DNA of 64,000 nt, taken from NCBI RefSeq assembly GCF_964213995.1, contig NW_027590159.1, positions 124,001 to 188,000 of the forward strand, read 5' to 3'. How positions within the stretch are numbered: position 1 is the stretch's first letter; the number at the start of each line of letters is the position of its first letter. Of this stretch, positions 1 to 64,000 are shown piece after piece. The notes under the pieces were generated by a model. It searched no databases. It was not told the origin of the DNA and saw only the letters and a program-made list of their open reading frames with translations. The translations under genes were made by a program, and so were the position numbers. The DNA comes from Mustelus asterias. Taxonomy: Eukaryota.

Positions 1-1040
1 CACTCTGTCCATGCCCCTCATAATCTTGTAGAATTCTATCAGGTCGCCCCTCAACCTCCGTCGTTCCAGTGAGAACAAACCAAGTTTCTCCAATCTCTCC
101 TCAGAGCTAATGCCCTCCATACCAGGCAACATCCTGGTAAATCTTTTCTGAACCCTCTCCAAATGCTCCACATCTTTCTGGTAGTGTGTCGATCAGAATT
201 GAACACTATATTCCAAGTGTGGCCTAACTAAGGTTCTGTAAAGCTGCTGTATCCATGCCCTCATTATTTTAGAGACCTCTATAAGAACACCACTAAGCCA
301 ACTCAAGGGAAAAAAAGTCCCAGAGTATCCAGCCTCTCATTATAACTCAAACCATCAGGACCCCATAGCATCCCAGTCATTCTTTTCTGCACACTTTCTT
401 GCTTAATAATCTCCTTTTTATAAGGGTGACCAGAACAATACACAGCATTCCAAGTGTGGTCTTACCAATGTCTTGTACAACTTCAACAAGACGTCCCAAC
501 TCCTGTATTCCATGTTCTGACCAATGAAACCAAGCATGTGGAATGCCTTCTTCACCACTCTATCCACCTGTGACTCCACTTTCAAGGAGCTGTCAATCTG
601 TACCCCCGAGATCTCTTTGTTCTGTAACTCTCACCAACACCCTACCATTAACTGAGTAAGTCCTGTGTTGGTTCGATCCACCAAAATGTGTCACCTTGCA
701 TTTATCTAAATTAAACTCCATCTGCCATTCAACAGCCCACTGGCCCAATTGATCAAGATCCCATTGCAACCCTAGATAACCTTCTTCACTGTCCACTATG
801 CCACAAATCTTGGTGTCAACTGCAAACTTACAAACCATGCCTCCTAAATTCTCATCCAAATCATTAATATAGATGACCAATAACAGTGGACCCAGCACCG
901 ATCCCTGAGGCACCCCGCTGGTCACAGGCCTCCAGTTTGACCAAAAAAACAACCATCTACAACCACCCTCTGTCTTCTGTCATCAAGCCAATTTTATATC
1001 CATTTGGCTACCTCACCCTGGATCCCGTGAGATTTAACCA
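1..1040 (-). mobile_element. CR1-type LINE ORF2 (RT/C-terminal) fragments
   Basis: Minus ORF 593-952 has [35 protein letters not shown], the CR1/L2 RT signature (FADD degraded). Confidence 0.9.
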
Positions 1041-1545
1041 AATCCTGTCTGCTTTTGTTTTTAAATGTTTACAGTTTTAAACACTGAAACCTCTTGCCCT
1101 TGTTGGGAATATCAGTGCGGTTTGAGAAAAGCAAACACTGATCCCACACTCATCACCCCCCAACACAGGACTGAGCAGAGAGTGTGAAATGTGACTGGTG
1201 TGAGTGTGGATTGTCTTTTAAAAGTGGGTAAGAAACACTCCTCCATTTTCAAATCTTTACCTTGCTTATGTAGCGTCTCGGACTCCCCTGACACTCACTA
1301 CCCATCTGAATTAATCTCTATTCCTCACTGTCTAACTGTTACTCTCTGCATTGCTCCCTCTCCCTATCTCTCTCTTACTCTGCATCGCTCCATCTCTCTC
1401 TCTCCCTCTCTCTCTCTCTCTCTCCCTCTCCCTCTCTATCCCTCTCACCCTCTCCCTCTCTATCCCTCTCATCCACCATGTTGTTTATCGTTAAGGGGTC
1501 TAATCACGGAGAATTCAAACACTCTTTCTGTTTCTGTTTTGGCAG

Positions 1546-1604
1546 AATTAGCAACATGAGTGGAGATTTCAAGACTGGATTCACACAATACAGACAGAAC
1601 GCTG
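1546..1604 (+). other. Candidate coding exon MSGDFKTGFTQYRQNA (copy at 10316-10374)
   Basis: Pyrimidine tract+ggcag acceptor, ATG at 1556, ctg|gtgagc donor; both splice sites kept in the duplicate. No product recognised. Confidence 0.3.
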
Positions 1605-2184
1605 GTGAGCTCAGTACACGTGGTACCTGAATGTTACAATAAGATAGAATCTGTATTCAGACAACTGTCACCCCACAGGGTCCAAACTTCACCGTGTTAA
1701 TTTGATTTGATTTGATTGATTTGTATTGGGATGCAGTGAAAAGTATTGTTTCTTGTGCGCTATACAGACAAAACATTCTGTACATAGAGTACACAGGGAG
1801 AAGGAGAGGAAAGGGTGCAGAATATAGTGTTGCAGTTACCGATAGACTGTAGAAAAAGATCAGCTCACACACACACACTCTCTCTTACACACTCTTAGGC
1901 ACACACATAATCTCACACACACACACACTCTCTCTCTCTCACACACACACTCTCTCACACTCTCAGACACACATACTATCTCACACACACACTCTCTCTC
2001 TCACACACACGCACTCTCTCTCACACACACACACTCTCACACTCTCAGACACNNNNNNNNNNNNNNNNNNNNNNNNNNNNNNNNNNNNNNNNNNNNNNNN
2101 NNNNNNNNNNNNNNNNNNNNNNNNNNNNNNNNNNNNNNNNNNNNNNNNNNNNNNNNNNNNNNNNNNNNNNNNNNNNNNNNNNNA

Positions 2185-2715
2185 CGCTGTATCTCACCCG
2201 ATGCTGTACCTGTCCTGGGTGTGATTGATGTGTGGCAGCTTTTCCCTGTATCTATCCCCATGCTGTATCTGTCATTGGAATATTTGATCGTCATGATGTG
2301 GAGATTTGATAGTTATTTGATAGTGACAGTGCAGAGGGAGCTTTATCTGTATCTAACCCCGTGCTGTACCTGTCCTGTGTGTGTTTCATGGGGACAGTGT
2401 AGAGGGAGCTTTGCTCTGTATCTAACCCCGTGCTGTACCTGTCCTGTGTCTGTTTCATGGGGACAGTGTAGAGGGAGCTTTACTCTGTATCTAACCCCGT
2501 GCTGTACCTGTCCTGTGTGTGTTTCATGGGGACAGTGTAGAGGAAGCTTTACTCTATCTAGCCCCGTGCTGTATCTGTCCTGGGTGTGTTGGATGGGGAC
2601 AGTGTCGAGGGAGCTTTACTCTGTATCGAACTCTGTGCTGTACCTGTACCTTTCCTGGGTGTGTTTGATGGGAACAGTGTCGAGGGAGCTTTACTTTGCA
2701 TCTAATCCCATGTTT
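2185..2715. repeat. ~69-bp satellite block
   Basis: Unit gggacagtgtagagggagctttactctgtatctaaccccgtgctgtacctgtcctgggagtgtttgatg in tandem. Confidence 0.95.
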
Positions 2716-3779
2716 CAGTTACTGATAGACTGTAGAGGAAGATCAGGTCACACAGACGCTCTCCTTACACACTCTCAGAAACACACACACACACACACAC
2801 ACACATGCTCTCTCTGTCTCTCACACACACATACACTATCTCTTACACACTCTCTCACTCACACACACGCTCCTCCTCTCTGTCACACACACTTTCTCTC
2901 TCACACACTTTCTCTCTCACACACATTCTCTCACACACACTTTCACGCTCACACACTCTCACTCATGCATTCTCTCCAACTGACACACTCTCACACACAT
3001 ACACTCACTCTCTCACACACATACACTCACTCTCTCACACACATAAACTCACTCTCTCACACACATACACTCTCNNNNNNNNNNNNNNNNNNNNNNNNNN
3101 NNNNNNNNNNNNNNNNNNNNNNNNNNNNNNNNNNNNNNNNNNNNNNNNNNNNNNNNNNNNNNNNNNNNNNNNNNNNNNNNNNNNNNNNNNNNNNNNNNNN
3201 NNNNNNNNNNNNACACTCTCTCTCTCACACACACTCTCTCTCTCTCACATATACACTCTCTCTCAAACATATACTCTCTCACGCACACACTCAGTCTCTC
3301 ACACAGTCTCTCTCACGCACACACACACTCACGCACACGCTCTCTCTCTCTCGCACACGCTCTCTCTCTCTGGCACACACTCTCTCTCTCGCACACACTC
3401 TCTCTCGCACACACACTCTCTCTCGCACACACTCTCTCTCGCACACACTCTCTCTCGCACACACTCTCTCTCGCACACACTCTCTCTCGCACACACTCTC
3501 TCTCGCACACACTCTCTCTCGCACACACTCTCTCTCGCACACACTCTCTCTTGCACACTCTCTCGCACACACTCTCTCTCACACAAACTCTCTCACACAC
3601 ACACACACGTTCTCACACACACACTCTCCCTCATGCACACACTCTCTCTCACGCACACACTCTCTCTCACGCACACACTCTCTCTCACGCACACACACTC
3701 TCTCACGCACACACACTCTCTCTCTCTCACACACACATTCTCTCACACACACACACAATGATGGGCAAAATGTAGAGGA

Positions 3780-4530
3780 AGATTTGAGCTGTATCTAACC
3801 CCGTGCTGTACCTGTCCTGGGTCTGTTTGATGTGCACAATGTGGAGGCAGCCTTTCCTTTAATCTAGCACCATGCTGTGTCTGTCATTGGATTATATGAT
3901 GGGGACAGTGTATAGGGAGCTTCACTCTGTATCTCACCCCGTGCTGTTCCTGTCCTGGGAGTGTTTCATGGGGACAGTGTAGAGGGAGATTTATTCTGTA
4001 TCTAACCCCATGCTGTACCTGTCCTGGGAGTGTTTGATGGGGACAGTGTCGAGGGAGCTTTACTCTACATCTAACCACTTGCTGTATCTGTCCTGGGAGT
4101 GTTTGATGGGGATAGTGCAGAGGGAGCTTTACTCTGTATCTAATCCATGCTGTCCCTGTCTTGGGAGTGTTTGATGGGGACAGTATCGAGGGAGCTTTAC
4201 TCTGTATCTAAACCCGTGCTGTACCTGTCCTTGGTTTGTTTGATGGGGACAGTGTACAATGAGCTTTAATCTGTATCTAACCCCGTGCTGTACCTGTCCT
4301 GGGGGGTGTTTGATGGGGACAGTGTAGAGGGAGCTTTACTCTGTATCTAACCCCGTGCTGTACCTGTCCTGGGAGTGTTTGTTGGGGACAGTATCGAGAG
4401 AGCTTTACTCTGTATCTAACCCCGTGCTGTACCTGTCCTGGGCGAGTTTGTTGGGGACAGTGCAGAGGGAGCTTTACTCTGTATCTAACTCCGTGCTGTA
4501 TCTGTCCTTGGTTTGTTTGATGGGGACACA
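3780..4530. repeat. ~69-bp satellite block
   Basis: Same unit in tandem. Confidence 0.95.
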
Positions 4531-5679
4531 CACACGCTCTCGCTCTCNNNNNNNNNNNNNNNNNNNNNNNNNNNNNNNNNNNNNNNNNNNNNNNNNNNNN
4601 NNNNNNNNNNNNNNNNNNNNNNNNNNNNNNNNNNNNNNNNNNNNNNNNNNNNNNNNNNNNNNNNNNNNNNNNNNNNNNNNNNNNNNNNNNNNNNNNNNNN
4701 NNNNNNNNNNNNNNNNNNNNNNNNNNNNNNNNNNNNNNNNNNNNNNNNNNNNNNNNNNNNNNNNNNNNNNNNNNNNNNNNNNNNNNNNNNNNNNNNNNNN
4801 NNNNNNNNNNNNNNNTCGAAAACTCTCTCTCTCACACACACACACTCTCTCACACACACACACACTCTCTCTCTCGAANNNNNNNNNNNNNNNNNNNNNN
4901 NNNNNNNNNNNNNNNNNNNNNNNNNNNNNNNNNNNNNNNNNNNNNNNNNNNNNNNNNNNNNNNNNNNNNNNNNNNNNNNNNNNNNNNNNNNNNNNNNNNN
5001 NNNNNNNNNNNNNNNNNNNNNNNNNNNNNNNNNNNNNNNNNNNNNNNNNNNNNNNNNNNNNNNNNNNNNNNNNNNNNNNNNNNNNNNNNNNNNNNNNNNN
5101 NNNNNNNNNNNNNNNNNNNNNNNNNNNNNNNNNNNNNNNNNNNNNNNNNNNNNNNNNACACACTCTCTCACACACAGCCTGTCTCTCACACACAGCCTGT
5201 CTCTCACACACACACTCTTTCTCACACACACACTCTCTCTAATACACTCNNNNNNNNNNNNNNNNNNNNNNNNNNNNNNNNNNNNNNNNNNNNNNNNNNN
5301 NNNNNNNNNNNNNNNNNNNNNNNNNNNNNNNNNNNNNNNNNNNNNNNNNNNNNNNNNNNNNNNNNNNNNNNNNNNNNNNNNNNNNNNNNNNNNNNNNNNN
5401 NNNNNNNNNNNAAACATATACTCTCTCACACACACACACTCTCACGCACACGCTCTCTCTCTCGCACACACACTCTCTCTCGCACACACTCTCTCTCTCT
5501 CGCACACACTCTCTCTCTCGCACACACTCTCTCTCTCGCACACACTCTCTCTCTCGCACACTCTCTCTCTCGCACACACTCTCTCTCTCACACACACTCT
5601 CTCTCTCACACACACTCTCTCACACATACACACACTCTCTCTCACACACACACCCACAGAATGATGGGGCAAAATGTAG

Positions 5680-6830
5680 AGGAAGATTTGAGCTGTATCT
5701 AACCCCGTGCTGTACCTGTCCTGGGTGTGTTTGATGTGCACAATGTGGAGGCAGCTTTTCCTTTAATCTAGCACCATGCTGTGTCTGTCATTGGATTATA
5801 TGATGGGGACAGTGTATAGGGAGCTTCACTCTGTATCTAAACCTGTGCTGTACCTGTCCTGGGAGTGTTTGATGGGGATAGTGTAGAGGGAGCTTTACTC
5901 TGTATCTAACCCTGTGCTGTATATGTCCTGGGAGTGTTTGATGGGGGACAGTGTAGAGGGAGCTTCACTCTGTATCTAAACACGTGCTGTACCTGTCCTG
6001 GGTGTGTTTGATGGGGGACAGTGTAGAGGGAGCTTTGCTCTGTATCTAACCCCGTGCTGTATCTCTCCTGGAAGTGTTTTATGGGGACTGTGGAGAGGGA
6101 GCTTTACTCTGTATCGAACCCCGTGCTGTACCTGTCCTGGGAGTGTTTGATGGGGGACAGTATTGAACATAGAACATAGAACATAGAACATTACAGCGCA
6201 GAACAGGCCCTTCGGCCCACGATGTTGCACCGACCCGTAAAAAAAAAAACACTGTGACCCTCCAACCTAAACCAATTTCTTTTCGTCCATGAATCTATCT
6301 ACGGCTCTCTTAAACGCCCCCAAACTAGGCGCATTTACAACTGATGCTGGCAGGGCATTCCAATCCCTCACCACTCTCTGGGTAAAGAACCCACCCCTGA
6401 CATCGGAGATATAGATATAGAGGGAGCTTTACTCTGTATCTAACCCCGTGCTGTACCTGTCCTGGGAGTGTTTGATGGGGACAGTGTATAGGGAGCTTCA
6501 CTCTATCTAAACACGTGCTGAACCTGTCCTGGGTGTGTTTGATGGGGGACAGTGTAGAGGGAGTTTTGCTCTGTATCTAACCCCATGCTGTATCTCTCCT
6601 GGAAGTGTTTTATGGGGATAGTGGAGAGGGAGCTTTACTCTGTATCGAACCCCGTGCTGTCCCTGTCCTGCGAGTGTTTGATGGAGACAGTGTCGAGGGA
6701 CCTTTACTCTGTATTGAACCCCGTGCTGTATTTTTCCTGGGAGTGTTTAATGGGGACAGTGTCCAGGGAGCTATACTCTGTACCTAACCCTGTGCTGTAC
6801 CTGTCCTGGGAGTGTTTGATGGGGACAGGA
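5680..6830. repeat. ~69-bp satellite block with a CR1 3'-end insertion at ~6166-6405
   Basis: Same unit, interrupted by a (aacatag)n-tailed LINE end on the minus strand. Confidence 0.9.
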
Positions 6831-7665
6831 CTTGGGGGACATTGGATTTTAGACAATGTTTAGGGTTTTAGACTTTTCGGAGTGAAATTCAGGAACACTT
6901 TGCCACACCAGGTGTGATATTAGTTTGGAACTACCTTCTATAATTCACAGTTGATGCTCAGTCGCTTATTAATGTTCAAACCTGAAGTTGATAGATGATA
7001 TTTTACACACAGGAGAAGCAATTTAAAATCAATGGGTCAATGTTAAAATAGTTGCAGGAACAGAGAGACCTGGGCTTTCAGTTCATTTTTACATCTTAAA
7101 GATTCAACCTGGGGCTCAGAATCTGTCAGTTGAATCTACTTTTCCTGTCCCGAAAACGTGTCAACAATTGTGTTGGGGAATGTGACAAAAGGTGACATTC
7201 CTGCATCCTGCACAGTGGGGTTGGGAGGTTGTTTGAAAGGAGATTCAGAAAGTGTCAATTAGATTGTGTCTCTTTGAAGAAGTTGACTATTTCACAGGAG
7301 ATGCCTTGAGATAAAGGAAAGTTTTACCAATGTCTGCGTAACTTTCAAAGTCTCCAGACGCATGAAGGGGGCAGAGATTTTGTAATATTCAGAGCAGGAG
7401 ATGGGGGACAATCACAGAATTGAAGATGTGAGGCCATCTCTTGTTTCTGAATGTCAATCTGTAGCTTTTAAACTTTAGTCCTGGGCTAATCATTCCAAGT
7501 TTGCAATCCCACACTTTGCTGTTGTGGATTTTGAGTTGTAAATTTTCTGAAATTGATTCTGTAATAAAAATCCCTGCAGGATGCAATGATTCCCATTCTG
7601 TCTGCTGCTGCCAAGCCCCAGTTTGTGTCTCAGTTTCACTATTTATCAGCCATTTAAGATCCAAG

Positions 7666-7872
7666 AGTCATAGAATTCCTACACTGCAGAATGAGGCCAT
7701 TCAGCCCAACAAGCCTGCCCCGACAATAATCCCACCCAGGCCCGAATCCCCCTGACACTAAGGGGCAATTTAGCAAACGTGCAAACTCCACACAGACAGT
7801 CACTCGAGGCGGGGAATCGAACCCAGGTCCCTGGCGCTGTGAGTCAGCAGTGCTAACCACTGTGCCACCATG
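7666..7872 (-). mobile_element. tRNA-derived SINE (HE1-like)
   Basis: Reverse strand ggtggcacagtggttagcactgctg..gggttcgattcc A/B boxes, tgtgtggagtttgcac core, CR1-like 3' tail. Confidence 0.8.
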
Positions 7873-8219
7873 TCACCCGGTGATGAGACAGAACGTTTGC
7901 CAAAGTGCACAGAAATAGGCAGCATTGTCAGCATTTTAGCTGAAAGCTTCAAATGACAAAGGGATCTTAATAGTAGAGTCACAGAATCCCTGCAGTGCAG
8001 AAGGAGACCATTCAGCCCATCGAGTCTGTACTGACTCTCTGACACAGTATCTTACCAAGGCCCTTGACCCAGCCCTATCCCCGTAACCCCACACATTTAC
8101 CTTAATCCACCGAACCAACACAGCTTTGGACAGGAAACGGCAATTTACTGTGTCCAATCCACAAATTTGGAAAATACTGGGATGGATTGAGAAATGGTTT
8201 CCGGGCAGAAAACAGAGCT

Positions 8220-10140
8220 CAGATACAAATGGGCCCTTTGGCCCAACTTTTCCCTGCCACCCAGTTTTTACCATTAAGCTCGTATCAAATGCCTTGCGTT
8301 TGGCCCAAATCCCTCCATACCAATCTTACCAGAATAACTGTCTAAATGCTTTTTAAAACATAAAATTGTGTCCGCTTCTACTACGACCTCTGGCAGCTTG
8401 TTCCAATCCCTCACCATAAGACCATAAGACATAGGAGCGGAAGTAAGGCCATTCGGCCCATCGAGTCCACTCCACCATTCAATCATGGTTGATTTCAACT
8501 CCATTTACCCGCTCTCTCCCCATAGCCCTTAATTCCTCGAGAAATCAAGAATTTATCAATTTCTGTCTTGAAGACGCTCAACGTCTCGGCCTCCACAGCC
8601 CTCTGTGGCAATGAATTCCACAGACCTACCACTCTCTGGCTGAAGAAATTTCTCCTCATCTCTGTTCTAAAGTGACTCCCTTTTATTCTAAGGCTGTGCC
8701 CCCGCGTCCTAGTCTCCCCTGCTAATGGAAACAACTTCCCTACGTCCATCCTATCTAAGCCGTTCATTATCTTGTAAGTTTCTATTAGATCTCCCCTCAA
8801 CCTCCTAAACTCCAATGAATATAATCCCACGATCCTCAGACGTTCATCGTATGTCAGGCCTACCATTCCCGGGACCACCCTATGTGTGAAAAGAATTGCC
8901 CTCTGGACCCGCTCCCCTCTCACCTTAAACCTATGTCTTCTAGTTTTAGACTCCCCTCCCTTTTGGAAAAGATGTTGACGAGCTTATCACAGAACAAAGA
9001 GAATTACAGCACAGGAACAGGCCCTTCGGCCCTCCAAGCCTGCACCAACCATGCTGCCCGACTGAACTAAAACCCCCTACCCTTCCGGGGACCATATCCC
9101 TCTATTCCCATCCTATTCATGTATTTGTCCAGACGTTCCGTAAAACTCACTATCGTATCTGCTTCCACTACCTCCCCCGGCAGCGAGTTCCAGGCACCCA
9201 CCACCCTCTGTGTAAAAAAACTTGCCTTGTACATCTCCTTTAAACCTTGCCCCTCACACCTTAAACCTATGCCCCCTAGATTTTGAATCTTCCACCCTGG
9301 GAAAAAGCTTCTGACTATCCACTCTGCCCATGCCCCTCATAATCTTGTAGAATTCTATCAGGTCATCCTTCAACCTCCGTCGTTCCAGTGAGAACAAAGC
9401 AAGTTTCTCCAATCTCTCCTCAGAGCTAATGCCCTCCATACCAGGCAACATCCTGGTAAATCTTTTCTGAACCCTCTCCAAATTCTCCACATCTTTCTGG
9501 TAGTGTGTCGATCAGAATTGAACACTATATTCCAAGTGCGGCCTAACTAAGGTTCTATAAAGCTGCTGTATCCATGCCCTCATTATTTTAGAGACCTCTA
9601 GAAGAACACCACTAAGCCAACTCAAGGGAAAAAAGGTCCCAGAGCATCCAGCCTCTCATTATAACTCAAACCATCAGGACCCCATAGCATCCCAGTCATT
9701 CTTTTCTGCACACTTTCTCGCTTAATAATCTCCTTTTTATAAGGGTGACCAGAACTATACACAGCATTCCAAGTGTGGTCTTACCAATGTCTTGTACAAC
9801 TCCAACAAGACGTCCCAACACCTCTATTCCATGTTCTGACCAATGAAACCCAGCATGTGGAATGCCTTCTTCACCACACTATCCACCTGTGACTCCACTT
9901 TCAAGGAGCTATCAATCTGTACCCCGAGATCCCTTTGTTCTGTAACTCTCACCAACACCCTACCATTAACTGAGTAAGTCCTGTGTTGGTTCGATCCACC
10001 AAAATGTATCAGCTTGCATTTATCTAAATTAAACTCCATCTGCCATTCAACAGCCCACTGGCCCAATTGATCAAGATCCCATTGCAACCCTAGATAACCT
10101 TCTTCACTGTCCACTATGCCACAAATCTTGGTGTCAACTG
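8220..10140 (-). mobile_element. Nested CR1-type LINE 3' fragments
   Basis: ORFs 8495-8923, 9254-9490 and 9824-10153 with LFSLE.RRLRGDLIE.YKIM, FFSQRVV..WN and WQMEFN motifs; short-repeat tails. Confidence 0.9.
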
Positions 10141-11299
10141 CTACTCTCTGCATTGCTCCCTCTCCCTATCTCTCTCTTACTCTGCATCGCTCCATCTCTC
10201 TCTCTTCCTCTCTCTCTCTCTCTCCCTCTCTATCCCTCTCATCCACCATGTTGTTTATCGTTAAGGGGTCTAATCACGGAGAATCTAAACACTCTTTCTG
10301 TTTCTGTCTTGGCAGAATTAGCAACATGAGTGGATATTTCAAGACTGGATTCACACAATACAGACAGAAGGCTGGTGAGCTCAGTACACGTGGTACCTGA
10401 ATGTTACAATAAGATAGAATCTGTATTCAGACAACTGTCACCCCACAGGGTCCAAACTTCACCGTGTTAATTTGATTTGATTTGATTGATTTGTATTGGG
10501 ATGCAGTGAAAAGTATTGTTTCTTGTGCGCTATACAGACAAAACATTCTGTACATAGAATACACAGGGAGAAGGAGAGGAAAGGGTGCAGAATATAGTGT
10601 TGCAGTTACTGATAGGGTGTGGAGNNNNNNNNNNNNNNNNNNNNNNNNNNNNNNNNNNNNNNNNNNNNNNNNNNNNNNNNNNNNNNNNNNNNNNNNNNNN
10701 NNNNNNNNNNNNNNNNNNNNNNNNNNNNNNNNNNNNNNNNNNNNNNNNNNNNNNNNNNNNNNNNNNNNNNNNNNNNNNNNNNNNNNNNNNNNNCACATAC
10801 TCTCACACTCTCAGNNNNNNNNNNNNNNNNNNNNNNNNNNNNNNNNNNNNNNNNNNNNNNNNNNNNNNNNNNNNNNNNNNNNNNNNNNNNNNNNNNNNNN
10901 NNNNNNNNNNNNNNNNNNNNNNNNNNNNNNNNNNNNNNNNNNNNNNNNNNNNNNNNNNNNNNNNNNNNNNNNNNNNNNNNNNNNNNNNNNNNNNNNNNNN
11001 NNNNNNNNNNNNNNNNNNNNNNNNNNNNNNNNNNNNNNNNNNNNNNNNNNNNNNNNNNNNNNNNNNNNNNNNNNNNNNNNNNNNNNNNNNNNNNNNNNNN
11101 NNNNNNNNNNNNNNNNNNNNNNNNNNNNNNNNNNNNNNNNNNNNNNNNNNNNNNNNNNNNNNNNNNNNNNNNNNNNNNNNNNNNNNNNNNNNNNNNNNNN
11201 NNNCCATCACACATTGTCTCTCTTTCTCACACTCTCCCTCTCACACACACACACAAACTCATATTCTCTCTCACACACACACATTCTCTCTCTCACACA

Positions 11300-14200
11300 C
11301 ACAATGTGGAGGGAGATTTACGCTGTATCTCACCCGATGCTGTACCTGTCCTGGGTGTGTTTGATGTGTGGCAGCTTTTCCCTGTATCTATCCCCATGCT
11401 GTATCTGTCATTGGAATATTTGATCGTCATGATGTGGAGATTTGATAGTTATTTGATAGTGACAGTGTAGAGGGAGCTTTATCTGTATCTAACCCCGTGG
11501 TGTGCCTGTCCTGGGGATGTTTGATGGGAACAGTGTAGAGGGAGGTTTACTCTGTATCTAACCCCGTGCTGCACCTGTCCTGTGAGTGTTTGATGGGGAC
11601 AGTGTAGAGAGAGCTTTACTCTGTATCTAACCCCGTGCTGTATCTGTCCTGGGTGTGTTTGATGGGGACAGTGTAGAGAGAGCTTTACTCTGTATCTAAC
11701 CCCGTGCTGTATCTGTCCTGGGTGTGTTGGATGGGGACAGTGTAGAGGGAGCTTTACTCTGTATCGAACTCTGTGCTGTGTCTGTCCTGGGAGTGTTTAA
11801 TGGGAACAGTGTAGAGGGAGCTTTACTCTGTATCGAACTCTGTGCTGTACCTGTACCTTTCCTGGGAGTGTTTGATGGGAACAGTGTCGAGGGAGCATTA
11901 CTTTGCATCTAATCCCGTGTTTCAGTTACTGATAGACTGTAGAGGAAGATCAGGTCACACACACGCTCTCCTTACACACTCTCAGATACACACACACACA
12001 CACACACGCTCTCTCTGTCTCTCACACACACATACACTATCTCTAACGCACTCTCTCACTCACACACATGCTCTTTCTGTCTGTCACACACACTTTATCT
12101 CTCACACACATTCTCTCTCACACACACTTTCACGCTCACACACTCTCACCCGTGTATTCTCTCCAACTGTCACACTCTCACACACATGCGCTCACTCTCT
12201 CACACATACACTCTCTCTCAAACATGTACTCTCTCACACAGAAACTCTCACTCACACACACACTCTCTCTCACACACACACTCTCTCTCACACACACACT
12301 CTCTCTCACACACACTCTCTCTTACACACACACGCTCTCTCTCTCGCACACACTGTCTCTCGCACACGCTCTCTCTCTCGCACACTCTCTCGCACACACT
12401 CTCTCTCTCGCACACACTCTCTCTCTCACACACACACTCTCTCTCACACACGCACTCTCTCTCACGCACACTCTCTCTCTCACGCACACACTCTCTCTCT
12501 CACACACACACTCTCTCTCTCACAGACACACACTCACTCTCATGCACACGCTCTCTCTCGCACACACTCTCTCTCGCACACACTCTCTCGCACACACTCT
12601 CTCTCTCGCACANNNNNNNNNNNNNNNNNNNNNNNNNNNNNNNNNNNNNNNNNNNNNNNNNNNNNNNNNNNNNNNNNNNNNNNNNNNNNNNNNNNNNNNN
12701 NNNNNNNNNNNNNNNNNNNNNNNNNNNNNNNNNNNNNNNNNNNNNNNNNNNNNNNNNNNNNNNNNNNNNNNNNNNNNNNNNNNNNNGGAAGATTTGAGCG
12801 TATCTAACCCCGTGCTGTACCTGTCCTGGGTGTGTTTGATGTGCACAATGTGGAGGCAGCTTTTCCTTTAATCTAGCACCATGCTGTATCTGTCATTGGA
12901 TTATTTGATGGGGACAGTGTATAGGGAGCTTCTCTCAGTATCTAACCCCGTGCTGTACCTGTCCTGGGAGTGTTTGATGGGGACAGTGTCGAGGGAGCTT
13001 CACTCTGTATCTAAACCCGTGCTGTTCATGTCCTGGGAGTGTTTGATGGGGATAGTGTTGAGGGAGCTTTATCTGTATCTAACCCTGTGCTGTACCTGTC
13101 CTGGGAGTGTTTGATGGGGGACAGTGAAGTGGGAGCTTTACTCTATATCTAACCCCGTGCTGCATCTGTCATGGGTGTGTTTGATGGTGACAGTGTAGAG
13201 GGAGCTTTACTCTGTATCTAATCCCGTGCTGGACCTGTCCTGGGAGTGTTTGATGGGGATAGTGTCGAGGGAGCTTTACTCTGTATCTAACCCCATGCTG
13301 TACCTGTCCTGGGAGTGTTTGATGGGGATAGTGTCGAGGGAGCTTTACTTTATATCTAACCACTTGCTGTATCTGTCCTGGGAGTGTTTGATGGGGACAG
13401 TGAAGAGGGAGCTTTACTCTGTATCTAACCCCGTGCTGTACCTGTCCTTGGTTTGTCTGATGGGGATATTGTAGAGAGAGCTTTACTCCATATCTAACCC
13501 ACTGCTGTATCTGTTGTTCGAGTGTTTGATGGGGATAGTGGAGAGGGAGCTTTACTCTGTATCTAACCCATGCTGTCCCTGCCCTGGGAGTGTTTGATGG
13601 GGATAGTGGAGAGGGAGTTTTACTCTGTATCTAACCCATGCTGTCCCTGTCCTGGGAGTGTTTGATGGGGACAGAATCGAGGGAGCCTTTCTCTGTATCT
13701 AAACCAGTGCTGTACCTGTCCTGGGCGAGTTTGTTGGGGACAGTGCAGAGGGAGCTTTACTCTGTATCTAACCCTGTGCTGTATCTGTCCTTGGTTTGTT
13801 TGATGGGGACAGTGTAGAGGGAGTTTTACTCTATATTTAACCCCAGGCTGTATCTGTTCTGGGACTGTTTGATGGGGACAGTGTACAGTGAGCTTTACTC
13901 TGTATCTAACCCCGTGCTGTACCTGTCCTGGGTGAGTTTGATGTGCACAATGTGGAGGCAGCTTTTCCTTTAATCTAGCACCATGCTGTATCTGTCATTG
14001 GATCATTTGATAGTGACAGTCTATAGGGAGCTTCACTCTGTATCTAAACCCGTGCTGTTCATGTCCTGGGAGTGTTTGATGGGGATAGTTTTGAGGGAGC
14101 TTTATCTGTATCTAACCCTGTGCTGTACCTGTCCTGGGAGTGTTTGATGGGGGACAGTGAAGTGGGAGCTTTACTCTATATCTAACCCCGTGCTGTATCT

Positions 14201-14987
14201 GTCATGGGTGTGTTTGATGGGGACAGTGTAGAGGGAGCTTTACTCTGTATCTAATCCCGTGCTGGACCTGTCCTGTGAGTGTTTGATGGAGACAGTGTCG
14301 AGGGAGCTTTGCTCTGTATCTTACCCTGTGCTGTCCCTGTCCTGCGAGTGTTTGTTGGGGACAGTGTAGAGGGAGCTTTACTCTGTATCGAACCCTGTGC
14401 TGTATCTGTCCTGCGAGTGTTTGATGGAGACAGTGTGGAGGGACCTTTACTCTGTATTGAACCCCGTGCTGTATTTGTCCTGCGAGTGTTTAATGGGGAC
14501 AGTGTCGAGGGAGCTTTACTCTGTACCTAACCCTGTGCTGTACCTGTCCTGGGAGTGTTTGATGGGGACAGGATTTGGGGGACATTGGATTTTAGACAAT
14601 GTTTAGGGTTTTAGACTTTTTGGAGTGAAATTCAGGAACACTTTGCCACACCAGGTGTGATATTAGTTTGGAACTACCTTCTATAATTCACAGTTGATGC
14701 TCAGTCGCTTATTAATGTTCAAACCTAAAGTTGATAGATGGTATTTTACATCAGGAGAAGCAATTTAATATCAATGGGTCCCTGTCCTGCGAGTGTTTGT
14801 TGGGGACAGTGTAGAGGGAGCTTTACTCTGTATCGAACCCTGTGCTGTATCTGTCCTGCGAGTGTTTGATGGAGACAGTGTGGAGGGACCTTTACTCTGT
14901 ATTGAACCCCGTGCTGTATTTGTCCTGCGAGTGTTTAATGGGGACAGTGTCGAGGGAGCTTTACTCTGTACCTAACCCTGTGCTGTA
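11300..14987. repeat. ~69-bp satellite blocks (11300-11915, 12790-14570, 14780-14987) with a TC/AC array between
   Basis: Same satellite unit, expanded relative to copy 1. Confidence 0.95.
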
Positions 14988-15664
14988 GTTAAAATGGATG
15001 CAGGAACAGAGAGACCTGGGCTTTCAGTTCATTTTTACATCTTAAAGATTCAACCTGGGGCTCAGAATCTATCAGTTGAATCTACTTTTCCTGTCCCGAA
15101 AACGTGTCAACAATTGTGTTGGGGAATGTGACAAAAGGTGACATTCCTGCATCCTGCACAGTGGGGTTGGGAGGTTGTTTGAAAGGAGATTCAGAAAGTG
15201 TCAATTAGATTGTGTCTCTTTGCAGAAGTTGAGTATTTCACAGGAGATGCCTTGAGATAAAGGAAAGTTTTACCAATGTCTGCGTAACTTTCAAAGTCTC
15301 CAGATGCATGAAGGGGGCAGAGATTTTGTAATATTCAGAGCAGGAGATGCCAGAACAATCACAGAATTGAAGATGTGAGGCCATCTCTTGTTTCTGAATG
15401 TCAATCTGTAGCTTTTAAACTTTAGTCCTGGGCTAATCATTCCAAGTTTGCAATCCCACACTTTGCTGTTGTGGATTTTGAATGGTAAATTTTCTGAAAT
15501 TGATTCTGTAATAAAAATCCCTGCAGGATGCAATGATTCCCATTCTGTCTGCTGCTGCCAAGCCCCAGTTTGTGTCTCAGTTTCACTATTTATCAACCAT
15601 TTAAGATCCAAGAGCCATAGAATTCCTACACTGCAGAATGAGGCCATTCAGCCCAACAAGTGCA

Positions 15665-17212
<1,548 letters not shown>

Positions 17213-18099
17213 TCAGTTCAAGCCTCATCCACACACACAACACACACGTAGTTTCACCCTGCTGTGAACTGTGATGTTTTTTCAGGCTGTGTAACTGGTT
17301 AAAGATCTTTCCACATGCAGTTCACTGGAACACTCTCACTCGGGTGTGTGTTTGTCTCGATGCTTTTCCAGTCACACTGATGTTTAATTTCTTTGCCCAC
17401 AGGCAGAACAGACAAATATTTCTCTTTCCAAATTCAAAGACCGATGATATTCAGCTCTGAAGGAACTGAATGACTTTGCCAGTTATGATGTTCGGTTTGA
17501 GTTTTCTGTCTGCCATTCTTTCACTTCCAATATCCTGTAAAAACAGTTCAGAAAAGTCATCACTGTCAGAACAGGATAGAAACTCTGAACAGACAATTCT
17601 AGTTTGTCAGGAACATTTTTTCCTCTCTTGTTCCCCCAAATCTGTAAATCCCCGTCCCACCCACTCTCTCTCCCTCCTCCCTGGGCTGAAATCCAAACCC
17701 ATCTCACCATCTCTTTCCTCCACTCCCAGTTTTCTCCCTCCCTCTCCTCTGTCTGGGTTCAGTTCTCCAGCTCCTGTCTGCAGACTGACAATAAAACCAA
17801 TGGGTCTTACTGGGGGTGTTGGGGCCTCCAGCGGGTGTTTGTGAATCCTCCCCGCCCACCTCCCAGGGTTTCCTTCCTTCCCAGAGATCAGAGTCCTCAT
17901 TGATTTGAGGCCAAAGTGTAACCTCTTATTTATTGTCCCCCTCCCCCATCCTCTGATGTGAACCATTCTCCAGTGGCTGAGCCAGGATGGGGCCGTTAAC
18001 CTGGGCCTGTTCCCGGGAGGGAGGGAGGGAGAAGCCCCGCAGCTGCAAACCAGGGAGCTGACAATGATTCTGAAGGGTTTGCGGATCCACAAAGTGTTT

Positions 18100-18400
18100 C
18101 CAAATCCTCCCAGCCACCGCCTAACGCTGACTCCGCTTCTCCGGGACAAACAAGCGCCAAGGACAGCAATGACCTGCGCATGCTCCACATCACAATGCCC
18201 GGGGACTGATTGACGGCAGCTCGGACCAATAGGAAGAGGGGGCGGGGCTGGAGGACCGAGCGGGAGCGGCTGGTCCTCCAACCAATCGGAGTGAATGGGG
18301 GGCGCGACCTGAAGCATGCGCAGTGCCGGTAATGGCGACGGATGGACGGTTTTGATTCGGAACCGAGATCAATACAAGGTAGAGGGCGGCGCGCGGGGAA
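18100..18400. promoter_or_regulatory. Bidirectional CpG-rich promoter between the two ZNF genes
   Basis: CCAAT boxes (~18226, ~18281), GC boxes ggggcgggg, NRF1-like tgcgcatgc/gcatgcgca on both flanks, YY1-like aatggcg; plus-strand donor caag|gtagag at ~18378. Confidence 0.7.
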
Positions 18401-18592
18401 TGATAAATGTGGCGGGTGGGTGGAGAGATTTTGTAAACATGTTGTTCAAACCCAAACCCCGGAAATGAACTTCCCGGTTCCCCCCCTTTGTACCAAATGG
18501 AGCGGCAGCTTGTAGTGTTAGACCCGGTCTGACTGCCGCCATTGAGGCTGCATGTGGGAGACCGCAGGGATTGTGACCGGAGAGTGAAGCCC

Positions 18593-18780
18593 TGATGTCA
18601 CAATGGAATGGGTGAGGGTGTGACATCACAATGGAATGGGTGAGAGTGTGACGTCACAATGGAATGGGTGAGAGTGTGACATCACAATGGAATGGGTGAG
18701 AGTGTGACGTCACAATGGAATGGGTGGGAGTGTGACGTCACAATGGAATGGGTCGGAGTGTGAGGTCACAATGGAATGGG
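18593..18780. repeat. 28-bp tandem repeat (~7 copies) carrying TGACGTCA/TGACATCA
   Basis: caatggaatggg recurs at 18601, 18629, 18657, 18685, 18713, 18741 and 18769. Confidence 0.9.
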
Positions 18781-20875
18781 AAAAGATATTGACTATCTCG
18801 CTGATCTATGCCCCTCATTATTTTATAGACCTCTATAAGGTCACTACAAAGCCTCCTACGCTCCAGAGAAAAAAGTCGCAGTCTATCCAGCCTTATAACT
18901 CAAACCATCAAGTCCCAGTAAATCTTTTCTGCACGTTTTCTTGTTTAATAATATTCTTTCTATAATAGGGTGACCAGAACTGGACACAGTATTCCAAGTG
19001 TGGCCTTACCAATGTCTTTTACAACTCCAACAAGACGTCCCAACTCCTGCATTCAATGTTCTGACCAATGAAACCAAGCATGCTGAATGCCTTCTTCACC
19101 ATTCTGTCCACCTGTGACTCCGTTTTCAAGGAGCTATGAACCTGTACTCCTGGATCTCTTTATTCTATAGCTCTCTTCAAGTCCCACCATTAACTGAGTA
19201 AGTCCTGCCCTGGTTCAATCCACCAAAATGCATCACCTTGCATTTATCTAAATTTAACTCCATCTACCATTCATCAGCCCACTGGCCCAATTGACCAGGA
19301 TCCTGTTGCAATACTAGATAACCTTCACTGTCCAATATGCCACCAATCTTGGTGTTATCTGCAAAATTAATAACAATGCCTCCTATATTCCCATCCAAAT
19401 CATGAATATAAATGGCAAATAACAGAGGACCCAGCACCGATCCGTGAGGCACACTGCTGGTCACAAGCCTCCAGTTTGAAAAACAACCCTCCACAATCAC
19501 CCTCTATCTTCTGTCATCAAGCCCATTTTGTATCCATTTGGCTACGGTACCCTGGCTTCTGTGAGATTTAACCTTATGCGACAACCTACCATGTGGTACC
19601 TTGTCAAAGGCCTTGCTAAAGTCCATGTAGACAACATCAACTGCACTGCCCTCATCTACCTTCTTGGTTACCCCTTCAAAAATATAATATCAAGGGTAAG
19701 ACTCTTAGCAATGTAGAGGATCAGAAGGACCTTGGGGTCCGGGTCCATAGGACTCTTAAATCGGCCTCGCAGGTAGAGGAGGTGGTTAAGAAGGCATATG
19801 GTGTGCTGGCCTTCATCAATCGAGGGATTGAGTTTAGGAGTTGGGAGATAATGATGCAGCTTCATAAGACCCTCGTCAGACCCCACTTGGAGGACTGTGC
19901 TCAGTTCTGGTCACCTCATTACAGGAGGGATGTGTAAATGATTGCAAGGGTGCAGAGAAGATTTACAAGGATGTTGCCTGGATTGGTTGGCATGCCTTAT
20001 GAGGATAGGTTGAGGGAGCTCGGTCTTTTCACCTTGGAGAGTCGAAGGATGAGAGGTGACCTGATCGAGGTGTACAAGATGTTGAGAGGTATAGATCGAG
20101 TGGATTCTCGGAGGCTTTTTCCCAGGGCTGAAATGGCTGCTATGAGAGGATACAGGTTTAAGGTCCTGGGGAGTAGCTACAGAGGAGATGTCAGGGGTAA
20201 GTTCTTCACTCAGAGGGTGTTGGGTAGTGGAATCGGCTGCCGTCAGGGTGGTGGAGGCAAACTCGATAGGGTCTTTTAAGAGACTTCTGGATGAGTACAT
20301 GGGACTTAATAGGATTGAGGGTTATAGGTAAGCCTATATATAAGCCTAGGTAGGTAGGGACATGACCGGCGCAACTTGTGGGCCGAAGGGCCTGTTTGTG
20401 CTGTATTTTTTTCCATGTTCTAAGTTCTAAAAAACTCAATCAAATTTGTGAGACATGATTTTCCACTCACAAAGCCATGCTGTCCCTAATCAGTCCTTGC
20501 GTCTCTAAATGCCTGTAGATCCTGTCTCTCAAAATACCTTCGAGCAACTCAGCCACTACAGATGTGAGGCTCACCCACCGGCCTGTAGTTCCCAGGCTTT
20601 TCCCTGCAGCCCTTCTCAAACAAAGGCACAACATTTGCCACCGTCCAATCTTCAGGCACCTCACCTGTGACTATCGATGATTCAAATATCTCTGCTAGGG
20701 GACCCACAATTTCCTCCCTAGCCTCCCACAATGTCCTGGGATCCACTTCATCAGGTCCCGGGGATTTATCTACCTTGATGCACTTTAAGACTTCCAGCAC
20801 CTCCTTCTCTGTTACATGTGCACTCCTGAAGACATCACTATTTATTTCCTCAAGTTCCCTAACATCCATGCTTTT
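18781..20875 (-). mobile_element. CR1-type LINE, interrupted by a plus-strand CR1 3' fragment at ~19685-20428
   Basis: RT motifs in ORFs 19264-19500 and 20549-20869 (DKSPGPD, PGNYRPV); plus ORF 19938-20279; host sequence resumes as aaaactcaatcaaatttgtg. Confidence 0.85.
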
Positions 20876-20889
20876 CTCAACAAAGGATT

Positions 20890-21292
20890 CCTCAAAGGAT
20901 TGTGAATGAAGCCCAGTCCATCACCCAAACCTGCCTCCCATCCATTGACTCTGTGTACACATCCGGGTGCCTCGGAAAAGCAGCCAGCATAATCAACCCT
21001 CGCACCCCGGACATTCACGCTTCCACCTATTTCCTTTGGGAAATGAAACAAAAGTCTGAGCTCACGTACCAACCAACTCAAGAACAGCTTCTTCCCTGTT
21101 GCCATCAGACTTTTGAATGGACCTACCCCGCACTAAGTTGATCTTTCTGTCCACCTTAGCTATGACTGTAACACTACATCCTGCACTCTCTCCTTTCCTT
21201 CTCTATGAACTGTATGCCTTGTCTTGATAGTGTGCAAGAAACAATTCTTTTCACTGTATACTAGTACATGTGACAGTAATAAATCTAATCAA
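20890..21292 (+). mobile_element. Rex/Babar-type LINE 3' end
   Basis: KAASII..P..P and QLKNSFFPVAIRLLN-type C-terminus, aataaatctaatc tail. Related ends at ~1700-1860, ~42148-42410 (-) and ~46650-46822 (+). Confidence 0.65.
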
Positions 21293-22147
21293 GTGCATCC
21301 TCTGATCTTGTGGGAGTTTGGGGAAGAAATTGCAGAGGCTCTTGCAGAAATATTTGCTTCATCCCTTTCCATTGGTGAAGTTCTGGAAGACTAGAGTGTG
21401 GCTAATGTTATTCCATTGTTGGAGAAGGGTTGCAAAGAGAAGCCTGGTAATTACAGGCCGGTGAACCTGACAACAGTGGCGGGTAAGTTACTGGAGAGGA
21501 TTTGGCCAACCTTTGGGTAATCAAGGTCTGATTAGGGAGAGTTGTCAGAGATCCTGGGTACCAGCAACTTTAAGCATTCTTAGTCAACTTGAGTACAAAC
21601 AGCACTGGACACCACGCACAATCCAATGTGGGGCCTTTAATAACTTGTGCACAAGGAGAAACCCTGTGCAGCTGTCCCGCAAGTGGTTCTGATGTTACAG
21701 AAAAATAACTTGGCAATAATAGTCAATTACAGCAAATCAGAAACCAGGAATGTTTCTAATCCTTCATTGACGGACATATTCGCCAATTAAATCCTAGCTT
21801 TTCGCCCTTTCGCGTTCAAAATTGACTTCTGCTAATCTTTTATTTGCATAGCATATCCCCATATCTCGCCTTTGGTATTTGTTATGGAGAAATCTGGTCT
21901 TGCTCACCCTCTGGTGAAGGCCGAAAAGCAGAATGTTCTGGGGCCTACGTCGGTGAAGATTAGCCTGTTCATGCTGAAATAGCAGACACTGACTCCTTTG
22001 AAGGTCTGCAAGCCGATAAACATTTTCACTCGCTGTTAAAGAGAAGGCAGGAAACTTTAATCTGAGCATTTCCACATAGTCAGCCCTGCTTCGTGCATGT
22101 GTTAGAGTGGGCCAAGGCTGAGGCAGCTGTCCTATATATATTTATAG

Positions 22148-22330
22148 AGTGAGAATAGACTAACATTTCGAGTCTGGATGACCCTTTGTCAGAACTCTGA
22201 TGAAGGGTCATCCAGACTTTAAACGTTGGCTCTATTCTCTCTCCACAGATGCTGTCAGACCTGCTGACATTTTCCAGCATTTTCTGTTTTTGTTTCAGAT
22301 TCCAGCATCCGCAATATTTTGCTTTTATAT
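22148..22330. mobile_element. Penelope-like terminal-repeat fragment with two inverted hammerhead-type motifs
   Basis: ctgatga-a-gggtc-atcca-gactt-taaa-cgtt on plus, mirrored by ctgacaa-a-gggtc..gactc-gaaa on minus. Confidence 0.65.
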
Positions 22331-23380
22331 GTATTTATATATCCAAATGTGCTATGTTAACAAAATGGGCAGTTACTAACCGAAACATAAAGCATCATGT
22401 GATTTAGCTGACTTGACCATATTCCTATAGTTATTCAGTCATTAAAGACACAACCATGGAGCATTAAACTTGCCGAGCAGGGCCCCTTGTATCAACACAC
22501 AGGCAGCTGCTTTGTGAGACTGCGAGCAGCACAGACAAGTCAGAGATAAGAATGTCCTGAGAAGAGAGATTCATTGTGAAGGCTCAGGGACGGTTGATAA
22601 GATGTAAGAATTCTATGATTCTCATGAACATTCTTTCCCCTCTCATTCCCAAAAGCTGTAAATCTCCATCCCACACACTCTCCCTCCATTCTCACTCTGC
22701 TGTATCTAATATTCACCCTCCCAATTCTCCTGAAGGTGCTGATTGAGGCTGATTGACAGATCCATGCTCACTGCTTCCTGTCCACGACTCAGAAATCATA
22801 ATAGGAGCTGCAGTTGGCCATTCAGCCCATTGAACTGCCTCAACCATTCATTGAGAATTGGCTGATCTACCGCAGCATCATTTCCCACGCTATCCACCAG
22901 ATAGAGAGAGAATAGAGCCAATGTTCCGAGTCTGGAGAGAGGAAAGAATGTTCCATAGAAACTAGAATTGTCTGTTCTGAATTTCTATCCTGTACTGACA
23001 CTGATGATTTTTATAAACTTGTTTTACAGGATATTGAAAGAGGAATCACAGGCTGAAATCTCAAACGTCACATCTAGATCTGACAGAGTCATATTCCTTG
23101 GGACCTGAATATCATCGGCCTTTGTATCTTGAAGGAGAAATTGTTGTCTGGTCTGTCAGTTTGAAAAGATTTCAAATGTCAGTGTGACTGGAAAAGCACC
23201 AACACACTGTCACACTCGAGTGAGAGTGTTCCAGTTCACAGACTCAAGAGCTTTAACCAGTTACACAGCCTGAATAAATATCACACCATTCACAGCGGGG
23301 AGAGACTGTACCCGTGTTCTGTGTGTGGACGAGGCTTCAACTGATTGTCCACCCAAGACAGAGGCAAGGACACCTGCACC

Positions 23381-23887
23381 ATGGAGAAACCATGGAAATG
23401 TGCGGACTGTGGGAAGGGATACGGAGCCCCTTCAGAGCTGGAAGTTCATCGGCGCAGCCACACTGGGGAGAAGCCATTCACCTGCTCTCAGTGTGAGAAG
23501 GGATTCAGTCAGTTATCCAACCTGCAGAGACACCAGCGAGTTCACACTGGGGAGAGACTGTTCACCTGCTCTCAGTGTGGGAAGGGATTCACTAATTTAT
23601 CCACCCTGCGTAGACACCAGCGAGTTCACACTGGGGAGAGGCCGTTCACCTGCTCTCAGTGTGGGAAGGGGTTCAGTCAATTATCTGACCTGCAGATACA
23701 CCAGCGAGTTCACACTGGGGAGAGGCCGTTCACCTGCTCTCAGTGTGGGAAGGGATTCAAAGTTTCATCCCGGCTGCTGAGACACCAGCGAGTTCACACT
23801 GGGGAGAGACCGTTCAGCTGCTCTGTGTGTGAGAAGATATTCAGTCTTTCATCCCATCTGTTGAGACACCAAAAAGTTCACGAGTGA
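23381..23887 (+). CDS. C2H2 (Kruppel-type) zinc-finger protein, 6 fingers, 168 aa, no KRAB/SCAN domain seen
   Basis: Intact [16 protein letters not shown]...HQKVHE with HTGE(K/R)PF linkers; exon acceptor ttttacag|g at 23030. Confidence 0.9.
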
Positions 23888-24139
23888 TTCCAGGGGTTGG
23901 ATTCTGCTGTTATTGTTTCTGCTCTCAATTACATCCAGGACTGCATTTTGTTCATTCTCACAGTTGGTCAATGGGGAGGGTCAGAGGGTTTCTTTCTGCT
24001 GGACTGGCCGGTCTCATGACTTTGTCTCCAGTGGGCTGATGCTCTTTGAGTCTTTGTTGCGAATACCTGGTTTCAGATTTCACACGGATCACAGAGTGAC
24101 AGGGTGTTAGGAAGTTCAGAGTCACTATTTCTGTTTGAA

Positions 24140-24430
24140 ACCTCCCAATGCCCATCCAATTTCCTTTGTAATTGTTTATTGTCTCCACTTCCTCCACCCT
24201 CGTAGGCAGCGAGTTCCAGGTCATTACCATTCGCTGCATCAAAATATTCTTCCTCACATCCCTCCTGCATCTCTGACCCAAAACCATAAATCTGTGTCCC
24301 CCTCGTCCTTGTCCGTCAGCTAATGGGAACAGCTTTTCTTTGTCCACCTTATCTAAACCTGTCAGAATCTTGTCCACCTCTATCAAATCTCCCCTCAGCC
24401 TCCTTTTCTCCAAGAGGAACAACCCCCAGC
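24140..24430 (-). mobile_element. CR1-type LINE 3' fragment
   Basis: LEKRRLRGDLIEVDKIL..WNSLP motifs. Confidence 0.8.
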
Positions 24431-25199
24431 CTGACATTGACAATAAAGAACAAACTAACAGAATATGTTAATACCTGAAATCAAATGGGAATGTTTAATT
24501 TCTGTTTTAAAGAAATCATGAATATATTGTCCCGTACAATAAAGGGATTTGAATAACTCAGCTTGGGTGCAGTTGAATGAAATGTATCAATCTCGTATCC
24601 ACCCACAGTCTAGAGGAAGTGTGGAATGTGTAGCTGGAAATCCCTCCCTAACAGCACTGTGGGTGTACGTACACCTCAGGCATTGTAGCAGTTCAGGAAG
24701 GCAGTGTTGGGGTTGACCATGGCCGAGGCAGCTACATACAGCCACATATTCTGTTATAATTGAAGGACTGTAGATTGAATGTGAGGCATTATGGGACTGG
24801 ACTATCTTGACCACATTCCTGTGACTGCTCAGTTTCTGCAATCACGGACCATTAAAGCTGCTAAGCAGGGCTCCGAAAGAGGACCTGGTGAGAATATTTA
24901 CTCAGAATGAGTTAGAATTAAACTTATTCCAGGACCGGCTGGTGTTCAGTGGCTGAGATTCCCGAATCTGTTAAAAAGGGGGTCTGATCAATCAACAAAC
25001 AGTGGTCGGTAGTTAGTTAAGAAGCGTTCTCATGCATTATTTAAATTATTTTATCATAAATTTGAGATCAGAACTGTGAGGGACTTGTAACCCAATAGTT
25101 GTTGAATTGACGGTAAACTCCAAGTAGCACTGGACTGAAAAGGGGGTCTGACCAAGAAGTGAAGTGATCTCAGGCACTGTTTAAATTACATCATCATTG

Positions 25200-25647
25200 G
25201 CCAACTTCCCCTTTGTGACGTCACAGTGGAGCCATCCTTGAATCAGCCAATAGGAATCACTCTGCTCCGCGGTGACGTCTCCGGGTTCCAGTGCGCAGGC
25301 CCGGGCGCGCGGACCCGGGAGCCCCGCCCCCACCCATTGTTCCCCTCCCCCTACACCACATCGAGCCAAGGTTTCCAGGCAACCAGCTGGCGGCTCCGGC
25401 CAGAGCGAGAAGCTGCTCGGTGATCTCCCCCTCCCCTCGGCCCAGGACTGCGCATGTCCAAGGGAGGGGGAAGCTGAGAATTGCAGGGCAGATCCCACCC
25501 CCTGACCTTCTGAGGTGTTGGTTAATAGGAAGAGTTGGAGGACCGGAAGGACTCTGGTCCTCCAGCTGATCAGAGCGCGGGCTTGTGACAATGCAGATTG
25601 GGCTTCAGACAGACTGAAACCTCCTCCTGTCTCCAACCTCTGTGAGT
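25200..25647 (+). promoter_or_regulatory. CpG-rich promoter and probable non-coding first exon of ZNF-gene type
   Basis: TGACGTCA at ~25216, CCAAT at ~25247, GC box, tgcgcatg at ~25449; ends in a tct|gtgagt donor that is repeated at 29533. No downstream ZNF coding exon in the window. Confidence 0.5.
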
Positions 25648-27514
25648 GGGAAAGATTGGATTGTCCAGCCAGTCCACCATATTGGCCGTTCGCTTTGCGT
25701 GTTGGCCAGTATAGTGTGCTCCAGGCAGGGGGCGGGCAGAGGATAAGGAGTTCAAGGCGGGCTTAATGCGCGCCTTGCGGTGAGCTTTTGGAAATGTGGC
25801 CGCTGGGAGGAACGCCTTGGTCGGCGTGAAGTTTCTGTTTCAAGTGCTTGGGTTCGTGACTTGTGCAAGAACTTTTTGTTTCGGCTGGGGCTTGTTGAAT
25901 GCTGCTCTCGCTGGGATTCCTGTGCCTTGAAAGGCGTGGCCCGGGTGGATGCAGTCTCGGAAGACCCAAGCCAGGGAGGAGCCATTTGGGAACAATGGTT
26001 TCGGAAGGTTCAGCCGCGGAAGGTGTGACCCCAGACGGTGCAGCCCCAGTGGGTGTGATTTTGGAAGTTCTGGCCCGGAGTGGTGGACTTTGGAGGACTG
26101 TAGTTGAGCGTTGTCGACTTCGGACGGTGGAATGTTGATGGGCGAAGCTCTGGAAGGCGATGCCTCCGAAATGTTTCACAATTGTATGGTTGTTCGTGGA
26201 TTGTTTGTTATTGTAATATGTGGTTTTCATGTTATGATAGTTGGTGGTTTGTTCCGGCCCCCGTCTATTTTCTTGCGTTATTTGTGGCCTGGGGGGCATC
26301 CCCCCCTTGACAACGTCACCCCCGGGGGGTGTGACATCCACTTGGGGAAAGTTCTGGGTGGTGAAGCCCCGGACATAGTAACACCAGAGGGATTTTTATT
26401 CTCCGGGAGAAAAATTGGGAAGGCAGGCCCGAACTGAGTACCCTGGAGAGACTCTCCCACCGCCCCGGCTGAAATTCCGGAAGGCAGTCCGGATTGAGTA
26501 GGCGGGGTGGTTTCCCCATTTCCCCCCTCCGGCTGAACATCCGTAAGGTGTAACCCCCGGATATGAGTACCACTGGAGGGTTGCATCCCCCGGCAGGTGG
26601 ACAAATCCAGGGGATGGTGCCCTTCTGCTTCAGTGTTTATTTTTTTTTGTTGTGTACAGTTGTAGTGTTGTTAATGTTTGTAGATTTGTAGATTATGATT
26701 TGTAAATGGAGGTGTATTTTGAGGGCAATGCCCTGGAAAACTGTAATTGACGATGAACCCTTCCGAAATGGAAGGTAGTAATTGATAAATGGATGGTGTT
26801 AGCCATCGGTAATGTATTTTTCATGGATTGTTTGTTATTGTAATATGTGGTTATCATGTTATGGTAGTTGGTGGTTTGTTCTGGCCCCCGTCTATTTTCT
26901 TGCGTTATTTGTGGCCTGGGGGGCATCCCCCCCTGGATAAAGTCACCCCCGGGGGGTGTGACATCCACTTGGGGAAAGTTCTGGGTGGTGAAGCCCCGGA
27001 CATAGTAACACCAGAGGGATTTTTATTCTCCGGGAGAAAAATTGGGAAGGCAGGCCCGAACTGAGTACCCTGGAGAGACTCTCCCACCGCCCCGGCTGAA
27101 ATTCCGGAAGGGATTCCGGATTGAGTAGGCGGGGTGGTTTCCCCCATTTCCCCCCTCCGGCTGAACATCCGTAAGGTGTAACCCCCGGATATGAGTACCA
27201 CTGGAGGGTTGCATCCCCCGGCAGGTGGACAAACCCAGGGGACGGTGCCCTTATGCTTCAGTGTTTATTTTTTGTTGTGTACAGTTGTAGTGTTGTGTTA
27301 ATGTTTGTAGATTTGTAGATTATGATTTGTAAATGGAGGTGTATTTTGAGGGCAATGCCCTGGAAAACTGTAATTGATGATGAACCCTTCCGAAATGGAA
27401 GGTAGTAATTGATAAATGGATGGCGTTAGCCATTGGTAATGTATTTTTTCACATTTGTTCTTTGTGTATTTGTAATTGTTTTGTATTAACGTATTTGTAA
27501 TAAACAAAAAGAAA
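25648..27514 (+). mobile_element. 5'-truncated polyA-ended element (possibly L1/Tx1 clade) with a tandemly duplicated ~627-bp structured 3' region
   Basis: AATAAA at 27499 followed by caaaaagaaa; repeats at ~26197-26824 and ~26824-27453; degraded upstream frame only weakly like a Tx1 ORF2 C-terminus. Confidence 0.5.
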
Positions 27515-27531
27515 CCAACATCAGAGAGGTT

Positions 27532-27604
27532 GTTTCTGTAGTGAAGTGGTTGTCACATTTGCCAGACACGCGAAAGGTCCCCGGGTCAGAACCGGGCAGG
27601 AATG
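27532..27604 (+). pseudogene. tRNA-Val pseudogene (anticodon reads GAC)
   Basis: Aligns to vertebrate tRNA-Val (GTTTCCGTAGTGTAGTGG..GCGAAAGGTCCCCGG) with B-box and acceptor-stem mutations. Confidence 0.85.
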
Positions 27605-27628
27605 TTAATTTGGTCATTCCAGCATCTG

Positions 27629-29524
27629 AAAGTGGGAAGGGGGAGGAAGGTGAGCTGTTGCCTGCCTGCCTGCTGTCATTGGCCTCGGGGTGGGCGTAGC
27701 ACTCCCTTGATTACTATGGAGGCATCGCCAGCGTCGCCGGTGGCAGAGCCTTCTCGGCCCACCTATGCGGGCGTGGCGGCAACCAGAGCCCCCGCCGCTC
27801 CCAAGGCCCTGCCACCTTTTTCGTTGCTCACGCGGCAGCTCGGGGTTAAGGGCTACGCCCACCCCGGCATGTCTATCGAGGCCTGTGTCAAGGCAATGGC
27901 TGGGGTTGTCGGCCCCTGAGCCATTGTCGCGGCCTCGAAGATGTACGGCCGGGCCGTATTCTTTTTGAAGGCCGAGCGGGCGGTCCACCTCGCCCTGGAG
28001 AGGGGGCTCACGGTGGGCGGGACGTTCCTGGCGGTGGACCCATTGGAGGCCACCGCCCATAAGATCATCATCTCGAAAGTCCCGCCCTTTCAACCCGGTG
28101 AGCTCCTCCTCCCCCACATCCATCCACTGGGGGAGGTCAGGTCCGGGGTGGTGCCGATCCCGCTTGACCTTTGGGACCCCTCCCCCCGCCATGTCTACTC
28201 CTTTTTGTCCATTTCTCCATTTGTCTGCCTGACCCGGGAGGAGGTCCTGGAGGGAGGGTTTAGTATCCGTTCCACCCAGCCGATTACAACCCGGAGTTCT
28301 TTTTCAGTATGCCGGGGGACTGGGGCGACACCCCAATGTTCGTGTCCCCGTGCGGCGGTGGCGAGGAAATGGTCCACTCGTCCTCTCCGTCCCGGCCTTG
28401 GACGCTGGACATCCCTGACCTTAATCCGGAGGTTGTACCAGACCTGGGGGGTGTCCAAGCGTCTGGGGCGGAGCGGGGGACTGAGTCGCCGCTGCACGCG
28501 GGCCTGCAAACCGGGGAAGGTGAGCCCGGGGGGAACCCCTCCTCCACCGATCCTGGGGGTGGGATCGGGGAGGGGTTGGGGCGAGTTGGTGACTCCGTGC
28601 CGCCCGCCGTACGTCCTGCGGCAGGGGACTCGGAGTCGAGGGGCGACCGCCCTGAGGAGGTCAGCGGCTCGGTGGAGGGCACGGGGACACTTTTGGAGTC
28701 TGCCCAGAGCGAGGCGGGGTCTCCCTCGTGCCTCCCACCGAGTCATCCCTCCTGCGGATTCACTGTCTGGAACACGGTCGCCTCGCGACGCTGCTCCCTA
28801 ACCCCCACCCCACCCCACCCCACCCCCCACACCCCCCCCAAACCCCCCCACACCACCCGCTCCCCAAACCCCTCCCACCCACCCCAAACCCCTCCCACCC
28901 CACCCCCACACCCCCACCCCCACACCCACACCCACACCCCCACCCCACAACCATAGGATTCACTGGTTCACGGGCTCCGAAGACTGCCCTTTCTGTGGCC
29001 TTGTGGAGTCCGTGGACCATGTCTATGTTTTGTGTCTTAGGCTGCACTCCCTTTTTGTTTTCCTAAAGAACCTTTTGTTGATGTTTTGCTTGCACTTCAG
29101 TCCCTCGCTCCTGATCTACGGACACCTGGTGCGGAGAGGGAAGGGGAGGGATGGCGACCTCCTCGTGAACCTGCTCCTGGGCCTGGTGAAACGCGCCATT
29201 TACCGGTCCAGGCAGCGGGCGATCGAGGGGGCCGTCCATCCTGACTGTCTGCCCCTCTACCACGGCTTTGTTCGCGGCCAGGTGTCCCTGGAGAGGGAGC
29301 ATGCGGTGTCCACGGGCGAGGTTGACGCTTTCCGCGCCCGTTGGGCACCGCAGGGGTTGGGGTGCGTTATCGACCCTAATAATCACATTTTAATTTGTTG
29401 TCTTTAAGTTTGCTTTGAACTTTGATTTCTGTTCGGGCTGTTCCCCCTCCTTTTGGGGAGCTGCCCCTTTTACTTTGTCCTGACTTAATTTGGCTTTGTT
29501 TATTTGGTTTGACCTAAAAAGAGG
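27629..29524 (+). mobile_element. Tx1-clade non-LTR retrotransposon, internally deleted (ORF1 N-terminus plus ORF2 C-terminus)
   Basis: ORF1 from ATG 27716 (LTRQLGVK..SIEACV..IVAASKMYGRAVFFL..ISKVPPF..RHVYSF) with an in-frame stop at 27917; ORF2 end CPFCGLVESVDHVYVLC (CCHC) ~28985-29407; T-rich UTR and taaaaagag tail. Confidence 0.85.
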
Positions 29525-29869
29525 CCAACATCTGTGAGTAAAAGACTTTCTTTTCTCTCCCTTTCCATTTCTTTTCTCATTCTGGGGGAAATTGGGGATT
29601 TGCAGCAACTGAAGGGAAAGGAAGTGAATCCAGGGAGGCTGCAGACTCTGAAAAGGTTGGCCCAGGTCTGTCTGTCTCTCTTTTTTAAAGACATTGACAT
29701 CCTTTGCTCCCTCAGTTTGACTCATTTATTTGTCTGGATGAAGCATAGTCTCTTTGCTAATGTTCACAATTAAAGGGATGTTTTCTCCAGGAGATGGCTG
29801 ACATTTAAGGGCACACTAAATTAATATTGTGCACATTCATGACCTGGACACGTCAGACTTATGATCAAT

Positions 29870-31195
29870 AGGATCATAGAATCCTGCAGTGCAGAAGGAG
29901 GCCTTTCGGCCCATCGAATCTGCAGTGACCACAATTTCATGGAGATTTACAGCATGGAAACAGGCCCTTTGGCCCAACTTGTAAATGCCACCCTTTTTTT
30001 AAAACCCCTAAGCTAGTCCCAATTGCCTGCATTTGGCCCACATCCCTCTGTACCCAACGTATCCATGTTCCAATCTAAGTGCTTTTTAAAAGACAGAATT
30101 GTACCCGCCTCTACTACTACCTCTGGCAGCTTATTCCAGACACTCATTATCCTCTGTGTGAAAAAATTGCCCCTCTGGACACTTTTGTACCACTCCCCTC
30201 TCACCTTAAACCTATGCCCTCCAGTTTTAGACTTCCCTACCTTTGGGAAAAGATATTGACTATCCAGCTGAGCTATGCCCCTCATTATTTTATAGACTTC
30301 TATAAGATCACCCCTCAACCTTCTATGCTCCAGAGAAAAAAGTTCCAGTCTATCCAGCCTTTCCTTATAACTCAAACCATCAAGTCCGGGTAGCATCCCT
30401 GTAAATCTTTTCTGCACTATTTCTAGTTTAATAATATCTTTTCTATAATAGGATGACCAGAACTGTACACAGTATTCCAAATGTGACCGTACCAATGTCT
30501 TGTACAACTTCAACAAGACGTCCTACTTCCTGTATTCAATGTTCTGACCGACGAAACCAAGCATGCCGAATGCCTTCTTCACCACTGTCCATCTTGTGAC
30601 CTCACTTTCAAGGAGCTATGAACATGTACCTCTCGATCTCTTTGTTCTGTAACTCTCCTCAACGCCCTACCATTAACTGAGTAAGTGCTACCCTGATTCA
30701 TAGAACATACAACATTACAGCGCAGTACAGGCCCTTCGGCCTTCGATGTTGCGCCGACCAGTGAAACCAATCTAAAACCCATCTAACCGACACTATTCCA
30801 ATATCATCCATATGTTTATCCAATGACCATTTAAATGCCCTTAATGTTGGCAAGTCCACTCCTGCTGCAGGCAGGGCATTCCACGCCCTTACTACCCTCT
30901 GAGTGAAGAATCTACCTCTGACATCTGTCCTATATCTATCACCCCTCAATTTAAAGCTATGTCCCCTCATGCTCGCTATCACCATCTGAGGAAAAAGGCT
31001 CTCACTATCCACCCTATCTCATCCTCTGATCATCTTGTGCGCCTCTATTAAGTCACCTCTTAACCTTCTTCTCTCTAACGAAAACATCCTCAAGTCTCTC
31101 AGATTCCCTCATAAAACCTTCCCACCATACCAGACAACATCCGAGTAAATCTCCTCTGCACCCTTTCCAATGCTTCCACATCCTTCCTATAATGC
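29870..31195 (-). mobile_element. Nested CR1-type LINE 3' fragments
   Basis: ORFs 30013-30516 ([18 protein letters not shown]) and 30698-31012. Confidence 0.9.
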
Positions 31196-32024
31196 AACAT
31201 AGACGGGGAAACAAAACAATCAATGATTCTCTCTACCCCAGTTCCACAGTGAGTGGGACAGGGACAAGCAGCAGGATCTTACCACGCACTCTCCAATCAC
31301 CCATCCGCTGCCAGCAGAAAGCGGCAACTGCAGCTTCAATCAGCGGCTTACTGCCCATCCCTGGGACACAGGATACTCCAAACGGTGTGAAACATAACAA
31401 TGCACCGACCAAACGCTCATCAAAAAGTTGATCGACTATAGTGCGCTCACTGAAGATTCAAACAGCATTTACACAAAACCCGAGTAAGTCACAAACAATA
31501 TTTTTACCAACTTTCCAAAACTTTTCAGTCATAAATTCGTTCATTTGACTGAAAAGCTGAGTGTTGTGAATCTGGAAATGAGCAGTGTGGGATTTCTGTT
31601 ACCCAGTGAATTGTTTTCCATTGTTTGTCTGTCAGATTTGCAATTCCATTTGTCTTGTACATTGAAGAGAATCTCATTTCAAAATGATGTGAAAACCAGG
31701 AAAATATTAAATACTGGAAGAAATCTTGAGGGAAATGGGTCACAATGTTGGGAAGGCGGTGCAGCTGTGAATGATGTTATTTGTGATTGAGTGGAAAGTA
31801 TTATATCCTGCGGGATTCTGCGGGATCAACATAGCCAAAGAGACTTATATAGAATTGTAAACGCTGCGGTCATGCTGTAGTTCTGGAACAGGTTTTGCAG
31901 AAATAGAATTTGGGTCATTGGCACCCTGGTTTAGAATATCTTTAGCAGCTGTTTTGTCAGTCTCTGTGGCGCAATTAGTCAGCGCGTTCAGCTGTTAGCT
32001 GAAAAGTTGGTAGTTTAAGACCAC

Positions 32025-32238
32025 AGCAAGAGTTTTAACAACACCAGGTTAAAGTCCAACAGGTTTATTTGGTAGCTAATACCATTAGCTTTCGGAGCGC
32101 TGCTCCTTCGTCAGATGGAGTGGAAATGTGCTCTCAAGCTAATGTTATTTGCTACCAAATAAACCCATTGGACTTTAACCTGGTGTTGTTAAAACTCTTG
32201 CTGTGTTCACCCCAGTCCAACGCCGGCATCTCCACATC
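32025..32238. mobile_element. Penelope-like element fragment: long inverted repeat, 13-bp TSD
   Basis: Arms ~32022-32091 and ~32136-32205 are reverse complements; TSD agtttaagaccac at 32012-32024 and 32239-32251. Confidence 0.75.
32082..32118 (-). ncRNA. Minimal type I hammerhead ribozyme
   Basis: CCAT-CTGACGA-A-GGAGC-AGC-GCTCC-GAAA-GC-TA-ATGG: complete core, 5-bp stem II, 4-bp stem I, palindromic AGCT stem III. Confidence 0.7.
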
Positions 32239-32864
32239 AGTTTAAGACCACCCAGAGACGTAGTTTTCACTGTTTTGACCTCATCAGCATTCATAGGCAA
32301 ACAGTTGCGGGTTAGCAATGGGCCCGGAGGTGTCATTAAATATATAAGAACAAAAGACCAAAGAAAATTACAGCTCAGGGACAGGCCCTTCGGCCCTCCA
32401 AGCCTGCATCGACCATGCTGCCCGACTGAACTAAAACCCCTTACCCTTCCGGGGACCACATCCCCCTATTCCCATCCTATTCATGTATTTGTCCAGATGC
32501 CCCTTAAAACTCACCATCGTATCTGCTTCCACTGCATCTCCCGATGAGTTCCAGGCACCCACCACCGTCTGTGTAAAAAACATGTCTCGTACATCTATAT
32601 ATCCATCAAGTGTTACTGGTTGGAATGTTATCCGGTGTTATCAACATTCTTTAATGCATATTGATTTCAAACAAATTACACGTAATTTAAATTTGCTTCC
32701 ATTATCCCATTAAACTTAACAATTAGAATCAAAACATGATTTAAGTTTATTCATTTATTATTCATTATTAGTTTCACAAATAGCCTTACATTAACACTGA
32801 AATGAAGTTACTGCGAAAGTCTTAGATTCCACAGCCAGGGAAAATAATGTCTTCCCCTATCAAA

Positions 32865-33187
32865 TCCATAGAATGGTAGATTCCCTGCAGCACAGAAGGA
32901 GGCCATTCGGTACACCGAGCCTGCACCGACAACAATCCCACCTACGTCAAATCCCTGCAACACCACGTATTTAACCTGCTAACCCCAGTGACACTGAGGG
33001 GCAATTTAGCATGGCCAATCACTGAATCCACACATCTTTGGACTGTGGGTGGAAAGCGGAACAACTGAAAGGAAAGCCGTGCAGACACGGGGCGAACGTG
33101 CAAACTCCACACAGAGAGTCACCTGAGGCCGGAAATGAACCGGGGTCCCTGGCTATCAGACAGCAGTGCTAAACCCTGAACAACTGT
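32865..33187 (-). mobile_element. tRNA-derived SINE (HE1-like)
   Basis: Same SINE body as 7666-7872. Confidence 0.75.
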
Positions 33188-33844
33188 AGCAATACTTCAA
33201 AAACTTCAAAACTTAACTCCGTGTTGAAGGCTGGAAGGAGAATGTGACAGTGGGTAATTGGCAGTGTGCACATTCCTGTAATCAGTGACTGGGAGGATCA
33301 GGAAGATGAGATATCTGGATCTCTTTATACTGTCATCTCTAAACTCCATCTCCTCTCAGTGCCGTGTGTCTTACATTCCCTGCCCCTGCTTTCCAGGTAT
33401 AGCTCGGGCTCACTACTTGTCTCTGTCTGCATTAAGCAGCTAATTGACCCTGGGAGCTGGACGGTCAGAGGAAGCTGGAGAACAGAAACAGGAAGAGAAG
33501 CGACATGATAGTGTTTCGTAAATGACTTGTATCACTTGCTCTCTGTGATGAATGCCTGCCGTGTGTTACCTTGTAAGTTTCACAGGAGCCACAGTGATGG
33601 AGTTGGTGGGTTTTGGAAATTGAAAGTGTCACATGGCACCTTGCGGGACTATTTTACCTCACTGTCGATTTCATGTTCCAACTAACAGAATTCGCTGGTT
33701 TCATTGGCTGAAGCAGTCACTTGTGTTCGATCTAAACATTAAACTTTGAAGGAGAAACATGCTCTGGTGAATAAAATGTCCAACATAAAATAAAAGACAG
33801 GAGGTCCATGTATAAATTAGTGTTTTAAATAATTCGCGTTAACT

Positions 33845-33916
33845 TCCCTGATGGTCTAGTGGTTAGGATTCGGCGCTCTCACCACCGCGGCCAGGATTCG
33901 ATTCCCGGTCAGGGGA
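33845..33916 (+). tRNA. tRNA-Glu(CTC), several stem mismatches (possibly pseudogene)
   Basis: tccctgatggtctagtggttaggattcggcgctctcaccaccgcggccaggattcgattcccggtcagggga. Confidence 0.75.
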
Positions 33917-34444
33917 TGTCGATTTATTGCTATACCCTGTACAACAATCCCGCGTTACTTCCGGGTCAGCACCAGTTCTGTCGCAATCAGTGTGAGACAT
34001 TTCCTCTTTTGTGTCTGAATTGGAAATGTCACATGTCAAGAATTTTAAAAAACCGATGGACTGGAAAGCGCTGACGATAGAGATGGTGATGCGGGGTAAA
34101 ATTTGGCTGACAATCGGGTGGATTTCATTGTTTCCACTGATACAAATATCGTGCAGATCAGGGTCCAAATCTCGGGCTCAGTGACAAGAAAATCTTTAAC
34201 TGAATTAAACAGCAAACTTTCTGACCTCCAGTGAAATGGTGGCAGTTTTCACTCAGAAACCAGGAACGGTGAGTTTAACAGCGCAGGATGGAGAAGGACT
34301 CAGTTTGAATGGTGAGACTGCGGGTGGAATGGCGAGCTGGAGTTCAACCAGAAATGCAGCAAAGTTTAAAAACAATCGCGCTCAACGTGGGGCTGGAACC
34401 CACGGTCCATTAACGGTGATAAATTCATGTTGTTCAGCAGAGTT

Positions 34445-36750
34445 CAAAGAGTCAGGGAACCATGGTTCACGAAAGAGGTGGAATGTCTTGTGAAAAAGAA
34501 GAGGGAAGCTTCTGTAGGGATGAGGAAACAAGGTTCAGATGGCTCGATTGAGGGTTACAAGTTAGCAAGGAATGAGCTGAAAAAGGGGCTTAGGAGAGCT
34601 AGAAGGGGACATGAGAAGTCCTTGGCGGGCCGGATCAAGGAAAACCCCAAGGCTTTTTACTCTCATGTGAGGAATAAAAGAATGACCAGAGACAGTAGTG
34701 GGAACTTGTGTATGGAGTCAGCAGAGATAGGCGAGGTGATGAATGAATACTTTTCTTCAGTGTTCACCAAGGAGAGGGGCCATGTTTTTGAGGAAGAGGT
34801 GTTACAGGCTAATAGATCATAGAAACCCTACAGTGCAGAAGGAGGCCATTCGGCCCATCGAGTCTGCACCGACCACAATCCCACCCAGGCCCTACCCCCA
34901 CATATTTACCCACTAATCCCTCTAACCTACGCATCCCAGGACTCTAAGGGGCAATTTTTAACCTGGCCAATCAACCTAACCCGCACATCTTTGGACTGTG
35001 GGAGGAAACCGGAGCACCCGGAGGAAACCCACGCAGACACAAGGAGAATGTGCAAACTCCACACAGACAGTGACCCGAGCCGGGTATCGAACCTGGGATC
35101 CTGGAGCTGTGCAGCAGCAATGCTAACCACTGTGCTACCGTGCCGCACTGATGCTCGGAGGGAGGACGTACTGGCAGTTTTGAATAAACTGAAGGTCGAT
35201 AAGTCCCCTGGGCCTGATGAAATGTATCCTAGGATTCTTTGGGAGGCAAGGGATGAGATTTCAGAGCCTTTGGCTTTGATCTTTGGGTCCTCACTGTCCA
35301 TGGGGATGGTGCCAGAGGACTCGAGAGTGGCGAATGTTGTTCCTCTGTTTAAGAAAGGGAATAGAAATGACCCTGGTAATTATAGACCGGTTAGTCTTAC
35401 TTCGGTGGTTGGTAAATTGATGGAAAAGGTCCTTAGGGATGGGATTTACGACCATTTAGAAAGATGCAGATTAATCCGGGATAGTCAGCACGGATTCGTG
35501 AAGGGCAAGTCATGCCTCACAAATTTGATTGAATTTTTTGAGGAGGTAACTAAGTGTGTTGATGAAGGTAGGGCAATTGACATCATATACATGGATTTTA
35601 GTAAGGTGTTTGATAAGGTCCCCCATGGTTGGCTTATGGTGAAAGTAAGGAGGTGTGGGATAGAGGGAAAGTTGGCCGATTGGATAGGTAACTGGCTATC
35701 TGAATGAAGACAGAGGGTGGTGGTGGATGGAAAGTTTTCGGACTGGAGGCAGGTTGCTAGCGGAGTGCCACAGGGATCAGTGCTTGGTCCTCTGCTCTTT
35801 GTGATTTTTATTAATGACTTAGAGGAGGGGGCTGAAGAGTGGATCAGTAAATTTGCTGATGACACCAAGATTGGTGGAGTAGTGGATGAGGCGGAGGGCT
35901 GTTGTAAGCTAGAAGAGACATAGATAGGATGCAAAGCTGGGCTGAAAAATGGCAAATGGAGTTTAACCCTGATGAATGTGAGGTGATTCATTTTGGTGGG
36001 ACTAATTTAAATGTGGATTACAGGGTCAAAGGTAGGGTTCTGAAGACTGTGGAGGAACGGAGAGATCTTGGGGTCCATATCCACAGATCTCTAAAGGTTG
36101 CCACTCAAGTGGATAGAGCTGTGAAGAAGGCCTATCGTGTGTTAGCTTTTATTAACAGGGGGTTGGAGTTTAAGAGCCGTGGGTTATGCTGCAACTGAAC
36201 AGGACCTTGGTGAGACCACATTTGGAATATTGTGTGCAGTTCTGGTCACCTCACTATAAGAAGGATGTGGAAGCGCTGGAAAGAGTGCAGAGGACATTTA
36301 CCTGGATGCTGCCTGGTTTGGAGGGTAGGTCTTCTGAGGAAAGGTTGCGGGAGCTCGGGCTGTTCTCTCTGGAGCGGAGGAGGCTGAGGGGAGACTTAAT
36401 AGAGGTTTATAAAATGATGAAGGGGATAGATAGAGTGAACGTTCAAAGATTATTTCCTCGGGTGGAGGGAGCTATTACAAGGGGGCATAACTATAGGGTT
36501 TATGATGGGAGATATAGGAAGGATATCAGAGGTAGGTTCTATACGCAGAGAGTGGTTGGGGTGTGGAATGGACTGCCTGCAGTGATAGTGCAGTCAGACA
36601 CTTTAGGAACATTTAAGCGGTTATTGGATAGGCACATGGAGCACATCAGGATGATAGGGAGTGGGATAGCTTGATCTTGGTTTCAGATAAAGCTCGGCAC
36701 AACATCGTGGGCCGAAGGGCCTGTTCTGTGCTGTATTGTTCCATGTTCTA
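34445..36750 (+). mobile_element. Long CR1-type LINE ORF2 segment with stops/frameshift; HE1-like SINE inserted at ~34815-35146 (-)
   Basis: [48 protein letters not shown] and [11 protein letters not shown] motifs in order. Confidence 0.95.
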
Positions 36751-37351
36751 TGACATGTGTGCGGAACCTGGCTATCAGTAAAGAGATTAAAAGGGAAGGT
36801 CTGTGATAGAGAGCATAACAGGATGGATTAACTGACAGAAGGAATGATGGACAAGGGCAACATTGGGTAGTTCTCATTATTTATAAAGTTTGCTGCTTTC
36901 CGGGGTGAACTCCAGCTCTCCATTCCTCTGGCAGCGTCACCAATCAAACTGAGTCTTTCTCTATCCCACTTTGTTAATCTCACAGTTGCTGCTTTCTGAA
37001 TGAAGGCTGCTTGGAATCAGTCTCAGTCAAATAGATTACTGCTAAATTCAGTGAGAAGTTTCTTGTCATTCAGCACGATATTTTTATCCAGAAATGAGTG
37101 ATATTTCTGTCAGTGCAAACGGTTAAATCGACCCATTACCACCCAGATCTTACCTTATATCAACATCTCCAATGTCAGCGCTTCGCAGGCTATCACTGTA
37201 TCACTGTCTTTCACAATCAGTATTGGTTCTCGAACTGACCTCATACCCATATGACATTTCCAACTCGGAAGCAAAAATACAAATCTCACTCCATTGTTTC
37301 TGGCAGAGCTGCTTTCGAGCAGGAAGTATTGGAGGTTTCTTTATCAAAACA

Positions 37352-37423
37352 TTTAAATCTTAATCTATCGAAGCCAGTCTGCGACCCTGAAAGGGCTGAA
37401 CCCGAACCACTGGATCACCAGGA
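37352..37423 (-). pseudogene. Decayed tRNA-Glu
   Basis: Reverse strand tcctggtgatccagtggttcgggttcagccctttca..; its flank 37080-37350 is an inverted paralog of the 33920-34210 flank. Confidence 0.55.
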
Positions 37424-37836
37424 TCTCATCTTCCTGATTTTCCCGGATACTTATGACAGGAATGTGCACAGTGCCAATTATCGACATTCATGTACTCCTT
37501 CCTGTCTGTTAAGACATTAAATTGTTCATATTTTCACACTGGCTCCAGTGTGACGAAAGCAGAGCTGTGATATGCTGATGTTGTTCAGCATTTTTAACAC
37601 AACAGGTTTGTAAAGGTTCGATGCTAACATTGCTCTTTCAACGTGGTGAGCTACAGTGAAATATAATGCAGTTGAAGGTAGCTTACTCATTTTTGCAGGA
37701 GGAATCAGCAAGGGCAATGAAAATATGAATTGCTGTGGGTAATTGATGGAATTGTGCAATGGGACTGATATTTCGCCCTGCTGTTCAAATTGGCACAGGT
37801 ACTGAGCGACCATCTTCAGGCTGCTCCCGTGTGCTG

Positions 37837-37908
37837 GGTTCCGTGGTGTAATGGTGAGCACTCTGGACTCTGAATCCAGCGATCCGAGTTCAAATCTCGG
37901 CGGAACCT
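37837..37908 (+). tRNA. tRNA-Gln(CTG), intact
   Basis: Full cloverleaf: GGTTCCG/CGGAACC acceptor, CTGGA-CTCTGAA-TCCAG anticodon arm, GTTCAAATC T-loop. Confidence 0.95.
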
Positions 37909-38242
37909 TGCTTTAATTTGCAGATGATGGATATGCTGAAGGGTGTTTAATTTTCTCACCAAGTCCGAATCGAGAGAACAATTTGTCAGCCAGTTCAGCT
38001 GCTGTTAGAATGCACATTGCTGAACCTTTGGCGCGAGATGCCTGCAACATCAGTGATTTTCATCTTTTCGCCACTCTTTAACTCCTCTGTTGAAAGATAG
38101 AAGCTGTTGGTGTTGCACAATAACAATTCGATTGGAGTCTGGCAATTATTGAGCAAAATGTGTGTGTGTGCGTGTGAGTGCGTGTGAGAGAGAAAGAGAG
38201 TCGGTGCGTGTGTGTGTTTTGGAGAAAAGACTGCTGTCGGTC

Positions 38243-39217
38243 GATTCCATGGTGTAATGGTTCGCACTCTGGCCTCTCGCCTCCGAATTCTGGTTTAAAT
38301 TGGGACGGATGAGTGAATGAGTGACACATGTAGGTGGACCCCCTGCCCACTGTGGTGACTCTGCTTCTCAGCCCTTTGTGTTCTTGAGCAACGTTCTCTG
38401 GAGCTGATGCAATGACGCCGGGAGAGTCATTCGCTGCATCGTCTGCAATGTGATTGCGGTGGAATTTGCTGAAATTTCCTCAGTGTTTAGTTTTCCACTT
38501 TCTGAGAATTAAAAATGAAATGCGCTTCAGCAAACTCATCATCGTCTTTAGCAAATAAAAACAATCTTTCACCGAGTTCTGAACTCCGTTTACTGCATTC
38601 GGAGTCCAGAGTGCCCACCATCACACCACAGAAACAGGAACAGAGCCACCTGATGCAAATAGTTACTCAAAGCTTGTGACCTTTTTCATTCAATGCGGCA
38701 GCAACAGCAAGTGGATCAAATGCTTTGAGTGACCATTTGCAGCCGGCTGCTATGTTGTAGGTCCTCTGGTCTAATGGTGACCACTCTGAATCCAGTGAAC
38801 CGAGTTTAAATTTAGGCGGACCCTTGCTCTTCTTTGCCATTGTTGAGGATTGATTTGTCGATGGATCTTTTATTTCAGTTCCTCATAAAGCAGGAATCGG
38901 GAGGACAATTTGTCAGCCAGTTCAACTTCCATTACATTGCACAATGCTGAGCCTCCGGCGATAGATGCCGACATCAGCAATATTTTTTTCATCTTTCGCT
39001 ACTCTTTAAATCATCTGTTGAAAGAAAGAAGCAGTTGGTGTCACACAACAGCAACCATTCGACTGGAGACTGGCAATTATTGAGCAAGTGTGTGTGTGTG
39101 TGTGTGTGTTTTGGGAGCAAGGTCTGGTGTCATAGGTCAGAGTGCTGTCGTTTCCTTGGTGTAACGCTTAGCAATCTGGACTCTCGCCGTCCGACTTCTT
39201 GTTTAAATTGCGACAGA
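38243..39217. pseudogene. Four decayed tRNA-Gln copies (~38243-38312 +, ~38564-38635 -, ~38760-38825 +, ~39150-39217 +)
   Basis: Each aligns to the Gln gene at 37837; block ~37830-38350 is duplicated at ~38750-39255. Confidence 0.7.
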
Positions 39218-39324
39218 TGAGTGAGTGACTGACACCCGGAGGTGGATCCCCTGCAAAATATATTTTGAATTAGGAACATCTTTTGGAATGATTGATCCTC
39301 ATTTTGTTTCATTTTATGTCAAAT

Positions 39325-40578
39325 AAGAACAAAGAACAATACAGCACAGGAACAGGCCCTTCGGCCCTCCAAGCCCACGCCGCTCCCCGGTCCAGGATTG
39401 AATCCTGAATCCAGGATCCCCGCCCAATTTTCCAGCCTATCTACATACCAATATCCTATCCACCGAGCTGTCCCTCACAGCTACGATGCTTTGTTCATTA
39501 CAACCTATTAACTTACCCCACCCCCCCATTCCAGACCATGTGATCTCCAGGGAGAGGCGAAAACCCAGAGTGAAAAACCCCAGGGCCAATATGGGGAAAA
39601 AAAATCTGGGAAATTCCTCTCCGACCCCCTGAGGCGATCGAAACGAGTCCAGGAGATCACAATGGCCCTGATCACAAAATGCTTCCCAACCCTAGTCATT
39701 TCCACTTCCACGAACACCATATGAATTCCCTGCCCCCGAGACAGGTTCCCAACTATCCGCAGTCTCACTCTGTACTGGCACCAGCAAGATGATCATAGAA
39801 TGAAGCCTTGAAACGAGAAACCAGGAACAATTAGCCCGCGCCGCTCCCTGGTCCAAACTAGACCACTCTTTTGTATCCCTCCATTCCCACTCCGTTCATA
39901 TAGCTGTCTAGATAAGTCTTAAACGTTCCCAGTGTGTCCGCCTCCACCACCTTGCCCGGCAACCCATTCCAGGCCCCCACGACCCTCTGTGTGAAATATG
40001 TCCTTCTGATATCTGTGTTAAACCTCCCCCCCTTCACCTTGAACCTATGACCCCTCGTGAACGTCACCACCGACCCGGGGAAAAGCTTCCCACCGTTCAC
40101 CCTATCTATGCCTTTCATAATTTTATACACCTCTATTAAGTCTCCCCTCATCCTCCGTCTTTCCAAGGAGAACAACCCCAGTTTCCCCAATCTCTCCTCA
40201 TAACCAAGCCCCTCCATACCAGGCAACATCCTGGTAAACCTCCTCTGTACTCTCTCCAAAGCCTCCACGTCCTTCTGGTAGTGTGGCGACCAGAACTGGA
40301 CGCAGTATTCCAAATGCGGCCGAACCAACGTTCTATACATCTGCAACATCAGACCCCAACTTTTATACTCTATGCCCCGTCCTATAAAGGCAAGCATGCC
40401 ATATGCCTTCTTCACCACCTTCTCCACCTGTGACGTCACCTTCAAGGATCTGTGGACTTGCACACCCAGGTCCCTCTGCGTCTCTACACCTTTTATGGTT
40501 CTTCCATTTATCGTGTAGCTCCTCCCTACATTATTCCCACCAAAATGCATCACTTCGCATTTATCAGGATTGAACTCC
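39325..40578 (-). mobile_element. Young-looking 5'-truncated CR1-type LINE with a long 3' UTR
   Basis: Uninterrupted 240-aa ORF 39858-40580, ~530-bp UTR, ttctttg-type tail. Confidence 0.9.
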
Positions 40579-41096
40579 AAATAGGGTGAAACATTCTTGT
40601 ATCTTATTTTTAAAACCTCAGCCCTTTAACTATTTAAACAGGTAAAATTCAGTCCAAGAAAACTAATCCACATTGAACTCGAAAAAGAAACACTGAAGTT
40701 ACTGAAAATCCCGTCTCAAAACAGAAAATATTGGAAACACTCAGCAGGTCAAACGTCGTCTTTGGAGAGGGAAACAAAGTGACTGTTTCGGGTCGTTGAC
40801 GTTATATCCAAAATGGAAGAAGTTAGAGATTTAATGGTTTACAAGCAACTACAGAGTGAATGACAAAATGAGGGCAAGAACTATTTTTATGACCTTGTGA
40901 CAGGATGTAAGGTTGGAGTGACTGAATGGCAATGGCGATGATTATTGTTTCCACTGACACAATCTCCCAGATCTTGTTTCCAATCTCGCTCAAAATGAGA
41001 AGAAAGCTTCTTGCTGAATTAAGCATTAAACTCTTCGACTGCCAGGGAAGCAGAGATCACTTTAACTCATTAAAGTGGTTCTTGTGAAATTCATAG

Positions 41097-41350
41097 AGCG
41101 GCACGGTGGGACAGTGCTTAGCACTGCTGTCTCTCAGCGCCAGGGACCTGGGTCCGATTCCCGGCTTGGGTCACTATCTGTGTGTGGTTTGCACATTCTC
41201 CCCGTGTCTGCGAGTGTTTCATCCCACAATAGGAAAGATGTGCTGGTTAGGTGCATTGACCCGAAGAGGCGCTGGAGTCCGGTGACGAGGAGAATTTCAC
41301 AGTAACTTCACTCATGTAAGCCTTCCTTGTGACTGCTAAATAAACTTTAA
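41097..41350 (+). mobile_element. tRNA-derived SINE
   Basis: gcggcacggtgggacagtgcttagcactgctg head; aataaact-like end. Confidence 0.7.
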
Positions 41351-43762
41351 AACAAAGCGGGATGGAAAAAGGTTCAGTTTGAACGGCGACACTGCTGGAA
41401 CTTAACCCAGTAAAAACAGAGCACAACGTGGGACTCAAATGCACGACCCTGAGCGAGACGGACACATATCAGAACATATAATAAAATGCATGGAGACAAA
41501 TATGGCTTTTCCATCTGGTATCTCAGTTCATTCCAATTAGAAAGTTGACGATTAATCAACCGGCAGAATCTTTGAGGTGAGAATGCATTCCTCTCAATGA
41601 TCAACAACTGCATTCACATCTTGCACTTCTTAGCTGGATCTCCTTCCAAACATTGCAAACTCCTCTTACATCTTTCGCCTTAATATTTTTGATCTAAATG
41701 CTCAAACCAGGTGCGGAAACAGCATCTCAGTATGCCCGGAGTCAAACTATCGCCCCATTTTCAGACTTTTCCATCTGACCACCTCTCAGCCCAAAATCAT
41801 CCCACTGAGTCTCTCCTCCCCGCACAACCGCCTCATCACAGGATTAAATCCAGTGAACGTTGGTTAAACATAGACAGCGAGAGAATAGAGGGTGCAAAGA
41901 GCAAAAGAGGGAACAGTGATCGATGCACAGACAGAGAGACGGAAAAGTGAAAGAGTCAGAGACAGGTCTCCAGCGACAAAAAGAGACAGATAGGGAAAGA
42001 GAGTGAAGCAATCACCCGCAACTCAATATACAGAAAACAACTGTCGGAACCCACAAGCATGGGGTCCTCTGAATGGGTGAATAAGGATTAAATGAATGTC
42101 TGCAAGCATTGTCTGGATCCTCTGTGAGTGTGTTGTGCGAACAGAATTTGATTTGATTCATTGTCACATGTATTAACATACAGTGAAAAGTATTGTTTCT
42201 TGCGCGTTATACAGACAAAACATACAATTCATGCAGCAGGAAACGAGAGAGTGCAGAACGTAGTGTTACAGTCATAGCGAGGGTGTAGATAAAGATCAAC
42301 TTAATGCAAGGTAAGTCCATTCAAAAGTCTGACAGCAGCAGGGAAGAAGCTGTTCTTGAGTCGGTTGGTACGTGACCTCAGACTTTTTGTGTCTTTTCCG
42401 GAAGGAGGCTCTCAAACTATACACGTGAGCTCTTGTTCTTGATTGCCCCACAAGAAGAAACTTTTGGTCTACCTTTTCTTTATCAATCCATTTAGAATTT
42501 TATATATGTCTATCAGATCCCCTCCTCATCCTTCTAAACGTTTGCATTTAGTGGGAACATTTCACCTCACTATCAATTCCATGACTCAGCGAATTCAAAC
42601 CCTGTTGTCATTGGCTTAAGGAGGCAATTATGTTCCATCCAAACAGGACATTTTGCAGGAGAAACGTGTCACAAGTTAAAAAGATCTGAGGGGAAAATAA
42701 TGAGCAAACGGACATATGTGAAGTCAGTTTGAAAAACACAGTTCACCGGTGCCGTGGTATCCAGTCGCTTGTGTTCAGCACTCCCCTTGTGATGTCTTGT
42801 TTCAATTCCCGCTTTGGAAAAGAAGAATATTTGATCTCAGCAAACCATTAATAATGATCTGACTTACTCTCTGATCGAAAACAGATCTACTAGAATCAGC
42901 CGATTGAGGTTTGCAAGTTTATATGAGAGCTGGAAATTTCATATGTGCAACAGTTCAAGAACAAACACAGAAAGAGAAGGACAGTGATAGGGTGCATCCT
43001 ACGAACGATTGAGACGTTGTTGCAAGGTAAAATCTGTCTGGTAATTGGTCAGATTTTACCGTTTACGTTGACACTGAATAATGAAACTTTTTCCCGTACT
43101 CTGCATTGAAAAGCATTTGGAAATATTTCTGTCCAGTTTCGAACCGTCGGAAGCGAAAGTGATAATTGCACTGGAGTGTTTGTTATATGTTGTCATTGGC
43201 TGAACACATCACTGGCGCAGAGACAGAAGGCGCCATCTTGCAGGAGAAAGCTGTTTGTGGCGAAAGTGGCGTGAAAATTAAAGTAACAAAAGCAGCGTGG
43301 ATAAATTAAATTCTAAAACACGCTGTAAGCTGCTGGCCTGGTGGTCAGAGTTTGACTCTTTCCCTGCTGTTTAGATTACTGGTCTGGAATTGGAGATGTA
43401 TTGCTCTCATCCAAACTGTGAAAACAAATGTGAGTTATTGCCTGGATGAAGATGAAAGATATAATTTCGCCTCGTGCCCTGAAGTGCAGACCCTGAGCAA
43501 ATTCAACAGGAGGTTCTCTTGTCATTTCTGGCAGGAAATTGGGAAGAGACGAACTTAAGGACAGTTTAAATGATGCCGACCCTTCACTGCAGCTCATTGT
43601 GTTTCTGACGTGGATGATTTCTGTTTGTTGCGCAATTTAGGTTTACCTGAATCAGTGAAGGAGCAGGCTCATGCTTCCTGATGGCCTTTCCAAACTCCAT
43701 TGCTTTTAATGAATTTCAGTAACATTATCATTAAATAACATGATCGCGATGCATTTCAACGT

Positions 43763-43844
43763 GGTAGCGTGGCCGAGCGGTCTAAGGCGCTGGGTTAAGG
43801 CTCCAGTCTCTGCGGAGGCGTGGGTTCGAATCCCACCGCTGCCA
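43763..43844 (+). tRNA. tRNA-Leu(AAG), near-intact
   Basis: 82-nt match to vertebrate Leu-AAG with a long variable arm; one G-U pair at the anticodon stem base. Confidence 0.93.
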
Positions 43845-44029
43845 GAATAGATTTGAGTTTTGGTCTAACAGCTCAGATTGAGTGCAGGAGTGTGTGCGGT
43901 GTCGTTTTCGTCATGAACAACGAGCAGGGACATTACCAACTTAAAACGTTGTTGGGGTAAAGCAGCGTGTGTTCAAGTGGCTCCTTTCGCGAGCACACAC
44001 AGGGTGAATTTCTGACTGCGGAGTCAAAC

Positions 44030-44155
44030 AACCTGATGAAGGAGCAGTGCTCCTGAAAGCTCGCAATTCCAAATAAGCTTGTTGGACTTTAACCTGGTGT
44101 TGTGAGAATTCTTACTGTTCCCACTCCAGTCCAACGCCGGCATCTTTGCATCATG
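44030..44155 (+). mobile_element. Penelope-like fragment with a degraded hammerhead
   Basis: ctgatga-a-ggagc-agt-gctcc-t-gaaagct followed by gttggactttaacctggtgttgt, as in the 32025 element. Confidence 0.65.
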
Positions 44156-44864
44156 ATATAAATAACAGGATTACAAACAGCGAGACTGTATTCCCTGCCC
44201 AGGAATTAAGGTGATGGACTTGAACTTTCGAAGTGAAGTTCAAATCCTATCATGTACACTTCCCATCATTCCTCGTTCTAACCAGATATTTTCAGAATTA
44301 ACCTGGCTCTTGTGATAACCACCGAACTACAGAAACACGGTGATGACCTCAGGGCAAGCAGATTCGGTTTACTGGAGAAACAACTAGACTGGCTCCAGAA
44401 GCCCATCTTTTGCCCACAGCAATTGATATTACATTGTCTCTGCTGGTTTCTCCTGTCAAAATGAGTAATGATACTTCCTACTGCATTAAAGTTTCGTAAT
44501 AACATGTTCGAGAAAAAGTATTCATGACGTGTAAAACAAATCAACCGAACACCTGACATTTGCGTCATTTGATCACTTTCCCCCCACAAATGCTGCTGCC
44601 TCGAATTCAATGCCTCAGAACACTCATCAACCCTTTTAACAGAGGTGATCCCTATGAGATCTGGTGCTGCAGGGAACGGAATTAATGGAGTAGGATTGGC
44701 TCCCATGTCCCATGGAGTCTCCTCCACAATTTAAGGAGATCATGACGAATCCCAGGAATCAACATCAATTTCCAAACGTATCCTGATGGCCCTTCATTCC
44801 CTTAGATCCCAAAAATATCTCCCCCTGAAACTTCAATATTCTAATTAACTGAGGATCCACAGAC

Positions 44865-45250
44865 CTCTGGCGAAGGGTCATCCGGACTCGAAACATTGGC
44901 TCTGTTCTCTCTCCATAGATGCTGCCAGACCTGCTGAGTTGTTCCAGCATTGTCTGTTTTTGTTTCAGATTCCAGCATCCGCAGTATTTTGCTTTTACCG
45001 CCACCATTTACATTCCCTTTGATTTTTTTTCCATCACAACTTTGTCAACTCTTACCCACGGCTCCCACCCCCGCATCTCCCACACTTAAAGTATTAATCT
45101 CGTCCTCTTTTCGTCTTCAGCTTTGATGACTGACCATACAGATTTGAAATGTTGGCTCTATTCTCTCTCCAGAGATGCCGTCATGCCTGTTGAGATTTTC
45201 GAGCATTTTAAGTTTTTCTTTTAAATTCCAGAATCTGCAGTAATTTGCTG
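44865..45250 (+). mobile_element. Two Penelope-like fragments of the 22148 family
   Basis: ctggcga-a-gggtc-atccg-gactc-gaaac..cagatgctg..ttccagcatccgcagta; further copies at ~46230-46430 and ~40690-40830. Confidence 0.6.
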
Positions 45251-45371
45251 TTGACTGAAGGAGTCATTCGTGTTCGATCTAAACATGAGGTTTTTTTTCC
45301 CCCCAAACCTTTCTCGAGTATTTGAAAAACGCTGAAATGTATCGGTCAGATTAAAAAGTTTGCTTGCATCT

Positions 45372-45443
45372 TCCCTGGTGGTCTAGTGGTTAGGATTTGG
45401 CGCTTTCACCGCCGCGGCCCGGGTTCAATTCCCGGTCAGGGAA
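45372..45443 (+). tRNA. tRNA-Glu(TTC), near-intact
   Basis: tccctggtggtctagtggttaggatttggcgctttcaccgccgcggcccgggttcaattcccggtcagggaa. Confidence 0.9.
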
Positions 45444-46436
45444 TGTCGATTTTACAGCTGCCGACCAGCACATGATTCAGGAGGGGCTGAAATTACCTCC
45501 TGATCGAAAACAGGAGTGATCATTGTGCCAGTTTGAACTACCTGAAGAAACAAAATAAACCCATTTGCACAATCCCGTCAATTGTCCCCGGCAACTTTTC
45601 ATTACATTCCCCTTGCTGCTTCCTCCTGTCAAAATAAATAATAATGTATTCTGCTCCACTAAATTTCACTGTAGCTCACCGCATTCAGAGATCATTCCTA
45701 ACCTCTGCCTCTTCTGTAGCTTCTTGTGGGAAATCTGCTGAACAACATTAGAGATTTGTATCTCATTGTCCATCATTACTGTCTCCATTGCTTCATTCCA
45801 GGTCACTGTCGCTACAGACATAGTCACACAGTCCTTCTACCTTCTGCAGTAAATGATATTCTCTTCCTTTGCTTTCAGATACTTTCACCTCCAGAAACTG
45901 ATTACATGCTAAGTAAAATGTTCTGTTTGGTTGACAGTTTATCATCAATCCCGGGCCTTGGAAGGACTGACTCTGAACGACTTGACCATCCGGCCTCCAC
46001 CATCATCAGATAAATGTTGCCTGATCCTTCACTCCCTGATTCATTGAATCATCCTCCCTTGCTTTCTATCACAGACCATCCCGTTTGTTCTTTTCACAGG
46101 CTGATTCATGACGTTGCCATCAGAAAATGTTGGAAATACTCGGCAGTTAATGATTCGTGGCAAATGCGTGATTATTTCTCAAAGCTGAATTACTCTGAAA
46201 TTGAAAACATTTGGAAATGTTTCTGTAAAGATGAAATACTGCTGATGCTGGTACCTGAAACAAAAAAAAATACTGGAAAATCTCAGCAGGTCTGGCAGCA
46301 ACTGTGAAGAGAGAACAGAGCCAGTGTGTCGATTCAGGAAATCTGATGAAGGATCATCCAGATTTGAAACGTTGGTTTCCCCACAGATGCCTTCAGTGCT
46401 CCTGAGAATTCCAGCATTTTCTATTCCTGTTAAATA

Positions 46437-46530
46437 CGTTTCTGCCCAGGGTTGAACCAGGAAACTTGCGTCTGTACGGCGGACGTAATAAGTACCAGAA
46501 ACGCTGCGATGCAACGATGTAAGGAAACTG
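46437..46530 (-). pseudogene. Decayed tRNA-Val (further remnants ~43125-43172 and ~47526-47598, both minus)
   Basis: Plus strand reads like the reverse complement of tRNA-Val (gtttctgcccagggttgaacc..ggaaac). Confidence 0.5.
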
Positions 46531-48427
46531 GCTCCACAAACACGTCAATTGCCCACAGCAATGTATATTTGCATTGTGTCTGCTGGTACCTCCTGTTAAG
46601 ATGTATAACGATACATTCTACTGCATGGAATTCGCATGATAACATGCACGACCGACCTTGTATTAAGTTGATCTTTCTCTACACCCTAGCTATGACTGTA
46701 ACAGTACATTCTGCACTCTTTCGTTTCCTTCTCAATGAACGATATGCTTTGTGTGTGCAGTGCGCAAGAAAAATGCTTTTCACTGTATGCTAATGCATGT
46801 GACAATAATAAATCAAATCAAAGGTACTCCATGAATTTAATTAATTGAACATTTAACAGTGATGGGCTTCGATGATACGGCTCAACCAATGCTACTGCCC
46901 TGAATTCAATGCCTGAGACTTCAATGCTGTCAGCAGAAGCCATTGGTACCGGATCTGCTATTGACAGTGAACAGAATCAATGAAGTAGAACTGGTTCACA
47001 TGTCCCATTGAGCCACCTCCATGACTCAAACAAGGCAGATCCGCAACCTCAACTCCAATTTCCCAGCTTATCCCAATAGGCCCTTATTCCCTTAGATTCC
47101 AAAAATTGCTCCAGTTCAACCTTCAATCTCCTCATCGATTGAGGATCCACGCATCTCTGGGCGGCTGCAGAATTCTAAAGATACAGAAGCCTTTGGGAGA
47201 AGAAATGTCTCCTTACCTCAGTCATAAATGGCTGACACATGATCCAGAGAATGTAAGCCCAGAGTGCTGACCGAGACACTTTTCGCCATCCTAACCCAAT
47301 TACCCTCACACATTTACCATGGCTAATCCATCTAAACTACATCAACTGCACCGTGAGTGAGACAGTGAAAACAGAAATGCATCAATATGACAGTGGCAAT
47401 TTTACTGAGCGCATTTTTTTCCAATAATTGGTGAAGAACAAATTAATGCTTTGGTGGATCCATATTCAGTTCACATTCAACAACGAACTACAATCTGGGA
47501 ACTTTTAAGCAGTAAATTTCAATCATGTTCGACCCCGTTTCGAATCGGAGAGCCTATCCTGTATGATATGAAAATGATAAACCTTACATGATTGAAACTC
47601 TGCTCATGACCAATGTGACCGGACTAGAATATCAAACCCTGCAGTCTGATTGCCATTTAGAACTTTGTTTTAGCGAATTCTAATTCGACTGAAATCTTTA
47701 GCCATGTGGCATATTCATTGATCTAACAAAAGATTCAGAAAATAAGATTTGTCCCAATTTTTATCCCTTTCTCTGTGACTGCAGTTGTGCAATAGCATTC
47801 AATACATGGCGAAGTGTAAATGTCCTATGGTTGTGAGGTAATGCAATGCTTTAATATTTAACAAAAACAATTTGAAATTACTCAGTTGTTTTGAAAATAT
47901 TTTGCCACTTTGCAAACGCAATAATCGCTATAATTCAGAAACAGCTAACGCATGGAGGTGGTTAGAATTTTAGTTGTCCATAGATGCTGCCAAACCAGTA
48001 GAATATGTCTACCATCTGCTGTTTATATTACAAAAACACGTTTTATCACAATGTAAAATACACAGCAAGTCGGTAATGATCAGTGGAATGAACTTCTGCA
48101 GATCAGTGCTTTTAAATCTACAAAATGCTGAGGTGGAAAGCAGATAGTTTGAAGTGATGAATATCTTCTGTGTGTTACCTCTAAGTTTCACAGGATCAGC
48201 AATGACGAGATTGGTCGGTTTTGGAAATTGAAAGATACACATGAAAAACCGGTGGAACTATTTCACTTCAGTGTCGATTTATTGTTCCAGGTGACAACGA
48301 TTAGTGTTTCACTGGCTGAAGGAGTCACTCGTGTTCTTTCTGGATATGATTTTTGTCAACAAACATTTCTTGGGTATTTAAAATAATGCTGAAATGGAAA
48401 GGTGGGCTGAACATGACACCGTTATCT

Positions 48428-48499
48428 TCCCTGATGGTGCAATGGTTCGGAATCAGCGCTCACACCACCGCGGCCCGGGTTTAATTCCCGGCCAGGGAA
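48428..48499 (+). pseudogene. tRNA-Glu-derived pseudogene (anticodon reads CAC)
   Basis: Glu backbone tccctgatgg..cccggccagggaa with D-arm, anticodon-stem and B-box mutations. Confidence 0.75.
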
Positions 48500-49082
48500 T
48501 TAAAGTGTATTCATCGAGTGCAGCACATGAATGAAGAGGACCTGGAATTACTTCCTCATTGAAAACAGGAGTGATAGTTGATCCTGTTTGAACTGGAGCG
48601 AGAAAAAATCGTTCATTTCCACAATCCCGTCAATTGCCCCTAGCAACTTATTGCATCTGCTGGGGTTGCTCCTGTCAAACGATTACGATACATTCGGCTG
48701 CATTAAATCTGAGCTAGTTACAAATTTCTGGTCGGAAGTGGAACAAAACTGCATTCCTTGTACAAACACACCCAAATCAGCATCAACACTCAGCAATTTC
48801 TCACATTTGAAACCTCATTGGAGTCCCACTACACAAACAATGCATCAAGAGACTCATGCGGTATAGAATTCCACAGGTTCATCGCCCTCAGAGGAAAGAT
48901 ATTTCTCCAATTCGCAGATTTAAGTGGCTCCCTCGTATCCTGCAACCCTGAACATTTGTTCCAGAACTGTCCCCGCAGCCCCCCGGCAGCCATAGCAAAC
49001 CACACCCCTGTGTCGAGTCTCTAAAGCCCTCTCATAATTGTGTAAGATTCAGTGAGATCCCCTCTCATTCTTTTTTTAAAAT

Positions 49083-49342
49083 GATTTATTAGCCACAAGT
49101 AAGGCTTACATTAATATTGTAGTGAAGTTACTGTGCAATTCCCCTAGTCACCACAGTCCGGCGCCTGTTCGGATCAATGCACGTAACCAGCACGTCTTTC
49201 AGAATGTGGAAGGAAACCGGAGCACCCGGAGGAATCCACGCAGACACAGGGAGAACATGCAAACTCTACACAGACAGTGACCAGGCCAGGAATCGGACCC
49301 GGGTCCCTGGGCGCTCTGAGGTAGCAACGCTAACCACTAACC
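49083..49342 (-). mobile_element. tRNA-derived SINE
   Basis: Same family as 41097 and 62160. Confidence 0.7.
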
Positions 49343-49504
49343 ATATTTCCATTCTCCAGAGTTTCTCGCAGGCGATTTGGAATGAGACTCGCTCCCTCAC
49401 TGAACACACTTCAGGCTGGTATGGACAGATTTCTGAATTAACCGGAAATGAAGAGGGTGAGCGGGTAAATGAAATTGAAACCCAGGATTAACCATGAGTT
49501 AAAG

Positions 49505-51771
49505 CAGTGGTTCCCAAACCTTTTTCACTGGGCTGCACTTTCGGAATAAAAATTTGCTCAGGCCACACCGAATTTTTTATTGATAAGAAATCCATTCAAA
49601 AACGAAGAAAAAACAACTCCGAGCAGTGCTAGATTCGAAACATAGAACAAAACTACTTTATAATATGATCATGGGACATCCAGAAAGTATAAAACAATGC
49701 AGCTACGTAAAAACATGATTCATTCCCAAAATATACTTATAGACGAGCCTCTTACATATGTAACCTTATGTAAGTATACAAACTCAATGAGAGGTGTGAG
49801 CTTGTTTTTGTCGGGTGATCTCATTTACTAATTTGAGACAAACAAACTCTCATCTCTTAATCAGCGCAAATGAGCCTTTCTCTTTTCTGGTCTTTGATAT
49901 TTGTCAGAGCTGAAAATCCCTGTTCACAACAATATGTCGGGGAGAACTGTAGAAGAATAGCTAATGCTCTTGAAGAGATGCGTGGATACTGTTTCTGGTT
50001 GTATATCCAAAAAGAGTCCAGTGGCATACTCCCGTGTTTCATTTTCAAGGTGCGATCACTCGCAATGCAGGCATCCTTCTCCTCATCCAATGTCAGACCT
50101 GAACAGCTGGAATTCGCAAAGGGGTCTCTAACCCAGTCGAATTTTTCTGTAGACAACGGTGGGAAGTAATGATCAATCTTTTATACCAGTGTTGCAAGAT
50201 GTTCCTGTATGAGGCCGTACAATTCATTGCTCGTTTTAAAACTTTTTATCAGTGGGAACATTTCGAGGTTATGTTGCATCGCTCTTCCGAGCCAGACCTG
50301 AAGCTTTTGTTTGAATGCAGTTAGTTTGTCTGTACTTGTGAGGATATTGTCATCGCTGCCTTGCAGACTGGAATTGAACACATTCAACCGGGAAAAGATA
50401 TCGGCCAAATATGCCAGCTTTGCACACCAGTCATTGTCAATGTGGTCCAATGGGTTCCCTTCTTGTTCCAAAAATTCTCTTAATTCGTTCTTCAGTTCCA
50501 ACACCCGATTTAAAACTTTTCCGCGGGGCATCCAGAGAACCTCCGAGTGCAGAATTAGGCACTGATATTTTGATTCCATGTTTTTGCAGAGTTGAGTAAA
50601 TAACAGCGCCTTTCGTGGTTTTGCCTTGATGAAGTTCACAATGCGCACAGTCTGATCTAGAACCAACTTCAAATCAGCTACAAGGGTCTTGGTGATTAAT
50701 GCCTCTCTGTGTAAAAAACAGTGAGTTGATATTACATCTGGATTTTTCTGTTTTCTGCCACCAAGCCTCTCACATTCCCTATCACACATGGCGCTCCATC
50801 CGTACAAATTCCAATACAAGAATCCCATGAAATCTCAACTTTTCCCAAATACTCAGACAAGGTTTGGAAAATATCTTGTCCTCTGGTATGTTTTTCAAGT
50901 TCCTTGCAAAATAGAAACTGTGTGATTATTTCGTCGTTGTGAATGAATCTGATATAGGCAAGCAACTGTGCTTTTCCACTAATGTCAGTCGATTCATCAA
51001 CTTGAATGGCAAATTTAGAATTCTTCATACTTTCAGAAAGATGCTTCTCAATATTAGCTGACATATCAACTATTCTTCTGCGAATTGTATTATTAGACAA
51101 AGGAATTTCCATAACTTCTCGCTCAGCATCATCACCAAACAAAGTTTTCACAATCAAGCTGCAGGCAGGCTGAATCAATTTTTCAGCTATTGTGTGTGGT
51201 TTTGTCTGTTGAACAATCAATTCAGTCACTTGGTAAGATACAATCTGCATCTTATCTGAGACTGTCATTCGTTTTTCGACATATGATGGTTGGCATTTCT
51301 CCTGTTCCAAAAGCCTTTCAAAATATTGAACATCCTTGTTTGCCAGATTTCCATGTTTTGACAACAGATGTCTTTTCATCGTGCTTGGGACCATATTGGA
51401 ATTGGAAAGCTTCTCACCACAGATCAAACACATAGGCCGAGGTACGTTTTCATCTCCAGTCCATGTGAAACCGAGACTCAGATAGCTATCCATACATTGT
51501 TGACAAACTTTCTTTTTTGGAGGTTTGCTTGGGCCTGCTACTGGTGTAGAATTAAACGACTGTTCTTCAGCACCCTGTTCGAACGGCGATTCTGGATCAC
51601 AATGTGGACCCGGACCGTCCTCAGCATCACTTGATGCTCTTGCTCTCACTTTGGAAAAATATCTATCCATGTTCAAATGTTTCTTTGATTGTCCTTGAAT
51701 CTTCCCGCCACACTTGCCATCCTCTCTCGCCGCACCAGTGTGGCGCGCCGCACACCCTTTGGGAACCACTG
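49505..51771 (-). mobile_element. hAT (Buster/Charlie group) DNA transposon with a disrupted transposase
   Basis: 14-bp perfect TIRs cagtggttcccaaa/tttgggaaccactg. Transposase from ~51670 to ~49784: BED finger CLICGE..MKRHL..KH, DESTD, CTDGA, HCFLHRE, CEQGFS, QAHTSH*; frameshift near 50780 and stops. Confidence 0.93.
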
Positions 51772-52451
51772 AATGAATCCAATTCTCCTGATTTATGTCT
51801 CCCTACATCAGTGTGTAATGGAACCAGCTCCTGATACAGTGAACACACAAACACGGTGAGGGAGCTCCCTCTGGTGGTGATGTAAGGTAAATGGCCTCTG
51901 TTTGGGAGGTCAATGAATTTCAGATTACTGAAGAATCTTGTTGCAGGATTATGCTGCTGTATTTTTACTTGTTCCTATTATTCTTATTACAATGTAATTA
52001 AATTCAGAAGGGCCCATGCACGGAACTAATATGAATTTCAGTTTGAATCCTCATCAATTGCTTTATCTGTTTTGAATGTTCCAGGCCTTTCTGATAAACT
52101 ATATTCGTGTTACACAATTTGAAGCCACAGCAATAGTGATAAGATTCAAACCCTCAGTAAAGTTCGGTCCACACATTGACAGGATGTAAATTTGACTCTT
52201 AGCTCACATTTACCTGATACACTGTCGGATTTCAGTGTTTCTCCTTCAATTTTAAACTTTTCTCAGAGTTGCCGTTACTATATTTTGTCAAACATATCAG
52301 CTATCCCAGAATGGGGCTTGGGAAACTTATTACGTCTTTCCTGCAACGTGGTGACGAGAACTGTACAGCAAATTCCAACCGTGACCTACCTAGCGTTTTA
52401 TACAGCTCTATCATTGATATAATGTTGAATATTGTGATTGGGCCCTCTGAT

Positions 52452-53450
52452 TGTTGAGAGTCGGCGGGATATTGAAATGTTCAGAATAATATAATAATTT
52501 AACCAGGCAATATTAGGTCAGAGAGGACAGTCAACCCTCATTGACTGTCTCTCTCCTGATGCATGCATTAGCAAATAAATTCATTTTCGTTCTTTAACTA
52601 TATACTGTCTTTTGCAGTCTGTGTATTGAGTGAGGTTCAACAAGTACAGAGCACCTCAGGGGATACCTGAGAAAAATCCTCTTACAATTTGGCGCTGCGA
52701 CAGCAGGGTACTCACCGGTGACCGCTGGCAGGACGTGTTCCCAAAAGGAGGGTGAGTACTTTGTTTAAATACCACCAGTTAGGGTGCTCTGCGTCTGGCA
52801 GCCGTAAGCTGTAAGTTGAGTATCTCGGACTGGGGGAGAGGTGCAAAAGTGGTGTGTATGTAAAGAGCCCACACTTAACGTAGAGGGGCCAGGGACGGAC
52901 TCTCGGATCTCCGACGGAGTGGAACGAAAAGCCGCGTAGTAGAAGGGGAGTTTGCAGAGATGCTATGCTTAAACATAGGGTGCCGGGGATGGACTCTCGG
53001 ACACTCCTATGCAGCGGAGCTGAAATTGCCATGTAGCTACAGAAGCATCAAGTGGCTAGACCGTGTGTACAGACGGCGGGTGGCTCGGGCGCAAGGAACT
53101 CACAGGGAGGGGTTCCAGAGGAAGGGACAAGGCCGTGTGAGAGAACCGGCAGGGAGAGGTCCCAGGAGCACAGGTCTCCTGTGAGACACTTGTGTGAGAG
53201 AGAGAAACAGGTTAAATTGGTTGGTCTCAAGCATCCTGGACCAAAGCGGGGAGTAAAGAGTTAAAAGCAGCACGGACTTTCTGTGTTTGGCACAGAGAGA
53301 GAGAGAGGATGTAATTGTGCGATTCATGGTCATTTTCAAGAATAGGAATCCGACAGAGATTTGAGCTCTGCCATGTTGGGAAAGGAAAATCAATTTCAAG
53401 ATGGGTGTTTTGTTACGTCTGAAAAGTTGTAAGGAGAGTTAACTATTTTG
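52452..53450 (+). mobile_element. LTR retroelement remnant: 5' LTR (~52452-52686), PBS (52690-52707), leader
   Basis: TG...CA with AATAAA at ~52575, then att-TGGCGCTGCGACAGCAGG, near-complementary to a tRNA-Ser 3' end. LTR 5' edge uncertain. Confidence 0.55.
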
Positions 53451-53489
53451 GCACACAGTTGATTTGATTTTGCATTTGCCTTTGTTGGT

Positions 53490-54860
53490 TACGGAGGCAA
53501 ATGCCTTCTGGAAATCCAGATACACCACATCCACAGGTTCCCCATTGTCCACTTTGCACGTAATGTTCTCAAAGCATTCTACCAAATTAGTCAAACATGA
53601 CCTGCCTTTCATGAACCCATGCTGCAACTTACCAATGGGACAATTTCTATCCAGATGTCTCGCTATTTCTTCCTTGATGATAGATTCAAGCATTTTCCCT
53701 ACTACAGAAGTTAAGCTAACCGGCCTATTGTTACCTGCCTTTTGTTTACCTCCTCCTTTAAACAGTGGCATCACATTTGCTCTTTTCCAACCTGCGGAAA
53801 CCACCCCAGAATCCACCGAATTTTGGTAAATTACCACTCGTGCATTTGCTCTTCCTCCCACCATCTCCTTTAGTCCCCTGGGCTGCATTCCATCAGGGCC
53901 AGGAGACTTGTCTACCTTTAGCCCCCATTAGCTTGACCAACACTATCTCTTCCGTGATAATGTTAGTTTCTATGTCCTCACCTGCCATAGCCTTCATGTC
54001 ATCAATTTTTGACATGCTTTTTGTGTCTTCCACTGTGAAGACCGACACTAAACACCTGTTCAAATCCTCAGCCATTTCCTCATTTCATGGTCTGACCAAT
54101 TGACATGTAGATTAAAATCGCTCATGATAATTGCTGTACCAGTTTTATATGCATCAGTTGATTATTTCTCGCCCTACCATGATGTTATAATTTGATGGCC
54201 TATAGAGTACGCCTATCAGTGACCTTTTTCTCCTTACCTTTTCTAATTTCCACCCAAATGGATTCAACCTTTTTTCCATGGAACCTATATCATCTCTCAT
54301 TACCGCCCTGATGTCATCCTTAAATATCAGAGCCACACTACCTCTGTTAACTTCCTGTCTGTCCCTCCAAACAGCCTGATACCCCTGGATATTTAATTCT
54401 CAGTCATTCCCATCCAGCAATCATGTCTCCTTCCTCTTAACTTTTTTCCCTGATTTCCGATGTAGTTGGAACCTTCTCTCCACATGCTAACCTGCTGCTT
54501 TCTTTCTGTTGACCGTTATATTTCCCGTAGTTTTACTCTTCCCTTCCCCCCAAGTTGTTAGTTTGAAGTCCTTGTGACGACCGAATTTATCCATTTCGCG
54601 AGAAAACTTGTCCCAGATCGGTTCAGGTGAAGACACTCCCAACGGTACAGATCTCTCCTGTTCCAATACTGATGCCAATACCTCATGAATTGGAACCTCT
54701 CTTTCCCGCACCATTCCTTTAGTAACGTGTTAACTTCCGGAATTCTCTCAATCCTATGCCAATTTGCATGTGGCTCGGGTCGGAATCCTGAGATTATTAA
54801 CCTTGAGGACCTGTTCTTTAATTTAATTCCAAGTGCTTGATAGTCCCCAAACAGGTCCTA
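53490..54860 (-). mobile_element. CR1-type LINE ORF2 (EN/tether/RT) fragment
   Basis: RPVSLTS, QHGF, YLDFQKAF and GVLYRP motifs. Confidence 0.85.
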
Positions 54861-56125
54861 TGGTTCTATGTCACACTTGTGAAGTGTATATTTTACATAA
54901 CTTGTCTCTTAGCCAGCAAAATACTCTGACTAAATAGACCCATTGATCAAAGTGACCTCGAAATGGAGAGTGAAGATGGGGAATAATTTACACATGCAAC
55001 GAAATATCAGCAAAGACTAAAGGTGGGTTGTTAACTAAGCATCAATGCATTTTTAATATAGTTGCAAGTTAAAAACCAACTGCGGCTCAGCTGTTCTTGA
55101 GTGTTGTGTTTTGTTTTGATTTTTTTATGATTCGGTGACACTCGTTGTTGAGACTGAATTGTTGTTTCTGTTTATCAGTGTGAGCGCGCCCTCTGCTGAT
55201 CATTAACTGGAACTCCCAGTCTGGGGTCACTGTGCGTGGTTCGCTAAATCTCTGTGGGCTCCATGACACAGAAATACACGACGGTGTCAGAAAGAAGAGC
55301 TCTAGTGACATTTAAAGGAAAAGTGTTGTTCCCTTTGTGTAAATTAGCCGACAATCTATCTGGGAAATGTGGAGTCATATCGGTATTGCCAAGCTACGTG
55401 TCTTCATCAATAATCTCAGAGCTTGCCGGGGATACTGGATGTACCTGTACAGAGTTTGAAGAGCAGCAGTCGGGTATTTAAAGTCCAATGTTATGTTCTG
55501 TCCTTCCAGAAACCTGAATTCAGATCGATCTTCAAACACTTAATCTTTAGCAATTGTCCCTGTCCTATTCCTGCTTCTAGTTTCTATGTTTCCATGTACT
55601 AAACATCCAAAAGCAAGAAGAAAATTCAGAGGTTTTGAGGGAGAGCATTTCAGAGATGAAATACTCAAAAACTAGACATAATCGCGAGACATTAATATCA
55701 AAGATGCTCAGTAGAGCAGGATTGTAGATACGCTGAGGGAAGGGGTGAGACAGTGAAGGTGATTGACAATTCAAAGGATCAGAATATTAAAACGAAGACG
55801 TTGCCGGACTGGGAGCCAATGCACATCAGCGAGTAGGGGCTTAATATGGGCTTGAATAAAGGCAGTGGGACCAAATGTTTCGGATAATCTTCCGCTGCAC
55901 AGTGAGCCCCTTGGATTGATTCAGGAACCAGAGAGCATTGTGTGTGATGGGGACTGATTGGAATGGTGACTATATTGACACGTTTCATCCACCAGTGGGT
56001 ATAGAACAAACACCAATAGCTTTGGAAGATTTGTAATCTGGAGCTGGCAAAGGGAATTGTCAGCAAGTATTCAGATTAGATGGGGCAGTAGCTGGTGTTT
56101 GGAGTTTGCGCGGTGATATCTCTCC

Positions 56126-56440
56126 ATGTTTTTATCGCTCACAGCCAACATGTTGGTGATTATAATCGTATCCCGAGGACGTTACGGAATCTCCCGGTGC
56201 ATCACCTACTACCTGGTGCCGATGGCGATGAGCAATTTCCCGATCATCATCATTGCCGTCACCCTCAACCATGTCGGCCGCATCTACTTTTCTAACAATG
56301 TTCTGTCCACCACCCTGACGAGTGCAGTGGGCATCATACTGGTCTTTGCAACACAGGATGGTTCAGTTTGGCTGACGGTAGCTTTCACTATCGACTGTTC
56401 TGTGATCATCTGCTTCCAGAGCCTGAAGACCAGATGCTTC
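56126..56440 (+). pseudogene. Class A GPCR fragment, GPR139/GPR142-like (TM1-TM3)
   Basis: ANMLVIIIVSRGRYGISRCITYYLVPMAM..SVWLTVAFTIDCSVIIC..LK; TM2 Asp and DRF motif mutated, truncated after TM3. Confidence 0.7.
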
Positions 56441-56629
56441 ATTATACTCCATTGTGTCAGGCTATGAGGCAGCACAGTCCTGCTCTGTAATGGAAACCCA
56501 TATGTGAACGTAACGGATTAATAATTGAATAAAGTCAGCAACGTGTTCCCGCTGACTGTTTCGTCAATTGCTTCTGCCACTTAATATGAAAAGGCAGATG
56601 TAGAGGTGTCTTTACACAAATGTGATTTA

Positions 56630-57375
56630 TACAGTAAATGGCAGAACCCTTAAGAATATTGATAGGCAGAGGAATCTGGGTGCACAGGTACACAGGTCAC
56701 TGAAAGTGGCAACGCAGGTGGAGAATGTAGTCAAGAAGGCATAAAGCATGATTGTCTTCATTGTCCGGGCCATTGAGTTTAAAAATTGGCAAGTCATATT
56801 GCAGCTTTATAGGACCTTAGTTAGGCCGCACTTGGAATATAGTATTCAATTCTGGTCGCCACGATGCCAGAAGGATATGGGGGCTTTGAAGAGGGTGCAG
56901 AAAAGATTTACCAGGATGTTGCCTGATACGAAGGGCATTAGCTATGAGGACACGTTGGAAAAACTTGGTTTAATCTCACTAGAACGACGGATGTTGAGGA
57001 GCGAACTGGTAGAAGTCGACAAGATTATGAGGAGCATGGACAGAGTGGATAGTCAGAAGCTTTCTCCCAGGGTGGAAGAGTCAATTAGTAGGGGGCATCG
57101 GTTTAAAGCGCGAGGGGCAAAGTGTAAAGGAGATGTACGAGGCAAGTTTTTTACACAGAGGGTTGTGGGTGCCTGGAACTTGCTACCGGGAGGTACTGGA
57201 AGCAGATACGATCGTGACTTTTTAGGGGCTTGTCAAATACATGAATAGAATGGGAATAGAGGGATATAGTCCCCGGAAGGGTAGGGGGTTTTAGTTCATT
57301 CTGGCAGCATGGTCGGTGCAGGCTTGGATGGCCGAAGGGCCTGTTCCTGTGCTGTAATTTTCTTTGTTCTTTGTT
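56630..57375 (+). mobile_element. CR1-type LINE 3' fragment
   Basis: ORF 56748-57248 motifs; ttctttg tail. Confidence 0.9.
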
Positions 57376-58093
57376 TTTTGGGACACTGGATAGCGCAGCG
57401 GCACCTTCACTGAAGTGTCGTCGGGTTGATCAAAATCCAAACAGGATTGATTACAAAGCCCTATCGGTTGAAAGGAGCGTCGTGAGTGAGGGAGCGTTCG
57501 GATTGGAAAATCGAGTGATAAGGTTATGCCGTGGAGCTAAGCATGTAGCAACTTCTAAGTCATTTAATTTGTCATTCAAGATTTATTTAAAATTTCACAG
57601 AGAACATTTTACAATAAGATACAGTTTAAAGTTGACCCCAGGTGAATACACAAACTGAGCGTCACAGTGAGAACATAACATTGTCGCCTAAACTGACAAT
57701 TGTCTATAACTGTAATTAACTAAAGAAAGAAACAACACTTTGCACTGTATGCTAATACTTGTGACAACAATAAATCAAATCAAATCAAGAAATCAGGGCC
57801 TCCACATAAAAGGCGGTGAATAATTCTCAATAAGAAATAACCACTAACTTACACATTAATTTGAACAATGGTGAAACTCCAAAATACAATTATATTGTCG
57901 ACACGATTATCTCATTCATTTTAAACAGAAACAAAAACGAAATCCAGCTTATATTCTATCTCAGTTATGGATTCGAATCTGTCCGCTGAAGGCACATTAA
58001 CTTTGAGGATCACAATGATAACGTATTTTTATTCCACAGCACCACACTGTGAGCGGACAGATGGGCGAAAACCACAAGATTTCCTAAATTCAA

Positions 58094-58102
58094 TCACCCG
58101 AC
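58094..58102 (-). CDS. IGHM: IgM membrane exon TM2 (VG*)
   Basis: Acceptor tttatttctcttttgcag|GTC GGG TGA; AATAAA at ~58028-58033. Confidence 0.7.
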   Translation of the reverse strand, partial: VG

Positions 58103-58244
58103 CTGCAAAAGAGAAATAAAATAATTCAACAACCATTTTATGTGTTTGAGACATTTATCTAAAGGCTCTTCTAAATTGAGACTTCTGGATATTTTTCAAA
58201 CCTCTCCTATCTGATTCAGATGTGGGTGGATTGAATCATCTCAC

Positions 58245-58369
58245 CTTCACCAGAGTGACGGCAGCGCTGTAGGACATGCTCAGGAAGAACAGGACTATGA
58301 ATGTCGAAGCAGTTGTCCAGATATTGCTGTTATCATCCTGGTCTTCAATCCAGGTGGATTCTGCGGAAT
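58245..58369 (-). CDS. IGHM: IgM membrane exon TM1
   Basis: ccgtag|AT acceptor (phase 1); DSAESTWIEDQDDNSNIWTTASTFIVLFFLSMSYSAAVTLVK with the CART motif; AAG|GTGAGA donor. Confidence 0.92.
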
Positions 58370-58554
58370 CTACGGGGAGAGGGAATACTTTCAGATTTTT
58401 TTTCTCGTCATGGATATTATTTTGGTTATTCATTTTCCCTTCTTAAGGTATTATTTTGTCCTCTGATATACTTTTCAAAGCCTATGTGTTATTAACTTAA
58501 ACGCTTAATAAAATTGTCAATGCATATATTATTAAATTAATCTCTCTCAGTAAT

Positions 58555-60003
58555 ATAATCTACAATTATATAGGACGTTGGTGGGTCCGCACCTGGAGTA
58601 TTGTGTGCAGCTTTGGTGTTCTTATCTGACGAACAATGTCCTTGCTATAGAGAGAGTAAAGCGAAATTTTACAAGGCTGATTGCTGGGATGCAGTTCTGT
58701 CATATGAGGAGAAATTAAGTCGGTTAAGATTATATTCACCGGAGTTTAGAAGAATGAGAGGGGATCTCATAGCAACTTATCAAATTCTAACAGAGTTAGA
58801 CAGGGTAGATTCAGAAAGGATGGTGGATAAGTCCAGAACCAGCGGTCATGGCTTGAGGATAAGAGGTAAACCTTTTTGAACTGAGGTGAGGAGAAATTTC
58901 TTCACCCAGAAGATGGTGAATGTATGGAATTCACTACCACAGAAAATAGTTGAGGACAAAACAAGGTATGAATTCAAGCCCTTAGGGCTAAACGGACCAA
59001 GGTATATGGGGTGGGGCGAGAATCAGGATATTGAATTGGTTGATCAGCCATTTTCAAAATGAATGGCGGAGCAGCTCGAAGGCGTACTCCCGTTTCTAGT
59101 TTCTGTGTTACAAATTCCGCACCCGTCCTTCCAATATGTTCCTCATACTGGATTTGAACATATGTATTTGAACATATATTTTATTATTTAATCTTAGGCG
59201 ATCGTTTAGTCTTGTTTAATTTTGTACCAACTATCAGTAACTAATATTATGAAGACCAAACGACTGAAGATAACTGACGCGGACTGAGCAACTTGGGTCT
59301 ACATTCTCTTTAGTTTAGAAGAATGAGAGGCGATAACATTGAGACAAAATAATCCGAATGGGTTTCACAAGTTGGACACTGAGATGCTGTTACCTCTGAA
59401 TGGGGAATTTAAAATAACGGGCGTTTGAATAGGTGTGCTCTCGTTTCGGGCTGAGATGAGGAGACATTCCTTCACTTAGGGATATGACTCTTCTGAGTGG
59501 CCTGCCCTAGAGGACTGTGGATGCCCCATCATTGAATATTTTTAAGGCTGGGGCAGATATAGTTTTGGTTTATCGGGTAATAAAGGATATGAGAAGTAAG
59601 TGGGAACTGGAATAAGAGGCAATATCAGACATCAGCTATTTGAATATTGAAGTAACGCACATTGGACATCTGGTCAAGTCGTAGAATTATGGAATTACTA
59701 CAGTGCTGAAGAGGCCATTCGGTCCAGCGAGTCTTCACCGACATTGGACCCTATCTCCAAAACTGCACAATAGTCCCATGGCTAATCCACATACCCTACA
59801 CATCTTGGGACGCCAAGGGGCAATTTGGCATGGCCAATCTAATTAACCTGTACATTTTTGGACTGTGGGATTAAACGGGAGCTCCTGGAGGAAACCCATG
59901 CAGGCGCGCAAACTCCGCACAGGCAGTCACCCAAGAGTCGAATTCAACTTGGGTCCCTGGAGCTGTGAGGCAGCAATGCTAATGATTGAGCCACCAAGCT
60001 GCC
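58555..60003. mobile_element. Old CR1 fragments (+) and an HE1-like SINE (-, ~59690-60003) in the CH4-TM1 intron
   Basis: ORF 58601-58879 CR1 motifs; SINE body. Confidence 0.75.
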
Positions 60004-62159
60004 CTGATACTATTTATTTTGCTCTTCGAATCGTCCTGGATGATTTTAGAGATAACTTCAGACAGTTATTCATTGAGGTACTGTAAATGATGATCGATAA
60101 CAGATGGAAAGAATTATACTCTTTGTTTGTTTGGATTTGGCAGTTAATTTATTCACGTCAGTTTCGAAAGGAGAACATGGTTTTAGGATTTGATACAGCA
60201 GCACGGACCCCTTAGTAAAAACAACTGAATTTTAATTTTCCTGAAAGCCTTCCATTTTTGTTTGTGCTTTAGCCTCTGTATATGTGCACATGGGGATGTA
60301 CTGATCTGTTTTAATCTTTGTTTGTGTGCCCCTGTGTGTGAGAATGTGTTACGTTACCGTGGTGTCGATATAAATATATTTGAAAGAGATATGTTGAAGT
60401 TTTTTGTCTTGTAGTCAGAGGACAGTGGCACAAACATCAAACGCAAATGGAGCAATAATTGATACTTCACGAGAAAACAGTACATGTTGGTTGACAAGTG
60501 GACTGTGATTAGTGGAGACATTCCATGATGAATGTACCAGTTAAACGTTGACTGACAGTTAACTGCCAAGCTTTGTTTAAGTTCAGAGCAGACACATTCA
60601 CAGTAATTGGTAAAGTTATTGCCCTGAGAAAGGAATCAGATCTTGGCTGTCTCCTATTTTGTTCAGATGATACAAGCACAATGTCTGTACGTGTTATTTA
60701 TCTCTGCAAAGAATAGGGTGCTGTGCTTTAATGCATGCAGCTTCTCGCACAGTTAGATGCATTGCATTCGCCACTCTCTCCCTAAGAATTATAAATTGCT
60801 GTTCCCATGATAGTTGTTATTCCTGTGAAGAGCCTGGGGAATGCAAGATGAAAAGCTTAAACATATTTCTTTTTTCAGCGATATTCAATTTCTGTTCTAA
60901 CACATATAAAAGTTAAAGTATGTTTATATGGAAATTAAGGCTATCATGTGGATATATTGACCATCATGAATGTGTGTATTTTCGTGTTTATCCATCTCTA
61001 TGAATTAATGTGTGTGTTAATGTGCCTGCTTCTGTGTGTACCCCTTTTCACTGTGAGGGAGTGAATATTTATTGGTGTGTTTATGTGATGGGTCAGAGAA
61101 TCCGTTGACCTGTGTTTATGGAAGGATGTTAGAGTTTGTTAATGCATGTGTATGAGTGGTCACCCGTGTCAATGTTTATGATAGTCTTAATTGGAATGCT
61201 TTAGTTTTAATTTGCGAGGGGGCATGGGTTGTTAATGTTTATGTTTGTATTTTCTTCTGGTCTGTGCTGTGTTTGTGGAGATGTATATGTGCGTGTTTAT
61301 CTCTGTTTCTGTGTGTCTGACAGTACGTGAACATCATTATTATTGCTCCAAGTTTTACTAAATAAACCGAACCGGAACTGTCCCTGTCAGACGATATTAA
61401 TGGAATATTCGCCTCTTTCTGGGAATTCATGTGGTGTAATGTGAGCTGCAATGTGACAACAAGCTGAATGAAAGAAGCATTTCAATCAGCAGTCCTCAGA
61501 ACATCAGGGATAGAACGGGGAAAAGCCAGAAGAATTCAAACACCAGTGAAGTTTTGGGCTGTTAGTATTTAATACATCATACCATGAGAGACTTTGAACC
61601 AATATAAACTGAGTCCTTAGAAATAGGGAGCGGTGCCTTTCCACTCTGTCTCCTTGGCGAGGCGGAGTATAATGGGTTAACCATCGCCCTTTCCCTTCTC
61701 TCTGTTGGCACAGTGAGTTTAATGGGTTAGCAATTGCTCTTTTCCCCCTCTGTCGGGTAGGTGAGTGGGGACAGTGAGTTAAAAAATCAATTTTCTCGCC
61801 TCTCTATCAGGCGAGTTGATGGAGGATTGATTGAACAGCCTAGTGCCCTATCTGCGACTGGGGATGAGAGTTTCCGTTGTTATTCTTGTGTCGCTCTGAC
61901 TCCAGTCCCCACTGGGTGCGATTCTGCAACGAAGAAATGATCAAAACTTTGATGGGATTGACGAGTCGTCTATATTTAAAAGTGAATCATTTGTTGCTCG
62001 GAATTAGAACGTTTTCGCATCAACCAGTAACTGGATGAAATTTGCTGAACTTACTCAGGGTAATCACTGAATTAATTAGCGCCAATCCACCTTAATTCTG
62101 TACTCTATCTCAATTTGGAGCGCTGGATCTCTAAGATTGAGGTTTATTTTTTATGGCTT

Positions 62160-62448
62160 TTTTTTATTAGTGTCACAGTAGGCTTACGGTAACACTGTGA
62201 AAAATTTACTGTGTAAATTCCCTAGTCGCTACATACCGTTGCCTGTTCGGGTACACTGGGGAAGAACCTAGCGTGGCCAATGCATCTAAAAAGCACGTCT
62301 TTCAAACTATGGAAGGAAACCGAAACAGTCAGAGGAAACCCACGAAGACACGGGGAGAATGTGTAAACTCCACACAGATAGTCACCCAAGCCAGGAATCC
62401 AACCTAGGTCCTTGGTGTTGTGAAGTAGTAATGCTAACCACTGTGCCA
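62160..62448 (-). mobile_element. tRNA-derived SINE
   Basis: Reverse strand tggcacagtggttagcatt head. Confidence 0.7.
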
Positions 62449-62610
62449 TAGGGAGGCAAGACACTGGTAAGTATCTGCTGTCGGAGGAGCATTTATGCCC
62501 ATAGCAAACAGAGGAATCAAAATGAATTAGCAGGTTGGATGTTTAACTCATAAGCAGATGAAAAAAGCTTTATTATTTTTCTTGCAGCTCGAAATATAAC
62601 CAATAAATTC

Positions 62611-63002
62611 TCATTGACATGAACTAACGGGGTCCACCAGTACAGGAGAAATGTTCACAAAACTGGGTTTACCGCTGGATTTGTCAACTGTTTTGTTGAT
62701 GATCTTCAAGGGGAGTGCTTCATGTCCCACCACGCAGGAGTAAGAAGTGCCGCTGGCCCACTCCTTCGCTGCAATGGATAACAGGCTGTACATGAAGAAG
62801 GAGCCATTCCCGTTCTCCGCCACCACCTCAGTGTTCCTGTAGTTCCCGGGATTCACGGGCTTGTCATTGACGGTCCACTTGACGAAGACCTCTCGGGGGG
62901 AGAAACCTCTCACTAAGCAGCTGAGGGAGACGAATTTCTGAGCGGATATTTGTTCTGCCGAGGGCAGGAGGACAGAGACGGACGGTTCCCGTGGATTTGG
63001 AT
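62611..63002 (-). CDS. IGHM: IgM heavy chain CH4 exon plus secretory tailpiece
   Basis: ttctgcag|AT acceptor; [51 protein letters not shown]; internal donor AGCG|GTAAA at 62673/62672; AATAAA at 62569-62574. Confidence 0.95.
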
Positions 63003-63480
63003 CTGCAGAAAATGTACAATAAATGTTACTAAACTGGAGAATTCTGTAGACAATGAAACGCTGGTTTGATATCAGAAAATTGTGCTTCGCTTTCGAATTT
63101 AAATGTTTCCACTTTTGATTTCCAGCTTGGAGGAGAGGGGAACACAATCGCTTTCTCAAATAACTCAGGGGGTTAGACTGGAAAGTTTCAGAAAGATTAC
63201 AACATAGAAACAGGATATTCGGCCCAACTGTTCTGCGTTGGTTTTTGTGCACGACATCAGGCTCCTCCATCCTTATTCGATCATAAACCAATACCATTCT
63301 CTTCAGATCACTTTTCATTAATCAACATCCCACGTAAAAATATCTACAGGTCCAGAGCGTTTAGTTCGTGGAGTTACCACTCAGAGGAGTGGTAATGCAC
63401 TGAATACTAACTATTGACCATTACACTTACAGTGGAAATAGACACAGTAACGCATTTATTGCTTCAATCTCCCAGCTCAC

Positions 63481-63789
63481 CTGTTTCCTTGTGGATGGAT
63501 TTTCTTAAAGGAGTCGGCAGATCCTGATGGCTCACCACGCAGTCAAACACAGCCCCACTCAGCCAGGCTTGTGTCGAGATGTTTAAGTTGCTGACCACGC
63601 TTTCAGGATCCTCTCCAGGCTTGTCTGCAATCTCTGATTTCAAATAATTCCTGTCTCGGATCCAGGACACGTTGACTCCATAAGGATAATTGAAAATGAT
63701 GCAGGTTAAGGTCACAGTCGCCTCCAGTAAGACTTGTTCTATTGGTGGTGGTTGTATTGTAATTGTGGAATCCGGGCAGTGGGAAGGAC
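63481..63789 (-). CDS. IGHM: IgM heavy chain CH3 exon (309 bp)
   Basis: ttcacag|GT acceptor; [42 protein letters not shown]; CAG|GTGAGC donor; phase 1 at both ends. Confidence 0.95.
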
Positions 63790-64000
63790 CTGTGAATGAA
63801 AAATGAAAACCAACTCGAGTTCTCCTTCAGAAGCAGGACAGCAATATTCAGCCTAAAGGAGAAGAAGTCGCCTTCGAGTTATCAAACTCTAACTATCGCC
63901 TTTCAACTTCTATGGTGAATGGAAAACCAGGTTGCTCTGTGAAAGTATTCTCTTTATTAAAGTATTGTAGCAGCGGTATCATTCTCATGAATCAGCATTG

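Follow-up and report, generated by a model that had tools for sequence, protein, structure and literature searches.

Two almost identical 15-mers bracket a block at the end of a ZNF first exon in which a 1.87-kb element (A), a tRNA-Val-like sequence and a Tx1-clade LINE follow one another, which raises the question of whether the block arrived in one event or was built up at its target. We analysed the window (the whole 64,000-nucleotide stretch of DNA) together with its paralogs, and the block is most probably a stack from two retrotransposition steps at the ZNF exon-1 donor, the first of a tRNA-headed Tx1 and the second of A.

Junction words

The outer 15-mers (CCAACCTCTGTGAGT at 25633-25647 and CCAACATCTGTGAGT at 29525-29539) and the inner junction words (CCAACATCAGAGAG at 27515-27528 and CCAGCATCTG at 27619-27628) were all present as the initial annotation had reported them. 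With at most one mismatch, the 15-mer had two matches in the window compared with 0.03 expected, and none of 100 shuffles reached two. The 10-mer alone was not above chance across the window (7 found and 6.8 expected); all four of its plus-strand matches sat exactly at element junctions.

Host exon 1 and its paralogs

The sequence upstream of the block is the promoter and non-coding exon-1 homologue of a multicopy C2H2-ZNF family (25100..25641, + strand, exon end ...CCAACCTCT), as indicated by paralog identity and by spliced contigs in paralogs. A first look gave 1244 candidate exon-1 homologues, and the best 30 of these 1244 loci were 92–100% identical to the window copy. In spliced contigs, a real exon-intron boundary of the family, CCAACATCT|GTGAGT, lies within the outer 15-mer. 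The exon end ...CAACATCT was joined to the exon-2 acceptor in contigs of three of four runs (two studies), the RNA status of these contigs not being on record; at the locus L253, the joints led from 5700/5701, with the exon end between, to 6180-6192 in runs X1, X4 and X6 of the four, likewise with RNA status not on record. The GT inside the target is the exon-1 donor at the level of the ZNF family, as seen in paralog contigs, and not for the window copy. The window's exon 1 may be orphaned, since the + strand behind it showed no ZNF coding exon over the 34 kb left in the window and the following 10 kb. A search for RNA datasets containing the exon-A junction gave none, and in the contigs of four runs on an A-array locus, the joints came mostly from ZNF repeats.

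The 30 exon paralogs (best 30 of 1244) comprised 2 empty sites, 24 loci with tRNA and Tx1 but without A, 3 others with A, and the window copy itself. The empty-site paralogs, L010 and L028, continue from the target into intron 1. The original host target in the window (29525..29539, +) runs into intron 1 exactly as they do, and the start of ZNF intron 1 (29540..29827, +) matched the sequence behind the empty site at 90% identity. In many divergent ZNF paralogs, A or Tx1 tails adjoin the same base. The coexistence of empty, tRNA+Tx1-only and A-only paralogs, with tails at that base, supports one option of the initial annotation, successive insertions at the exon-1 donor of a multicopy ZNF family, and contradicts its description of the block as a single composite insertion.

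The Tx1 LINE and its target preference

The Tx1-clade LINE of the window (27629..29524, +) was recognized by mapping on ~7-kb copies. It consists of a 5'UTR remnant, ORF1 pieces from 27716, an ORF2 C-terminus from 28943 and a 3' end (...GACCTAAAAAGAGG), and it is internally deleted relative to these full-length copies, with the EN and RT domains lost. In one member of the family, the ORF2 frame is open over 1304 codons and includes EN and RT, and family copy L266 matched PF03372 (APE endonuclease) and PF00078 (RT) above cut-off. The family ORF2 was 48% identical to YTX2_XENLA (Xenopus Tx1L) over 1297 aa and 61% identical in the RT region; the assignment of the RT to Tx1 rests on this identity, a pairwise comparison and not a clade tree. 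The family ORF1 gave a weak zf-CCHC match (E = 0.0046) under the curated cut-off. Pfam found no match in seven window frames, and Rfam returned just two chance-level matches over 25000-30000.

Among 30 sampled Tx1 3' ends, 14 were at the ZNF target and 16 elsewhere, 13 of the latter sitting before GCA/CCA. Across the genome, Tx1 loosely prefers GCA/CCA and has a hotspot at the ZNF exon-1 donor. The target specificity suggested for it thus holds as a hotspot but not as strict sequence specificity, in which nearly all copies would be at one target; nor does it hold in that form for A, 123 of whose approximately 232 tails directly precede the ZNF target (0 in controls). In an exact-match check for TSDs, 3 of the 10 rows listed had a duplication, and the others had, by eye, mismatched duplications or none.

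The tRNA-derived head

ARAGORN placed a tRNA-Val(GAC) at 27531-27605, and the window tRNA is considered a degenerate copy because Rfam gave no tRNA match there at E ≤ 1. According to ARAGORN and head alignments, the pre-tRNA-Val-derived head occupies 27529..27618 (+) and comprises a GTT leader, a tRNA-like part (27532-27604; GAC as anticodon, 20/20 pairs in the stems and 61/73 identity to a genomic tRNA-Val) and a trailer resembling that of the genomic tRNA-Val copies L401 and L416. The tRNA is neither an insertion of its own nor an unrelated gene nearby; the Tx1 family has inherited it as its 5' head, and it is whole in 30 of 40 full-length Tx1 5' ends, a list drawn from 5'UTR repeat matches and hence tRNA-independent. 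Several insertion points had whole heads, as did a tandem of three units whose copies were 81–93% identical. In the other 10 of the 40, the tRNA was partial or missing, including the open-ORF2 copy and a second copy with the same deletion, and the head is therefore not needed for mobility.

Both inner junction words belong to this Tx1 head and are not separate junction targets. The target variant at 27515..27528 (+) is the leader of this Tx1 lineage, located directly after the exon in A-less paralogs and reused as the landing site of A, while the alignment of heads identifies 27619..27628 (+) as the remnant of a second, captured exon-end/donor copy. Within this second donor, GTGAGT is unchanged in 16 of 20 other heads and GT in all 20; in the window lineage, GTGAGT and ~70–100 nt behind the captured exon-end copy have been deleted.

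The T-loop GTCAGAA and the GAC anticodon are not those of a functional tRNA gene, which has a canonical T-loop and a standard anticodon. G34 was present in 32 of 34 heads and in only 4 of the first 100 genomic tRNA-Val cores among the matches listed, 3 of these 4 being Tx1 heads; position 8 or 14 was altered in several of the 34 heads. Pre-tRNA-Val(AAC) is described as edited to I34, which is read as G (PMC4446420), and the GAC anticodon fits reverse-transcribed inosine. Positions 9, 26, 34 and 58 of the head vary often. Loop hypermutation from reverse transcription across modified bases was rejected, since the flank diverges as fast as the loops, and G34 alone was therefore taken as a modification fingerprint. 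The head was likely captured once, through a template switch onto an inosine-edited pre-tRNA-Val(AAC). An independent chimera in the same genome joins tRNA-Val to a 12-nt Tx1 tail inside a 15-bp TSD. Since integrated copies run upstream of the tRNA with lineage-specific leaders, release by RNase P at position 1 of the tRNA was not favoured.

Apparent selection on the cloverleaf

Divergence among heads was 0.10 in the stems, approximately one-third of that in the loops (0.31) and the downstream flank (0.26); leader and trailer distances were discarded because non-homologous rows were included. Changes that break stem pairs made up 3 of 47 shared and 12 of 36 private changes (Fisher p = 0.003). 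Most heads with 13–19 substitutions retained 19–20 of the 20 pairs, and the five tested gave simulated P values of 0.0004–0.003 without and 0.003–0.016 with CpG weighting; among the 11 heads simulated, two were clearly non-significant and a third was borderline. Judged from these substitution patterns, the cloverleaf stems appear to be selected as an RNA structure, not as a Pol III promoter.

It is possible, although rather doubtful, that the stack history is right and the tRNA head is a functionless passenger, an early chimera having become the master copy and the stem signal reflecting few lineages and G-U-preserving transitions. Such a passenger would suit the tRNA-less sublineages, one of them with an open ORF2, and the weak congruence of the head with the Tx1 body (head and ORF1 distances, Mantel rho 0.19, 211/5000 permutations). 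The stems (0.11) were also no more conserved than ORF fourfold sites (0.07–0.13), being slower than their own neighbourhood alone, and the compared rows are related by descent. It is opposed by the pairing kept in heads with 13–19 substitutions and by the contrast between shared and private changes, as well as by degenerate array tRNA-Val copies (10–18 changes, at most one gap), which keep fewer pairs (12–18). The window tRNA copy folded no better than shuffles (z -0.31), and MFE folding of the two inputs used did not single out the cloverleaf.

Element A

Element A (25648..27514, +) is a young non-coding retroposon, delimited by self-BLAST, truncated dispersed copies and arrays. It has a head (25648-26189), two ~627-bp units that are 95% alike, and an A-rich tail. 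Pfam found no match in the four frames tested, nor did tblastn of 120 Tx1-like proteins against A. Its 5' truncations, A-rich tail, variable TSDs and lack of coding capacity are traits of a non-autonomous retroposon; at least 10 of 30 listed dispersed copies were 5'-truncated with their own 10–16-bp TSD, and dispersed copies carry the ZNF-type exon end even at non-ZNF sites. A showed no blastn match to full-length Tx1, no match to other non-A sequence in 40 low-identity hits (the best 40 of 57), and no small-RNA head detected by Rfam. A related Tx1 family, found only as 3' fragments, has a similar tail (AAAAGAAA, ending GGTATCAAAAGAAA); an autonomous partner sharing A's ends was not found in blastn and tblastn comparisons with Tx1 copies and proteins. 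The off-target flanks of the two elements differ, with GCA in 0 of 39 for A and 14 of 26 for sampled Tx1.

A sister A in another host differs at 3 positions in 1867 bp (99.8% identical). Its host differs from the window at 26 sites over 222 bases upstream, and nonetheless the junction 25622..25647 is identical, including a private C at 25638 where the sister's own 3' target has A. By this identity, the exon end and GT donor at 25622..25647 (+; GT at 25642-25643) were at least partly imported as A's 5' leader. The 14/15 pair is thus not the TSD of one event, as had been assumed; the upstream copy arrived with A, and the mismatch arises because A and Tx1 each import their own exon-end copy.

It is unlikely that an A-bearing paralog donated A through ectopic recombination or gene conversion instead of A arriving by a new retrotransposition. 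Hundreds of paralogs are 92–98% identical, arrays alternate A variants, and upstream exons from other subfamilies occur at several A-tRNA-Tx1 loci, all of which would accommodate such an exchange. However, the closest paralog on both flanks, C469, lacks A (identity 98.0% across 1.63 kb of upstream and 97.7% across 1.49 kb of downstream sequence), the identity to the sister A stops at 25622 and would need a conversion tract ending ~26 nt outside A, and the dispersed truncated copies with TSDs show that A is mobile by TPRT. A copies at the ZNF target often form tandem arrays, which could alternatively grow by unequal crossing-over.

Proposed order of insertion and transcription

In the proposed first step, the Tx1 endonuclease would nick just before CCAACATCT|GTGAGT, with copying by target-primed reverse transcription. 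The Tx1 RNA likely starts in the host ZNF promoter and would contain its own exon-end copy, the tRNA head and the second captured donor. A role of the tRNA as a SINE-like Pol III internal promoter for Tx1 seems quite improbable: T54 of the B box was replaced in 34/34 heads and A58 in 22/34, so that they lack the intact A and B boxes of SINE2-type Pol III heads, and copies reach upstream of the tRNA into exon sequence. Runs of ≥4 T terminate Pol III, and such runs follow in the 5'UTR of most heads. The position of the tRNA at the 5' end with a 3-nt leader would agree with such a promoter, as would the known origin of SINEs from tRNA-LINE fusions (PMC5786205).

In a second step, the gene unit was amplified by segmental duplication, as the shared flanks show, and Tx1 lost internal parts. 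A would then have inserted very recently at the regenerated target, as the paralogs suggest, bringing in an exon end whose GT donor is intact; this donor upstream of A would leave the entire stack intronic. The A-tRNA-Tx1 order recurs at eight loci including the window's, as a single read-through transcript taking A, the tRNA gene and Tx1 into an empty site (the other option of the initial annotation) might predict, but this is hardly credible given that these loci have one to six A copies in different hosts, that the same deleted tRNA-Tx1 lacks A in 24 of 30 paralogs, that A is missing from the paralog closest on both flanks, and that A is 99.8% identical to its sister compared with ~95–97% between the Tx1 part and its paralogs.

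Returning to the two-step stack, we tentatively propose that this autonomous vertebrate LINE made a structural RNA module of a captured, inosine-edited pre-tRNA, which retained its cloverleaf but not its Pol III box. Along with the captured donor, this module would allow the element to be transcribed from ZNF pre-mRNA and processed out of it, passengers like A stacking at the regenerated donor.

Comparison with known elements

Non-LTR elements have been reported to use rRNA, tRNA and snRNA genes, spliced-leader exons, transposons, microsatellites and telomeric repeats as safe havens (PMC4640811, PMC4494074). A donor site in a protein-coding multigene family is a further class of target; an element inserting there would rebuild the donor that it hits and draw on a Pol II promoter. 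A literature search, judged by title and abstract start and not extending to Repbase or the majority of subscription journals, listed no paper on this ZNF target or on a Tx1 with a tRNA head. CRE, SLACS and CZAR are spliced-leader-specific elements. NeSL, also spliced-leader-specific, likewise inserts at a multicopy non-coding exon, but it is treated together with the Utopia lineage, which has a restriction-like endonuclease, and its target is an RNA gene (PMC4640811), whereas the shark Tx1 is an APE element in exons of Pol II protein-coding genes.

Xenopus Tx1L (YTX2_XENLA, P0013), the type element of the Tx1 clade, is similar in its ORF2, with APE endonuclease and RT, and in having a target preference and ~15-bp duplications. 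It targets the Tx1D DNA transposon (PMC4494074), whereas the shark family prefers exon 1 of protein-coding ZNF genes, inserts widely at GCA/CCA and has a tRNA-derived head. The crocodilian Tx1-Mar and SINEU-1/2/3 are closer in organization, as described in PMC4494074: Tx1 LINEs with small-RNA heads (U1/U2), non-autonomous passengers at a common target, tandem insertions sandwiching the TSD, and proposed transcription from a flanking promoter. Here, the head is pre-tRNA-Val and not snRNA, the target is a host splice donor and not Mariner (PMC4494074), and A, unlike SINEU, has no detected small-RNA head.

Human tRNA/LINE-1 chimeras also fuse tRNA sequence to a LINE, but are reported as 21 loci with mostly antisense tRNA halves (PMC13174262), whereas the shark Tx1 inherits a whole sense pre-tRNA across subfamilies of an autonomous family. 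RTE-1_DAn is a further LINE with a tRNA-like sequence, compared by description only (PMC5786205). The inheritance of an entire tRNA fold by a LINE leader, its likely inosine fingerprint and the second, independent capture in this genome open two questions to testing: how small-RNA heads are acquired by LINEs, and what effect such a fold has within Pol II transcripts. The likeliest putative role of the cloverleaf is in the processing or splicing of a host-element co-transcript. The nimtRNAs, tRNA look-alikes in introns with a splicing-enhancing effect, offer an analogy only: they keep a cloverleaf despite base changes in Pol II pre-mRNA near splice sites, but are of mitochondrial origin and have a host function (PMC7722341).

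Splice donor of ZNF genes as an insertion target

Target-like motifs were present at all four junctions named in the initial annotation (25633–25647, 27515–27528, 27619–27628, and 29525–29539), and the observation of junction motifs and stacked elements is real. The outer 15-mer occurred twice in the window against 0.03 expected by chance, and the count of the 10-mer by itself was not above chance there. Across the 3.68-Gb genome, CCAACATCWGWGAG was found 1069 times, compared with 46 for the reversed control. The top identity among protein matches, 75%, was to a ray protein, in keeping with a probable shark or ray genome. The exon upstream of the insertions was strongly multicopy (1244 candidates at first look), and many paralogs carried C2H2 exons beyond the intron; at the window locus, no C2H2 exon was found within 44 kb downstream on the forward strand. 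Contigs from three of four runs, aligned to an empty paralog, showed splicing of the exon, which ends in ...CAACATCT, to the exon-2 acceptor, demonstrating that the target straddles the splice donor.

Paralog alignment also yielded the empty site: two of the 30 best exon loci consisted of exon, target, and then the sequence following 29539. The remainder comprised 24 loci with tRNA and Tx1 but without element A (a non-coding retroposon, 25648–27514), three others with A, and the window itself. The closest paralog of the window on both sides (98.0 and 97.7%) carried the tRNA segment and element B, a Tx1-clade LINE (27629–29524), without A. The serial insertion at the ZNF donor proposed earlier is thus supported by demonstrated empty and intermediate states, and A is, by this comparison, apparently the last addition, onto a segmentally duplicated unit. 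The A–tRNA–Tx1 order was present at eight loci, the window locus among them, with one to six A copies each. Target-primed reverse transcription (TPRT) at the splice donor would insert the elements, which would borrow a host promoter.

ZNF genes often form head-to-head pairs with landing sites at both donors (L253, L188, and L194). Within the window, a ZNF coding exon lies upstream on the forward strand (23399–23893), where the preceding sequence yielded no exon-1 homologue, and an intron/exon-2 remnant lies on the reverse strand (17101–17688). Literature listings contained no report of a ZNF splice-donor target or a tRNA-headed Tx1, and an excerpt of PMC3747384 held no additional information on sharks.

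Element B and its tRNA-Val head

The window copy of B is an internally deleted member of a ~7-kb family. In one member, an ORF2 frame of 1304 codons is open and includes endonuclease and reverse transcriptase; it is 48% identical to Xenopus Tx1L ORF2. The target specificity suggested for Tx1 held in part: among 30 B 3′ ends, selected for their similarity to the copy in the window, 14 adjoined the ZNF target and 16 lay elsewhere, 13 of them before GCA or CCA. Since independent insertions at the target also include tandems and truncated copies of 15–30 nt, B is loosely target-preferring, with a strong hotspot at the ZNF donor. The smallest insertion seen there was a 15-nt Tx1 tail fragment flanked by two target copies (L196, L193, and L266; contigs C160, C71, and C108).

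The tRNA-Val segment (27529–27618), initially read as a separate part of a composite insertion, is instead an inherited head of B, whole in 30 of 40 B 5′ ends and partial or absent in ten (four of the 40 came from a tRNA-containing query). Both its leader and its trailer are similar to the sequences flanking tRNA-Val copies in the genome. The trailer is followed by a second captured donor, reading GTGAGT in 16 of 20 heads, of which 27619–27628 is a remnant. Contig C23 holds a tandem of three diverged tRNA-headed units. G34 occurred in 32 of 34 heads. Of 133 genomic tRNA-Val cores, the first 100 included four with G34, three of these four being B heads. As an excerpt of PMC4446420 describes I34 arising by editing of pre-tRNA-Val(AAC) and reading as G, the head was likely captured through RNA, probably by a template switch. 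Such capture has recurred: within a 15-bp TSD, a separate tRNA-Val(CAC) with trailer is joined to the terminal 12 nt of the B tail, forming an independent pre-tRNA/Tx1 chimera (L399, G000:C17, about 47026700–47026800).

tRNA-Val gene arrays, many degenerate, share contigs with ZNF clusters, and one Tx1 fragment sits inside a tRNA-Val copy (L192, L403–L420). ARAGORN listed four other tRNA genes (Glu-CTC, Gln-CTG, Leu-AAG, and Glu-TTC) at 33844–45444.

Apparent conservation of the tRNA-like fold

Stem-pair analysis kept 34 of 47 head rows, after 10 partial heads and three duplicates were dropped. Stem pairs were broken by 3/47 shared changes versus 12/36 private changes (p = 0.003; 34 heads), and with simulated heads (n = 11), P was <0.03 in eight under both mutation models, borderline in one, and not significant in two. 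Divergence in 20 heads was 0.10 in stems, 0.31 in loops, and 0.26 in the adjacent flank, and that at ORF fourfold sites was 0.07–0.13 (22 copies). T54 was replaced in all 34 heads. These patterns suggest that selection acts on the tRNA-like fold, with processing or splicing of a host–element co-transcript as our best guess at its putative role. Against such a function, tRNA-less B sublineages exist, including a copy with open ORF2, head and ORF1 congruence was weak, the head rows are related by descent, and MFE folding was unremarkable.

Element A and the mismatched outer pair

Tails of the non-coding A had 232 exact matches genome-wide, and 123 lay immediately 5′ of the target, the patterns for the two counts differing slightly upstream. 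Head-to-tail A arrays, with 12 consecutive tails among those listed on contig C140, occur in divergent ZNF paralogs. Dispersed copies were 5′-truncated, and of 30 such copies at least 10 were bounded by a separate TSD, a signature of TPRT.

A sister A on contig C71, in another host, differed at 3 of 1867 bases and shared the private C at 25638, a position occupied by adenine in its own 3′ target. Away from ZNF sites, full-length A copies likewise carried a ZNF exon end. The upstream word was therefore imported with A, a demonstrably element-borne leader, and the 14/15 pair is not the TSD of one block. The imported exon end points to transcription of A from a host promoter.

Off-target flanks of A (TCC, CCA) were unlike those of sampled B copies; thus, A may rely on a helper from a different Tx1 family or subfamily. 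Members of related Tx1 families, about 82% alike at the 3′ end, occur in L381:180-375, L327, and L380, with tails GGTATCAAAAGAAA and GGTATCGAAAGAGC; TCCCT sites follow those in L381 and L380, a candidate helper of A. A second A hotspot lies within an LTR-like repeat, at its CCAAT region (L378–L383; contigs C3, C13, C16, C19, and C26), where A copies form arrays and have a leader comprising ~210 bp of the repeat plus a ZNF exon end.

Follow-up and report, generated by a model that had tools for sequence, protein, structure and literature searches.

SINEU-1, SINEU-2 and SINEU-3 of crocodilians are non-autonomous retroposons that have their target in common with Tx1 families (Tx1-Mar), and the accessible part of the account of them describes elements that are thought to be transcribed from flanking sequence and that gain new 5′ ends (PMC4494074). 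Hominid SVA is a composite element, Pol II-type and poly(A)-ended, that travels as a passenger of an L1-group LINE, and the available portions of two sources attribute to it a GC-rich repeat, a domain proposed to aid the capture of ORF2p and the ability to capture host promoters (PMC3287187; bioRxiv 10.1101/2024.05.03.592410). The available text of the second of these sources treats as an open question the route by which long Pol II-type passengers, SVA among them, obtain LINE proteins, and leaves ribosome docking by SVA, the closest analogue of the element described here, unsettled (bioRxiv 10.1101/2024.05.03.592410).

The element that we describe, found in a window of 64,000 nucleotides of the shark Mustelus asterias, is of this already known type (SINEU, SVA), and the features just listed have observed or proposed counterparts in it. 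Unlike SINEU, as presented in the accessible part of PMC4494074, it has no U1/U2 head and is 1.3–2.5 kb long, its targets are an LTR-like repeat, a Myb/SANT-encoding repeat and a zinc-finger exon 1, and it carries a predicted loop E array, which does not figure in that part of the account. Unlike SVA, as the available text of the same two sources presents it, it contains no Alu or HERV parts, is target-specific, carries a bulged-G array and has a Tx1-type partner. Its motifs resemble loop E of 5S rRNA and of potato spindle tuber viroid, as described in the accessible parts of PMC6633198 and PMC6164485, in that AGUA lies opposite GAA with a G at the next level at most sites, but there are four or five per domain and up to eight per element rather than one; longer spacers separate the motif from its lower helix than in 5S loop E, and derivation from 5S rRNA was not detectable (no Rfam match). 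As a putative multi-stem, cis-acting RNA in an unspliced retroelement transcript, the domain is also like the MusD MTE, the MLV PTE, RTE and CTE, although those belong to LTR elements in the available part of PMC5767303 and show no sequence or Rfam similarity to it. The features of the locus are as follows.

25633–25647, plus strand: upstream copy of the 15-bp target, with a donor-like GTGAGT at its end (5′ junction rows)
25648–27514, plus strand: whole retroposon, subfamily A (ends from 30 copies)
25648–25857, plus strand: subfamily-A-specific head with CCAAT-, GC- and TATA-like boxes (read off the sequence)
25899–26138, plus strand: degenerate 15-nt repeat region (period 15/30 autocorrelation in an older copy)
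26294–26622, plus strand: predicted structured domain, unit 1 (MFE, pair counts, consensus fold of five majority rows)
26921–27250, plus strand: predicted structured domain, unit 2 (duplicate at +627/+628)
27499–27514, plus strand: AATAAA and short A-rich tail
27515–27528, plus strand: downstream target copy, altered
27529–29524, plus strand: internally deleted Tx1-type LINE with a tRNA-Val-like head (same target as the retroposon; ARAGORN 27531–27605)
29525–29539: third target copy, behind the Tx1-type LINE

The carrier of the domain is a non-autonomous retroposon of 1.87 kb. A search of the 3.68-Gb genome with the domain returned 478 candidates, the best 40 of which were scored and were 97–100% identical to the query, and the ends of the element were set from 30 genomic loci. 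At these loci a head is followed by at least one 627-bp unit, AATAAA and a short A-rich tail; genomic copies and junction spacings indicate that one-unit and two-unit elements are both present. The duplication at +627 that an earlier note on this DNA had reported was borne out by comparison of the units, which differ by 16 substitutions and 3 small indels. Between 25648 and 27514 we found no reverse transcriptase or endonuclease gene, no conserved protein gene and no tRNA (ARAGORN). The earlier note had placed the domain in a retroelement-like 3′ region: the retroelement is real, and the domain lies in the body of a non-autonomous retroposon, 650–1600 nt inside the element and away from its ends, rather than in the 3′ UTR of a coding LINE. 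Older copies can be aligned only from about 25858 onward, and the subfamily-A head, to judge from its sequence, was probably captured from a host promoter. We rejected classification as a strict SINE, including 5S-derived SINE3, since there is no tRNA, 7SL or 5S head (ARAGORN; Rfam at E ≤ 10) and no LINE-shared 3′ tail. The earlier note could assign the domain to no known family, and we found no Rfam match: scans with Rfam 15 of the region at E ≤ 10 gave sub-threshold chance matches only, and those of five older loci at E ≤ 1 likewise gave no family match.

In all 38 rows that cover a 5′ junction (the loci overlap, and so do the rows) the 15-bp target precedes the element, in one of them with a single base altered; it recurs behind the tail and is also found between tandem copies. 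Genome-wide, exact junctions of target and 5′ end number 164, against none for the control. At one locus (L023) the target is followed by sequence that continues into a stretch homologous to the C2H2 exon at 23002–23884, which suggests that the target is the end of exon 1 of a zinc-finger-type gene, at a donor-like site; a second donor-like motif lies inside the subfamily-A head. The LINE directly behind the retroposon has an intact relative (L068) that encodes an ORF1 of 700 aa, which includes a CCHC knuckle, and an ORF2 of 1296 aa with endonuclease and reverse transcriptase, and that ends at the same target. A Gag-like ORF1 with a CCHC knuckle, an ORF2 combining AP endonuclease and reverse transcriptase, and a target preference are thus the traits on which we take the partner to be a Tx1 element, a name given from this anatomy and from general knowledge of the group. 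BLASTN matched the element in none of ten Tx1 loci of 10 kb each, so that neither tail nor domain is common to both, and among the loci examined, the best 40 candidates per search, no autonomous element with the domain was seen. From the shared targets we infer that the retroposon is mobilised in trans by Tx1-type proteins.

We note that in one branch of Tx1-type LINEs (27529–27605; L070, L072) the tRNA-Val-like head stands directly behind the target, and that in L066–L069 related, more diverged tRNA-like heads are followed by a CCTG-rich microsatellite. At several loci (L015, L016, L006, L029, L003) a 15–20-nt stub of a Tx1 3′ end lies between two target copies behind the passenger; such stubs at passenger 3′ junctions are very short 5′-truncated insertions at the same site.

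Older subfamilies, at 70–88% identity, retain the motifs of the domain, add a fifth and occupy other targets. A motif suggested by sequencing runs of other organisms led to the first four diverged copies, and later to more; contigs from eight such runs cover most of the domain at 80–99% in six cases, part of it in one and none of it in one, and a motif from one other organism's run is absent from the M. asterias genome. A hairpin pattern had no matches in viral contigs and none in metagenome contigs. A genome pattern of threefold TGAGTA (15,326 hits against 10,374 for the control) was swamped by satellites, and its 30 loci were excluded. Copies of subfamily C, 71–82% identical to the window copy, have a single domain and a different head, and several of them sit in a repeat that encodes a Myb/SANT-like domain (Pfam PF13873, E 1e-5), which we take to be Harbinger-like; the target duplication is 12 bp in two copies and about 28 bp in another. 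Subfamily D, at about 70% to the window copy, sits in a short LTR-like repeat, about 130 bp of which it duplicates, including CCAAT- and TATA-like boxes (L170–L182, e.g. L179 4026–6129), so that each insertion may keep a promoter in front. Part of this duplicated LTR-like sequence persists as the head of subfamily C, and Tx1-type 3′ ends adjoin the D target site in L173, L179, L181 and L213. No donor-like motif was seen at the junction in the C and D targets. Divergence suggests that the targets were occupied in the order LTR-like repeat (D), Myb/SANT-encoding repeat (C) and zinc-finger exon 1 (A); through both replacements of head and target the domain was retained.

The motifs themselves had been described as AGTA at 26377, 26437, 26497 and 26566, each opposite a GAA in a hairpin stem. 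All four positions are correct, with counterparts in unit 2 at 27004, 27064, 27124 and 27194, and four AGTA within the 346-nt domain occurred in 1 of 5000 dinucleotide shuffles. When GAA and AGUA were required to lie in a helix with an outer duplex of ≤ −7 and an inner hairpin of ≤ −3 kcal/mol, four of four sites passed on the plus strand and none on the minus strand, whereas among 2000 dinucleotide shuffles 82 had one such site, 2 had two and none had three or more; a cruder descriptor recovered three of the four sites, one of them through the wrong GAA. Each AGUA can face a GAA between two helices, with the qualification that the first hairpin passes only by way of GAA 26347, as GAA 26363 encloses no hairpin with 26377. 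To judge conservation we aligned 39 representatives of less than 93% identity drawn from 239 full-length domain matches. Consistent with the conservation that the earlier note had called for, AGUA is intact in 32, 33, 33 and 34 of the 39 rows at the four sites and GAA in 33, 25 and 30 at three of them; at the first site GAG (19/39) is found beside GAA (17/39), and at 26471–26473 nine rows have AAA. Across the 39 copies the A and U of the motifs are more uniform than other A and U (0.95 vs 0.86 and 0.96 vs 0.83, respectively); the motif G is no more uniform than other G (0.87 vs 0.88).

At most sites the sequence is G-AGUA facing GAA-A, and in the available part of PMC6633198 the standard motif also has G at this level. 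The S-turn geometry by which that source defines the bulged-G class, with a G-U-A triple and a tHH A-A pair, is a prediction for these sites. With regard to membership of the bulged-G class, AGUA lies opposite GAA at four of four sites in the window, the two strands are unpaired and facing in the consensus fold, and a lower helix is present at every site. Closure at the sheared end is canonical in the second arm of the fold below and at 26347/26566, an A·C in the first arm of the window copy (A-U in older-A and B) and imperfect at 26377/26535. An ancestral fifth AGUA faces GAAAA within the enclosing stem and has decayed in the window copy; the youngest subfamilies are without it, and B is without a second motif too. 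In subfamily D a separate rod bears the motif in nested order, its 5′ strand carrying one or two AGUA and its 3′ strand GAAA. On these models we consider it likely that loop E motifs form in the RNA.

The predicted fold is a rod with two arms, made up of the following parts.

26294–26298/26618–26622, 26305–26309/26607–26611 and 26326–26335/26580–26589, plus strand: enclosing rod, leading to a three-way junction
26314–26317, plus strand: decayed fifth motif (AGUA in 24/39 rows; partner strand 26600–26602)
26337–26391, plus strand: 5′ strand of the crosswise rod (hairpin 1), with GAA 26347, GAA 26363 of a 3×3 loop and AGUA 26377
26400–26449, plus strand: arm 1 (hairpin 2), GAA 26409–26411 opposite G-AGUA 26436–26440 (AGUA 33/39, GAA 33/39)
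26457–26510, plus strand: arm 2 (hairpin 3), GAA 26471–26473 opposite G-AGUA 26496–26500 (AGUA 33/39, GAA 25/39)
26525–26577, plus strand: 3′ strand of the crosswise rod (hairpin 4), with GAA 26535, GUA 26550 and AGUA 26566

The note had read the array as two sets of four hairpins. Hairpins 2 and 3 stand, whereas the energies and the consensus fold make it more probable that hairpin 1 pairs with hairpin 4 than that either folds on itself, and "two sets of two hairpins and a rod" probably fits better. RNAalifold on the five subfamily majority rows keeps hairpins 2 and 3 with open GAA/AGUA and pairs hairpin 1 with hairpin 4, in the order GAA 26347/AGUA 26566, helix, GAA/GUA 3×3 loop, AGUA 26377/GAA 26535, 8-bp helix and three-way junction. 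The crosswise register has 32 pairs against 23 for self-pairing hairpins, all of them canonical in the older-A and C majority rows and 29 of them in the window copy. The "loops" of hairpins 1 and 4 are constant in length (34/39 and 32/39 rows), presumably because the crosswise register pairs them, and in variant B the rewritten hairpin-1 strand pairs at −23.3 kcal/mol with the hairpin-4 strand against −10.2 with its own. With the motifs held open, the crosswise register of the window copy is better by 5.5 kcal/mol; with the motifs free neither register has the advantage, and in the unconstrained MFE hairpin 4 is self-paired. Copy by copy, the crosswise register has the lower energy in the single A copy, in 9 of 10 older-A, 11 of 16 C and 4 of 9 D copies, and in none of the 3 B copies, which are misaligned here. 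Covariation does not separate the two registers, both of which keep four motifs, and in these models the RNA may switch between them. Arm 2 alone folds at z −4.4.

Of the long-range helices proposed to enclose the set, GGGCA/UGCCC is kept in 95.7% of cells over the 39 copies, whereas tccacttg/caggtgga is not supported: it would cross the 10-bp helix 26326–26335/26580–26589, which is better preserved, and is complementary only in the youngest subfamily. The claim that copy differences in hairpin 3 fall in the terminal loop holds (26485, 26487). We also observed that 26363–26365/26550–26552 forms a conserved GAA/GUA 3×3 loop in the crosswise fold (GAA/GGA in some subfamilies), which we take to resemble a bacterial-type loop E submotif.

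Evidence on whether the fold has been selected is divided. Majority rows of older-A and C are canonical at 78 of 78 modelled pairs, in a model derived from the same rows that were later used for scoring; at 11 of the 78 the two rows differ without any pair being lost, the change being one-sided in 10 cases and two-sided in 1. The window copy breaks 4 of the 78. Under the four-hairpin model 89.1% of cells pair over the 39 copies, above 500 of 500 shuffles and far above slid controls. The covariation that the earlier note had asked about proved weak: two-sided change was seen at 18 pairs where shuffles gave 15.8, with 135 of 500 shuffles reaching as high a count, and the crosswise helices show no two-sided covariation. 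Folding better than shuffled controls, a second expectation, was found for the window domain (z −2.9 on the plus strand, −0.65 on the minus strand) and not for single old copies (mean z −0.4), in which the plus strand has the lower z in 21 of 39; for the majority rows of C and D z is −0.8 and +0.3, respectively, and with all 39 rows as input RNAalifold retains only 27 pairs, a number of them in different registers. The old copies are 6–20% away from their own majority rows. The ViennaRNA energy model credits no loop E pairs, and this together with the decay of old copies weakens the negative folding results without removing them. We conclude from these models that the domain is probably a real, selected RNA domain of a Tx1 passenger. 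The central proposal of the earlier note, a multivalent bulged-G element of no known family, accordingly survives in part, being supported by the shuffles, motif retention, the additional motifs and Rfam, and not by its four-hairpin topology or by covariation.

As to what such a domain might do, we favour, with a probability of about 0.42, the reading that it is a multivalent protein-docking scaffold that helps passenger RNA to reach Tx1 proteins; the domain was chosen for this role as the only part of the element with conserved predicted structure. A passenger with neither a Pol III head nor a shared tail would need an upstream promoter, nuclear exit, stability and access to new ORF2 protein. 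In the mechanism we envisage, Pol II would transcribe the element from a promoter at the target or within the captured head, and the domain would fold as a Y-shaped RNA displaying four or five bulged-G (loop E) motifs. These would bind host proteins, allowing the passenger RNA to survive and to capture Tx1 LINE proteins, and Tx1 ORF2 would recognise a poly(A)-type 3′ end, which we infer because no 3′ tail is common to the element and the Tx1 LINE. Docking on host proteins is modelled on the use of SRP9/14 by Alu. In a model given in the available text of two sources, Alu reaches LINE ORF2p through ribosome docking (bioRxiv 10.1101/2024.05.03.592410; PMC3287187).

The lead candidates for a binder, TFIIIA or ribosomal protein L5, are put forward by analogy and are doubtful. 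The helix beside the ancestral fifth motif (CCUGG/CCAGG) is identical to the loop E-flanking helix in 5S rRNA of the same genome, and, in the accessible part of PMC6164485, the 5S rRNA region that TFIIIA binds includes helix V and loop E, and a viroid loop E is bound by L5. According to the same part, TFIIIA does not bind the viroid loop, for which the 5S loop is no substitute (PMC6164485). This indifference of TFIIIA, together with motif-to-helix spacers that are longer than in 5S rRNA, means that loop E does not name the binder. More speculative still is the idea that a multivalent mimic of the 5S helix V–loop E surface evolved in a vertebrate retroposon from a minisatellite, and that by recruiting TFIIIA or L5 it serves germ-line storage, export and ribosome docking. 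Were this true, the module, being independent of the partner, would have let the element exploit one Tx1 family after another as its target changed, and 5S mimicry would join SRP-type and tRNA-type docking as a third way of parasitising LINEs.

One alternative to the docking scaffold, which we think improbable, is that the domain is a neutral by-product: duplication of a 15-nt minisatellite, its core being CCGG, would have given units of about 60 nt, and AGUA/GAA would have been inherited unselected. Autocorrelation peaks at 15/30 nt in the upstream repeats (in an older copy) and at 60–63 nt in the domain, which has developed out of a 15-nt repeat with a self-complementary CCGG core; with such a core, hairpins come partly free. 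The weak covariation, the shuffle-level folding of old copies and the loss of motifs in the youngest subfamilies fit this reading as well. Yet the outer stems of arms 1 and 2 have diverged and each still pairs best with its own partner (−13.7 and −15.5 kcal/mol), the 11 differing older-A/C pairs all remain paired, the nested arrangement of D needs an inverted order of both strand types, and the domain outlasted the replacement of head and target. The next functional reading after docking, though an unlikely one, is that the domain serves nuclear export or protects the RNA from decay, in the manner of CTE, RTE or the MusD transport element; the structural evidence is the same as for docking. 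A passenger RNA that starts in a host exon and keeps its 5′ splice site unspliced would need its own nuclear exit; the target does end in a donor-like sequence, a second such motif lies in the head, and retroelements use multi-stem-loop transport elements (PMC5767303, available part). Set against this are the lack of Rfam similarity to transport elements, the presence of the domain in C and D at targets where no donor-like junction was seen, and the fact that none of the export factors in the accessible parts of the cited sources is linked to loop E.

The remaining alternatives fare worse. That the repeats act as DNA, with ETS-like transcription-factor sites boosting an upstream promoter, is very unlikely: GGAAG recurs throughout and the 5′ repeats of an older copy contain 3 ETS-like sites (p 0.035), but the domain has 1 (p 0.42), the 5′ repeats of the window copy have none, and changes at paired positions favour G-U on the plus strand (149 vs 98 cells). 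We regard as highly improbable a self-cleaving ribozyme that trims the passenger from a host co-transcript, as in R2; the precise 5′ end and a probable dependence on an upstream promoter (PMC4494074, accessible part) would suit it, whereas the domain occupies a stretch 650–1600 nt inside the element rather than one of its ends, and no Rfam ribozyme was found at E ≤ 10 in the region or E ≤ 1 in five older loci. Hardly credible is a short arginine-containing frame encoding a Rev-like peptide that binds the domain: although a frame of 68–79 codons with a near-homologous ATG is open in the A, C and D majority rows, its pN/pS is 1.09 (A–C) and 0.52 (C–D) with other frames as low or lower, the chance of its staying open is 0.42 and 0.46 (jointly about 0.19), and it has no Pfam match. 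We note that in the 79-codon frame within 25899–26138, for which we found no selection at the protein level, the ancestral ATG was lost and a new in-frame ATG lies one codon upstream.

In Rfam and the literature searched, with Repbase, Dfam and subscription journals outside the search, we found no paper on this element, no loop E arrays in retroposons and no account of the repeat origin or the target switching; the family may already be named in repeat libraries. For the docking scaffold that we favour, the element offers a compact candidate domain with point-mutable motifs and subfamilies spanning about 30% divergence. If the motifs form, the element would provide a naturally occurring RNA containing four to eight bulged-G motifs, for which we found no described precedent, and the domain would exemplify the birth of structured RNA from a tandem repeat; should the motifs be neutral, the element is still a new Tx1 passenger with a record of target switching across three targets.

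Elsewhere in the window, 2325–14987 holds long arrays of a 69-bp satellite interleaved with CA/CT microsatellites, and eight N runs lie within 2053–12786. Further tRNA genes, Glu, Gln, Leu and Glu (33844–33917, 37836–37909, 43762–43845 and 45371–45444), lie amid zinc-finger genes and repeats. The genome contains two 5S rRNA arrays (L190, L191), one with a spacing of about 427 bp on C5 (29.34–29.49 Mb) and one that is irregular on C1796.
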